From positions 30,442,001-30,506,000 of the forward strand of contig OZ024747.1 of assembly GCA_964016885.1 (NCBI GenBank): 64,000 nt of DNA. The letters run 5' to 3'. The notes under the pieces were generated by a model. That model saw nothing but the letters and a program-made list of their open reading frames with translations, searched no databases and was not told where the DNA came from. How positions within the stretch are numbered: position 1 is the first letter of the stretch; every line of letters begins with the position of its first letter. Position numbers and translations under genes: made by a program. The stretch is from Eledone cirrhosa (lineage: Eukaryota). Shown here piece by piece: positions 1 to 64,000 of this stretch.

Positions 1-80
1 AGGTCACTGGTTGTGACTTGGTGATAACTCGTATGAACATAAAGCAAGATAAATGCAGCTGTAATAATAATAATAATATC

Positions 81-2111
81 AAGGGTAATGATGTTACCAA
101 CTATAGACCTATCACATGTCTGTCCGTAATGTGGAAACTGTTGACAAGTATTGTGTCTGAGGAAATCTACCATCACCTCCACACAAACAACTTGTTACCG
201 GACGAACAGAAAGGATGCCGAAAGAAGTCCTGCGGTACAAAGGACCAGTTACTTATTGCTAAGCTGGTAATGAGGAATTGCAAGAGGAGACACACGGGTC
301 TTGCCATGGGATGGATATACTACAAAAAGGCATTTGACATGGTGCCTCGTTCTTGGATCACCAAAAGCCTAGAGATCTTCAAGGTGGCAGATAACATCAG
401 ACAGTTGTTGAACAAAAGTATGAAGTCCTGGAAAATAGAGTTAACATCAGCTGGAGAATCCTTGGGAGGCATGAAGATCAAGAGAGGTATCTTCCAGGGA
501 GATAGTCTGTCCCCTCTGTTGTTTGTCCTTGCCCTGATGCCCCTGACCATTATACTGTGAAAAGTGAGAGCAGGATACAAGTTGGGAAAGGGAGAGCTTA
601 CCATCAATCACCTCCTCTTCATGGACGATCTTAAGCTCTTCGGGAAGAGTGAGAAGGAATTGGATGTGCTTGTTGACACTGTCCATATTTTCAGCAATGA
701 TATATGTATGCAATTTGGTATTAGTAAGTGTGGAGTCCTTGTGATGAAGAGGGGTAAATTGAGCAGAAGCACGGAATCCAGGTACCAACAGGTGAGATGA
801 TAAAGGAAATTGACACTGAAGAAGGATACAAGTATTTGGGTATTCTGGAGGCTGATGACATCAAGAACAAAAAAATGAAGGAATTGATAATATCTGAATA
901 CATTCGGAGAGTAAGGAGTGTATTAAAGTCACATCTGAACAGTAGGAATGCTATAAGTGCAGTAAATTCCCGAGCTGTGTCTATTATTAGGTACAGTGCG
1001 GGAATTCTGAGATGGAATGTTGCTGAACAAAAAGAAATGGATAGGAAGACTAGGAAGCTATTCACTATCTACAACATGTTCCACAAGAGGAGTGATGTTG
1101 ATAGACTCTACTTAAGGAGATCTGAAGGTGGAAGAGGTCTTATCAGCATAGAGGACTGTGTTCAGATGGAGAAAAACAACCTACACAAATACGTGACCGA
1201 TAGTAAGGAGCCAATGCTCAGAATTGTACTGAAGGAGAGGACAATAGACCAGGGGATGTCCAAGGAGGAAATAACAACGAGGAAAAAGAGCAACCTTCAT
1301 GAAAAATCCCTTCATAGTACCTTCTTTGAGAAAACGGAATTCAGAGATCCACAGACATGGAACTGGTTGAGAAGAGGAGACCTTAAAAAGGCTACAGAAG
1401 GAATGCTAATGGCTGCGCAAGAGCAGGCCCTCAAAACGAAGAGGCTGAAACACCATATTTACAAGGAGGAGGCTAGTCCACTGTGCAGGATCTGTGGAGA
1501 GAGAGAGGAGACTGTGGCTCACATTGTATCCGAGTGTAAACATCTAGCCCAGACTCACTATAAAGGCTGGAGACATGATGTGATGGGCAGGGTGATCCTA
1601 TGCAAAGTAAACAATTTACCACATTCTGAGAAGTGGTATAAGCCAGAGTCGGTGATAGAAAGCGATCAGGTGAAGGTGCTATGGGATTTTAGGATACAGA
1701 CAGACAAGAAACTGGAACACAATAGACCTGAACTGGTGGTTTTGGACAAGGAAAAAAGATTGTGCCTGATTGAGGATGTGGCCTGCCCATTCGACACGAG
1801 AGTGCAAGAGAAGGAGAGGGTGAAAATTAACCGATACCAGGACTTAAAGTGGATGGTTAAAATGATTTGGAACTGCCATGAAGTCAAAGTGGTCCCCATT
1901 GTCATAGGCGCACTAGGGACTATCTCAAAAAGTTTCCAGGGATGGTTAAAGAAAATTGGCTCTGCCCCGCTTTTTGGAACACTTCAAAAGGCATGCTTGC
2001 TGGGAACAGCAAGAACTCTCTGATACGTCCTGAATATCTGAGGCTGCAGGTAGTGGCTTGATATTCATTTCAACAAACTTTCCAGTTCACTAACATCAAT
2101 GACTGAGACTC

Positions 2112-2150
<39 letters not shown>
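81..2150 (+). mobile_element. 5'-truncated, decayed R4/Dong-clade non-LTR retrotransposon (RT + CCHC finger + restriction-like endonuclease) with (TAA)n tail
   Basis: ORFs 18-560, 564-800 and 797-2023 give RT motifs [29 protein letters not shown], then CRICGEREETVAHIVSEC and REL motif RPELVVLD...EDVACP...KINRY. Broken by a stop and a frameshift. (TAA)13 at 2112-2150 and (TAA)5 at 62-76. Confidence 0.9.
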
Positions 2151-2152
<2 letters not shown>

Positions 2153-2371
2153 TAAATTTGAAAACTAAAATCCAAAGAGATTGACTTTGTTAGTTTCAGA
2201 AGATCCCATTAATGGTGAAAGCAGCGATTCTTTGCTTAAACTTTAATCTGTTATTTTAATAAATATATATATATATATAACCAAAGATTAATATGGTTCA
2301 TTGATTACTCAACGAATACAATATTACAATAGATTAGAAGCACTCAACAAGAGATTTTCCTGGAGTTTTTA

Positions 2372-2714
2372 ATATTATTCAAAATGTTAATAAATGAAAA
2401 ATATTCTCATAATCAAAATATATATTGTATTATACCTATTTCAAAGGTACAATGTTGTTTAAGTACGTTTTCATCAGACAAAATATAAGATTTGATATGT
2501 GACATACCGCTACGGTTTTGATTATTCAATTCCAGTATTGACTGCCAATACTGGAATTGAATAATCCAAACTGTAGTGGTATGGCACATATCAAATCTTA
2601 TATTTTGTCAGATGAAAACGTACTTAAACACCATTGTACCTTTGAAATAGGTATAATACAATATATAGTTTGATTATGAGAATATTTTTCATTTATTAAC
2701 ATTTTGAATAATAT
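2372..2714. repeat. Near-perfect palindrome, ~170 bp arms, 5-nt loop (2541-2545)
   Basis: 2372-2540 is the reverse complement of 2546-2714 with a few mismatches (centre ccagtattg-actgc-caatactgg). Followed by (TA)n. Confidence 0.95.
2421..2487 (-). ncRNA. Type I hammerhead ribozyme motif (mirror copy on + strand at 2599-2665 has core CAGATGA)
   Basis: Minus strand reads tatattttgt-CTGATGA-aaacgtac(loop)gtaccttt-GAAA-taggta-TA-atacaatata. Stems I, II and a short stem III are present; predicted AUA cleavage triplet. Confidence 0.7.
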
Positions 2715-4019
2715 ATATATATATATTATATTGTATGTATTTCAATCACTGTTTAATATTTACATCACAAAATATAGGATACTTACTTAATAATTTAGTA
2801 TTTATAAAGCTGTTGGGGAAATAATACCAGATGATTACACTGACAGGTGACATAAAATATGCAGGCATATCTATATAGTGTTATACATAATTACAGAATA
2901 TCATTTGTTAATGAAATAACGCTTTGCTAGTCAATCAATATATCTATTTAATTCTATTATTCCTCACTATCTTGATCTCGAAGCAACAGATATTTATGAC
3001 CTGTGGCTTATATAATATACTGTAGATTTGAATTGGAATTTACAAACATTTCTTACACAGATGAAACTTAGCGATTCATTTTTTTGCCATGGTTATTAAT
3101 ATTTTATTTCAGTTTATATTTTTTTCAACACTTCCTTTGAAGGTATTAATTGTAAACTAATTAATGTATTTTGAAATACTTAAAAACCTATAAATATATA
3201 AAATTAAATTGAAATGTGATAAATTGAATTCAATATAATGAAATTCTTTTATCTGTTTTCAACGATTAGGTACACTAATTAAAAATATTCATTAATTTGT
3301 AATTGCTAATTTCAACTTAAAATAAAGTAACAGTGTTAATTGTTCAACTTCGTATCTAAGTCTAGTAATTAATATAAAAAAAGTGCACTAAGAACTCTTA
3401 ATTTTCTTTCTAATTAATGAAATTTTTTGACCTAGAAAATGATTTAAAACTTTGCGCTAGACTTAGTTTATATTGTTTGGGTTGTACATCTAATGTTGTT
3501 ACATATTAGATTTAAACATAGGTGTTAAATTATTTGAGATTCCTTGTATCATAGATAGATTGTAAATAGAGTTGTTTGGAGGTTTATAATGAATGCTATG
3601 TGAACATTGTTACATCACTGGACATAGAACTAATAAAATACAATTTACATGAGAAGAGTCCAAACTTCCATTGACAGGTATGATGATGGTGGTGATGACA
3701 ACGATGATAATGATGATGATGATGATGATACCTTTTTACAAAAATTATCGATATTCTCATTATAATCAGCCAGACATAACAAAGTAGAAATTAATTTGAT
3801 TTAATTGTGCAACAATATTCTTAACTTTCTATAAAACTCTTTGAATAATTTAAAGATAATTAAAACTAGATTAATAGCTTTGATTGTGAGCTTTCTTTCA
3901 CTTATGTACATAGATATTTCTCTAATTATGTTATATTATACAGCATGCAAGAGTTATATATAATTGATAATATATATAAGTACAGTATATATTAATATGT
4001 AATTACATGTGTTATTAAT

Positions 4020-4220
4020 GTTGTTTAGTCATAGATCAGGTTTGATCTTTAAGATCTATTGTCATATATGGTCCAGCCATGACTATTCCATTTTTTCCCA
4101 GATACCATACATTTGCTTTCCATGGTGTAGTTGTCCCTTCTTTTGAAAGATGGAGTGATGTTATTTGAAGGAGATTTGGCTGCTATGTCTCACAACCTAG
4201 ATCAGCACATAAAGGTTCAT
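4020..4220 (-). mobile_element. Decayed copy of a SINE-like interspersed repeat (family with ctagaaatagcagccaaatctccctcaaat core and (CAA)n tail)
   Basis: Reverse-complement similarity to 5420-5630, 7170-7325 and 20050-20340; another minus copy at ~5885-6070. Confidence 0.6.
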
Positions 4221-5419
4221 TATATCTGTGTGTATATGTGTGTATTGGTGTATACATTGTGTGTATATGTGTGTATATGTGTGTATACATTGTAAGAAAA
4301 TTTTAAAGAAAGTTTCCAGTCCAACCTTTTATTGTTTTAAATGAATATTTAACTCCGCCCTGCACTTGCCATGGGATACCACATCTACGATGGCTGCTTT
4401 GCATAATGTTAAGTGCTTTAATTTATTGCATCATCATTTACTAACCAGAATCACCTGTTCTACCTACTGGTAAATAACATAACATAAATGGATATATATA
4501 TATATATATATACACATATATATATGGGGGGGGGGGTGCCTCTGTATCCATGTTTATGTTTGTGCCTGCATGTTAATGCACTATAACTTAGTGGTTTAAA
4601 AAAGTAGTGATTGATAAAACATGTACCATACTTGGAAAAATAAGTACTGGGGCCAATATGACCAAGTAAACCAAGGCAATGCCCCCATATGGCCATAGTC
4701 TGATGACTGAAAAGTGTAAAAGAGTACTGGAATCTGGATATAAACAGTTGAAATGACTTTACTTGCTTCTGATATCTTTAGTTTTTCTACCACAGATGAA
4801 CAGATGTAAATATTTATAAAACCCAAATTCACTTGTTTATCTGTAAGTAAAATCTAACATTTACTTTCAACAACAACAATACTGCTTCTATGATTTCATA
4901 AAAATCGGTTTAATTAAAAATTAATGGTTAGTAAATGTACATATATGTATTTCTTGTAGTCTATTTGTCCAAGATATCAGCTATTACAATTCACGTGATC
5001 AATGAGAACACAGAGGCCATATATCAATATATATATCAACACAATGTGAAGAGAAATTGTTTGTAAATAGACCAAAGGGAACTACTACATGTCAATGAAA
5101 TTTGAATACTGTACAGTGAACACAGAATATTGATTTCTAACACACGCATACATTTGTAACAATAGATCATATATATAATTTTTTTTTGTGGGAAAGTTTG
5201 GTTCAATTATATGGACCTCGGTACTTGAATGGTATCATATATTTATTTTATTCACCTCATAAAGATGAAAGACAAAGTTGACCCCAGTGGGAATTGAAAT
5301 CAAATGTAAAATGCTGTAGCTAAACACCAGCACTGTTAAGATATTTTCTTCGATGCTCTACTGATTCTGGCAAGTCACTGTCCTTAGTAAACACATAATA
5401 TAAACTAAGTCAACAAAAA

Positions 5420-5630
5420 GCACCTTTACATGGTCAGGTGACATGCTAGAAATAACTAGCAAATTTCTCTCAAATTACACTTTACACTCTTAGAAAAGAA
5501 GGATAACCTGGACGATGTCATCTTAAGTGTTCTGTGCCTGAGAAAGGAATGGGGTTAGGTCATGGTTAGAGTAACTTAAACCATAGGTCTGTTGTTGGAT
5601 CAGAGCTAACTTGGGAGTATACAACAACAA
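5420..5630 (+). mobile_element. Decayed SINE-like repeat, same family as 4020-4220
   Basis: ggtcaggtgacatgctagaaataactagcaaatttctctcaaattacac...gatcagagctaacttgggagtatacaacaacaa. Confidence 0.6.
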
Positions 5631-6387
5631 AAATCATAACAATGATGGTTCCTAATTTAGGCAAAAGTTCAACAATTTTGAGGGAAAGAAAGGTTGAGTG
5701 TATTGTAGAAATTATTCAATTTTATTTAGAATCCATGAAACAATTAAATGTAAGATAAATGCCCTTATTTCAATTTGACACAGGAATATGGCAGTCAAGG
5801 GAATTGAGAACACCGGAGGTCTTAATGGTGACTGCTTTAAGAAGTAACCAGTCCATTATTGAATCTATAAATTAGATTCAATGATGAGTACAAGGGCAAC
5901 TTTGATTGAATAATCTTATGATCAAAGGTATTTCAGCTGTGACCATTATATTTCTGTAGGGAGTTAACAAGGTTGATTTTATTCAATGTGTTATTTTCTT
6001 TCTTAAGAGGGTAAGGTTTGATTTGAGGAAAATTTGACTACTATGTTTAGCTGGTCAAGTAACTGTGTACATGTTTTAAAAATAAATCAGATTGTACAGT
6101 AATAATCTTTGTAAACATTTATTTAGTGTCCAAAAGCATTTCACAAATTGATTGTAAACAACTTAGATGATGCTTTCCAAACAGTTTACTTTAAAAATCT
6201 CTCATCTCTTGCTATCATATGCAGCAATACTGCGAGAGTATTGGCTTGCCTAAAAAAGTATTAAATTATTAGGGAGCTCCAGTGTCCCTTGTGGTGTGGG
6301 ATTAAGAGTGTGGGTCTTCACTCACTCTTTTTTTCTTTATTTCCTCTTTTATAGTACTGTATATATCTGTGACATCTTACATGAATG

Positions 6388-6576
6388 ATTGTTTCTACTT
6401 TTGGCACAAGGCCAGTAATTACCCAGTGTATTACTGGTACTTTATTTTATCGACCCCGTAAGGATGAAAGACAAAATTAACGTCGGTGGGATTTGAACTC
6501 AGACCATAAAGGGCTGTAACTCTTTGCTGCAAAGCATGGTGTCTGACCCTCTACCAATACTGCCAATCCACCACCC
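6388..6576 (-). mobile_element. tRNA-derived SINE (Meta-domain-like central region)
   Basis: Reverse complement of the SINE at 12538/28555/35622/62801; B-box gagttcaaatccc and ctttcatccttacggggtcgataaaataaagtaccag core. Confidence 0.85.
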
Positions 6577-6904
6577 TTACTTAAATAATTGACATGTCTA
6601 TATATAAATAAAACTGTTAAACTTCTCATACTCTTTTTGTAATATTTTGTTTTCCTTTCTCATTTTTTGTTCAAACTTCTCTCAATGATTACAACAGTCA
6701 CAAATGTGTATATACACACACATATATATATATACAAATACACACATATATACATATAAACACACTAACAAATATATGCACATACACACACATATATCTA
6801 CATACACATATGCACATGCACACAGATTCCATGAGAAATCCTTTACGTTGTCACACAACCTGCTACAAAGAGCCAAATTGCACCCTATCTTCTTTAAAAT
6901 TATA

Positions 6905-7070
6905 AAATGATGTATCAGTTAATGCCCATGAGGGTACTTGGGTATTCCAGCAGTGTAGCTTCACTATTACCTGTGGCAATACAGCAAGTGTGTTTACTTG
7001 TCTTAGAAATTATTAGAGGGAAGGTCCAGTGTCCCTTGCTGTGGGATGTGATTGAGTGTACAGATTTTCT
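6905..7070 (+). mobile_element. Very decayed 3' end of a CRE-like LINE (similar remnant at ~6180-6310)
   Basis: Translates EGTWVFQQCSFTITCGNTASVF, resembling the terminal EWLFQHISLTLLQGNTFSIL of the 7530-8378 element. 6180-6310 shares the tccagtgtccctt tail. Confidence 0.4.
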
Positions 7071-7529
7071 CTCTATCTTTTCTTTTTTTTTTCCAGTTCT
7101 GTATATATTTGCATAGTCATAAGCATTATATACATTAAAGAGTAACATATTGTATAACATAATCTGAGATAAACTATGTGTGAAAAGAAGGGATAGTCAC
7201 AGCTGGAATGCTTTTGATCAAAGCTGCTTAATCAAAGCTGGCCTGGGGTTAAACAAAAATACATGCTTATATACACTCACACAGAGACCTGCTTGATCAA
7301 GACTGTCCTGGTGCAAAACAACAACATATGCTTGTATATACTCAGACACATACAGTTTCACTGTCTTGAACTATGTTTGCAAACCTGACACATTTGAAAT
7401 AGGTGTTACACATCTGGTTGCCTTTCTTTCTTAAAATAATCACTCAATCATGGAATAAGAACAATGGCTGCTTTAGTGGATGTCACTGGCTGTTGTTCTC
7501 TATGGCAATCCTTTGCCATGTTATCCATG

Positions 7530-8378
7530 GGTCACAGTTAATAGCCCTCTGTGATCGGGGAACGTGAGGCTGCCTGTGAGAGGTGGGACCGGCTGGGACT
7601 TAGTCCAGTAGACGTCCCTCCTCCTCCCCCTGCTGAAGTCCCCCCAAAGCATTTGGGATGCCATCCAGTGCAGCCTGGCCTCAGACAGACTCACGCGCCA
7701 GCTTGACCAGCACTACCTTGCCTGTTTTTGTACGGTCGCCAAACCCCACAGTGGTGCCTGGCTCCAGGCCTTGCCCCCCCTTATCCACTGGCATGCAGCT
7801 GGATAATGATAGCCTGTGCATCGGCATTTCCCTGAGGCTTGGCCTCTGGATCTGCGAGCCACATAAATGTCGCTGTGGATCCACCATGGACTCTTTCAGC
7901 CTCCACCCACTTTCCTTTTGCTACAGTGCCGGCCGCCTCAATGAGGTCATAAAGCATGGCTTGGATGCTGAAGGCTTCCCCTCCTAGCTCAAGCCGGTGG
8001 GGCTGGACCGAGGGAATGGCAAAAGGCCAGACGGTATGACCATCTTCTGTGGTGGCAAACCCCTCGTCTGGGATGCCACTTTCAGCGACACTTTCTCCAG
8101 CCGCAACCTGGTGCAGCCTGTGACTAACCCAGGTTCTGCTGCTCGTTGGGCTGAGGAGGCCAAACTCTCCAAATACCGGTCGTACTCCGACAGGTTTGCG
8201 GTCGTGCCCTTGGCAATGGAGACTTCTGGTGTCCTTGGACCTAGGGCTACCTCCCTACTCACCACCATAGGCGCTGAGCTGACCAGCCACAGGTGTGAGC
8301 CTTGCGAGATGGAATGGCTCTTCCAGCACATCTCCCTTACCCTCCTCCAGGGAAACACCTTCTCCATTCTGTCCGTCA
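7530..8378 (+). mobile_element. Decayed C-terminal (Zn finger + restriction-like endonuclease) fragment of a CRE-clade non-LTR retrotransposon
   Basis: GC-rich island. LRLGL..CEPHKCRCG, GLDRGNGKRPDGMT..GKPLVWDATFSDT, AEEAKLSKY, PLAMETSGVLG, LLQGN, matching the CRE-type REL domain pattern. Stop at 7985-7987. Confidence 0.75.
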
Positions 8379-8597
8379 GGGGCTGTGGGGAGACCAGCAT
8401 GTGGGACCCCATTTTCTCACCATACAGAGAGATGGGGAGGGTGAGAGAGATGGAGGCGATGAGAGTTGGAGTTCGGCTCTTCCCCGTTCGGACCATATCC
8501 GTGTGGTTGTCTTCATTATCATAGAGTTCAATCTATTAGTCAATAAATTGCTAGTGGACCCTTCAATACAAAATATATAGGTCCCTCCTATATATAT

Positions 8598-8708
8598 CAC
8601 CAAGATTAGGGAGTAGAGTTTGATAGGTCTCTCCTATACCATCAAGATTAGGGAGTAGAGTTTGATAGGTCTCTCCTATACTACCAAGATTAGGGATTAG
8701 AGTTTGAT
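8598..8708. repeat. 42-bp tandem repeat, ~2.6 copies
   Basis: caagattagggagtagagtttgataggtctctcctatac at 8601, 8643 and 8685. Confidence 0.9.
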
Positions 8709-9565
8709 GCTTCCTTCCAACTACTCTTACGTTTACTATTAAATTATTTCTCTTTCTGTTTTTTTATTGCAAACATAATCTAATAGAAATTTCTTGAATA
8801 AAAAAATGTTGTATTGAACCAGCTGAACAGCATTACTATTCAAGATGTGTAAACTAAAGAATTGGAGTAATAGTAGTAATAATAGTAGTAGTAATATTAC
8901 TAGTACTAGTGGTAGTAGTAGCCATGTTAAATCTCTTTAACTTACTGAACTACCAGATATAATGAACATTTATTAAATTCCAATACATCATACATTAATG
9001 TATGCAGAAAGATATTCATATAAACTTCGGCGTGTGGAAAGATACTGACACACACACACACACACACTACAGAATATGAAAGGATATTCCTACATAGAAC
9101 ACTATGTGGAAGGATATTCATACATGCTACTATATGCAATAAGATATCTGAAGTAGTAGAATATTTAACAAATACATGCATGCATAGCATATGTGAATGC
9201 CTGACTGCATGGATGTTAACTGCATATCTACACATTTGCTTTATCTCAAAGCAAGAAATTATTATCTCAACATAAATTAAATTTGATTTTTAATTTACCA
9301 AGAATAAAAATATAAATTAATAGGAGAAAAACATTTTTTTTTGTGTGTGTGTGAAATATGAAAATGTAATAAATATAATTTTATCAGTAAAGTGATTTTA
9401 AGTTTTAAATTTTAAAGTTCTGGCGATGGTTTTTAAATATAATTTTATTCAGGATAATAAAGATGAATTTTTGTTGCAATCACTGACATAAAATGTTCTA
9501 ATAAATGAAATAAATGTGATTATATATTTGTGTGTGCGTGTGTATATATATATATATATATGTAA

Positions 9566-9613
<48 letters not shown>

Positions 9614-12435
9614 GTGTTTTATTCATTAATGTACATAAAACATTTAAATATTAACTGAATGAGCGTTCTCTACACGTAAGCAGAATGTAATAATTATTTT
9701 ATGAAGAAAAATGTGGCAGTGACTTGGAAGTTTCAGGAAACTCTTTACATACATATATACATACAAACATACATACATATGTACTACTTTTTTTCATTAT
9801 AATATACAGGTATGTATATAAGTATTTAAAAAAGTATAACTTAATTGCAGACATTTTGTGGTATTCCATATTCTCTATGTATAAAACCAACCAAATTGTA
9901 CACCTACATTAAACATTTGTTTGTGATGTAGATATGAATTTCTGAAAATTTGAAGATATCACATAAACAACGCGAAGTTTATTTCATTATGATATACATT
10001 TAACCAAAATATTGTAGCAAAATTTTCTCCTTTTCATTTAAAAAAATTATATTTATTTAATTTTTGCTATTATATCACATTAATTTCTTTACAAAGAAAT
10101 ATTAAATAACCATAAATATGTTTCATATAAAAAAAAAAAAATAAATATATATATAAAAAAATTAGTACTCTGTTTTCATAAAATTCGCTACCCAACAGTA
10201 AACTGCAAATCCACACTAAATCAACCAATGAAAGCACACCATTAATTGTTAGTATCACAAACTTTGAAGTAAATCGTAAAAAGAACAGCAAATAACAAAG
10301 CAATGGTATCAACTGAAAAACACAAACAAACAAACCCACGCTAAAATCAAACTGAAGTTAAGGTAATTGCATCAGTGTGTGTGTTTATTTGCTTGTCTGT
10401 GTTGACTATTCATTTCTGTGTGTCATAAAAGGCAACTAAAAGGGTTAATGTAAAGAAGGGCATTCAGCTGTAAAACACGGGCTATTAGATAACCTTATGA
10501 TGAGAAACCTGTCATGGGACCCACAATTTCAACCCCTGCTTCACAGGAAAAATGGCTGTAAAACACTTATTGTGTGTATGTTATATTATTGTATTTTGGA
10601 AAATACCTGTTTTTATAAATAGTAAATAATGATAAAAAATGTAGTTTAAAAAAATTACAGCTTGGAATCTAAGAGGCACTTTCTTTCCTAGTTCCTCTTT
10701 TCTGATATTTTTCAAGACGTCTTCGTTTTGTTCTCTTCCTATCTTCATTGCTGAGTATCAGGGACCATCGACAGTAACACCAATGTTAATCTATATGAAG
10801 CCGTATGTCCATAATTCTCGTTGGGAAAAATGTGACGTCTGTGGTTCTTGAACCCTCAACCAGCCATTATCAAGAATCTGGCTACCAAGTTGTAGCTCAA
10901 TTGCATTTATCACAAGGATGAAACCATTGGTCCCTTGAAAGGTTGTCACCAAAGCCCCATCTACCCTGATTTGAAATCAGAGTGATGCTTATCTAAGACA
11001 AACTGCCAAACAAAGCTAACAATGTAAAAAAAAAAAGAATGAAAAAAAAAAGGTTTCTTTCTCCTGATATCCTCAAGAAGAATGCAATACTTTGCTAATT
11101 CAATTTAAGACTCTTGTATAGTTGACCAAAGGAAAGCTAAATCTTAATATATAAAAATAACCTTGCCCAAAACAACCATACCTTCCTACTTTGTTTATAC
11201 TATAACTTCTTACAGGTGGAAAATATTACTGAATTTAGAACAAGGAATGGAATTTGAGGAAGACTTAGAGAATGTAGAGTTATATATCTTGTCCAAGAGC
11301 AGAAAATACTAGCAATAATAATCATGTTTGAACAATCCAGCAAACATTTATATAAGAATACATTGAATGAAATATTAAATTTAAGACACATATTCACTGT
11401 CTTTTTCTCTTTCTCTTTCACACACAGTTTGTGAAGGATCTAATAGATAGCATATAAAACTATATATCTATAAATCTCTCTCTCTCTCTCTTTATATATA
11501 TATATATATAATCTCATAATTAAGTCAACAGAGGATTTTTAGTAGATTAGGCTGAGGAACAAACTGATCATTTTACTGTCTTAACAGTTCACCAGAGCTC
11601 GGTTACTGTCTTCTCTAACAATATTAAGGTAGCATTTATTTTTTAACTTTGTTTTAGTTAACAGTATTTCAAAATCTGAATATTTTCATTTTTATCAATA
11701 AAGTTCTAAATATATATTTTTCTCTAAAACTTTTCATTTTCCTTTTCAAATTGTATTATCATCAATTTATTGGCTACATGTATTCTATTCGAAATTTTAA
11801 GACAAAATCACAATTGATAATTTTCTGTTCTGTATAACTTCTCCGAAGCAACAGAGCAAGTTGAAGTTCATACTAGAGAAATAACATTATTAATAAATCT
11901 CTCAGTTAGCATGAAGAAAAATTAAATCATTAATGATTGAAGAAATATGTGGTTTGTTTTTAGATCAACTTTAAAATTTAATTTTGAGAGAAATAAAAGT
12001 TTGATAAGCCATCTTTTTAAACTATATAAAAAAAAAGTTGTTTAAATATCCAAAGATGAGATTTTAATTTGGAATTATAAATTGGCATGGCATTTCGTTA
12101 AATGCATCATAACAAAACTCATTTGAAAAATATATGTAACTCGAATCATATTGGATACTAATTGTTAAATTTTACTTTGGTTCAATCGTGAATTGAATAT
12201 TATTATTCCAGTTCTATTGAATCTAGTTTGGGAAAAACAACAATAATTTTGATTTAAATTATCGAGATATAATTTTCTGTTAAAGGCAGATGGACATGAA
12301 AAACAAGTTACTGATGACAATTATGATGATGTTTGTGATGATGATGACCATCAACATTATCATAATCATAGGCTTCTCACTGCCAGCATTACCTCAGCTG
12401 CCAACATGAATAATATCCTGTATTTAATTATTTCT

Positions 12436-13080
12436 GAGATAACTGCTACTATGATTATTACCATTGTCAATGTATTGTCATCACCTTTGCCTACATTATT
12501 ACTGAACAAGGATGGGGAGGGAAGTGCTGCTATGATTGGATTGGCAGTATCGGTAGAGGGTCGGACGCCATGCTTTCCAGCATAGTTACGTCCCTTTACG
12601 ATCTGAGTTCAAATCCCGCCGAGGTTGACTTTGCCTTTCATCCTTACGGGGTCGATAAAATAAAGTACCAGTAATGCACTGGGTAATTTCTGGCCTTGTG
12701 CCTAAAGTAGAAACAATTATTACTGAACAAGGATGGGGAGGGAAGTGCTGCTATGATTATTACCATTGTCAATGTATTGTCATCACCTTTGCCTACATTA
12801 TTACTGAACAAGGATGGGGAGGGAAGTGCTACTATGATTATTACCATTGTCAATGTACTGTCATCACCTTTGCCTACATTATTACTGAACAAGGATGGGG
12901 AGATAACTGCTACTATGATTATTACCATTGTCAATGTATTGTCATCACCTTTGCCTACATTATTACTGAACAAGGATGGGGAGATAACTGCTACTATGAT
13001 TATTACCATTGTCAATGTATTGTCATCACCTTTGTCTACATTATTACTGAACAAGGATGGGGAGGGAAGTGCTGCTATGA
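12436..13080. repeat. 81-bp minisatellite interrupted by a SINE
   Basis: Unit starts (atgatt/atgaat) at 12451, 12532, 12753, 12834, 12915, 12996 and 13077. Confidence 0.95.
12538..12720 (+). mobile_element. tRNA-derived SINE (Meta-domain-like)
   Basis: A-box-like tggcagtatcggtag, B-box gagttcaaatccc, core gactttgcctttcatccttacggggtcgataaaataaagtacc, tail gtagaaacaatt. Confidence 0.9.
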
Positions 13081-13539
13081 ATTGGCCAAAATGTGAGTGA
13101 GAGTGGTGAGAATGGTTTGAGTAAATGGGCTGAAACTCATAATGTAGGTCAGAGAACTGGGAGGGGGCACTTGTAGTAATCCTGGATCTGTGGGGCTCTT
13201 AATTGGCTCTAAATAAATGTCTTCCTATTAGGATGCTTTATTTCATTCCGTTACTAATCTCTTGTTGCTATGCTTGGATGTTTATTCATAATAAATTCTG
13301 TAAAATCCTACCCCACCCTCAATTTTGCAATTGGAGAAATTGTTAATATTATTATTGTCGTTATTATTTGCAACACTAGTATTACTTTTATTTGTTGGGA
13401 TTGCTTATTAAACTGATATTGTTATTGATTAATCAAATAAAGTCAGTTGACTAATTCTAGTCGCTAAGTGATAACCTATAATTACACTTGCTCCAGTCAT
13501 TATCTGTACAAGCATTACCATAAAATTATTCGAAGGTCA

Positions 13540-13830
13540 AATATAATTTTGATATAAAAATATGTTTGATATAAAAAGGTCTAATATTCTTCTTTGATAT
13601 AAGAATGTCAAATAAATTTGTTTGATATAAAGTCAAGGTCAAACACACTTGTTTGATATAAGAAGGTCGAGGACAAATATAATTGTGTGATATAAGAAGG
13701 TTAAATATGCTTGTTTGATATAAGAAGGTCAAATATGCTTGTTTGATATAAGGTCAAGGTAAAATATACTTGTTTGACATAAGAAGGTCAAGGTTAAATA
13801 TACTGGTGGTATATACGAATGTTGAAGACA
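13540..13830. repeat. Degenerate ~30-35 bp tandem repeat
   Basis: Recurring gtttgatataagaaggtcaa(ggt)aaatat motif, about 8 times. Confidence 0.75.
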
Positions 13831-14804
13831 AATATATTTCTGTGATATTTATATTTTCCTGTAGAGGTATTGTTTTCTAAAGTGAAGTACGTCTAGCAGA
13901 GAGCTGCATTCTACTCTACCATATCTGTTGTAGTATAGCATGTAATATTGTTTTTTGATCCGAAAAGTGATTTAGAGAAAGGGAAATATGATGTAATATT
14001 CATTGGAATTAGTGACATAAGGGAAAGAAACAGCTTTAACTACAAACTGAAACAATGTATTGGTCTTGGCTTGTGACTGATGGAAAAGTTTACTCTTTGT
14101 TCAATGTTGTTGAAAACAATGCAGTTAACAATAACTCCTCTCTTGTGGACTGCAGTTTCACTGCTTTTGTTTTCTTTGGTTTTTCTTTAGGGAAGAAGCG
14201 ATAACAAATATCACAAAGGGCAAAAAAAAGAAAGTTGGATGGATCATGCAATGTTAGAGAGTAGCTTTGAACTGACCAAACGGAATGCATCCGTCTTACC
14301 TGTTTCAGATCAATGTAGTATTAAACCTACTGACACAGAAATTAGTGCGGAAAGGCCGATGATCAGAGGTTGACAGATCACAGGGCCTATGCCACCTAAA
14401 GTAGAGAAAAATAACAGTCGAAATACAACAAGCATCTAAATATAAATGTTACACTAAAAATACACTATTATGAACAGATTCAAATGAATAAAATTATAAT
14501 TAAAATTTGTATTTATGAAAAAAATTATAAAATGATGTAAGTACAAAATAATTTTCTTTTAGTGTTTTTATTTAGTTTTCATGTTCTGTTTTATTTATTT
14601 ATTATTCTTTTTTTAAACAATTTATTTTGAATTGCATCTATTTCTTTTTAGTATTTTGGCAATTGGTAGCGAGAAATTAAATCTGAAAACGATATAAATA
14701 AAATAAAATAAAATAAAACAAATAAGTAAAGTAAAGCAAAATATAAAACAAAAAGAAAAACAATGTATACACACACACACATATATATATATACACACAC
14801 ATAC

Positions 14805-14864
<60 letters not shown>

Positions 14865-14866
<2 letters not shown>

Positions 14867-15188
14867 GATGGCTGCCCCCACGTTATCTAGTATGGCCATT
14901 GCACAATATGACATTAATAATTATTAATTAATTCTATCGTGCAATGCCTGTGTGTGAAGATATTTTTTATAGTGAGGAAAGACTGTGCACTGAGCCAATC
15001 CCACTCTCTGAGCGACAGTAGATATAACCCGAAAAGAAGAAAAGATCAACATCATCGGTAACTACTGAGCTGCAGGTTTTATATCGGAGTTATCCCAGTT
15101 TCCTGAGTTGCCTTCTCCTAGAAGAATGCCCTGACAAAGGCTAGGGGTTCTTCACTCCCAGTGGCTTAACCACTCGATCAAGTGTCCA
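14865..15188 (-). mobile_element. Non-autonomous bipartite RTE derivative (5' UTR fused to 3' tail of the 49641-53883 family)
   Basis: 14865-14906 matches 49646-49687 (3' tail) and ~14912-15180 matches ~53580-53850 (5' UTR); no ORF in between. Confidence 0.85.
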
Positions 15189-15191
15189 TAT

Positions 15192-15268
<77 letters not shown>

Positions 15269-15714
15269 TAACACTTTAACTTAAAGCAAAGAATCGCTGC
15301 TTTCACCCTTAACAGGACAGTTTCTGATATTGTTCATTCTTTTTATTTTTATTTTGACATTTTTTTTATTAACTTTCAATTTTTCTTCTTCTCAAACTCA
15401 AAACAATGTGAGAAAGTTCAAATGGGAAGCCATGAGAAAACAACAGTGGAATTTCCCATCAGTAACAAGTGATTTGATTATATGGAATTAATTATTCAAA
15501 ATAACTTTCAATTAATGACTACCACACCATAGGGATGAAGCAAGAAGCCATTAAATGCTCCATTATAAATAAGAAATACAGCACAATAGAAGAGGTTTTT
15601 TCATTTGATATGGTAATTGATTTAAATTCCTGTTTTACAGGTCAATGGACAAAGAAAGTAAATAAATAAGAAATATAAATAAGAAAAATAAATAAAGGTA
15701 AATTGAATAAATAA

Positions 15715-16150
15715 ACAGAGTCTGTCAAGCTGCAGTAATGCACCAGCTTCATCATTTGGTAATCAGAAGAAGGGAGGTAAGTGTAAAAGCCAAACTCACT
15801 ATCTTCAGTTCGGTAGTTGTGCTAACCCTTACTTATGGTCATGAATCAAAAAATGGTAATGACCAAAAGAATACAAGTGTGAATACAAGCCACCAAAATG
15901 GGATTCCTCTGAAGGATCTTTGGAATAACAATACTTGATAGACTGCATAACTTGGAGATCAGAGAGTCACTCCTGGTTGGGCCATTAATTCTCCGAATTG
16001 AGACATCACAATTCCGATATTATGGGCATGTGTCTAAATAAAGAATTGCTGGACAGATTTTATGGGCAAAAACCAGCCAGCAGGAGACTCAGTGGTTGAC
16101 CCCGAGCAAGATGGTTGGATAACAGCCATGAGCTTCGTTGGTATAGCTTG
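15715..16150 (+). mobile_element. Decayed RTE-clade 3' ORF fragment
   Basis: RREVSVKAKLTIFSSVVVLTLTYGHES, then YYGHV and G.RLSG*PRARW-like motifs. Confidence 0.65.
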
Positions 16151-16194
16151 GGGAACACATCATTATTTAAATTTATATATCTATATTTTCAGTG

Positions 16195-16730
16195 GTAGAG
16201 GGTACTCTGAAAGTACAGTAGCCAGATTTAGAACGGTATGGTAAAAGTTCAGAGAGCTTATACCGCTGTTGGCCACAAAAGGTTTCTCTCTGAAAAGGAA
16301 AGGCAGACTGTATGATGCTTGTATACGAACAGCAATGTTACATGGCAGTGAGACATGGGTATTGTGTGCAGAGGACCTGTGCAGACTGTAAAGGAATGAA
16401 GCATGCATGCTCCATTGGATGTGTAATACATAAACAGCAAAACATAAATGAATTAAGTGAGAAATTAGGAATAAGAAGGATCAGATGTTATTTACTTGAG
16501 AAAGATTACGTTGCTATGGTCATGTGATGCACATGAAAGACGACAGCTGTATAAAAAAGTGCATGGTGATCAAAATTGATGGAAGTTACGGAGTAGGTAG
16601 ACCCAGAAAAACCAGGGACGACATGAAAAAGTCCGACCTTACACACTTGCACCTCTCTAAGACAATGTCACTGGACTGAGATCTTTGGCGCCATACAGTA
16701 ATATAGAAGACCTGCCTTCCCTATGTGCAA
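16195..16730 (+). mobile_element. Decayed RTE fragment related to 23810-26166
   Basis: KFRELIPLLATKGFSLKRKGRLYDACIRTAMLHGSETW ... YGHVMHM ... GRPRKT. Confidence 0.8.
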
Positions 16731-16959
16731 AGTTAACCTAGTCAGTAGGCGCCTCCAAACCAAACATACACCCCAACCCACTACCCCTACTCCATCCTCC
16801 CACTCCCGCCAACCCCACCCTTTCGCTAAAGTTATGTTCGTACCCCAACATCCAGTCCAAACTAATGAGGTCGTGTAGGTGTCAAAACAAAAAAAAAACA
16901 CACAGTCCACGCTGTAATGTGGCCGTGTAGGTAACACGGTAAAAAGTTCCCAGTCTACA

Positions 16960-17129
16960 CTGTAATTGTGGTTGGTGTTAGGAAGGGCACCCAGCCGTAG
17001 AAAACCCACCAGATAGTCCTAAACGAGTGAGACACGGTCACCAGACCAGTCTTGCCTCAAGTGGGACAATTCCCATCTAACCCATGTTAGCGTGGAAGAT
17101 AGACGTTAAACGATAATGATGATGATGAT
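16960..17129 (+). mobile_element. SINE/non-autonomous element with RTE-type tail and (GAT)n end
   Basis: gttggtgttaggaagggcacccagccgtagaaaa...aacccatgttagcgtggaagatagacgttaaacgataatgatgatgat. The same tail occurs at 17355-17405, 21830-21890(-), 29615-29667 and 47190-47230. Confidence 0.7.
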
Positions 17130-19227
17130 TCACAGTGCTTAAACGTCCAAGAAATCACCTACGTATATTGTTTGTTTACAAAACTATTTATTTTAGAATA
17201 TTTATGTATATATATATATATATACACATACATGAATATTATATTATATATATATACTGGCTAGGATCTTTAAACCATGGAAAAGAATTGTCACAGCCCC
17301 TTAACTTAATGGTTTAAAGCACCTAGCTGATAACTGGGAGATATGGAGTTCGTCTAACCCATGGCACCATTAAAAAATGGACGTTAAATGGTGATGATGA
17401 TGATGAATCTTTAAATTATGCACCAAATACCATCTTAATGATAATTTCAAAATTATTTTAAAATCATTGCCAATGCCTTTCATTAGAAATATGATAATAA
17501 AAGAGTTAAATAACCAAGTCTACCTAGCCATAGCTAGGTACAATAACCTAGTCCCAGATGGTTACTATCAGAAAAAAATATTACAGTGTACTAACAATTG
17601 TTTTGGTTCTCTTAAACTTCAATAAGAAATAGAAAGTAGTTTCAATACAAAGCCTCAAATGCAAATTTTCAATTTTCTTAGCAGTTTCTGCTACCTGAGC
17701 CCTGGTTTTGACACCAGACTAGATATGATGGTGTCTGCTGCCTAAGAGTCTACTTTAAGTTAAAATAATCATGTACAATCAAGAAACAGCAAAGAAAATA
17801 AAGAAATAAAGTGATGAGTGTGTGTCTATATATAATACACACACACGCACACACACTCACACATATATATATTTATTTATTATATATATATGAGTGTATG
17901 TATGCATGTATATAATATATATGTGTGTATGTGTGTGTGTGTGTGTGTGTGCATCATTAGATTAAAATACACACTTGTTTAAATGTCTTACATCATGGCA
18001 TGATTTCTTTTAGTATTTATTATTCTGCTGTATTTTTAAGCCTCAAGTCATTTTTGTTTACTATGTAAACATTTTGTTAGGAAGAACAGTGAACCTATAT
18101 ATTTCACCATTAATTGTTGCTATCTGAAGAATATGTGTTGGCAACTCTGAAATGTCTAATTGGTAGTTCTCACAGATGTTGAATAATTAATAATTATGTT
18201 GTGACTTGTGAAGTAAGTATTAGCTCCTTAACAATAGTATCTAAAACCATTTTTGTTTCTTTAAAGTAGATTGTAGCATAGCTAGTTTTTATATGTAGAG
18301 GTTATATTTCTTTTTGTCTGTACAATATATTTAGATGTAATTGAAAAAGAAATACTTTGAAGTTCCATGACCAAGAGAATGGCAGGTGACCAGACTCTGT
18401 GATATAGTTTCAATTTCAAGTCATAATCATTTTCAATATACTAACATTGATAATGTCTTGGGTAGATGGCAGCTGGGTGGAGGACTGATTATAACTTTGT
18501 CTTGTTTTTGTGAGACTTTATGTCTAAGAGATAAAATCAATATTCATAATGCTTTAATAAATATTTGCATTGACATTTCTTACCATATTATATATATGTG
18601 TGTGTGTGTGTTAAACAAAAAAGATTCCGGCCATTTCAAATTATGGAAATTCTGAGTATGTTAACGTTTTCATGTGAAGCTTTTGAATCATTAATTTTCC
18701 TTTTTTTAATGCAAGGGTTCCTGCCTGTGACTGTTGCCTTACAATTCATTCTGTGAGTGTGCTCCAAAGGGATTTGTAGAGCAAATTGTAAGTAACAAGA
18801 TTGAAACCATACTTTGTTTTCTTTCAGTACTAGGTCTTTCCACTTTAAGTTTCAGTCTTCAGTCAATTTATTGCAGTGAAGAGGTACAGTTCAAATTTGA
18901 TCTCTAGTTAGAATCATTTTACTATAGTTGTAGTAAAATGATTTCCCAGAGATAAAAATGAAAGCAATAATCTTCAATTTATTTTTTCTGGACACACACA
19001 TAGTCTTAGCCAGAGTTGAAAGATGCACAAGATCTATTAGATAGACTATATGAATTTCAATGCCTTTACTTGTGATAGGTTACATCTCACGTGAAAGAAA
19101 AATCAAATAAACAATCACAGTTAGTTTAGTAAACTGTTTTAATTCATTTTATTATCAAAATCAAATTTTCCTTATATTGCATGACATCTCCCTCTAATCA
19201 GTAGTCATTTCACATTATATACTACAG

Positions 19228-19400
19228 TGAAGGTGAGTAGCCTAGGGGTTATGGTGTTGGACCTATGATCATCATGTTGTGCGTTCGATACTTGGACTGC
19301 TTAGTGTGTTGTTTTTGAATAAAACACTTAATTTCACATTACTTCAGATTACACAGCTGAAAATGAGCACCAACAGTAATTGGGGATTATTCCTGTGATT
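19228..19400 (+). mobile_element. Old tRNA-derived SINE with CORE-like domain
   Basis: A-box-like agtagcctaggggtta, B-box-like gttcgatac, then gtttttgaataaaacacttaatttcacattacttcag. Confidence 0.5.
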
Positions 19401-20117
19401 GACAGGTATCCTGTCCAGAAGAAGTCTTGTACACCAATGAAGCATAAATCTCTCATTTCTCTAAATGTACCTATACATCTCTGTTCAAATTACATAATTT
19501 ATAGCTAGATAATATTCACCTTTAAATACTCCCCATTGTCCTATACTGGCATGGGTTGGCTGGGACTTATTGAGGCAATGTTTAACAACCAAATGCTTTT
19601 CCCGAAACCAACCCTTTTAGTTACTTCTTACGACATGCAGGGATATGGTGTAGCTATTCTTAACAAGATACAAGGCTCTCACAGAATTTGGAAGGACATT
19701 TGTTTCAAACAAACACCATGTATGAGGGTCAGCTGTGAAGTTCATAAGCTGACTATGAAGGAGTGATGCGAGAGCTGTGAAATCTTACATGCATTAATTT
19801 CAACTCTTCTTATAAATAACTATAGTGTTTCTTTCCAGGGACTGTGTTGAAAACTAAACAACATTTGGTCATTCATTGAGAGTATCTTGGTCAGCCTATG
19901 AACTTTTCAGCTGACCCTCGCATGTGAACCAGTCTGAAAACCTGACTGATTATATATAGTGTCAAAGTTGGCTAACTCATTGGGGAGTTATCCAATAATA
20001 ATTGAATAGTCAATAGTTTACTCTTTGACATGTTCCAGCCAATTGGCTGAGGCTATGCTGGGGCACCGCCATTTGTGTCACGTTAACACTCAATGATTGG
20101 TCCAATATATCCAGCTG

Positions 20118-20155
20118 AAGTTACAGTTCACTCCTACAGGAGTGAACTGTAACTT
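20118..20155. repeat. Perfect 18-bp hairpin with 2-nt loop
   Basis: aagttacagttcactcct-ac-aggagtgaactgtaactt. Confidence 0.95.
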
Positions 20156-20736
20156 ATGGTTGCAAGAAATAGTAGCAAAGGTCTCTCTCAAACAACACCT
20201 TACACTCTTTGAAAAAGAAGAACATATTGGACAGTGTAGATAGACATGTCGAAAAAAACAGAATGGTTACATATGGAAATCTTTTGATCATTTGTGAGTT
20301 CGATCATGGCTGCTAACTAAATTCTAGCAAGAACAACATAATCATCAATTTTTGTTGTGTCTCCATGCTTGCATAGTTTGTACAGGATACTATGTAAATG
20401 GCAACTATTTTAAATGTCCCAAATGCCACAAGAAAAAAGCAATTTAAATCGTAATGATGCAGTGAAATTTAATTCACTATTTTAATATTTTGTATCAGAT
20501 GCACAGCTGTTCATTAGTACGGTATGGTTTATGAGGTAAATAAAACTAGGAAAAACTTCTATTAAATATATATATATATATATACGTACATATATATATA
20601 TACATACATTTTGTCATTTTGTTTTTCCAACACGCAGGAAACTAATAAAATTTTGTTATCATACACCTGTGTTTGTCTTGTTTATTTTAAACTAAATATA
20701 TATATAGTTATGTAATAAACAACATAAGATAATTAT

Positions 20737-20797
20737 TTCATTTACCAGTGGTTTCTTGAAAGCAGATGTTGTATCTGTTTTCAGTCGTCAGAATGAA
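20737..20797 (-). ncRNA. Type I hammerhead ribozyme motif
   Basis: Minus strand reads ttcatt-CTGACGA-ctgaaaacagat(acaac)atctgctttcaa-GAAA-ccactgg-TA-aatgaa. Perfect 6-bp stem I, long stem II, short stem III, GUA triplet. Confidence 0.85.
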
Positions 20798-20908
20798 TAA
20801 AAAACATGGTGTTTTTATTAAATATGGATTTGAAAACAAAATTTAAGAAATATGAAAGTGAGGCTGAGAAAAAAATGGTCGAAGAAGAAGAGGGGAAAAA
20901 AGAATATA

Positions 20909-20954
<46 letters not shown>

Positions 20955-21914
20955 AATAAATATCCAGAACATAAACATACACACACTCAACCACGCGCAT
21001 ATACTTAAAAAGAACGTAGACGTATACTTTTTCACATAAGCGTATATGCGTCTACAGACAGGGACATAAATACATACACATACATATACATGAAGTAATA
21101 AGAATAAATAAATAAATGAATAAGAACAAAAAATACAAAGTCAAAAACAAAATAAAGACAAAAGGATACGTGTTGAGAACGATGAGTGTGTGTGGGGGAG
21201 GGGGGGAATGAAACCAGTTAAAAATAAACAAATACACGAGATGTGCATATACATAAATATATATATATATACACATACATACACATGCACACACACATAA
21301 ATACTCATACACATATAAAAACACATACACATATGTATGTGTGTATATATATATACACAAAAATATAAAATAAACATACGTACACATCCACATACACATG
21401 CGTGCAAAAATACATATACACATACACATACACACGTATATATAAACATGCATACAACCAAATATACACACACATCCACATACATACACATAAAACCCTA
21501 CAATAAATAGCATTAGTCAATAACCTACGTACATACGTAAACAAATACGTGCGCTACACGCACGTAATAAGAAATCAACACACGCATACCAAAAACCATA
21601 CGTAAATCCTAAACGAGAATTCTAAATTTTTCCGTGGTGCACATAGAACATTTCTTTGTGCCCCTTTGGTATTCTCTTGAATGGTCTAAAATAGACCAAT
21701 CAATAGTGTACGGAATGATTTTGTCTTTGAACTCCCACACTTTATTTGCAAGCGCCGTTGCTGTTCTTTTTTCAGGGTGTTTGAAAGAAGCGACATGTGC
21801 ATAATACCTGGTTTTGAATCTGTCATGCCAACATCATCATCATCATCATCAACGTTTAACGTATATATTCCACGCTTGTATGGGTTTGGACGGCATACAT
21901 ATAGGTATATACAT

Positions 21915-22228
21915 ATATACCTGCGGAGAGCCAAGTCATGGACGCTACAGAGAGTGGTCACGGAGCGTCGGTGCCGGCTGGCTGGCCATATTCTGCGTCT
22001 GCCAAATGAACGGCATTCGTAAACAGCGATGAACTGGACTCTACCTGGCGGTAAATGGAGGAGGGGTTGCCCAAGGATTACCTGGCCTCAAACGTTCCGG
22101 AAGGACCTGATGGCAGCCAACATCACCTGGCACGGTCTCGAAAAAGTTGCTGCTTATCGTGACAGTTGGCGAGTACTTACTGCTCGATGCGCCGAACGGC
22201 GCGGAAGAATCTAAGACTAAGACTAAGA

Positions 22229-22229
<1 letters not shown>
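21915..22229 (+). mobile_element. 3' end of an RTE-like LINE with (CTAAGA)n tail
   Basis: ERRCRLAGHILRLPNERHS..MNWTLPGGKWRRGCPRITW...RDSWR, followed by ctaagactaagactaaga. Confidence 0.8.
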
Positions 22230-22264
<35 letters not shown>

Positions 22265-22269
<5 letters not shown>

Positions 22270-23362
22270 ATAAACGTTCTGCGTGGTTGCTAATGGGTTA
22301 CATATGAATAAAGTTAGTCCTTCATCAGTGATCTTCCAACCATCATTGGTATTTCATCGCTTTAAAGACCATATACCTCCGGTTGGTGCAAGCAACGGCT
22401 AAAAAACGTCGTTGGGACACGTAAATAAAGGGGACACGAGAGTGTAAACAAACAAAGATGGTGAAGCAACGAAAAGTGAGGAAGAAGGAATCAAGTCCCA
22501 AATTTCCATGAATATAAGTTCGGTGAAATCGTGAACGAGAGAGAATAAAGACAATCAAACCTGGTTGGAATGTGAGCAAGGAAGGAATTCCGTACAGGTC
22601 TAACGGGAGGAAGAAGGGATCTAGTCTGTGAATTCGGTGAACGTAAGTTCTGTAAAATCGTAGACGAGAGAGAGAAAAAAAAGCGACCTACTTGACCAAG
22701 GGTGCGAAAGAAAAGAATTACGCACAGGTCAAACGGGAAGAAGGAGGAGGAGGAGAGGTAGTAACAGAGAGTGAGTGAGTGAAGGGCGAGGAAGAGGCTA
22801 ACAGAGAGAGTGACTGTTAGAGAGGGTAAAGATATAGAGAAAGAGGAAGCAGTAAGAACGAAATAGACGGGTCACAGCGGGGGAAAATATGTGTAAATAT
22901 GAGAATAAACGTGCTGCGTGGTTGCTAATGGGTTACATATGAATAAAGTTAGTCCTTCATCAGTGATCTTCCAGCCATCATTGGTATTTCATCGCTTTAA
23001 AGACCATATACCTCCGGTTGGTGCGAGCAACGGCTAAAAAAAGTCGTTGGGACACGTAAATAAAGGGGACACGAGAGTCTTGGTCAGGCAGGTCGCTTTT
23101 TTATCTCTCTCTCTCGTCTACGAGTTCACAGAACTTACGTTCACCGAATTCACAGACTAGATCCCTTCTTCCTCCCGTTAGACCTGTACGGAATTCCTTC
23201 CTTGCTCATATTCCAACCAGGTTTGATTGTCTTTATTCTCTCTCGTTCACGATTTCACCGAACTTATATTCATGGAAATTTGGGATTTGACTCCTTCTTC
23301 CTCACTTTTCGTTGCTTCACCATCTTTGTTTACACTCTCGTGTCCCCTTTATTTACGTGTCC
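22265..23362. mobile_element. ORF-less element with direct and inverted repeats (A-B-C-A-B'), PLE pseudo-LTR-like architecture
   Basis: 22265-22444 is repeated at 22900-23078. 23079-23362 is the reverse complement of ~22415-22700. Left end abuts (TA)n. Confidence 0.75.
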
Positions 23363-23809
23363 ATACTTAAATGTATTTCAATAAAAACCCTTACATTGAT
23401 TTTAAAGTGCATTCTTAAGGCTGTATGTAGTATTTCATAGATTTTATTTTTCTATATTTTCCCTCATAGCTTTTTGTGTATATCATTCTGTTTTAGAAAT
23501 TCAATCTTGTAGAATTTTCAACTTTCAAGAATCTAATTGAACAAATATACACCTCATTATCTGAAACTTATATACACTACTGGTATTTAGAACAGGTTGG
23601 TGGTTGGGTTTATAGAATTTGAGTCAGGAAATATGGATGGTATCTGAGGTAGGTATTATGGATGATGTCTTGGTTCTAGTATATTCATTTAGTTTGTAAT
23701 TGGCTTTGTTTCAATGAGTGTATTAGTTACAAATTTGGCATTCAATGGTTTTATCCCCTGAGTGTCTTGTTTATTGTTAACTTTGTTTATGGAGTGTAAT
23801 ATTTGAGTA

Positions 23810-26166
23810 TGAGGTTAGTCGTTAGTGACATATCAGTAAGCAAGAGAAAACATGAGACATACAGGAAGGTGTGGAAAAGAAAGGTCTTGAATCTAAAATA
23901 CCTTTCATTAAAATATAAATTTAGCAAAGCCCTTCAAGATGTGTATGATGAAAAAGAAGACGATTTAGAGTCGTATGTCATAGATGATAACTGGAATTTC
24001 TTATGTGGCAACTTACTGCAGGCTACTGAAGCAACTTGTGGTTGGGGAATAGCTTCAACCAGACAGAGAGTAACCTGGTGGTGGAACAGCACGGTAGATA
24101 GGGCCATTCGAGACAAAAGACTGGCCTGGAAAGCTAGGAAAAATGGTGGGAGTAGAGAAGGATACACAGCCACTAAGAGAGAAGCTAGATGTCAGGTGTA
24201 CTTAGCATGCAGGGAGGCTGAAAGTAGCAGGTTTGCCAATATTCTGTGATGGGAAGATCAGAGATGTGCGGTGTTCTGCATTGCAAGGCAGTGTGTCAAT
24301 GCAAATCAGGATGTTGTTGGAGATAAATGTGTCAGGAATGATGCCGGTGTACTTAGTGTCATGAATGATCAAAAGAAGGAGGCCTGGAAATGTCATTATG
24401 AGAGACTGATGAATGTGGAGAATGAATGGGAGAGAGAGAAATTACCCCCAGTAGACCAGACAGAGGGCCAGCTATTGAGATTGACGACTATAGGGTCCAA
24501 GAGGCAATTAAGGAAATAAAAAGTAGTAAGGCTGCTGGACCGTTGGGGATAGTTGCTGAGATGCTGAAGGCATCAGGAGAAGTAGGCACTACTGGTTGCA
24601 CGCATTATCAATCAAGCTATATATGGTGGTGCCATACCCAAAGTAGTATTCTCATAAATTGCTACAAAGTTAAAGGGGATGCTCTGGAGAGGAGCAATTA
24701 TAGAGCATAAAGCTGATGGATCAGGTTATGAAAGTGGCAGAGAGAATATTAGTGCAACTGATTAGAGAAAGGATCAAATTAGATGAGATGCAGTTTGGTT
24801 TTGTGCCTCGGAAAAGTACAACAGTTGCCCTCTTAGGGAGGAAACTACAGAAGAGGTTCTTAGAGAAGAATAAGCCACTATACTTAGCTTTTGTTGACCT
24901 AGAGAAGGCCTTTGATAGGGTACCCTGATCTGTCATCTGGTGGTCCCTAATGAAACTAGCTGTAGAGGAATGGCTTGTGATGACATTGCAGGCTATGTAC
25001 AGGGGTGCTGTCAGTAAAGTGAGAGTAGGTATGGAGTTTAGTGGGGAATTCCAGATACAAGTAGGTGTACATCAGGGTTCGGTCCTCAGCCCATTCTTGT
25101 TCATTATAGTCCTCCAAGCCATAACAGAGAAGTTTAAGACTGGCTGTCCATGGGAACTTCTCTATGCTGATGATGATCTGGTTCTTATAGCAGAATCAGT
25201 AGAGTAGCTAGAGAATAAATTATGACTATGGAAACAGCAGTTGGAATCAAGAGGATTGAGAGTGAACATAGCTAAGACAAAAGTGCTGATAAGTAGAAGA
25301 GAGAACAATACTCTGATTCCATCAGGGAAATGGCCATGTTTGATATGTAGGAAAGGAACTGGCATAAATTCCACAAATTGTACACAATGCAGATCCTGGG
25401 TACACAAGAAATGTAGTGGGATAGCAGGCAAACTAACAGGTAGGGAAAACTACGTATGCAGTAGATGTACAGGGAAAGTTGGCAGTAGTAATCGCAGTGA
25501 TAGACACATTTTTCCAATGCAGGTGGGTTCTATAGAAGTGGTTGACAGCTTCCAGTACCTAGGTGATCAGATTAGCATGGGAGGGGCATATTCAGAGGCC
25601 ATAGTATCTAGAATAAGGACGGGTTGGAAGAAGTTTAGGGAGCTGCTTCCTCTGTTCACAAAGAAGGGTTTCTCCCTGCGTACAAAAAGACAGTTATATG
25701 ATGCCTGTGTGAGATGCGCGATGCTGCATGGTAGTGAGACATGGGCAGCAACTGCAGAGGATATGCGACGGCTGGAGAGAAATGAAGCAAGCATGCTCTG
25801 TTGGATGTGCAATGTCAATGTGCGTGAACGACCAAGCATGGACTATTTGAGAAAGAGACTGGGTATAAGAGGGATGAGTTGTGGTGTGCAGGAGAGAAGG
25901 CTGAGATGGTATGGACATGTGATGCACATGGAAGATGACCACTGGGTAAAGAAGTGCCAAGAAATCCCAGTAGAAGGAAGACGCAGTAGAGGTAGACCAC
26001 GAAAAACATGGGCGGAGGTGGTGAGAGCAGACCTCAGATTGCTGAAAATCACCGAGGAGATGATGAAGGACTGTGACGAATGGAGAGATGCTGTGTTGAA
26101 TAGGACCCATCCAACCCTTGCAAGCAGGGAAAAGCGGACGTAAAATGATGATGATGATGATGATGA
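23810..26166 (+). mobile_element. 5'-truncated, decayed RTE-clade LINE with PHD-like Cys/His insert after the RT core; (GAT)n tail
   Basis: WWWN, SNYR, QFGF, FVDLEKAFDRVP, GVHQGSVLSP, LYADDDLV, then CLIC...CTQCRSWVHKKC...CSRC, WYGHV, GRPRKTW. Multiple stops and frameshifts. Tail at 26145-26166. Confidence 0.9.
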
Positions 26167-26468
26167 GGACATTCAGTGATTACTTTGCATTTGTTCGAGA
26201 TGTATCTACATTCAGATTTAGGTGTCTGATGGTCCTATTTGCTTTTTTACATATGAGATGGAATCAAGATTTAATTTCATATAAAAATTGTGCCTCAGAT
26301 GTCATAGGAAACTTGTGAAAGCAATATTTATCTTATAGTTTCAAAAGAAAAAAACCATTGAAATGACAAATAAACAAAGATAATAGTAACAAGGTCTTTA
26401 TGGGTTTCTTGAGACCAAAGATCTGTATGTAGGAAATTCTGAAGGCGAATGCCTTTATTATGGGATAT

Positions 26469-26692
26469 GAGTGGTGGATTGGTAGTATTGGTAGAGCGTT
26501 GAATAACATGCTTTGCAGCATAGAGTTTCATCCCTTTACATTCTGTATTCAAATACCACTGTGGTTAGCTTTGACTATCATCCTTACAGGGTTGTAAGGA
26601 TGAAATAAAATACCATGAACATACGGGGTTCAATTTAATTGACTTTTTCCTTCCCCCAAATTGCTGGCCTTGTACCTAAATCAGAAACCATC
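26469..26692 (+). mobile_element. Older, diverged tRNA-derived SINE copy
   Basis: gtggtggattggtagtattggtagag...tcatccttacagggtt...ttgctggccttgtacctaaatcagaaacca. Confidence 0.75.
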
Positions 26693-28554
26693 ATGGAAGA
26701 TGAGCAGTCGATGTTCTATATAAGTTTTCCCCTTTCACATCACGGATGTTATCCAAGAGAAAGGCAAAGGCTAATATATTTTGGCACCAGTGATATAGAC
26801 AAGGCCGAATTTAATGGGGAACAAAGGGGACAATTGCCCACCAGCGATGGTTGTAGCAATTTACTTGTGCTTTCTGCTGGGCTCTTGACAACAAGAGCTA
26901 TATTTTTAACAAAAAGTATTTAATGTCCTTACTGTGGCAAAATTCATCAAATATTCTCAACTTTAGAGACATCAGGTTGTTATCAGAACATGATGTCACT
27001 GTGTAAAGAAGAGGAATGCTTTAAAATGTTTCTTAGATAGGATGGATAGAAAAGAGAAATGTTATAAATAAGAAAGTGTCTGAGAAACATTTGAAATAAG
27101 ACTGAATCATGTTACACAGAAACCTGATTTTAATCATCAATTTTTCAAGTCATCTATTATTGACATAAAAAAGATAATAAAATGAAGTAAGAAATATGCA
27201 GAAATTAATCCCGCATAAAATCCCAAACAGACAAGCTGTGAAAATGAACAAATTTTTCTTGTCAGACAAATAATGAACAATATGTTTCAATATAGTCTGT
27301 AGACAATAAGAAAGATGTTAAGCTTCAGTGAAATCTCCCCTCGTTTATCATATTATTTATTGAAGATACATTAGTAATGTCTGTGATAATTCTATTAATA
27401 ATTTATAGAAGAAGACACTATTCAGTCATCCTCACAACTTTTATCAGGAAGTATATTGCTGCACAATAATATTATCTTTCTTGTTCTTGTTAATTTTGCC
27501 TCCATGAAAATCTACTAAAAATGCAGTAACAATTACAAAAGGCAATAACATTAAATTCATGATTGCCATCATATTTCCCATTTTTTCGGTTCTTTCTTCT
27601 GTTACTATTATTCATAACCATCTAAACATAGTTAGTGGGCAGACATCTTTCCTACTTATACAATACTAAGTTTCTATGTCATAAACTACATGCTCATTTT
27701 ACATTTTCCATCTCACTTCCTCTTTTGACTGTTTCACAAAGGAAGCTCATTACTAAATTAGTGGAGCTGAAGAGAATTAAATATTGATTCAATTTCCTAT
27801 ATTCTTCATTCTAAATATGTCACAATATAGATTATGACTATGTATCTTTGTATAATGAAATTGCTTAAAATATTTGATGTATACACAAACATATTTAATA
27901 TCACAAGGATCTCATGTTTGTGGAGAGAAAGTGAGACAAATAGAAGGTGTGCAATATTCACAACAAAATTAAATATATTTACACATTTGAATATATTAAT
28001 TCATGCATTGTATGATAATTTTGAAAATGTTATTGATGCCTTCCAGTAATATTTATATAATTTGACAATATTTATTAATGTTTTTATGGAAAGATAGGAA
28101 AGCAAAAAATTTTGAAACTGTGTGAATCCCAAACATAGTAACTGTAACAGTCAATTATTATAAACAATAGTTTGGAAAATTGTGTAAAATACTCACGATT
28201 TTCTAAAGTATTGTTTATAGTGATTAACTAATGTTAGTGTTACTATTAATTTGGGATTCTCACATTCAAAATTTCAAATTTTCACCCAGTGCTACAATAA
28301 TTTATAAGATTCATTTACAGGAAAGTAAAAGATTTTAGATATATTGAAATAATAGTAGCCATAGCCAAATTAAATAAAATGCTCGAAATTATCAGCAAAT
28401 TATTGTTTTCAACCTGTGGCATTTGAGAGGTTTGGGAGACTAGGGCTGCTGACAATGAAGTTCTTTTTATTGTTGGTGGCTTATTTTACTTAAGTATCAC
28501 CAGTGGCAATGCTGTGAGTGTATTGGCTTTTCTTAAACATTAATAGTAGAAGAC

Positions 28555-28741
28555 AGTGGAAGATTGGCAGTATCAGTAGAGAGTTGGATGCCATGCTTTC
28601 CAGCATAGTTACGTCCCTTTATAGTCTGAGTTCAAATCCCGCCGAGGTTAACTTTGCCTTTCATCCTTACGGGGTCGATAAAATAAAGTACCAGTGATGT
28701 ACTGGGTAATTGCTGGCCTTGTGCCAAAAGTAGAAACAATT
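28555..28741 (+). mobile_element. tRNA-derived SINE with 16-bp TSD
   Basis: SINE consensus match; attaatagtagaagac at 28539-28554 and 28739-28754. Confidence 0.9.
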
Positions 28742-29134
28742 AATAGTAGAAGACTCTAGCACCCCTTGTAGATGTGTATGGTTGAGTGTGTGTGTGTGTC
28801 TTATCCCACTTTTCCCTCTTTATTTCTTTTTCTTTTTTACATACATTTTAAAATATAAATTGTGTGTAAATATTTTATATAAATTATCAATATAAATTGT
28901 GTATTGTATTTTTATATAAATTGTATATAACTCTAAACTTAAGCCTATTGAAAGAAAAAATATTTTCTTGCTGGAACTTAAAAATAAATAATAGTAAAAG
29001 CAATGCTTTGTGGTTTCAGTGTTTCTGGCCAAGAATGAAACCCATGTTATGTATTAGTTCTATAGTTGGAAACTGAAGAATTCTATAAGTATTTGTAATT
29101 TATAGCTAAGTAATAAGAATTCCACTTAATGCAT

Positions 29135-29262
29135 AAAATGTCAGTGGAAGGAAGTTGCAGTAGAGGTAGACCAAGAAAGACCTGGTCAGAGGTGGTGAAG
29201 GCTGACCTCAAATCGCTGAGACTCACAGAGGAGATGACGAAGAAAAGCAGTGAGTGTGGATG
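29135..29262 (+). mobile_element. Short RTE 3' fragment
   Basis: VEGSCSRGRPRKTWSEVVKADLKSLRLTEEMTK, similar to 25970-26070. Confidence 0.75.
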
Positions 29263-29808
29263 AATATATTAACAAGGTTAATAATTTAAGAGATCAAACT
29301 TGGTTGAAATATGCCTAGAAGGTTTAAAGCTAAATGTGTTTCTACAATCTGCAAATATAATGAACCGATTCATCTGAGCTGTAATCCATAGTGTAAACAA
29401 TTCAAATATTGTACAACTGTAAGTTATTAATATGTCATTGTAATATCTACATATTTCATCTTTAGTGGATTTTCCACTTCTCAAATTTATGATGATGTAT
29501 GCATTTTTAATGCATTTGAAATGAAAATTAATATACATAAGAATATGTTTCTTTTATTTTCTTTTTCATTATTCTTTTGTTTTAAGCCTGGTTAATAATA
29601 TATGGATTACTTCCATCACTCTTGCTAGCAAGAAAAATGGACATTAAAACGACGATGATGATGATGCTAGCTTACTAAAAGGAAAGAAAAAAATTAAAAC
29701 TATTACTATCTTTAATTTTTATCCAGTTGTAGAAATGTATATAAGACTAATAAAATGATATAAATTCTGTTTAGGTGCTTGGTTGAATTATTATTATTAT
29801 TATATTAT

Positions 29809-29925
29809 TTCAAGTCCTGCCGAGGTTAACTTTGCCTTTCACCCTTACAGGGTCGATGAAATAAAGTACCAGTAATGCACTGGGATAATTCCTGGCCTTG
29901 TGCCAAAAGTAGAGACAATTATTAT
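29809..29925 (+). mobile_element. 5'-truncated tRNA-derived SINE in an (ATT)n tract
   Basis: gccgaggttaactttgcctttcacccttacagggtcgatg...gtagagacaattattatt. Confidence 0.85.
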
Positions 29926-29939
29926 TATATTATTTGGTG

Positions 29940-32900
29940 CACATCTGTGAAGATGTTAGAAGTCAGAAAAGGTTCGTAATTTTAAGTTGTTTTAAAGTAT
30001 TACTTTGTGTTTTTCTTGTCGATAACGGAGCATAAGATACTCACCTTTCAATATTCAGATTAATTTTAAAAAAAACTTTGAAAAATCACTCTCCCCCCCC
30101 AAAAAAAACATGGAAGAATTTGACCTTGAAACAGTAAACAACTTACAGTTCAAAAGGTCAAAAACAGCCACTACAGCTAGTACCACTGACATGTGTAATA
30201 TGTCTGTTGTCAACGATACTAAATGTAAGAGGAGGACACAAAGGAACAACAAACTTTCCACTGTATCACTTCCAACCGACATCACCACCACCACCGCAAC
30301 AACAACAACCAAGAAAAACAATGACAACAACATCAACAGCCTCAATATAAATACTAATAACGGTAGTAGCAGCAACAACAAACAAAACAACAACCACAAT
30401 ACCACCAACAACAACAATAGCAAGAACGACAACACCAACAACAAGAGCAACAATGAAAGCAACAACATGCTGACCGGCAGCACCATATTTGCAGTGGCAG
30501 CAGCCAGAACAAAGTGTTTTTTAATGTTGACATCAGCGATAAGGAGTGACAGTTGGCTAGGGCATGGAGATCAATTAAACATAAGAAGTCGTGGGCCAAC
30601 CTAACCATCCCAGACAAGGCAATAGCAGCCATGCAAAGGAGGACTGTAAACTTTTGATGCATTTCAGTGCAGACTCAAAAGGTCGAACTTGCCAGCAGAT
30701 GTTGAGGCTGCTTTGGAGTGCATGGAGAGTGACATTGAGTACAAGCAAGGGCCAAGCAGTTTGGTACCATCTGTTCAAAACTGAGATCCTTGCTATTAAG
30801 CACTCTGTGACCCCCTGCAGAACAGAACGCATTATTATGCACCCAATCTACATGGGCAAAAGGACAGCGAAGCTCCCAATTCCTAGGATCTCACCAGGAA
30901 TGAACCTATGGTGGCTCCTGGGATGCGTAATCAAGGAGGACACAGACACTACCCGCGTAGATATTAAAAAAAACAGAGAGAGTGGACTGATCCAGGATGG
31001 ATATGAAGATTCTTTTCCAAATAAAACCAGAAGACCTAAACAAAATCCCGAATTTTGCCTCCCTGCAGGACGGGACAATGATTCAGTTAATCACTGAGGG
31101 AGGAAGGCTGCGAAGGCTGCATTAGTTGGTGTTGTCGTTATTAGTATTTATATTGAGGTTGTTGATGCAAGGGGCTGCAAACCTCCTTTGCTGCCAATGC
31201 CAGTGTCGACATGGAAAGCTCCACCACCACCACCACCAAAAACAACACCAACACTGACACCGGCAGCCCCACCAACAGCAAAAACAGCCGAACCACCACC
31301 AGTACCAAAACCAACCCAAGGGGAAAAAGAGAAAAGCTCTTCCAAACGAGGAAAGCTCTTCCCCCTACCCCTCAAAATATACACATAGACAAAACCATAA
31401 ATGGACACACAGACACAGATACACTCACAGACACAGACCCTTTGTCTTGCAGAAGTGAAGATGAAGGAAAACCTAAATGTGCCAAAAGGCAAAATAGAAA
31501 ACTCACAAAGAAAAAGCCCCCACAAAACACAAAAAGATCCACAACAAAAAATACAGACACCACCAACGCAAATAACACCAACACCAGCACTAACATCAAA
31601 ACCATCCCCACAATCCCTTAAACGCAAACAACCTAAACAAACGCAAGAACAAATAAACACACAGACACCTGAAATTGCAGACACCTACAACAAACACAGA
31701 CATACCTGAAACAACACCAACAAAACATAAAAAACGTTGTGCTTGTCAGAAGAAATTGATCGCCCTCTTAGCACGAAGTGAGGAGGGGAGATCTTTGAAT
31801 TGAGCACATCTTGCATGCCAGAAGATTTGTTTCTGGTGCGAATGTCGCTCAATTCTTACAAAGAAATTCAAGAGAGCTTTCCTCAGGACGTGGGAACCCC
31901 GGACGTGAAACACACAGTGAGACTTTTAAAGGGGTTGCCAAAAAAACCCCCACCAACTAAGGATGTCGAACCACCTGACCTTCATAAGACCCCGGGAGGT
32001 AAGTAAATCTTCCCTAACTCTTTTAGCTTGTCAACATGGCCATGTTAAGAATAGGAAGTTTTAATGTTCATGGCTTGGGGTTACCATGGAAGCAGGGTCG
32101 CCTGCTCAATGACCTCAGGTCTCTGGAAATGGATGTGATTGCCGTCAGTAGGACCAGAATTTCTGGCATGCACGCACTAGCCCCCATTATCGATGACTAT
32201 AAGATCTTCGCATCTGTTAGCAGGCTGGGAATGGGAAGTCGGGTGGCAGTGCTGTTTAGGAAAGGAATGGATCTCGAGGTAAGGTCAATGTTCCAGGACC
32301 CGGATGGTAAGTTGGTGGTCCTGGATGTAAACAATAGTGAAGGTGGTGCCTTTAGACTGCTGGCCATCTATTCCCCTACCAAGGCCGGATGGCTGGACTT
32401 CTTTAGGTGCCTGGAAGCCTTTCTGGGTACATCTCGCCCTTTACTGTTAGCGGGGGACTGGAACATCATCTTAGACATATGCTGGGATTGTGTGGGAGTA
32501 GCTGATAGTGCAAAAGCCTCAAGCACATAATCCGCCAGTTCCAAATGTCTGACAGGTACCGACTAGATTTTCCTAATGTGCCAGTGTGGGCCTGGACCAA
32601 TCGCATAGGGTCATCTAGATCGTATATAGACAGGACATTCATTAGGAAAATAGATAGAAATAGTGCCCACTTTTTAAAACGGTCACCTATTCAGATCACA
32701 AGTTTGTGATCTGTATGGTCGACGTAGATAAAACGAGTAGGACCTGGTTACTGGAAGCTGAACATGTCGTTTCTGGCACATAAGACTTACAGGGACCAGG
32801 TCAAAAATTTAGTGAATCAAAAGTTGACAAGGGGCATTGTCAACAATAGATGGTGTGGGGCTCTCAAAAGAGAGATTAGAGTAACTTTGATAGGGTTTAG

Positions 32901-35228
32901 CAAAGAAGTAGCGTCAGAGAAAAATAGAAAGGAGGGGGAGCTTGTAGCTAAGTTAAATGACACTATTTGTAGTGGCATTGCAATGGACATGTTTGCAGCG
33001 AGAATGGCATTAGACCAATTTTTCAATGCAAAACACGAAGGTTGCATTGTCACAGCCAGGGCGTGTGCTCTGAGAAAGCAGGGAACCAAAGCTGTTCGAT
33101 GGGCCCACGTGGCGGAGGTGCAGCATGGTAATAAAACCACAATTTGGTCTATGACGGACTGAGACAGACACAAGATGAGCGATTCCAAGCGGATGAGTGA
33201 GGCTTTCCGTCAGCACTTTGTTTGGTTGTTCGGAGAGAGTGGCGGGTCAGAGATAGTAGCGGACTTCAGTCCCTACCTTGATGGCTGCCACACATCGCGA
33301 TGGCCAATGCTGAGCGCTGCGAAAGGCCGATTACTTCCGCTGAAATTCAGGACACCCTTGTCGGTTGTACGAGGGACAAGTCACCCGGTTTGGATGGCCT
33401 GCCCCACGAGCTTTATGTAAATATGCCAGACTTGTTCTCCAATCTCCTCAAAGTGCTCTACTGCAACTGGCAACAGAGTGGGAGCGGTTACACTGTTAAG
33501 GAAAGACGAGAACAAGAGGGATACCGTACAGAACTTCAGGCCCATAACTCTGCTCAACACAGAGTTTTTGATTTTGGCAAAGGTGTTAGCATAGAGGTTC
33601 AGGCTTGTCATCGGGGATTTGGTTGGGGAGGTGCAAACTTGAGCAATCCTGACCAGGTCCATGCGTTACAACCTCCACCTCATGCAATACATCATAGAGA
33701 GGGTAGGGTGTAAACATGGCTTCGGTGGAGTACTCAATTTGGATCAATTGAAAGCATTCGATAGGGTCGACCATCAGTACCTGGAGGCTGTCCTCAAGGC
33801 AGCTGGCTTTGGCCCTGTCTTCAGAAGTTGGATCACTTCAATGCACAGCGGCATCTGCTCGGTGGTCAAGGTTAATGGCAACCTCTCGGAACCATTTCAG
33901 GTCTCCCGATCAGTCCGTCAAGGGGTCTCTCTCTCTTCCCATCTATATGTATTGACTGTCGAGCCTTAACTGCGCAAATTGCAGCTGTTGCAGGGCATCT
34001 CGCTTGAACCGAGACGCGGAAAAGCTGTGTCGGTTTATGCAGATGACATCACCGTGATGGTGTCGGACACCTGGGTAACAGAGGTGGTCGTCACCTTATT
34101 GGAGGAAAATGAAAGGTTGTCAGGAGCGAAACTTAACCCATCGGTGGGCTTGCAGCAAGTCCAAGCCATCCAACAGCATTGTGGGGCGCTGGATGGACGG
34201 GCTGGTAAAGTTGGTTGGGGTTTGGCTTGGACGAGATCTTCAGGTGGATAAGAATTGGGATGAGGTAATGAGCAGGGTAGCCACCCAGAAATGGGCTGTG
34301 AGGAAGCTATCACTGAAAGGTCGCGCGGAGGTGGCAAATGCGTACATTATGTCCATCATCTACTATCGCCTGACCGACGTGCCTTGCCAAGCTGGAATGG
34401 CTCCTCTTCAAAATCTTGTGGAGGGGACAGGTCCGGTTGGTGATGCATTCCATCTGCTGCCAGCACCCTCTACGTGGAGGGCTGAGGATGCCGTGGCTAA
34501 TGATGCACAGACATGCACTGAGGCTGCGAAATCTCTAAATATTCTGCCTAAACGGTGAACAGGTGTGGTCGCCATTTATCAGATGAGCCAGGGATGATGG
34601 ATAAATTCTAGAGATTCCTCGCTTGGCAGTGCTACCGGGTGGCACTGCCGGTTCAAGATAAACTCTACAGGCACGGATGTGCTGTCAGACAGACCTACCT
34701 GACAAACAGCTGTTGTCACGTGTAGAATGGATCCGGCTATCAGCCAAGTCCATAGTGAAGATTGACCTTCCGTCTTCCTTTGGTCAGGAAGAGCAGGCAA
34801 TTTTCTGTCTGGTGACAGTTGCGAAAGAGGTTGTATGATGGACTGGATTGAAAGGACTGAAGACAGACACTTTTCTCTTTGGCCAATCCCTCATCAAATT
34901 CTTCAAGTTTCACCTGGAAAGGAAGGTGAGGGTGGAGAGAGAAGTGCTTTCCGCCAGTACATTTGCTAAAAGGTGGATGAATGTGGCGAGGATGGCCCAT
35001 GTGAGTGGGCATACTCTGACCATGCGCCTATAGGCTGGTTAATTAGAGGAGGAGGCATGCCTTCCCCGGGTGCCCTAAAAGCGCCGGATGGTTCAGGATT
35101 GGTGGGGTACCTGAGTCACCCCTGGGTTGTCCACCCCCCTATAGGGGAATCTATTTTGTTATATTCATGCATAGTTTATTTTATATTGGTCATGTGGCAG
35201 TCGTTAGAGGGTGAAATATTAGTGTAGT
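29940..35228 (+). mobile_element. Decayed near-full-length Tx1/L1-clade LINE (ORF1 remnant ~30110-32000; ORF2 APE+RT 32036-35033)
   Basis: GSFNVHGL, LAGDWN, YSDH, YWKLN, KSPGLDGLP, FRPITLLN, DQLKAFDRVDH, VRQG, YADDIT, LSLKGRAEVAN. Many frameshifts. Homologous to 43375-47080. Confidence 0.85.
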
Positions 35229-35621
35229 ATTATGCATATACACACACACACATATATACACACATACATATATATATATAGATATATATATACATGAGCG
35301 TAGAAGTATCATGTAACCATAGATATATATTTAACATATATTTTAAGAATGTGAATCTAATTATATTGGTTATATGAAAAATGTATTGTATTGTAGTAAA
35401 TTATAAGCTACGAGTGTATATGGTTAATTATAATAATAATTATGTGAGTAAATATATTACATATTTGTCAATTTTAACTATGTAAACAAACTATGGGGAA
35501 ATAACTTTAAATTATATAAGGTTACAAGTATTGTATTCAAGGTATGTTTTCGATAAACATTGTATAAGATATGCTTCGATCTATTAGGTTCCATAATTAT
35601 TATTATTTATATTGTAAATAA

Positions 35622-35811
35622 GGGCGGTGGATTGGCAGTATCGATAGAGGGTCTAACGCCATGCTTTGCAACAAAGAATTATGGCCCTAGCCATTCTGAC
35701 TTCTAATCTCGCCGAGGTTAACTTTGCCTTTCATCCTTATGGGGTCGATAAAATAAAGCACCAGTAATACACTGGATAATTGCTGGCCTTGTGCCAAACG
35801 TAGAAACAATT
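35622..35811 (+). mobile_element. tRNA-derived SINE with ~20-bp TSD
   Basis: gggcggtggattggcagtatc...gtagaaacaatt; attatttatattgtaaataa at 35602-35621 and 35809-35828. Confidence 0.9.
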
Positions 35812-35869
35812 ATTTATATTGTAAATAAACAACTTAGATAAGATTTCAAAGCACCAAATTGGTTAAAGA

Positions 35870-36770
35870 TCATTTATAAAGATTATGAAAAGTCTTGGAA
35901 AATATATGCAAACAAAAATTAAATATCTCTTTCTATTTGTTAATAATATTACCAGGATTGGTAATTATATGAAAGATTTCTTCTGTACAAAAATGATAAA
36001 TTTTGGAAATTGAAAAATTTTGGTATGCGGGAGCATCCCTGATTTTATTCCAAGAGATTGAATAATCAGTGTTATTCTCTTTTAAAGACCAAATTAGTTG
36101 TGACAGTGAAGTTGAGAATTTCTTATCAGAGCGTTTAAAAGTATGTTTGTGATTATACCAGCACTCCTTAAATTTTGATGAAGTGGTCTCTATATAATTA
36201 TACAGTTTATCTTTAGTTTTAATTGTGCATTTATATACAAAATTTCGATCTAAGCAATTATTCTCTTGTGGGCAAGAAATATTATTCCTGCAATTACATT
36301 TTCTTATATTGTTACTTGAAGATATGGTACTATTACTCAGGTATACGTTATTATTATTATTGCTAATGTTATTAATTATATTATTATTTTTATTGGCGTT
36401 TATTTCAGTTTGGTTTATTTTTAGATTTCTATTATTAATTTTTGCTATATTCTGGGCTAGATTCATAGTCGTTGAGTAAGAGAGCTTGACTGTATGTCTG
36501 TTAAAAATGCAATGGTATTTGTGGGATTTAGGAAAACATTCATTTAGGAAAACATTCATCTGTGATAAAGATGTCTTAATTCCTAACGATATTGAAGGTG
36601 AATACCAAATTATAGAGTGGGTTCTAGCTTTCCTATGTGATTTATTATTTTGGTTAGCTAGTTTATTTTCTTTATTTTTATAATATACTTTTGCAGGTGG
36701 GTTTTTATTATTCCTATCTATGTAATTAAATTTATTAGTGTATTCAGCTCTGTGTAAAGCGCCATTGAAT
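35870..36770 (-). mobile_element. Naiad-type Penelope-like element 3' fragment (linker + GIY-YIG endonuclease)
   Basis: FPKSHKYHCIFNRHTVKLSYS, CNCRNNISC (CxCx5C), VYKC...YIETT...FKECWYNHKHTF. Confidence 0.85.
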
Positions 36771-37118
36771 GATAATCAACAAACCATATAACTCAATGTT
36801 TATATATATATATTTATATATATATACATACATATATATATAAAATAGTTTAGATGAGTTGATAGCACAACCATATAGAGGCAAACAATAATTAAAAGCT
36901 CAGTTTTGATATTTTATAGTCCACAACAAGATAGATAGAATATATCATCTTAATGGCCGATGACCCTGGAGTTCTGTGTCCTTTCTTTCTATTTTTGTTT
37001 AAAAAAAATAATTTTTAAGGTTTCCCTTAAAAAAATTGTTTTTCGTTTTGCCTTGTTTCCATTCGTAGTTTTGTCCTCTCTTTTTTAATTTTTTAAAGTT
37101 TATATATATATATATATA

Positions 37119-39486
37119 TTTAATTTAATCAAACACCTCAAATTTAAGAGGTATAAATCTAATTTTCAAAAGGATCTTGATTCTACCCTATTGGATCTAA
37201 AAATATCTAAAAAAATCCATGTCCACTCGGACAAAACTGGAAATCTGTATCACATGGATATTGAAAATTACAATGAGTTCATATATAAAGAACTCAGGAA
37301 GAATTATAGAAAAACAAACAATGCGTCACTTACCAACATCAACAACAAAACACACAACATAGTGAATAGACTTAATATTGAAGATAGAACTGAACCTTTG
37401 GCACTGAAAAGACCACATTTCAACCTGAAAGATCATAAATCTAACTTTAACTCTAATCCTTCTATAAGGCTTATATGCCCTTCCAAATCATTAGTAAAAA
37501 TTTTTTAGATAGAGTCATCCCACAACTAAGAAAACATGTTAATTTACCACTCTGGGAAAACACATCCCAGGTAATTAACTGGTTTAATAATATTAGAAAT
37601 AGATCCTCTGCTTCATTTCTACAATTTGATATAGATAATTATTATTCTTCTATATCACCTATACTCCTGAATAAAGCCTTGATATTTGCTAAAAATAGAT
37701 CTAACTTAACTTTGGATGACATTAATATTATTACACATGCCAGACTATTGGAATTTCAAAATGAATACTGGACCAGAAACACATATAGTAATCTATTCGA
37801 TATTACTATGGGCTCAAGCGATTCTGCCCAAATTACTGATCTTGCGGGCCTCTTTCTTATAATAAAAAGCTTATTAGAACTTTCCTTAAAGACTACTATA
37901 GTCTAGATATTACAAGTAAACACAAGTAAAGTAGTTAATTTCCTTGATATAACATTAGACTTATCTACGGGTATCTACCAACCTTACCATAAACCTAACC
38001 AAAATTTACACTACATACACTCACAATCTAATCACCCTAAATCTATCCTTAAAAACCTTACATATAATATATCACTTAGAATTTCTAACCTTTCGTCTAA
38101 CCAGGATGTATTTGATAAAAATGCGACCTTTTATAACGAAGCTCTAGCTAGAAGTGGCCACAAAAATAAATTAGTATATATACCTTGTACCAATAACACT
38201 ACAAACACACAACCTAATATTACCAACAAACACCAAATGAAACATACACACCTAAATGCCACTCACACTATACCCCAAAATACCAACATAAAACCAAATT
38301 TCTCTAACTCTTCTAATATACAATATAGTAACTCTCAAAAAACCACTCATCCTACAACTCTAATAAATGGTAGTAATAAAACTCCTAATAAACAAGCTAA
38401 AACACCTAAATCAATAAATCTAACTAAAAATGTGTGTGGTGAAGTCATCAACAATAATTCTCTTAATAAACATCAGAATACATCCTATAAAAACAATAAA
38501 CAACATCGAAACCGTAATAGACGAGTTACTTGGTATAATGCTCCATTTAATTTACAAATTAAGGATAATATACCTAAAAAATTCTTTAATATCCTAGAGA
38601 AGAACTTCCCACCAAACCACAAATACCATCAAATTTTAAATAGATCAACGGTTAAATTCTCCTAGTCAACAACCAAAAACATAAAACAAAATATAAGTGC
38701 CTACAATGCATATAAATGTAAAAAGACCCATGAGTATACCACCAGTACATCAAACTAACCATAATATCTCCTCGGATACAGGATTCACGAAAAGTTGTAA
38801 CTGTAGAAACAAGGCAAACTGCCCATTAAAAGGAAATTGCCTTGTTAATAACATAGTATATACATGTAAAGTTAACACTAAGGACTCAATTTATTCATAT
38901 ATAGGAGCTACTTCTAACAAATTTAAGGTAAGATTTAATACCCACAAACATAGTTTTAAAAATGCCGCACTAGCTAATACAACATCTCTAGCTGAAATAA
39001 TTAATAATTATAGAAAGAAGAATATAGATTATGACCTGGAGTGTGCTCAAAAGGGCCACCCCTTATCAAAATAATAGATATGAATGTAGATTATGTTCCC
39101 AAGAACTTTTTGAAATAATGAAATCTAAGGATATCCTATTAAATAAGCGACAGGAATTAATAATATCGTGTAATCATAAACTGAGAAAAACCTTTAAATA
39201 TTATAAACCTAATTAATATACATTTTAGAATTTAATATATAAACTGTTTTTAATTTAGTTAACCTATAATTAATATTCTACTACTGATGAACTACATAAT
39301 TTTACTTTCCTTCTTACAACTATCATTTCCTAAAACTGATACCATTAAGTAAACATATATAATGCTTTAATTTCAGGTTATGACTCTATGTTCCTTGAAA
39401 TCTCTATATATTTATTATTTCTCACTAATAAATTTAACCCCCCCTCCCAATAATTATATGTATGTATATGTGTATATATATATGTA

Positions 39487-39571
<85 letters not shown>

Positions 39572-40482
39572 ATGTGTGTGTATGTGTATGTATATATATA
39601 TATATATTATTTTTATATTCTTTTAATTTCCCCTCATCTTTAACAGCACTCTTCAACTACATCTAACTCTTATTTATCATATCTATATGCATTAGTATAA
39701 TTTTATCAATATAAATATACCCATCAATTAAATTAATTTATATTCTTTTCATGGATGTATATTTTTTTCACTAACACTCTTATCGTAAAATTTTAGTCTC
39801 CTTAGATATTTACATTGGCATTACTATTTTATAACAGCAATTGTTCGTATACTTTTTACTGACCTGACCTATTTCCACCCCTAAAATAACCTCATTCCTC
39901 ACACTCCATTCAAAACTGAAATCTGCCTTCTTCTACCCCTAAAATAAACTTCAATTACTACTATTTTACCATTTGGCCAATTATTAACTTTCTATTGGTT
40001 AATTCTAAACGTGTTACCAAACAGACAGACTATATTAAATCTTTGTTGGTTTTATTCAATGAACAAATATAATTATTTCTGAGGTCAACATACAACCTAT
40101 TTTCATCCCTAAAATAATCTTTCATTCATAATATTCTTTTCCATCCAAAACTGAAATCTACCTTCCTCTACCCATAAATTAAGGTTCTTTTACTACTATA
40201 TTACTATCTTGACCTTCACTATCTTTCTATTGGTCAATTCAAAACCTGTTCCCAAACAGACCTATTGTATTAAATCTTTGTTTTTTTCAATAAACAAATA
40301 TCATTATTTCTGAAGACAGCATATATATATGTAGGTATGTATATTCCCTCTGATAGTTTGTATAAATATTTTACATAGATCTATAGAATATGCATACCAA
40401 CACTAACACATATATGTCCTAGAAACGATCGTAAAATGATGAATTTTTTTGATATAAGGAACTGTTTCTTTGTTTATTCATT

Positions 40483-40487
<5 letters not shown>
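37119..40487 (+). mobile_element. Decayed Naiad-type Penelope-like element (RT + CxCx5C + GIY-YIG, long 3' region with HHR), flanked by (TA)n
   Basis: HSDKTGN, LKDHK, IRLICP, QFDIDNYY, ITMGS, NFLDITLD, CNCRNKANC, VYTC..YIGATS, ECRLC. The YRDD segment is deleted relative to the 60139 copy. ~225-bp tandem duplication at 39870-40312. Confidence 0.9.
40301..40442 (+). ncRNA. Type I hammerhead motif with extended stem II and palindromic stem III in a Naiad 3' end
   Basis: tcattattt-CTGAAGA-cagcatata..ggtatgtatattc...gaatatgcatacc..tatatgtccta-GAAA-cgatcg-TA-aaatgatga. Confidence 0.75.
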
Positions 40488-40557
<70 letters not shown>

Positions 40558-40950
40558 CAAATAAAAGGCAGAGTAAGATACTCATATTAATACCCTGCAA
40601 TTAATAAGCTCTAAGTATAAATACTATATGTATAAATAAACACAGTAAATTGTGTGTGAAAAATTAATCTGTCCAGGAGATTAATAGTTATTGAAACGGT
40701 TAGTACTTCTTATCTTGTATTTTCTATTTGTTTCATAGTTTATATTCATCAAACCAATGTGGTCTTTCAACCCTAGTAAATTTAAACACACAATTTACTT
40801 TGTTTATTTCTACATATATTATATATATAAATATATATTGGTAAACGGAATAGAAAATGCTGACAAATTGTTCACAGTTGAAAAATGGTTTAATTAGGAA
40901 TAAAAGAGTATTAGTGATTGTATGGGTTAGTATTCAGTTGTGGTTTTAAG

Positions 40951-40989
40951 TTTTTACCGGTTGCGCATTTCTAAATGCTTTTCAAAAAT
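40951..40989 (-). ncRNA. Decayed minimal hammerhead (U3-A8 type; GAAA mutated to GCAA)
   Basis: Minus strand reads ttt-TTGAAAA-gcatttagaaatgc-GCAA-ccgg-TA-aaa, the same layout as 55787-55824 with a different but still paired stem II. Confidence 0.55.
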
Positions 40990-41049
40990 AATTTTGAGAT
41001 AGAGTGTCCGTGTTGTTTGCTCTGATCTGATTAGTTTTGGTAATTCTAC

Positions 41050-41298
41050 CTGTTTTTATGTTAAAAAAAGTGGCTCCAGCGTTACTTTGGTGTTGCAAAA
41101 ATTCTTGTGGTCAAAACAATTTTGATTGGTCGGTAGAGGTCATGTGAATGTAAAAAATTGATTTTGCGCCAAGACTGTTTTTATGTTAAAAAAGTGGCTC
41201 CAGCGCTACTTGGTGTTTGCAAAAATTCTTGTGGTCAAAACAATTTTGATTGGTCGGTAGATTGGTCATGTGAATAAAAAATTGGTTTTGCGCCAAGA
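41050..41298. repeat. ~125-bp tandem duplication (2 copies)
   Basis: ctgtttttatgttaaaaaa(a)gtggctccagcg...ttttgcgccaaga at 41050 and 41175. Confidence 0.9.
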
Positions 41299-41323
41299 TT
41301 GAGAAATGACTCTTTCACAACAA

Positions 41324-41362
<39 letters not shown>

Positions 41363-41809
41363 GTGTGTGTAGTAGTAGTAAGGTGTTCGATGTTGTGATA
41401 ATGGTTAGCAGCGATGTGTGTCAAATGGCTATTAAGATAAGTGTGTGTGTGTGTGTGTGTATAACAGAGTAATTCGTGGTGGCAGGGATGGTCAGTAAGA
41501 ATGTGTCTGAAAGCAATGGGGGGTATTTTAGCATGTCAAAAGATATTTTTCAGCTTTTGTCTTATACGGAGAAGTGCGTGTGTGTGTGTGTGTGTGTATA
41601 AGTCTCTTTGTATGTTAATGTACGCGTGTGTATGTGTGTGTGTATATGTGTGTGTGTGTGGGGGTGGACCAGTATTTTTTCCCCCTGGTAAAATGGTGTA
41701 CATTATTCGATTTTTTCAGTAAAATCGGTTCTCTTAATAGAACATCAAAAATCTTAACAATAAAAGGTGTGAAATGATATTCACTATATATATATAGACA
41801 TACATATAT

Positions 41810-41913
<104 letters not shown>

Positions 41914-42039
41914 CACATATATTTGTTAGTGTTGCACCATAGAGCATGTGTGTTTACGTATGTCATTGTGTTTATATGTGGGTAGAGATGTGTGCTGATG
42001 TAGGTATGTATGTTGACGTGAGTATGTTGTGGGTTCGTC

Positions 42040-42263
42040 TTAGGGAGAAGTGTTTAGACGGGGTCCGTATTTGTTAATGAAGTAAGATTCCTTGTTGATG
42101 CGCTGGGTGTGGGTGGCATTATCTTTAAATTTGTAGAGGGGAAAGATTCTGAAGTTGGGATGATTTTGGGCGGCACAGGTATCAATGTGTTCACTCAGTG
42201 GTATTTTCCTGTAATTTGGGATCTATGGACAGTCATGCGTTGGCGGAGGCTGTTTTTGGTCTG
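42040..42263 (-). mobile_element. Penelope-like (Neptune-like) GIY-YIG C-terminal fragment
   Basis: Minus-strand translation with one frameshift: [51 protein letters not shown]. Confidence 0.7.
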
Positions 42264-42963
42264 TATATATATACACACACACACACACACACATGTATTT
42301 GCACCCCCCACCCCCATCCCCCACACACATATTCTCATGCTTACATGTATTGGTATGAGCTTCTCTTTGTATATACTAAGTGCATTTGTGTATATGAATG
42401 TATCACGCAAGCATGGAAAAGCGGATGCAAAAACGATGCTGATGATATGAATCAGGACATAATGTGTATGTATATATATATATATATATTTGTATCCATT
42501 GAAACATCCGTAGATGTATAAATAAATAATAATACTAATCCTTGATCTTACTGAATTTTGAATTATATTCATATATTTATATTTATATATATATGTATAT
42601 ATACACACACATATATATACGCACATGCATATACAGTTCTACATACGCATGAATTTGAATGTGTGCTTATAAGCATATATGTTTCTATGTACAAGTATAT
42701 ATTTATATTTGCAGACATATATATGTATTTTTGTACACAAATGGGTATACATACATTTATGTGTGTGGATACATTTAAATGTATACTAGACCACTCGTCA
42801 CCCGTTGTGTCACATTCACTTTTTTTAAAAAATCATGTTCACTTAAAAATAATTTTTAAATATAATTAAAATATACAGACATATATATAATGTGAAATGA
42901 ATCTGGAAGGCCCATATATAAAGATGTGTGCATGTATATATATATATAAATGTGTGTGTGTAT

Positions 42964-43019
<56 letters not shown>

Positions 43020-43374
43020 AAGTATATATATATATGTGGGTGTCTGTGATCAGACACACACACATATATATATACACAACAACACCACCAGCTCTCTCTC
43101 TTCCATTCTCCTTCACTGTCTCCTCTCCCTCGCTCTTTCGATCTACTCTCTCACAACCACTATCTCTTTCTCTCTCTCTCTGTTTATGAAGGTACCCGGC
43201 AAAACCCCATATCTCAGGAACAAATTCTTCAAATTATGCAAAACTTGTTTTATTCCATTTGTATTCCCATTTCAAGGGCAATTTCTTTTCTAAGTATTTC
43301 CCCATTATGCACCCTTTTGGCTTTATTATATTACAGGCAAGCAAGCAATCACAGACTTTTAGTAATATATAGAT

Positions 43375-46300
43375 AGATATGTTTCTTTTATTTGCCACCA
43401 GGGCATCAAAAGTGGGACAAGTACAATGGGGGAAGTTTACAAAACAAGGCGTCCTCAATAAGGAGGAGGCAATAACAATATATAAAAATAAAATAAAATA
43501 TAACAAAAAATAAAATTTATAACAAAGTCCTCAATTGCACACACCCCCGAAAGAAAGTGTGCAACCCTTTTCCTCAGGAGCACAGAGAAGGGGTGCTCCC
43601 TTGGTCTTTCATCTTCCTCACCTATAGTCTGATGTAGAGTCAAGGCCCATTCACACGGGCCATTCTCGCCACTTTCACCCATCTTTCATAAAAACGGCTG
43701 GGGTGCAGCACCTCTCTCTCCATCCTGATCCTTCTTCCGAAATGATATCGGAAGAAACGGACCAGTTGTTGGCCAGAGAGAAAGGTGTCTGACCTCAGTC
43801 CTTTCAGACGCGTCCACCATACAACCTCTTTCGCCATGGCTATTATGCACAGAAACACTGCCTCTTCTTCGTTTTTGAAGAGGGGAGGCGGCTTGATCGT
43901 TACAATAGACTCGGTGGTCAACCGGATCGGTCCCACCCTTGACAGCAGTTGTTCAAGATAGCCCCACAGATCGGCAATGCCCGAGCAGTGTACCAATCGT
44001 GTGCAACGGTTTCCTCGTCGCACACGCATCTGGGACAGATCTTTTTTGAGGGGTCCCTACCCGGGCGCCCGTGTCTGTAGAGCCTTTCTCAAATGGGCAG
44101 AGCCCTTCTGTAGCATTGTCAGGCCAGGGACCTCTGGAAGTTATCCATGGGTCCCGGGCTGAATGTCCTACCGAACAGGTTGGCTAGTTCGTCTTCCTCC
44201 ATGCCTAGGGCTTCTACGAGAGCGTCGTCGCACCTGCTAACCACCAGCCCTCTATAGAATGACGAGGTGGATTCTCCACTTACAGCCGGGTCCGCCTGCC
44301 AGAGAGCCGTGAGCGCCTGGGCACACTCGGTGTGCCAGGCGCCCAGTTTTCTCGGTCTTTGCTTGACCCAGGATTGCAGCTCGGTGAGTGAGACGAGTCT
44401 GGGAAAGGCTCGCCTCACAAACGGGGCCCACACCGGTTGACCGGAGAGGAATACCTGAAGGTGCCGTAGCCTTAATGCGTGTTTACGTATCATTAGCCAC
44501 GGCATCCCCAGCCCTCCTTTCGAAGGGTGTTGACAGCAGATGGATCGCCTCACCATAGGAGCCCGCTTCTTCCAAAGGAATTGGAAGAGTGCGCGCTCCA
44601 TTTTGGCGAGCGTTTCCCTTGGACAAGGCACAACGGTCAGGCGGTAGTAGATGACGGACGCTATATAAGTGTTCGCCACCTCCGCCCGATCTTTCAGGGA
44701 CAGTTTGCACTCGGCCCACTTCTGGGTCAGTGCAAACACCCTGTTCGTTACCTCACCCCAGTTCTTCTCCACCTGGAGGTCTGGTCCGAACCAGACCCCG
44801 AGCAACTTCACCGGGCCCTCCATCCAGTGCCCGACGACGCCATCGAAGGGCATCGATCTGCCCCTCCACATGCCGAGTTGCAGACCGATCGACTTGTCCC
44901 GATTCAGCTTAGTCCCTGTAAACCTTTCATACTCCTCCAGTAAGGTGCAGATCGCCCCGATTTCCGAGGCCGTTGACACCATTACTGTTACGTCATCGGC
45001 GTAGGCCGACACCGCTTTCCGCAATCCCGGTTCCAACGGGATGCCCTGCAACGACTCCAACTTCCGCAGCAGTGGCTCTAGAGTCACTACATACAGAAGG
45101 GAGGAGAGAGGGCACTCCTGTCGGATGGACCGCGCGATTTCGAACGGCTCCGAGAGGTAGCCGTTCACCTTGACCCTAGAGCAGATGCGGCTGCTGTGCA
45201 TGGCATTGATCCAGCCCCTGAAAACGGGTCCGAAGCCTGCCGCCGCTAGTACCGCATCCAGGTAACCATGGTCGACCCTATCGTATGCCTTAGATTGATC
45301 CAAGTTGATCAGGGCCCCACCAAAGCCGGGTTCGTTCCCAACCCTCTCTATGATGTATCGCATGAGGTGGAGGTTGTCGTGGATGGACCTGGACGGGATA
45401 GCATATGTCTGCGCATCTCCCACCAGGTTGCCCACGACAAGCGCCTACCTCTTTGCTAGCACCTTGGCCAAAATCTGTAACTCTGTATTTAGCAGAGTTA
45501 TGGGCCTGAAATTATTTATATCGTCCCCCTTGTTCTCGTCCTTCCTCACTAGCGTGACTACGCCCTTGGTCACAGCACAGGGAATTCTCCCGTTCTGTTG
45601 CCAGTTGCAGTAAACCGCCTCGAGGAGATCGGGGAACAAATCCGGCATAGCTAGATATAGTTCGTATGGAAGACCATCGAGACCCGGGGATTTGCGTTTG
45701 CCGCATTGGCTCAGCACGTCCTCTATCTCAGCAGCTGAAATCGGCTCCTCGCAGGACTTCGCCTCCCTGTCTGAGAGACGCGGCAGGCCGTCAAGGTATG
45801 GACCGAAGTCCACATCCCCAACCGGCCCCCCGCCCCTTCCGAACAATCCGGCAAAGTGCTTTTGAAAAGCCTTGCACATCTGCTTAGTTTCAAGGATCAT
45901 CCGTCCATCCTGGTCTCGCAAAGACCGGATAGTGGATCTGCTCCCTCTTTTGGCTTCTGTCACGCGGGCCCAGCTAACAGCTTTGGTCTCCTTGTTTCCC
46001 AGAGCACGTATTTTGCTTCGGACGATGCAGCCTTCGTGTTTCGCGTCGAAGAACTGGCCCAGGGCCGTTCTCGATGCTAGCACTCTGGCCACGTCGCCGC
46101 TTCTAATTGCCTCTTCTACACTATCTACCAACTCCCTTTCCTTCCTATTTCTATTTGAGGCTAACTCCTTACTAAATTCTATAGAGACTACTCTAATCTC
46201 TCTTTTGAGAGATCCCCACCACCTGCTGTTGACGATGGCGCCCGTCAACCGCTCCTTAACTAAAGTGCTAATCCGGTCCCTGTAAGCCTTACTTGCCGGT

Positions 46301-47080
46301 AAGGACAAGTTGAGCTTCCAGTAACCGGGTCCCTGTCTATGTGTTCTGTCAAGGTTGACCATGTAGGTCACTAACTTGTGGTCTGAATAGCCAACCATGC
46401 GCATTTTTGGACAACTTAAAAAGTCCTTATCCTTAATTCTAACTAAGAACCTATCTAGGTACGACCTAGATGATCCGCTACGATTTGCCCAAGTCCAGGT
46501 TGGCGCAGTCGGAAAATCTAGTCGATATCTATCGGCCAGGTCAAATCGACCGATTAACCCTTTGAGGCTATTACACCCCTCTCTATCGGGACAGGCCCCT
46601 ACGTAGTCCCAGCGTGCATCTAGGATACCATTCCAGTCCCCCACTAATAGCAAGGAGCGGGACGTCTCTAGAAAAGTCTCCAGACGATGGAAGAAGTCCG
46701 GCCGCATTGACCCGAAAGGGCCGTAGGCGGCTACCAACCTAAACGCTCCGCCTTTACCACTGCCAAGGTCCAGAACCACTAGTCGACCCTCCGGGTCATA
46801 ATGTACCATCTGTGTTGCGAGACCCAGATGTTTTTGCAGCAGAACGTCAACCCCACCCCCACCTCCTTCAGCCATTTTTATCAAAATGAAATTTTTCGAA
46901 AGATTACATTTTTACAACACTATTTCGCCTAAAGGCGTAGAATATTTTGAGAGACTGACCAGATCAAAGTTTGACCTGGCAGTCTCTCTACAAAATGGTA
47001 CAAAAATGAAAGTTTACAGTTCACAATTTCCAGATAAATTTAAACGAAACTTACCGAGCGAGCTCAGCACATGTGTCTAT
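43375..47080 (-). mobile_element. Tx1/L1-clade LINE ORF2 (APE+RT+C-terminal), few lesions, ORF1 absent
   Basis: ORFs 45445-46884, 44119-45435 and 43640-44029: VGDWN, YLDR, YSDH, YWKLN, KSPGLDG, FRPITLLN, KAYDRVDH, YADDVT. AATAAA at 43387-43392(-). Confidence 0.9.
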
Positions 47081-48156
47081 CCCAGAGAGATGTGTGTATA
47101 CATATATGTGTTATTTTGAACACAAATAGGGCTGTTATGCATATGTGTGTATATTTATCTATGTATATACATATATATATTTTTGTACACGCTAGCATGG
47201 AAAATGAATGTTAAACGATGATGATGATGAAGTGGGTATGTATATGAAGGTGTATACATATATTTATGTGTGTGCGCATGAATCATTTAAATGTATTTTC
47301 GTAAACAAGTGTGTATACATTCGTGTATGATTTATGTCCATTTGTATATGTATCTTTGGATACTCGCATTTTTATAAAAGTCAGATCATTCAAAACAGAT
47401 TTTTGTTCTAATAAGTTCATGTATTTTTATCTTATTTATTTTGACATGTATTCTCATTTTACATATTTTCTTTATATATAAGTCTATATCAGTTACATCC
47501 CTTTTTATGCACTCTTCATTTCCTTTCCAATTTCTCATATTACTTACATTTCCAAGTTCATTCATCTTTTAATTCAAAGATTACCTTGACTATTGTTATT
47601 AAGAATATCTTTTAATATTTTTAATGGAATATATACATTCATATGTTTATTTAAACTTATTTTCTCTCAACACAATACATATTATGGTTAGCTATTCTCA
47701 CCTCAGATATATTAAGAATCCTATGGTTCACCTTAAGGTTTTACTTAATATGTTTCTCATTATTTTTCTTAATCTGGTTTCTTTTCTATTCCTACAACCT
47801 CTAGAATTTCACCAAGTATACATAAGCTTGTATCATGCATCGGTTTCAGTATGGTGTATTGTTAGTGAAACTAAATCTTAATTTCATCTTCACAATTACA
47901 GAATAAAGATATACACACAAATAATATATATATATAATACTTAATTACATAAATATTTCACATAAAAATCTAAAATCAAAATGAAAGAAAATATTAATTC
48001 AACATTAAGAAATGTGTGTCAATTGCACACACAGCACAAAAGGTGCCACCGATTCTTTCTAATACTTTCTGAAGCAACACAAGCATATATTATCTAAAAG
48101 TTTCAATCAGAAATTCACCTTTTTACTATTAAAATTTTCTTTTCACTTATCAACCC

Positions 48157-48422
48157 AAGAGCTGTACGAGAGCCTCCCAAAAGTCAGCTTGAAAGTAGCA
48201 CAGAGGAGACTAACATTAGCTGGACATGCTCACCGACATCCAGAGTTGACACTGCACTCAGTGCCCCTGCATGGACACACTAGAAGAGGGAGACCAAGGT
48301 TGACATATGCCCTAAGGACAGACACTGGTCTGTTGGAGATGCAGGACATGGCAGTGATGATGAGGGACAGAGACCACTGGAGAGAACTCATCCATGGATC
48401 TCGGGAATTTTACCCTCCCTAG
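48157..48422 (+). mobile_element. RTE-like 3' fragment
   Basis: QRRLTLAGHAHRHPE...RRGRPRLTY...MRDRDHWRE. Confidence 0.75.
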
Positions 48423-49343
48423 ATATATATATATATTATACACATTAAATACATGTACATACATACAAACATATATATACATGTACGTACATACATATGT
48501 TTAGATATTTAAAAAACAAATTGAAAATAGATGGGAAAGATTATAAGTTAACATTTCAAAGTAAAATTGTGAAAATAAACTTAGATTCCATTCGAATGAC
48601 TGATTGATATACCAGATTGCTCTAAATAACACTGTCATTTTTATTTAATTTCAGAAACTTAGGAGAGGTTTCACTCAAAATTTATTGAAAGTGCTGCAAA
48701 CTTTTTTTTTATATTCTGTTAATATTTATATATGCCACCAATGATTATATTGTATTACATTTAATATAAAGCTTCTTGAGCTTCTTTAAGATTATTCTGA
48801 ATTTTCTAAGTCTTCTTGATTATATTACATCCCTTGGGATTTAACCCTATCTTTTTATTGAACCATTTTATTGTTATAGTAATACCATTGATAACTGACT
48901 GACCCCCTTTTGTATATGTCCTCAATCTCCAGACTACTACTTTCCTTCTCCAAATCAGATTTATAGCAGCACATCATAGAAAGGAAAGAGTCCTGTAAGG
49001 TGAAAGGGCTGATGTAGCAAGTATCCTTGGTTCTTCTCCATGGCAATATTTTCACTATGTTGTCCAAGGATAAAAAATGAGATGTGCCATCCAACCAAAA
49101 GTTTTAAGGTTCAATTTCTGTTCAATTTCTTCATTTTTTAAATTTATTTTCCTTTCCTAAATACAGCTTTACGCCATTCATCATAAGGGATATACAGAGT
49201 CTAAAATGTTTTTATATCATCTGAGATGTAATCATCCCAGAAACTACAGTCTAGGAGTGAGTGTTATAATGTTGTCAAAATTTGAGGAATAAATCTTATG
49301 CTGCTCAAGATTAAGCCTGATCAGTCTTGTTATAGTTTCTGGG

Positions 49344-49375
<32 letters not shown>

Positions 49376-49640
49376 CATATATATATATACATTATACACA
49401 ATATATTAATAAATGGAAACTATATTTATAAAACCATATTTATTTTATTATATATATTTCAAGGGCAACCAAGGCAAATTATGGTGCGCTTTCATCAGAT
49501 AAACTACAGATTTGTTTTATAAATAAATATTGACATACCCGGAAAAAAAGACAACCTTAACGGTTGGAGCTTCCTGGATATGAAATTTTTAAGCTTGTTG
49601 AATCCCAACAAATTAAATATAACCTCTGCATATATATATA

Positions 49641-49758
49641 TGATGATGATGGCTGCCCCCTCGTTATCGAGTATGGCCATTGCACAAGGAGAAAGAAAAA
49701 AAAAAAGAAAAATAATAATAAATAAATAAAAAGAAAATAAAATAAAAAAAAAAAAGAA

Positions 49759-49789
<31 letters not shown>

Positions 49790-52700
49790 CATACATATAC
49801 ACACACACACACACATACTCACACACACATACATTAATAACAATAATAATAATAATAATAATAACAACAATAATAATAAGGCCAACAATAATAATATACA
49901 TATACATATATATATACACACACACGCACACACCTAAGCATATCTACACACACACACACACGATAGCAACTAACAGCGCTGCGATCAAATGTGGCTTTTT
50001 AGCCCAGCCAATGATCTAAAATGTCTTGCACAGAGTGGGCAACCAAAACATTCACTGGGAATAGTCAGCTGTGGTTGGAGTTCGTGTACTTTTGCATGTC
50101 GCTTGAGCCCTCCTGCTGATTTACATTCTCTACCACATGTTTGGCAAGCATGATGAGTAGCATCTCCAACAGCAGCCTGGTAGTCAACCACTGGTCTTAC
50201 TTTATGACTGCGAAGATGACTTTCGAGTCCAGCTTTGCTTAGGCAGAGTCTTGCACATACGCTGCATGTCAGCACCATAGGAGGACCCTCGCGGTCTGGA
50301 AGTGCAACAGCAATGCCCTTCCTCACATCCCGCTTTACTTTCTCGTATGCGATTCGAGATGTCTCAAAGGCAACTTTTCCCTCATATACAGTCTTTCTCC
50401 ATTTATTACGATCAGCAGCAACATTCTCCCATGTATCAGCAGAGATGTTAGCGTCTTTCAGAGAGGCTTTCAAGGAATCCTTATACCTCTTTTTTGGTTT
50501 ATGTGGCGGTCGTTTTCCTTTAACCAACTCTCCATAAAAGAGTTGTTTTGGTATTCTAGAATCCTTCATCCTGGCAAGGTGACCACTCCAACGGAGGCGT
50601 TGCTTAAGCACAAGAACTTCTATACTGTCACACATAGAGCTTTCTAAAATCTCGACATCACTGATGTGGTCCCTCCAGTGAACGCCATGAATCTGTCTGA
50701 GACACATCTGATGGAAACGCTCCAATTGCTTAAGGTGGTGTCGATATGTGACCCAGGTCTCGCAGGCATAAAGAAGACAAGAGAGCACACATGCCCTGTA
50801 CACCTTTACCTTTGTCTTCCTGCATATGTCTCGCCGACCGCAGAGTCGCCTTTCTAGCTTTCCGAAAGCATCACTTGCTTTCCTAATCTTAAGTGAGATT
50901 TCACTGTCAAGGTTGCTGTATCGATTGACAGTGCTTCCCAGGTAGACAAACTGATCAACCACTCCAAGTCGTTTGCCATACACATAGATGTTTGGTTCAG
51001 TGTACTGCTTACCAGGGGCAGGTTGGTACATGACGACGGTTTTCTTGAGACTGACAGTCAGACCTAGGGCCGTGCAAGCGTCAGAAAATGCATTCAAAAT
51101 GTGCTGCATATCACTCTCTGTGTGCGCTACAAGATCGCAATCATCTGCATACAAGAGGTCTCTTATGATTGATGTAAATACTTTTGTCTTCGCAGCAAAG
51201 CGCCTGATGTTAAATATGCTGCCTGAGGTGAGGTTCGATATCGGATGTAAACACCATGCTCGCAATTCCTGAATGCAATACAGAAAACCATTGCAAAGTA
51301 TATGGCAAACAGGGTCGGTGCTGGAATATCCCCCTGTTTCACTCCATTTTTTACTGAGATGTTACCCCCGACATTAACCCAAGCCTTCATGTCGTCATGG
51401 AAAGACCTAACTAAAGCAAGGAACTTATCAGGGCAACCAAGTTTCTGGAGAACCTTCCATAATGCATCTCTGTTAACAGTATCGAAAGCTTTTGTCAGAT
51501 CAACAAAAACCTGATACAGATCCAAGCCTTGTTCCATGCACTTCTCTTGGAGCTGTCTAGCTGAGAAGATCATATCAGTAGTGCTGCGTCCAGCACGAAA
51601 ACCAGATTGACTTTCAGGAAGAACACAATCTGCAATGTGTGTCAGCAGACGGTCCAGAAGCACCCTACATAAAACTTTCCCTACGACAGAAAGCAATGAT
51701 ATACCTCTGTAGTTCTCACAATCGTTCCTGTTACCCTTTCCCTTGTACAAGACCACCATTACTGCATCTCTCCAGTCCTCAGGTACGGATTCATTAGCCC
51801 ATATCCTTCCAAACAAAGAGTGAAGATGCTGCAGGAGTCTCTCACCACCATATTGTAGGAGCTCAGCATGTATGCCATCCATACCTGGAGATCTTCCACT
51901 GTTCAGCTTCGAAATAGCCACTGCAACCTCCACAAGCGTCGGAGGTTCTGCGAGAGCTACTTTCACAGGACTTTCTGGAATGAGATTGAGGAAATCTTCA
52001 CTGACGACAGACGGCTGATTCAAAAGATCATCAAAGTGCTCTCGCCACCTTTGTAGAATTCCTTGTGAGTCACGAAGAAGTTCTTTGCCATCCTTGCTGC
52101 GAAGCGGTGTCACCAGAGAAGAAGACGGTCCATAAACCTCACGCAAGAGACTGTACAACAGCTTTGTGTTATTGGAATCAGACGCAGTTTGTATCTCACC
52201 AGCCTTCTCACTCCACCACTGATCCTTCATCTGAGAAAGACTCCGCCTAACACGTGATTTTACATCCCTGAGTTCCTCATGCAACGTATTCCTCTTCTGT
52301 GGTTTTGCCATCAAGTAGCATGACAGAGCACGCCTCTTATCAGCCAACAAGTCTTCTATATGTACATCATTCTCATTAAACCAGTCCTGATGTTTCCTCT
52401 GCACCAATCCCAGAACACGCCTGCCTACATCATAAACCGACTTTTTAAGGGTCGGCCAATCCTCACCAAGATCTGCAGCCTGCATCTCTTCTTCCAATGT
52501 CCTCTTCACATTTTTATCCTTAAGACGAGCAGCATTCAATCTTTTGGGCAGGGCAACACCAGAAGCCCGGATTTTACGTTTAGTGATTAGTTTCACTTTT
52601 GCGCGTACCAGGCGGTGGTCCGTCCAGCACTCAGCTCCACGAAGAACACGAACACACTGCACATCCTGTCTGTCACGCATCCTGACTAGGACGTAGTCCA

Positions 52701-53534
52701 AAAGATGCCATTCCTTAGATGCAAGATGCATCCATGTGGTCTTGAATTTGTTCTTTTGTTGGAACATGGTGTTGGTAACACACAGATCCAGCTCCTCACA
52801 CATCTGCAGCAGGAGCATACCATTGCTGTTACACTTTCCCACCCCATGCCTTCCGATTACATTCCATGTGTTAAAATCCCTACCCACTCTAGCATTAAAG
52901 TCACCAAGCACAATGACTTTGTCTGCCTGAGGGATATTTCTTAAAACACCTTTCAAGGCATGGTAAAAGGACACCTTTTCCTCATCGACAGAACTCATAG
53001 TTGGAGTATACACACTCACCAGGGTAGCATATCTTCCCTTGTCCAGTGGAACTCTCATGGACATAAGACGCTCACTAATCCCTACTGGGAATTCTTCTAA
53101 TTTGTTCACAAGTACAGTCTTAACAGCAAATCCTTCCCCAGCCTCTCTTCTGGTTCCTTCATCTCTTCCTTTCCAGAAGAATGTATATTCTCCACAAAAT
53201 TCCGTAAGATGACCATCTCCAGATAACCTTGTCTCAGATAAAGCCACGATGTCAAGATCGTAACGTCAAAGCTCCTTTGCAACAAGAGCGGTCCTTCGTT
53301 TAGGACGCTCCAAGGAATCCCTGTCAAGCAGCGTCCGCACGTTCCAGCAGCCAAGACTAAATGCCTTGTTTGGCTCTATTACAATGGCACGATCACGAGC
53401 GGGCCCAGGCTGTGATAACCTGGGGCCCCTGCCCTTATTGCCAATGATCTTTTTTGTTCCAGAACCTAAATTGCCAATTATCTGTTTTATATTGTTCTGG
53501 AACATCATTGAATTGGAAAAAAAAAGTAATAATA

Positions 53535-53567
<33 letters not shown>

Positions 53568-53883
53568 ATAATAGTACACTATTAATAATTATTAATGCAC
53601 TCGTGCGTGACAATGCCTGTGCGTGACAAATATTTTTAAAGTGAGGAAAGACTGTGCACTGAGCCAATCCCACTCTCTGAGCGACAGTAGCTATAACCCG
53701 AAAAGAAGAAAAGATCAACATCATCGGTAACTACTGAGCCGCAGGTTTTATGTCGGAGTTAACCTAGTTTCCTGAGATGCCTTCTCCTAGAAGAATGCCC
53801 TGACAAGGGCTAGGGGTTCTTCACTCCCAGTGGTTTAACTGCGCGATCGGGCATCCAGCCCGATTATTTCTATGTCCCCGCGC
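49641..53883 (-). mobile_element. Near-full-length RTE (BovB-like) LINE: 5' UTR, APE-RT ORF with two frameshifts, three C-terminal C2H2 fingers, (CAT)n tail
   Basis: GCWNVRTL, LSETR, LGDFNARVG, LLDY, TDHRLV, NYRGISLLS, QSGFR, FVDLTKAFD, GVKQG, LYADD, LRWSGH. 3' end atggccatactcgataacgagggggcagccatcatcat. Confidence 0.92.
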
Positions 53884-54010
53884 AAAAAAAAAAAAAAAAA
53901 AAAAAATCACTTATTGACACTTATACGTACGACATACACACACACGCATACATATGCGCACACACAGCAACACTCATACATACAAACAAACACGCACACG
54001 CTACTCTACT

Positions 54011-54041
<31 letters not shown>

Positions 54042-54186
54042 TACCGTCATTACTGTAATATATATATATATACACATACATATATATATATATATTATAT
54101 ATATATAGATATACACATACATATATATACATATATACACATACATATATATTTACACATACATACACATCACACACATATATATA

Positions 54187-54282
54187 TAGGAAAAAGTATG
54201 GCCCCGACGGCAGAGCTCAAGCCGTTCAGAAATAGCCGTCGAAACGGCTTGAGCTCTGCCGTCGGGGTCATACTTTTTCCTA
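54187..54282. repeat. 40-bp-stem hairpin containing the 3' half of a hammerhead-like motif
   Basis: taggaaaaagtatggccccgacggcagagctcaagccgtt pairs with aacggcttgagctctgccgtcggggtcatactttttccta (one G-T). It contains GAAA-cggc(loop)gccg-TC. Confidence 0.85.
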
Positions 54283-54362
54283 TTTCCCACTCTACTACCC
54301 TAAGTATTGAGTACTCTGGTGCGTTATGGTCCATCTGGTCTCTTACCACTATTCCTTTGTTT

Positions 54363-54396
<34 letters not shown>

Positions 54397-54467
54397 AAGA
54401 AAAAGGGATGAAATCAAAAATGCAACTGAAGTCTTTTTTTTTTAAAAATATATATATTTATTTGGTT

Positions 54468-54505
54468 CCTTTACCGGTTTCGCAGTTCTTCTGCTTTTCA
54501 AAAGG
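54468..54505 (-). ncRNA. Minimal hammerhead, U3-A8 core variant (inverted copy)
   Basis: Exact reverse complement of 55787-55824. Confidence 0.75.
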
Positions 54506-55786
54506 TGAGTTGAGATGGAGGGTCTGTGGTTTTTCTCACATCTGGTTGGTCTCTAAATGTTACTTGTTTTATATGGAAAAACTGGCTCGAAAACCAGGTT
54601 TTTCGAGAAGTAATTTGATTGGTTTGTCAATAATTATAATAAATTTCGCGCCAGTTCGCGTTACAATAGTTCTTCAAATAAGAGAGGGGGGGGGGGGGGG
54701 TTGTCACAGGTTGTTTTTTCATATATGAGGTTTTTCATATATGAGGTTTAATATACATTATGTCAACACCACAATATGACATACACACACACACATAACA
54801 CCTACTTTAGAAAATAAAAACCCGAACTAAATAAACCTTAAACATACGTTTGCACTGGCAATACAACAGCAAACACGAAAAAGTCAGGAAAATATGTTCA
54901 TTCAAAAATATTCCTACTAAAGGAATCATTTTCCTACACACACACATACACACACACAATATATATATATATATATATATATTCTCTTCATCTTAACATG
55001 CTAACCATACTCCCACACACATAACACCCATACACACACATAAAAACCCCCACACCTACAACACCCTCCCCATTTCTACTAATAGAACCACTTTCCTACA
55101 CACATATATATATATACACACACACAAAAAATATATATTCTCTCTATCTAACATACTCGCACACACACACATAACACCCATATACACACACACACAACTC
55201 CCTCCCCCATCTCTACTAATAGAATCATCTTCCAATACACACATACACACACACACACACATATATACACACACACAAGCACACAAATAAACACATATCT
55301 TCAGTCTCAATAGAAAATCTGAACTCTGACACCTGAACTCTGACAGCTGGCCATATTCACTGAACCAGAACATTTCTCCCAATCCCTTTTCCCTTGACCA
55401 CTATCTCTCCATTGTCATAACATTCACTATAGACTACAGAATAGTTTTCCAAATAAGGGCGCAAAAATGTAATGAAAACTTGTTCACGTGACAGCCAAAT
55501 TTCATTTATAACCAACCAAAAAAAAGCCTTCGTGAGCCTCATTTTTTCAAGTAAAAAGAAATTCAAACACTCATATATGAAAAAACAACCTGTGACAACC
55601 CCCCCCTCTCTTATTTGAAGAACTATTGTAACGCGAACTGGCGCGAAATTTATTATAATTATTGACAAACCAATCAAATTACTTCTCGAAAAACCTGGTT
55701 TTCGAGCCAGTTTTTCCATATAAAACAAGTAACATTTAGAGACCAACCAGATGTGAGAAAAACCACAGACCCTCCATCTCAACTCA

Positions 55787-55824
55787 CCTTTTGAAAAGCA
55801 GAAGAACTGCGAAACCGGTAAAGG
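55787..55824 (+). ncRNA. Minimal type I hammerhead, U3-A8 core variant, palindromic stem III
   Basis: cctt-TTGAAAA-gcag(aagaa)ctgc-GAAA-ccgg-TA-aagg. Confidence 0.75.
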
Positions 55825-55955
55825 AACCAAATAAATATATATATTTAAAAAAAAAATAAGACTTCAGTTGCATTTTCGATTTCATCCCTTTTTCTTTATA
55901 CTTCCACTCGTGTAGGACACCTCGGTTATTTTTCATTTTGTAAAAAAAACCTCAC

Positions 55956-55999
<44 letters not shown>

Positions 56000-56099
56000 C
56001 TATATATATATATAGTAATAATAATAAATGTGAAGATTAAAATCCAAAGAGGGCTCGATCAGGATAAATATATATCAAATATATAAGAACCCTACTGCA

Positions 56100-57572
56100 A
56101 ATATTTATGAAAATAACAGATTAAAGTTTAAGCAAAAAATCGCTGCTTTGACCCTTAACGGGGTCTTCTGAAACTAAAAATATCAATCTGTGAGCGCAGA
56201 AGTAAATATTTCGAAAACCCTTGTAACCGAAGGAAAACAGGAAGACGATACTTTGGTTCGTGAAGACGTTCCCTGGCAATGAACGGAAAAAAGTGAAGAT
56301 AATACGTCGTTATGTGGAGCGAGGAGAACAATTACACGCAAAGACAAAACCACGTTTATGGTATAAATGGAGTCATTAGACTAATATTCTATTTAGCAAA
56401 CCGAATGATTCTCGGCTTCAGAGTTAAGAATAGTGTAAATAAAATAGTTGAATGAAAATGACAGGGGTTATTAAAATCTAAAAGTAATAATAATTAAATA
56501 TATACATACACACATCTATATACGTACATACACGTGCATACGCGAAAACACACGCCATGTATGCATATATATGCACGTACACATAAACACGCGCACACAT
56601 ACGTAAACCCGCGCGATAAGACCGTATAAACAAAATACACAAATAAAAATATATATGTGTGTGTATACATATAATTATATAAACGTATATAAATATACAC
56701 ACATAAATACATATAACGCACCCACACACATAACTACAGGTATATATACATGTTCACCGAACGTACATATACCAAACCCAATGTACACATATACACACCC
56801 TACATACGTGCAAACACGCATACAAATATAGAATCACAAACACGAAATACACATATACACATACCAGTATATATAATAGATTCACTTGTAACAAATACAA
56901 GCATATATACGTACGAGAAAGTGTACGTACCTCCACAAAACATACGGGTAAGTTATACTTACCTATACACACATATACATCAAGACGTAAATTATCAGCG
57001 TATTGTTCGTACTATCCGTTAGGGTATAATGTGGGGCTGTAATACAGGAAAGTTTTAGGTAATTTGTGTTTACAAGCCGAAATTGCCTGAGATTCTTTGT
57101 TTAAGATGTGATCATTGGCGTAGAGTATTTCCAGAGCTTCAGCGGCGCAAAGATCTCATGGTTTTTTATTTCTCTTATACGATCTAGCTTTGGCTAGGAT
57201 CTCCCACTGTAACCTATATTGGGTGTGGTTGTCTTTCAGACTCCAGATATAAGCTGAGAGTGACGTCATATTCCTTCTTAAACGGTGAAGAAAGAATGGG
57301 TGTGCATGTAAAGACACTGCTTGAATCTATTGGTGGTTAACCCAATGTAGTCCCTACTAGACATGGGTGTTTCGACCTTACATTTGTAGACAATGTTACT
57401 AGAGAGGCATTTCCCGGATAGAGGGCAGTCAACCCGATTCCTACAATTACAGTTAGTACTAGCTACAGGGTTGCAGGTGTTACTACGGCTAGGTAATTTA
57501 GCTAAATTTGATGTAGTGATGTTATGTGCAAAGTTAGGAGTCGTGGTGTAAGATATTTTAATGGTGTTTCTA
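56100..57572 (-). mobile_element. Naiad-type PLE 3' part: GIY-YIG fragment (57020-57572) plus probable 3' UTR ending in an HHR-like motif
   Basis: TIKISYTT..CNCRNRVDCPLSGKCL..VYKC..YIGLTTNRFK, frameshift near 57285, then TSLSAYIWSLK..WEILAKA..P*DLC..LNK..CKH. Linkage of 56100-57000 is inferred. Confidence 0.75.
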
Positions 57573-58054
57573 CACACATACAGGCACAATTCAAGTACGT
57601 TATACACGTGGAAAAGGCAAGTAGGTAAGACGTACTTGCATAATCATAGTACCGGAGGGCGGGTCGAGATGGGGGTAGGGTTAGGATGGATGGACGGGGG
57701 ATATTTTATCGGGTGGCGTTTTTTTTTAATTGTCCATTAGCTTCAACACTGGCTTAAGATGTTTGTAAGTTTGTGCATGCAATTCGGGCAGTGTTCAAAG
57801 AGTTTGTTCAGTGGCAAATACGTATTTCGTAGCTCTCTGGGTAACAACACTTGTGTCCTCTCATATATAAATATATATATATGTGTGTGTGTGTGTCTGT
57901 ATAAAAAAAATATTTATGTGTGTATACATGTGTGCGTATATGTATATATATGTATGTATATGTACGTATATATATATATGTATATATATATGTGTATATG
58001 TATGTATACATATATATATATGATATATATATGTATATGTATGTGTATGTATAT

Positions 58055-58134
<80 letters not shown>

Positions 58135-58360
58135 ATATTTTGACTCTGTACCAGTTGAATTATATCGTTGATAAAAAAATGTTTGTATTTTAAACTTTGC
58201 TTCACGACATCTTCTACATACGGATGACATTGAGTTCTTTATACGGTTTAGACCCTACCGTTGAGTGGTAGATTTATCTGTATATATATATATATATGTG
58301 TGTGTGTATATGTATGTGTATGTATATATATATATATATGTGTGTGTGTGTATGTATGTG

Positions 58361-58411
<51 letters not shown>

Positions 58412-58440
58412 AGATCAAATATGGTTAAAAGAGTTCCAAG

Positions 58441-58511
58441 TATTTTATTATGTGCATTTCAAAAACAAATATCATCATGGGATGATATCTGCGATTTCAT
58501 CAGATAAAATA
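58441..58511 (-). ncRNA. Type I hammerhead ribozyme motif, canonical core
   Basis: Minus strand reads tattttat-CTGATGA-aatcgcagatatcatc(ccat)gatgatatttgttttt-GAAA-tgcaca-TA-ataaaata, with an 8-bp stem I. Confidence 0.85.
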
Positions 58512-58711
58512 GGGATACATGATATGAAGCTTAAAAAACACTTGTGAATAGTGAAGTTTTAAATCAACATATGAAAAATAATTGAAGATTGATGTATGAG
58601 ATTGGGAAAAAGTGAGGGGTGGGGTTGGAAAAGGTAAGGAAAAGGAGATGAGAGTAAAGAATGGTGGGGGAGGAGTATAAGAAGGAAGGATGAGAGAGGA
58701 GGAGAGATGGG

Positions 58712-58825
<114 letters not shown>

Positions 58826-59603
58826 CTCACAGAGAGAAGTTAAAAACCCGTTGGAAGATAATAGATAATTTAAAAGTAATTGAAATTAAAAGTTAATGAG
58901 CTTTATGCATGAAGAGAAAAAGAGATTAAGAATAATATTATTAAATTAAGGTTTGTATATTGAAGGGTTTAATAATATGTGCGAGGAAAAGAAATTATTA
59001 ATATGTATTATTAAAATAAAAATATTAATGTTATTAAGGATATAATGTGAAAAGAAGTAAAAGAATGAATGAGTTATGAATTTAGAGGAATTAGTTAGTG
59101 TTTGAGTTTATTTTTATGTAATGTAGTATGTGTGCGTAATATATGTACGTAAATAGTTTGTTTAAAAATGAGCGCAGAAAGCAAAGAAGAAAATAATGTT
59201 TAAGGAAGAAAATATCTAACATAAAAAAATATATATGTTTACGAAATATTTTCTAATGGTAATAATATAATATAATATATTAAAAGAAATTAGCTAGGGT
59301 TTAAGTTTGTTTTTATGTATTGTAATATGTAAAAGTCAAACGAGCATGTAAGGAAGAAATAAGGAATTTAAGGAAGAAAAATCTAACGTCAAAAAAATGT
59401 TTATGTTTACGAAGGACTATTAAAGGTAATACTATAATGTATTAAAAAAAATAATTTTTACTCTCATCTCCTCCTCTTCCTTACCTTTTTCAACCCGCCT
59501 CACTTTTTCCCAATCTCATACATCAATCTTAAATTATTTTTCATATGTTGATTTAAAACTTCACTATTCACAAGTGTTTTTTAAGCTTCATATCATGTAT
59601 CCC

Positions 59604-59674
59604 TATTTTGTCTGATGAAAACGCAGATATCATCCCATGGTGATATTTGTTTTTCAAATGCGCATAATAAAATA
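59604..59674 (+). ncRNA. Hammerhead copy with G12C lesion (CAAA) and palindromic stem III TGCGCA
   Basis: tattttgt-CTGATGA-aaacgcagatatcatc..ggtgatatttgttttt-CAAA-tgcgca-TA-ataaaata. Confidence 0.7.
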
Positions 59675-60036
59675 CTTGGAACTCTTTTAACCATCTTTTG
59701 ATCTTATATTATTTATACTCCAGTCCTACAAACTGTAGAGTGCTTCTTATCCGATATTTGCATTGCTTTATTGTGCTACAATAAAACTCACCTCCTACAC
59801 ACATATATATATATATATAAATGAAAGTATAGAAATTATATATATATATAGAGAAATTATATATATATATAGAAATTATATATATATATATAAAAGTTAA
59901 TCTGGGTTCAATCGGAGGTAACCACAGTAAGTAAGGTACTCAATACATATCACAGTATAAATGTTTAATATAGAAAAGCTTCTAGAGGACTAGAACTGTT
60001 TCATTCATACTGTGTATATATATATATATATGTATT

Positions 60037-60139
<103 letters not shown>

Positions 60140-61763
60140 GGACCAGAAATACATATAGTAATCTATTCGACATTACTATGGGCTCTAGTAATTCTGCCCA
60201 AATTACCGATCTTGTGAGCCTCTTTCTTCTATTTAACATAAATGCTTCTTTTCGCCACCTTAAAGGTGGTTTATATCGTGATGACTGTCTTCTTCTTTCC
60301 ACTAACCTTAGCCTATCAGAAATTGAAAAAAATAAAAAACTTATTAGAACTTTCCTCAAAGACTATTATAGTCTCACTATTACATTTGAAAACACCAGTG
60401 AAGTAGTAAATTTCCTTGATATAACTTTAGACTTATCTACGGGTATCTACGAACCTTACCATAAACCTAACCAAAACTTACATTACATACACTCACAATC
60501 CAATCACCCTAGATCTATCCTTAAAAACCTAGCATATAATATCTCACTCAGAATTTCTAACCTTTCATCTAACCACGATGTATTCGATAAAAATGCGACC
60601 TTTTATAACGAAGCTTTAGCTAGAAGCGGCCACAAAAACAAATTAGTATATATACCTTGTACCAATAATACTACAAACATACAACCCAATATTACCAACA
60701 AACACCAAATGAAAAATACACACCTAAATGCCACTCACGCTATACCCCAAAATACCAACTTAAAACTTAATATCTCTACCTCTTCTCACATACAATATAA
60801 TAACTTTTAAAAAACCATTCATTCTAATACTCCAATATATGTTAATAACATTACTAACAAAATTCCTAATAATCAGACTAAAACACCTAAATCAGTGAAT
60901 CTAACTAAACATATGTATAATAAATTCACTAATACTAACTCTCTTAGTAAACATCAGGATACATCGTATAAAAAAAAAACAGCATCGAAACCGTAATAGA
61001 CGAGTTACTTGGTATAATGCTCCTTTTAATCTACAAATTAAAGATAATATCCCTAAAAATTTGTTTACTATCATAGAGAAAAACTTCCCGCCAAACCATA
61101 AATACCATCAAATTTTAAATAGATCAACGGTCAAATTCTCCTACTCCACTACCAAAAATATACAACAAAATATAAGTGCCTACAATGCATATAAATGTAA
61201 AATAAACCATGAATATACCACCAACACATCAAACTAACCATAATACTAAAATAAACCACAGTAAACCACCATCTCCTTCACATACAACAAGTCGAGTAAA
61301 TTCCACACCTAATTTGACTAACTCCCCTGATATAATATTCACGAAAGGTTGTAACTGTAGAAACAAAGCAAATTGCCCATTAAAAAGAAATTGCCTTATT
61401 AATAACATAGTATATACATGTAAAATTAGCACTAAGGACTCAACTTATTCATATATAGGAGCTATTTCTAACCAATTTAAAGTAAGATTTAATACCCACA
61501 AACACAGTTTTAAAAATGCCACATTAGCTAATACAACATCCTTGGCTGCAATAATTAATAATTATAGAAAAAAGAATATCGATTATAACCTGACCTGGAG
61601 TGTCCTCAAAAGGGCCACCCCTTATCAAAATAACAGATATGAGTGTAGATTATGTTCCCAGGAACTTTTTGAAATAATGAAATCTAAGGATATCCTATTA
61701 AATAAGCGACAAGAATTTATTATATCGTGCAATCATAGAATTAGAAGAACTTTCAAATATTAT

Positions 61764-61892
61764 TGTTTCTACTTTAGGCACAAGGCCAGCAATTACTCAG
61801 TTCATTACTGGTACTTTATTTTATCGACCCCGTAAGGATGAAAGGCAAAGTTAACCTCGGCGGGATTTGAACTCCGCCGAGGTTAACTTTGG
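61764..61892 (-). mobile_element. 5'-truncated SINE with fold-back end and 20-bp TSD, inside the Naiad ORF end
   Basis: gaagaactttcaaatattat at 61744-61763 and 61893-61912. Confidence 0.9.
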
Positions 61893-62656
61893 GAAGAACT
61901 TTCAAATATTATAAACCTAATTAATATACACTTATATTTTACAAATTATTATAATTAGTTTTTTTAATTTTTTATTTTTTATTTAGTTAACCTATAATTA
62001 GTATTTTACTACTGAGAACTTCATAATTTTATTTCCCTTTTACAGCTATCTTTTCCTAAAATTAATACCTATAAGTATACATATAAACTATTTTAATTTC
62101 CTGTTATGAATCTAAATTCCTTGTAGTCTATATAAGTTTGTTATTTCTCACTAATACATTTATCCTCCAAAAAATTGTTTTCCTTCGTTTTTAACAACAT
62201 TCTTTAATAACATCTAACTCTTATTTATCACATCTATATGAATTAATATAAATTTATCCCTATAAATATACCTATCAATTAAATTAATTTAATTTCTTTT
62301 TATAGATCTAAATTCCTTATGTTTTAAATAAGATTGGTATTTCTCACTAACACATTTATCCTAAAATTTTATTCTCCTTCGATTTTAACATTAGCATTAT
62401 TCTTTAATAACATCAAATGTTCGTGTACCTTTCACCGGCTTGACCTCTTTTCATCCCCAAAGTAATCTTTTCATTCAAAATATTCTTTCGATTCAAAACT
62501 TAAGTCTGCATTCCTCTACCCCTAAATTAAATTTCTACTACTACTACTAATCTATCAACTTGACCACTTACTACTTTTCTATTGGTCAATTCAAAACCTG
62601 TTGCCAAACAGACCTATTATATTAAATCTTTGTTGGTTTTTTTCAATAAACAAATA

Positions 62657-62785
62657 TCATTATTTCTGAAGACAGCATATATATGTGTAGGTATGTATAT
62701 TCCCTCTGATAGTTTGTAAAATTTTTACATAGATCTATATGATATACATACCAACACACACATATATATCCTAGAAACGATCGTA
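62657..62785 (+). ncRNA. Hammerhead motif truncated at the predicted cleavage site
   Basis: tcattattt-CTGAAGA-long stem II-GAAA-cgatcg-TA, then (TA)n instead of aaatgatga. Confidence 0.7.
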
Positions 62786-62800
62786 TATATATATATATAC

Positions 62801-62993
62801 GGGCGGTGGATTGGAAGTATCGGTATAGAGTCGGACACCATGCTTTGAAGCATAGAGTTACGTCCCTTTATGATCTGAGTTCAAATCCCTCCGAGGTTAA
62901 CTTTGCCTTTCATCCTTACGGGGTGATAAAATAAAGTACCAGTAATATACTGGGTAATTGCTGGCCTTGTGCCAAAAGTAGAAACAATTATTA
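62801..62993 (+). mobile_element. tRNA-derived SINE
   Basis: gggcggtggattgg...gagttcaaatccc...gtagaaacaattattatt. Confidence 0.9.
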
Positions 62994-63654
62994 TTTATAC
63001 TTATATATAAACTATATATAGTTATAAACAGGAAAGGACAGTAGTTTTTATTTTTTACCACCTTATTACTAGTATGAAAATTAGCTCAATGTAAATACAT
63101 CAGATGTATTACAGAGCACGAATATAAAGTTCAAAACAATCAAAACTATGTTCAATACATTTTATTGCTGACAATCGTTTAAATATAATTATCTCGCTAC
63201 ATATACATATCTTAATACTACAAACATTTCTGTACTACACAGCAGCTTTATTTCTGCTTAGATTGTTCACTTAACTATTTATCTGATCCACACTCAACGC
63301 ATCCATCAACGAAACTTTGTTTATGTATATTACACAAGTTGCTTCACAATTTTCACCTTACATCCTACCCATGCATTCCTAACTGCTTAATACCCTATTA
63401 CACCTATATTTTGTAATATCTTTGCCATATTGTGCTATATATATATATACTTAATACCATTGCTTTCTTTCCATATTATTATGTATATGCCTAATACCTC
63501 TACATTCTTATTGTCTGTATGCCTATGTACCACTAATGTCCTCCTTTGCGAGTAACTTTCTTTTAAAATTCTTTTATAATCTTGCTATAATATCCGTTGC
63601 TACTGACCACAACATCTTCACTCTCTTTAAATATGACACTGTTGATAGCAACAA

Positions 63655-64000
63655 TAATAGCAACATATATTTATGATTGTTCTGTAGAACAGGAGGTTAA
63701 TTATATGTTTAAATTTTGCCAATGCTCCGATGACTTCAAATGGCTGTTTGGAAGAAACGATTGTCAGCAATGAAATAAAATGTATCGAACATAGTTTTGA
63801 TTGTTTTGAACTTTATATATATATATATGTATATATATATAAAGTTCAAAACAATCAAAACTATGTTCGATACATTTTATTTCATTGCTGACAATCGTTT
63901 CTTCCAAACAGCCATTTGAAGTCATCGGAGCATTGGCAAAATTTAAACATATAATTAACCTCCTGTTCTACAGAACAATCATAAATATATGTTGCTATTA
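63655..64000. repeat. Perfect palindrome (160-bp arms, runs off window) centred on (TA)n; third partial copy at 63125-63180
   Basis: 63655-63814 is the exact reverse complement of 63841-64000. Confidence 0.95.
63720..63772 (+). ncRNA. Hammerhead motif with U4C core (mirror copy 63883-63935 on - strand)
   Basis: caatgct-CCGATGA-cttcaaat(ggct)gtttggaa-GAAA-cgattg-TC-agcaatg. Confidence 0.65.

Follow-up and report, generated by a model that had tools for sequence, protein, structure and literature searches.

A type I hammerhead motif at the end of a truncated Penelope-like element, putatively of the Hydra clade, in the genome of Eledone cirrhosa

The window, i.e. the whole stretch of 64,000 nucleotides analysed here (Eledone cirrhosa assembly GCA_964016885.1, contig OZ024747.1, positions 30,442,001 to 30,506,000), carries on its minus strand, at 20737-20797, a motif in which the CUGAnGA, GAAA and UH core elements and three helices are arranged in the order of a type I hammerhead, and which forms part of a terminal repeat (pLTR) belonging to a Penelope-like element (PLE). 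Stem I consists of six Watson-Crick base pairs (20797-20792 with 20742-20737), the CUGACGA box occupies 20785-20791, hammerhead position 7 being C, U or G across subfamilies, a tolerated variation, and the GAAA box is located at 20755-20752. Stem II is composed of 5 + 5 base pairs with a C.A mismatch at its base and an A.C mismatch in the middle; stem III, ACCA-C-UGGU (20744-20752), is palindromic, with 3 bp in the monomer and a predicted 8 bp in a strand-swapped dimer. Hammerhead positions are numbered here according to the standard scheme. The R10.1-Y11.1 pair closing helix II is absent from the motif, which has C.A there; the same C/A arrangement occurs among canonical motifs in the excerpted table of PMC8557442 (PLE-X1_cBra), in which stem II frequently has unpaired bases at its foot. 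Cleavage is predicted after GUA, between 20743 and 20742, from the sequence and from the NUH rule (PMC4191386, cited, as are all articles below, from excerpts).

A strict type I descriptor matched once in the whole window, at this motif, and returned no matches on 60 block-wise dinucleotide shuffles; a looser hammerhead scan gave five candidates in the window. The intact CUGACGA/GAAA/GUA core and perfect stem I, pointed out in an earlier sequence-only reading of this DNA, were read on the minus strand and passed the strict descriptor. The minimum-energy fold of the 70-nt stretch was the hammerhead, with modest stability (z -2.0; 8 of 200 shuffles folded equally well), and the 94 matches obtained in an Rfam scan at E ≤ 1, mostly microsatellite artefacts, included none to a hammerhead family. 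Descriptor, fold and the covariation of stem II among relatives confirm 20737-20797 as a genuine hammerhead motif. No host gene was identified over it.

Past the motif, a terminal segment (20705-20736, minus strand) runs to what we call the "short" end of the family, 38 nt past the cut and devoid of the ~65-nt tail of "long" ends, where an 11-nt (TA)n target microsatellite (20696-20706) marks the end of the insertion; the distance to this tract, anticipated at about 35 nt, is 30 nt when measured from the motif and 38 nt when measured from the cut. On the other side, the CpG-rich block at 20798-21609 (minus strand) represents the distal microsatellite-rich 3' UTR, with 84.5% identity to the full-length copy L078 over 977 columns. 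Comparison with the copies L036 and L078 placed at 21610-21614 (minus strand) the junction of an internal deletion of ~830-890 nt, by which the end of the endonuclease codons and the proximal 3' UTR were removed. Beyond it, at 21615-21827 (minus strand), translation revealed a remnant, ~70 stop-free codons long, of a C-terminal endonuclease of the GIY-YIG type; this remnant, with which the copy ends on its 5' side, shows 87-97% identity to copies bearing a reverse transcriptase (RT) upstream. The search for family boundaries that had been proposed was thus productive: homology is bounded by the TA tract on one side and by 21609 on the other, resuming at 21615-21827 past the deletion. Interpretation of 21615-21827 as an inverted arm was ruled out by its collinearity across the deletion with L036, L037 and L042. 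A full-length probe detected no further piece of the element elsewhere in the window, and neither a second ribozyme of this family nor a tail was present in the window or within 10 kb on either side. It should be added that a different sequence (21828-22225), framed by repeats of ATC and by short direct repeats, adjoins the 5' limit.

The ratio of observed to expected CpG was 1.31 in 20800-21630 vs 0.54 in the whole window. Stop-free frames of up to 154 aa in this block are of low complexity, and a Pfam search of the two longest of them gave no match; its description as CpG-rich and non-coding therefore holds for composition and for the absence of a credible ORF, and fails from 21615 onward, where the endonuclease-coding remnant begins. 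The motif had also been called solo, which is correct as far as a neighbouring family ribozyme is concerned and incorrect in that the body of the element is present upstream. It was correctly assigned to a PLE 3' end, and the element can be specified further as one of the Hydra clade, its endonuclease remnant lying directly upstream; the suggestion of a non-autonomous element, on the contrary, has no support, since a coding family is represented here by a copy with deletions. The window copy is, in summary, a 5'-truncated, internally deleted and dead copy of a coding PLE family.

The conserved copies, which had been named as a check, were found in searches covering a 3.0-Gb genome: the 61-mer of the motif occurs exactly nine times, the window copy included, and a 31-mer from the 3' part of the hammerhead 330 times. 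The 196-nt end gave at least 41 matches at 93-100% identity (among the best 40 of 1,554 candidates scored), and the 3' 20-mer, which spans several subfamilies, was found 11,295 times at no more than one mismatch vs once for the control. The family unit measures ~4.3 kb (4,358 nt from tail to tail in L084) and consists of a tail with the 5' UTR, a single ORF encoding RT followed by the GIY-YIG endonuclease, a microsatellite-rich 3' UTR of ~1.7-1.9 kb and the hammerhead. It inserts into (TA)n, and tandems of hammerhead, tail, 5' UTR and ORF were present in 4 of 20 extended loci (L079, L086, L090 and L091). As an observation apart, different PLE families are nested in each other's terminal (TA)n tracts in L010, L012, L014, L038 and L188.

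RT preceded the C-terminal endonuclease in the fuller copies among 30 loci picked by RT DNA, a lower-bound sample drawn from the best 40 of 1,428 candidates scored. Motifs of the Hydra clade were distributed over these 30 loci as follows: RWK in 6, DKT in 13, CxCx5C in 17, CxxC in 27 and CxH in 17, the misses being due to many loci being truncated or frameshifted. The GIY-YIG span was devoid of Cys, and hence of CCHH cysteines, in four copies inspected. No intact ORF was present in any of the 30 loci; among open stretches with motifs, 430 codons was the greatest length. A homologue search returned 546 matches, nearly all of them unnamed proteins, with the best at 59% identity; relatives at about half identity extend to 700-750 aa. 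Searches of six proteins against Pfam and of one against PDB sequences gave no RT or GIY-YIG match, and the domain calls are consequently based on motifs read by eye against the supplementary alignment of PMC8557442, as far as excerpted. By these motifs, the family is assigned to the Hydra-clade PLEs, and it appears distinct from the published Hydra-1_Obim, with an unusually long 3' UTR, being of a kind already known.

The two types of ends deserve a closer description. A short-end marker 38-39 nt past the cut was kept in 87 of 137 family motifs, long ends also including it, and the long end, ~101-106 nt past the cut, was reached in 40 of the 137; the extra ~65 nt correspond to the start of the next unit. 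Among 20 divergent pairs, four with an internal GUG copy and one cut by the locus edge were set aside; one long and one short end were combined in 14 of the 15 readable inverted pairs, and two long ends in none. A one-sided tail in inverted PLE copies has been described (PMC8557442). The window copy carries the short end. We considered the tail-less short end as a mark of the 5' inverted arm and dropped this as not diagnostic, since both the short (L078, L080) and the long end (L042, L084) occur on arms with an ORF. Copies never end at the cut site, which suggests that the template ran through it, in line with the idea of a circle or an uncut precursor (PMC4209133).

Some further observations concern the tail. 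Complementarity exists between its last bases and the 3' strand of stem I, e.g. at L002:1432-1538 (minus strand), and the helix predicted between tail and stem I is formed by 37 of the 42 long ends, stopping where insertions stop, with z of -3.9 in L002 and -1.5 in L009. As a general rule such a helix was rejected, being absent in one folded tail from each of two other families. A GAGTGCT/AGCACTC-like heptamer occurs in tails of all three families and in the 5' UTR of the present one, and is possibly a candidate protein-binding site.

Stem II varied in a concerted manner in an alignment of 41 of the 54 listed copies, from which 13 redundant or damaged rows had been left out: four pairs were changed on both sides, in 21 cells vs 8.4 in shuffled data, a cell count inflated by kinship among copies, while the number of covarying pairs did not exceed that in shuffles (161/500). 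Paired cells made up 92.4%, a share raised by the omission of the 13 rows, and no two-sided change was seen in stems I and III among these copies. In 25 relatives parsed from 33 picked by the 3' 20-mer, the position of the A.C mismatch in stem II of the window copy was occupied by G-C in 20, and that of C.A at the foot by U-A in 12; better-formed subfamilies than that of the window copy thus exist. The complete set of four integrity tests was passed by 7 of 19 RT-picked, 15 of 33 20-mer-picked and 17 of 30 end-picked motifs.

The strand-swapped dimer was the co-fold minimum, with -27.0 vs -9.0 kcal/mol for the monomer, pair energies that take no account of tertiary contacts. The isolated 61-mer adopted the monomer fold with a stem III probability of ~0.7, so that some monomer activity is possible, and with flanks of 30-260 nt the probability of stem I was 0.37, 0.00 and 0.01 in three longer contexts. 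The fold is therefore predicted to need the dimer and to be lost in the flanking context. Related PLE hammerheads were reported to show no cleavage as monomers and weak cleavage as dimers (PMC4209133). Against this background, the proposal that this motif is the most likely one to be active retains its best fit to the descriptor, and is weakened by the lack of a cis partner, the A.C mismatch and a stem I probability of 0.00-0.37 with flanks.

As regards age, the window copy differs from the majority of the copies compared at 4 of 213 and 2 of 196 bases, and to that extent "young" is appropriate. RT-picked copies, on the other side, deviate from their majority by a median of 5.5% and have no intact ORF, and two further families in the window are tighter: under the same top-hit selection, ends of the present family were at a median of 2.7% from the majority, those of the families at ~49,480 and ~58,480 at 0.6% (12 rows) and 1.3% (19 rows), respectively. 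These two hammerhead families are younger than the one discussed here. Both "young" and "most likely active" are thus weakly supported for the window copy. High CpG retention in turn says little on youth, because transition rates are uneven, the CpGs are repeat-borne and octopus transposons are reported to be unmethylated (PMC9476566). Transitions in the ORF affected 7.1% of CpG vs 4.9% of other C/G (1.5-fold), in one UTR segment 8.9% vs 2.2% (4-fold), and in the endonuclease piece there was no excess over other C/G; CpG retention was rejected as an age clock on account of this unevenness. Most CpGs of the block 20800-21630 lie in alternating purine-pyrimidine repeats.

The hammerhead of the first of these younger families, at 49437-49510 (minus strand), has an AU stem III that is palindromic; its ends are either long or short and its targets TA, and 40 of the 45 matches listed were at 99%, besides the query itself. 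The other, at 58437-58515 (minus strand), belongs to an inverted pair with an arm near 59498-59698 (plus strand), with one short and one long end. A degenerate hammerhead-like core is located at 2399-2489 (minus strand). Elsewhere in the window we observed long inverted-repeat insertions (2372-2714, 22450-23331, 54436-55856 and 63655-64000), LINE-type ORFs that are broken and match AP endonuclease and RT (44119-46911 and 49985-53265, both minus strand, the latter ending in C2H2 zinc fingers), a PHD-finger ORF (25226-26143, plus strand) and a SINE-like dispersed short repeat (6381-6583, 12596-12690, 28619-28713, 29797-29891, 35689-35783, 61752-61874 and 62868-62962), one copy type of which also interrupts PLE copies (L037).

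We consider it highly probable that the motif terminates a broken copy of a high-copy Hydra-clade PLE, that the family likely cuts tandem RNA as a swapped dimer, and that the ribozyme is likely idle at this locus. Two ribozymes would pair via stem III, which is palindromic, with cleavage following GUA; RT would begin cDNA synthesis from a nick in (TA)n, using as template an RNA that spans the cut site, either uncut or re-circularised; copies would end beyond the cut because of such a template. The window copy would then have lost its 5' part and ~0.85 kb internally. As it has no ORF, no 5' end of its own and no neighbour ribozyme, and folds poorly in context, cleavage would require both read-through transcription and pairing with a ribozyme in trans.

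Resemblance to a hammerhead by chance in AT-rich DNA, to which the missing Rfam match and the z of just -2.0 might point, has a negligible probability: none of the 60 shuffles satisfied the descriptor, core and stems are retained across subfamilies with a rewritten loop II, and the motif sits at the place expected in a PLE, so that family context refutes this explanation. The CpG-rich block and the hammerhead might alternatively form a young, independently mobile non-autonomous element or a retrozyme, as many copies are short and without ORF and the block has a CpG ratio of 1.31. This is very improbable and largely refuted, since the block is the 3' UTR of a coding family, joined here to endonuclease codons, and the 5' ends of homology are scattered over 20888-21609 among 29 other loci; retrozymes, moreover, are short tandem repeats and the window copy is single.

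An active monomeric ribozyme which, perhaps co-opted, cuts a host transcript or a read-through RNA at this locus would be consistent with the intact core, the GUA site, the perfect stem I, the hammerhead fold in isolation, the closeness of the window copy to the majority of its relatives and the absence of the tail, by which, as predicted, stem I is sequestered in 37 of the 42 long ends. It is nevertheless an unlikely explanation with stem III of just 3 bp, the C.A mismatch at the base pair of stem II and the low probability of stem I in the three longer contexts. Intactness requires no selection at this site, because the identical 61-mer occurs at eight other loci, and this, together with the lack of an identified host gene over it, argues against this explanation.

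The broken-copy reading, with its dimeric cleavage, can be set beside a sister subfamily, in whose 3' UTR a second, internal copy of ~110 nt of its own end is located (L095-L124, e.g. L119; L031:4566-5875). In 30 loci retrieved with the GUG query, the cleavage position was G in 27 and A in 3, an endonuclease-region match was found near the internal copy in 25, mostly ending ~300 nt upstream, and a same-strand GUA motif followed 0.65-1.46 kb downstream in 17; in L111 and L121 both the internal and the terminal hammerheads have GUA. The GUG 25-mer was counted 349 times in the genome and the GUA 25-mer 4,045 times, cores were intact in 22 of 26 GUG and 22 of 24 GUA copies, and 4 of 99 columns distinguish the majority sequences of the two. 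A GUG triplet is uncleavable (PMC4191386). Selection against the internal cut is only suggested, because the GUG sample is query-biased and represents one evolutionary event. We found no mention of an internal GUG duplicate in the excerpts yielded by a thin literature search. One may speculate, although this is rather improbable, that hammerheads cut in vivo as cis dimers, the internal GUG copy being a helper half and lone ends being silent without a partner: an end copy of ~110 nt would have landed in the 3' UTR ~300 nt after the endonuclease and changed from GUA to GUG with its core kept, and a transcript of a single unit would receive one cut, in the terminal hammerhead lying 1.0-1.5 kb further downstream. 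Variants for a test are naturally available in the family: ends of both lengths, stem II with and without mismatches, and units combining an internal GUG with a terminal GUA.

The literature already contains hammerheads at the ends of PLEs, Hydra elements of octopus and lone motifs, by the thousand, left by truncated copies, and the in vivo role of PLE hammerheads is stated to be unclear in the excerpted text of PMC8557442. The motif shares with published PLE hammerheads the type I order, a long helix II, an extra base at the start of stem II and a small palindromic helix III, as well as the occurrence mostly as single motifs of truncated PLEs or as close opposite-strand pairs. It differs in that the G10.1-C11.1 pair, called highly conserved, is C.A here and U-A in 12 of the 25 parsed relatives, and in its 10-bp stem II with an inner mismatch. 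The family shows the features of EN+ PLEs, i.e. a single ORF with RT and C-terminal GIY-YIG, of which the window copy keeps the endonuclease remnant only, and pLTRs, both direct and inverted, with a one-sided tail and the hammerhead. With the Hydra clade of C-terminal EN+ PLEs (Craig et al. 2021, PMC8557442) it has in common the (TA)n targets, the 3' type I hammerhead, RT followed by GIY-YIG, the motifs RWK, DKT, CxCX5C, CxxC and CxH, and the lack of CCHH cysteines. The stem III sequence, ACCA-n-UGGU, is shared with Hydra-1_Obim, from which stems I and II and the protein differ, as read by eye in the excerpts of PMC8557442. The unit of ~4.3 kb and 3' UTR of 1.7-1.9 kb contrast with the 2.5 kb and "generally <3 kb" given in that source, where the limit of 3 kb is a tendency of the Hydra clade and not diagnostic; pLTR tandems are present in our family, and its tail is ~65 nt vs the 30-40 bp quoted for PLEs (PMC8557442). 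In the Naiad clade, as described in the same source, the endonuclease is N-terminal and a canonical hammerhead is lacking, whereas here the endonuclease is C-terminal and the hammerhead is present. Metazoan non-LTR retrozymes (PMC7229834; bioRxiv 10.64898/2026.07.22.740005) likewise have a type I hammerhead of PLE descent in high copy; they consist of head-to-tail repeats of 200-400 nt, in contrast to the single motif with a coding remnant described here.

What the first reader, a model, noticed from the sequence alone, without database searches (positions are those of the whole stretch)
54393..55960. Minimal hammerheads with a compensatory U3-A8 core in an ORF-less inverted-repeat element
Seen: the 38-nt motif cctt-UUGAAAA-gcag/ctgc-GAAA-ccgg-UA-aagg, identical in both arms, and a diverged relative at 40951 with the same UUGAAAA but a different paired stem II. 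Established: C3-G8 is a tertiary Watson-Crick pair and a U3-A8 swap can retain activity; palindromic ACCGGU suggests dimeric cleavage. Inference: a selected natural variant family that CUGANGA searches would miss.
Basis: partly seen in the sequence, partly recalled or inferred. Interest (0 to 1): 0.8.

Follow-up and report, generated by a model that had tools for sequence, protein, structure and literature searches.

The report
Penelope retrotransposon end with variant hammerhead
This is the broken-off end of a common jumping gene (a Penelope-like retrotransposon) carrying two copies of a small RNA motif descended from the hammerhead self-cutting ribozyme; its swapped U-A core pair is real but already in print, and the RNA likely cuts itself only weakly, since a young sister family with over 11,000 copies has also lost another core letter.

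Summary
The motif is real (55787-55824 +, 54505-54468 -), but the element is not an ORF-less family. It is the 3' UTR/pseudo-LTR of a Neptune-type Penelope-like retrotransposon (family A), cut off at the stop codon, plus an inverted truncated copy. Longer copies encode RT and GIY-YIG. Arm identity comes from duplication at insertion.

The genome holds 25,840 U3-A8 motifs against 101 C3-A8, 57 U3-G8 and 0 C3-G8. The singles are neutral decay. Compensation shows between lineages: relatives carry C3-G8 with the same palindrome, and 23 of 23 strict motifs pair at 3-8.

U3-A8 is published for natural hammerheads (PMC3088659) and Penelope elements (PMC4209133), and this scan found it before on other DNA (e1-7786987).

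Few copies break at the predicted cut site. Cleavage is likely weak and dispensable; it is untested. Verdict: new member of a known kind.

The parts
54393..54733 (-). Inverted, 5'-truncated copy of the element's 3' end (pseudo-LTR part), ending at the short 3' terminus without the tail
   Evidence: 96.5% match to 55565-55900; pairwise alignment
54468..54505 (-). Second copy of the U3-A8 minimal hammerhead motif, inside the inverted arm
54715..54749 (+). Inversion junction with a 16-nt direct duplication and microhomology
   Evidence: sequence; template-switch origin is inferred
54744..55961 (+). Last ORF codon and stop (TAA 54749-54751) plus the whole 1.2-kb 3' UTR/pseudo-LTR of family A
   Evidence: 97.6% to L038, whose 775-aa frame holds RVT_1 and GIY-YIG
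55787..55824 (+). Minimal type I hammerhead motif: stem I 55787-90/55821-24, U3 55791, A8 55796, stem II 55798-55810, GAAA 55811-14, palindrome ACCGGU 55814-19, predicted cut after A17 (55820)
   Evidence: cleavage not tested
55901..55961 (+). Tail of about 60 nt, on one end only; in 5'-complete copies it continues into the 5' region of ORF1
   Evidence: two 3' end classes: 51 tail, 35 short, 8 other of 94 ends; L111, L115 and L297 run on into ORF1
54360..54392 (.). (TA)n target microsatellite, left flank
55962..56015 (.). (TA)n target microsatellite, right flank
   Evidence: 82 of 94 family A ends abut TA repeats
40801..42281 (-). Truncated copy of sister family B: GIY-YIG fragment at 42052-42281 followed by 3' UTR/pseudo-LTR
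   Evidence: tblastn; 84.8% to natural full unit L294 over 1,526 columns
40951..40988 (-). Family B motif: U3-A8 plus A13C (40963), stem II GCAU/AUGC, 3-bp A-U stem I
   Evidence: 11,416 such motifs genome-wide

Best explanation
The locus is a 5'-truncated copy of a Penelope-like retrotransposon joined to an inverted copy of its own 3' end inside a (TA)n repeat, and the motif is that element's pseudo-LTR hammerhead with a compensatory U3-A8 pair, predicted to cut only weakly and only as a dimer. Shown: longer copies encode RT plus a C-terminal GIY-YIG with a CX4CxxC linker; the motif sits in the repeat that both precedes ORF1 and follows the RT-EN ORF; relatives hold C3-G8 in the same place; positions 3 and 8 change together between lineages. 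Inferred: U3-A8 arose once in the ancestor of families A, B and C. Inferred: in a tandem transcript, or between two RNAs, the ACCGGU palindromes would pair to build stem III and allow slow cleavage after A17. Inferred: reverse transcription starts at two sites about 60 nt apart, giving the one-sided tail, and a template switch gives the inverted arm. Inferred: cleavage is not needed for insertion, so the core can erode (A13C in B, near loss of stem I in C). This copy is likely inert: its motifs are on opposite strands, and a read-through RNA is predicted to bury them in one long hairpin.
For: RT-EN frames in 14 of 15 loci picked for upstream extension; Pfam RVT_1 E 1.3e-6 and GIY-YIG E 3e-6; PLE motifs. 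Direct pLTR-ORF1-RT/EN-pLTR unit in L294; 23 inverted and 2 direct pairs among the first 100 listed motifs. C3-G8 with the same ACCGGU in L180, L181, L187 (read by eye) and C3-G8 in same-genome family E. Watson-Crick 3-8 pair in 23 of 23 distinct strict motifs from 80 loci, with no pairing demanded, against 0.6 hits per shuffled set. Covariation score 0.805 vs 0.219 shuffled and at most 0.162 slid. A, B, C in one clade, 100/99. Dimer -20.3 vs monomer -6.4 kcal/mol; whole-element fold pairs the two motifs with each other. Literature: PMC4209133, PMC8557442, PMC11167929 (hammerhead mutants still insert in vitro; tail lies between two RT start sites).
Against: No cleavage or expression data. The RVT_1 score (28.7) is just under Pfam's cut-off (29.6). 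55 of 80 related loci gave no strict motif, and 5 close relatives were read by eye. Rows are related, and 60 of 500 shuffles reached the pair-type count. Against activity: a full double-mutant scan of a type III hammerhead rescued only G3-C8 (PMC9901934); stem I probability falls from 0.7 in the bare motif to 0.18 with 60-nt flanks and 0.01 with 150-nt flanks; the A2 subfamily loses the outer stem I pair. The hammerhead state of the nearest proteins (P0001-P0010) is unknown, so a single origin is not proven. Family D has no protein placed on the tree.
Confidence: 0.88

Rival explanations
1. In this lineage the motif is no longer a ribozyme. It is kept as a non-catalytic signal: the stem II hairpin and ACCGGU palindrome would pair two element RNAs or bind the RT-EN protein, which could favour two-copy inverted insertions.
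For: A13C is fixed in 11,416 motifs of a young family with unbroken 774-784 aa frames, 97.5-98.1% identical. A13 mutants are 10-100-fold down (PMC4075628 citing Ruffner 1990). Family C keeps 1-2 stem I pairs yet retains the palindrome. Only 248 copies are broken at or next to the cut site against about 14,400 intact family A motifs, while 19 of 40 A and 8 of 16 B motifs have their 5' end 32-47 nt upstream of an intact motif.
Against: U4, G5, A6, A9, G12, A14 and the 3-8 pair stay fixed across families about 55% identical in protein while N7 varies. Family D keeps a covarying 4-bp stem I. Inverted insertions also occur in Naiads, which lack canonical hammerheads (PMC8557442). Templates that inserted must be uncut even if a fraction of RNA is cut.
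Confidence: 0.2
2. All these variants, including A13C, are efficient ribozymes in vivo because the element's protein or a host factor chaperones the fold; cleavage processes the transcript for translation or turnover.
For: The Anolis PLE hammerhead cleaves only when its protein is added (PMC11167929). The cut site lies 168 nt upstream of the ORF1 ATG in L297. The core is conserved across families.
Against: No large genomic footprint of cut templates. Low in vitro activity is reported for metazoan minimal PLE hammerheads. A13C and stem I loss are tolerated.
Confidence: 0.15
3. The locus is a non-autonomous inverted-repeat element (MITE-like or retrozyme-like) mobilised as a unit, with the hammerhead-like motif as chance or cargo.
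For: Long inverted arms, no ORF in this copy, and no Rfam hammerhead match.
Against: Only 5 of 30 best-matching loci have both orientations within 1.5 kb. Spacing of inverted pairs ranges from 50 to 5,432 nt. The tail is one-sided, there is no tandem array, and the interior is the 3' UTR of an RT-EN element.
Confidence: 0.02

Closest known systems
Minimal type I hammerheads in Penelope-like element pLTRs, including the U3-A8 variant of Schistosoma mansoni Cercyon elements (Cervera & De la Pena 2014, PMC4209133)
   Same: Position in the pLTR, short stem I, palindromic stem III needing a dimer, G10.1-C11.1, U3-A8 core, pairs on opposite strands in truncated copies
   Different: At least 25,840 motifs against about 1,300 reported there; 4-bp stem II with no extra base between 9 and 10.1 in A and B; A17; a sub-lineage with A13C
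Natural U3-A8 hammerhead core variants (Perreault et al. 2011, PMC3088659)
   Same: Compensatory 3-8 swap seen in nature and stated to be active in vitro (their reference 32, which I could not read)
   Different: Here the motif is minimal, with no predicted loop-loop contact; A13C is not among the variants named in the section read
Neptune/Nematis-type EN+ Penelope-like elements (Craig et al. 2021, PMC8557442)
   Same: RT with C-terminal GIY-YIG, CX2-5CxxC linker, tandem and inverted pLTRs, one-sided tail, microsatellite targets; an ORF1 frameshift is listed for PLEs in the figure 1 legend
   Different: Tail about 60 nt rather than 30-40; clade not fixed against reference Neptune or Nematis sequences
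Poseidon element of Anolis carolinensis (Frangieh et al. 2024, PMC11167929)
   Same: Two RT start sites explain a one-sided tail; hammerhead cleavage dispensable for insertion in vitro
   Different: Canonical C3-G8 core that overlaps the ORF start; single ORF
Non-LTR retrozymes (bioRxiv 10.64898/2026.07.22.740005, first fifth read)
   Same: Type I hammerhead in PLE-derived non-coding repeats
   Different: Retrozymes are head-to-tail tandem arrays; this is an inverted truncation product of an autonomous family

Membership tests
EN+ Penelope-like element | RT with C-terminal GIY-YIG endonuclease | tested here: met
   In sister copy L038, 97.6% identical to the window copy's sense part; GIY-YIG above the Pfam cut-off, RVT_1 0.9 bit under; GxKF, DKG, YLDD present
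EN+ Penelope-like element | Direct pseudo-LTRs around the ORF | tested here: met
   L294 (family B): two same-strand motifs 4,805 nt apart around ORF1 and RT-EN; family A motif found both upstream of ORF1 (L297) and downstream of RT-EN (L038)
EN+ Penelope-like element | 5' truncation with inverted copy and one-sided tail | tested here: met
   23 inverted pairs among the first 100 listed motifs; 51 tail, 35 short, 8 other of 94 ends
Neptune/Nematis clades | CX2-5CxxC linker before GIY-YIG; microsatellite target bias | tested here: met
   CX4CxxC in A and B; 82 of 94 ends abut (TA)n
Neptune/Nematis clades | Placement with named reference elements in an RT tree | not tested
   No named reference sequences were held; the trees use unnamed relatives
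Minimal type I hammerhead | Canonical core C3 U4 G5 A6 N7 G8 A9 G12 A13 A14 A15 U16 H17 | tested here: not met
   Family A differs at 3 and 8 (a published compensatory variant); family B also at 13
Minimal type I hammerhead | Watson-Crick pair between positions 3 and 8 | tested here: met
   U-A in A-D, C-G in relatives; 8 of 8; 23 of 23
Minimal type I hammerhead | Covarying stems I and II | tested here: met
   All 4 stem I pairs and 2 of 3 stem II pairs have two-sided changes; stem I is weak in B and nearly lost in C
Minimal type I hammerhead | Palindromic stem III for dimer formation | tested here: met
   ACCGGU; predicted duplex -10.3 kcal/mol; ACAUGU, ACGCGU, AGUACU in relatives
Minimal type I hammerhead | Match to an Rfam hammerhead model | tested here: not met
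   None at E up to 5 in the window or E up to 10 in 55700-55900
Minimal type I hammerhead | Site-specific self-cleavage after H17 | not testable with these tools
   Needs a bench assay
Non-LTR retrozyme | Head-to-tail tandem units each with a hammerhead, no coding partner | tested here: not met
   2 direct pairs among 100 listed motifs, both spanning coding sequence
MITE / foldback DNA transposon | Fixed terminal inverted repeats shared by copies | tested here: not met
   Arm length and junction vary between loci

The most novel reading that the evidence does not exclude
A very successful Penelope lineage is turning its hammerhead from a ribozyme into a non-catalytic RNA-pairing signal: U3-A8 first, then A13C in family B and loss of stem I in family C, while the stem II hairpin and ACCGGU palindrome persist to dimerise two element RNAs and drive two-copy inverted insertions.
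Probability: 0.15. Interest if true: 0.7.

Novelty: new member of a known kind. Interest (0 to 1): 0.33.

Why it matters
The finding as posed (a natural U3-A8 hammerhead family that CUGANGA searches miss) is already in print. What this genome adds is scale and a natural series. Related families carry C3-G8 (E), U3-A8 (A, D), U3-A8 with A13C (B) and U3-A8 with a nearly lost stem I (C). A and B have thousands of copies and unbroken RT-EN frames. The role of hammerheads in these elements is called unclear in PMC8557442. This series allows a direct test of whether cleavage or only the RNA fold matters. A3-U8 and G3-C8 examples in other Penelope relatives (single loci) suggest that descriptors should allow any Watson-Crick pair at 3-8.

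Tried and rejected
Rfam: no hammerhead match; the microRNA hits are simple-repeat artefacts.

Within-family covariation at 3-8: none (0 doubles, 0.22 expected), and uninformative for dead copies. A flank-rate comparison on 11 copies (T>C 3 of 218, A>G 7 of 390) hinted at lower variation at 3 and 8. I set it aside because the genome-wide control at position 7 (75 vs 57) showed no difference.

A search for a canonical-core sister with an ASS-type palindrome in this genome gave 28 hits against 152 in the reversed control, so no family. The pattern with an extra base gave 75 hits against 90 in control, but its listing showed repeated strings that led to families C and D.

The first tree did not finish. 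In the FastTree run family C was misplaced by short fragments, so I rebuilt it with longer natural stretches.

Expression: no RNA holder listed. Contigs of four runs showed no listed variant at 55788-55846; this is too weak to count.

The exact junction positions of the 248 copies were not resolved, so a small peak at the cut site is not excluded.

Papers not held: Lunse 2017 on PLE hammerhead variants, Przybilski & Hammann 2007 (54), Nelson & Uhlenbeck 2008 (55), Scott 2013 (84). A13C could be described in Lunse 2017. Searches 'hammerhead'+'A13C' and 'Penelope-like'+'Neptune'+'ribosomal frameshift' gave 0 papers. The frameshift is nonetheless known. Supplement file 1 of PMC4209133 could not be searched and may hold further variants.

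Full report
Observation. A scan of both strands for type I hammerhead topology found the motif at 55787-55824 (+) and 54505-54468 (-), plus one weak unrelated hit at 49503. The arms are 99% complementary over 258 nt and align over about 340 nt, so identity of the 38-mer in both arms is a by-product. The relative at 40988-40951 (-) has UUGAAAA and a GCAU/AUGC stem, but reads GCAA where a hammerhead has GAAA. Rfam gives no hammerhead match.

What the element is. A DNA search of the 3.0-Gb own genome scored 40 of 1,170 candidates and listed 41 matches, nearly all 99-100% identical. Only 5 of the 30 loci have the motif in both orientations within 1.5 kb. Of 15 loci chosen because they extend upstream, 14 carry frames of one RT-endonuclease protein. 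L038 has a 775-aa frame with RVT_1 (E 1.3e-6, just under cut-off) and GIY-YIG (E 3e-6), and with GxKF, DKG, YLDD and a CX4CxxC linker. The window's sense part matches L038 at 97.6% from the ORF's last codon onward. So the window copy is the whole 3' UTR/pseudo-LTR of a Penelope-like element (family A), preceded by an inverted truncated copy of its end, inside (TA)n. Family A has two 3' ends about 60 nt apart: 51 tail, 35 short and 8 other among 94 ends, of which 82 abut TA repeats. In L111, L115 and L297 the tail runs on into ORF1, with the ATG 168 nt after the predicted cut site. Among the first 100 listed motifs, 23 inverted pairs (50-5,432 nt apart) and 2 direct pairs occur; L294 is a natural pLTR-ORF1-RT/EN-pLTR unit. 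These traits match those given for Penelope-like elements in PMC8557442 (passages), and the tail matches the two RT start sites shown in PMC11167929 (part 1 of 4 and passages). The linker points to the Neptune/Nematis type; I did not test this against named references.

Copy numbers and the 3-8 pair. With one fixed pattern frame the genome holds 25,840 U3-A8 motifs (reversed control 0), 101 C3-A8, 57 U3-G8 and 0 C3-G8 (0.22 expected). A7G, at the free position, occurs 75 times, not different from A8G (p=0.14). Within-family variation is thus neutral decay and cannot test compensation. Between lineages it can. A metagenome scan returned 80 related loci. A strict search that did not demand 3-8 pairing found 23 distinct motifs in 25 of them: 17 C-G, 4 U-A, 1 A-U, 1 G-C and no mismatch, against 0.6 hits per shuffled set. 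55 loci gave no strict hit, and a few hits lie inside an ORF match or on the other strand (L195, L207, L233, L249). The closest relatives, read by eye, have C3-G8 with the same ACCGGU (L180, L181, L187) or another palindrome (L183; L182 is in the strict set). Family E in the same genome has C3-G8 too. Over 30 lineage-level motifs all 30 pair, against a mean of 18.5 in 200,000 shuffles, none reaching 30 (rows are not independent). On an 8-row alignment, 89.8% of cells pair, the covariation score is 0.805 against 0.219 shuffled and at most 0.162 slid, and all four stem I pairs change on both sides; the pair-type count is reached by 60 of 500 shuffles. In the ML tree A, B and C fall in one clade (100/99, with proteins whose DNA I could not see), B and C are sisters (100/100), and all C3-G8 rows lie outside (25 rows, four under half filled, long-branch outgroups). 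FastTree puts other U-A cases beside C-G sisters (L215 with L219, L228 with L232), so the swap recurs.

Known or new. PMC3088659 (section 8) reports U3-A8 in several natural hammerheads. PMC4209133 (parts 1-2 of 4) reports it in Schistosoma Penelope pLTRs (about 1,300 hits), with palindromic stem III, dimer action, low in vitro activity and pairs on opposite strands.

A13C is fixed in family B: 11,416 of the 25,840 motifs. B is young and autonomous: three natural copies have unbroken 774-784 aa frames, 97.5-98.1% identical. C, its sister, keeps A13, so A13C is derived, but C keeps only 1-2 stem I pairs. D keeps a covarying 4-bp stem I; no protein was found beside D. A13 changes cost 10-100-fold (PMC4075628, part 1 of 2, citing Ruffner 1990). 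I found no paper with 'hammerhead' and 'A13C' and no A13 variant in the passages beyond two sporadic cricket copies, but Lunse 2017 was not held.

Mechanism. The bare family A motif folds stems I and II (-6.4 kcal/mol), and two copies pair through the palindrome (-20.3). Stem I is unstable in context (probability 0.18 with 60-nt flanks, 0.01 with 150-nt flanks). At this locus a read-through RNA is predicted to pair the two motifs with each other in a long hairpin, so this copy is likely inert. For the family, weak dimer cleavage after A17 is the inferred default. Against strong activity: only G3-C8 was rescued in a full double-mutant scan of a type III hammerhead (PMC9901934, passages), although PMC3088659 states that covarying 3-8 pairs were shown active in vitro. 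Genomic footprints suggest uncut templates. Only 248 copies (control 2) are broken at or next to the cut site, against about 14,400 intact family A motifs. By contrast 19 of 40 A motifs and 8 of 16 B motifs end 32-47 nt upstream of an intact motif (counted; two duplicate rows dropped; both arms of a fold-back counted). That hot spot is likely the RNA's 5' end or an RT stall (inference). This agrees with PMC11167929, where hammerhead mutants still insert in vitro. It does not show that the RNA is never cut.

Verdict. Observation partly confirmed; interpretation partly supported; a new member of a known kind. Confidence that it is a Penelope pLTR hammerhead homologue is about 0.9. That family A cleaves detectably as a dimer I put at about 0.55 (judgement). 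The residual interest is the natural series E, A, B, C, D as a test of whether these elements need cleavage. Hammerhead numbering is recalled and agrees with the core list. The host looks like an octopod from a recalled SINE motif; I did not test that.

Noticed in passing
L038 4289-4376 (-); L259 2648; L265 3292; L187 549; L180 1330: ORF1 overlaps the RT-EN frame with a conserved U UUU UUA heptamer in the right frame for a -1 ribosomal frameshift in families A and B and two metagenome relatives; an ORF1 frameshift is already listed for PLEs.
   Followed up: partly
window 55748-55759 and equivalent positions in L071-L120: Hot spot of 5' ends and fold-back junctions 32-47 nt upstream of U3 in families A and B, giving many short palindromic insertions about 110 nt between motifs; may mark the transcription start.
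   Followed up: partly
L225 1969 (+); L229 117 (+): Hammerhead motifs beside Penelope-like RT genes with A3-U8 and G3-C8 cores, so all four Watson-Crick pairs occur at 3-8; single loci only.
   Followed up: no
L189, about 250 nt after the ORF end: Extremely reduced motif: CUGAAGA and GAAA separated by three bases, 6-bp stem I, palindromic stem III, no stem II (read by eye).
   Followed up: no
L278 downstream of 6371 (-); L029/L038; many loci: The same genome holds canonical C3-G8 minimal hammerheads in other repeats, including family E (about 50% protein identity to A).
   Followed up: partly
window 35933-39074, 57278-57643, 59986-61835: Fragments of other Penelope-like RT and GIY-YIG frames, with no tblastn match to family A; clade not determined.
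   Followed up: no
window 58417-58617/59498-59698 and 2372-2540/2546-2714: Further inverted-repeat insertions whose arms hold a CUGAUGA or similar half-core; possibly ends of another Penelope-like family.
   Followed up: no
window 54189-54281: A palindromic element of about 90 nt just left of the locus; also inverted repeats at 22450-23331 and 63655-64000.
   Followed up: no
P0012, P0037, P0042, P0057: Proteins 45-50% identical to the family A RT-EN are filed under bacterial gill symbionts; likely host DNA in those assemblies (inference).
   Followed up: no
window 758-2023, 32027-34558, 43640-46911, 49985-53265: Decayed LINE-type RT and AP-endonuclease frames (family labels not tested) and a repeated SINE-like sequence (families D19-D20).
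   Followed up: no
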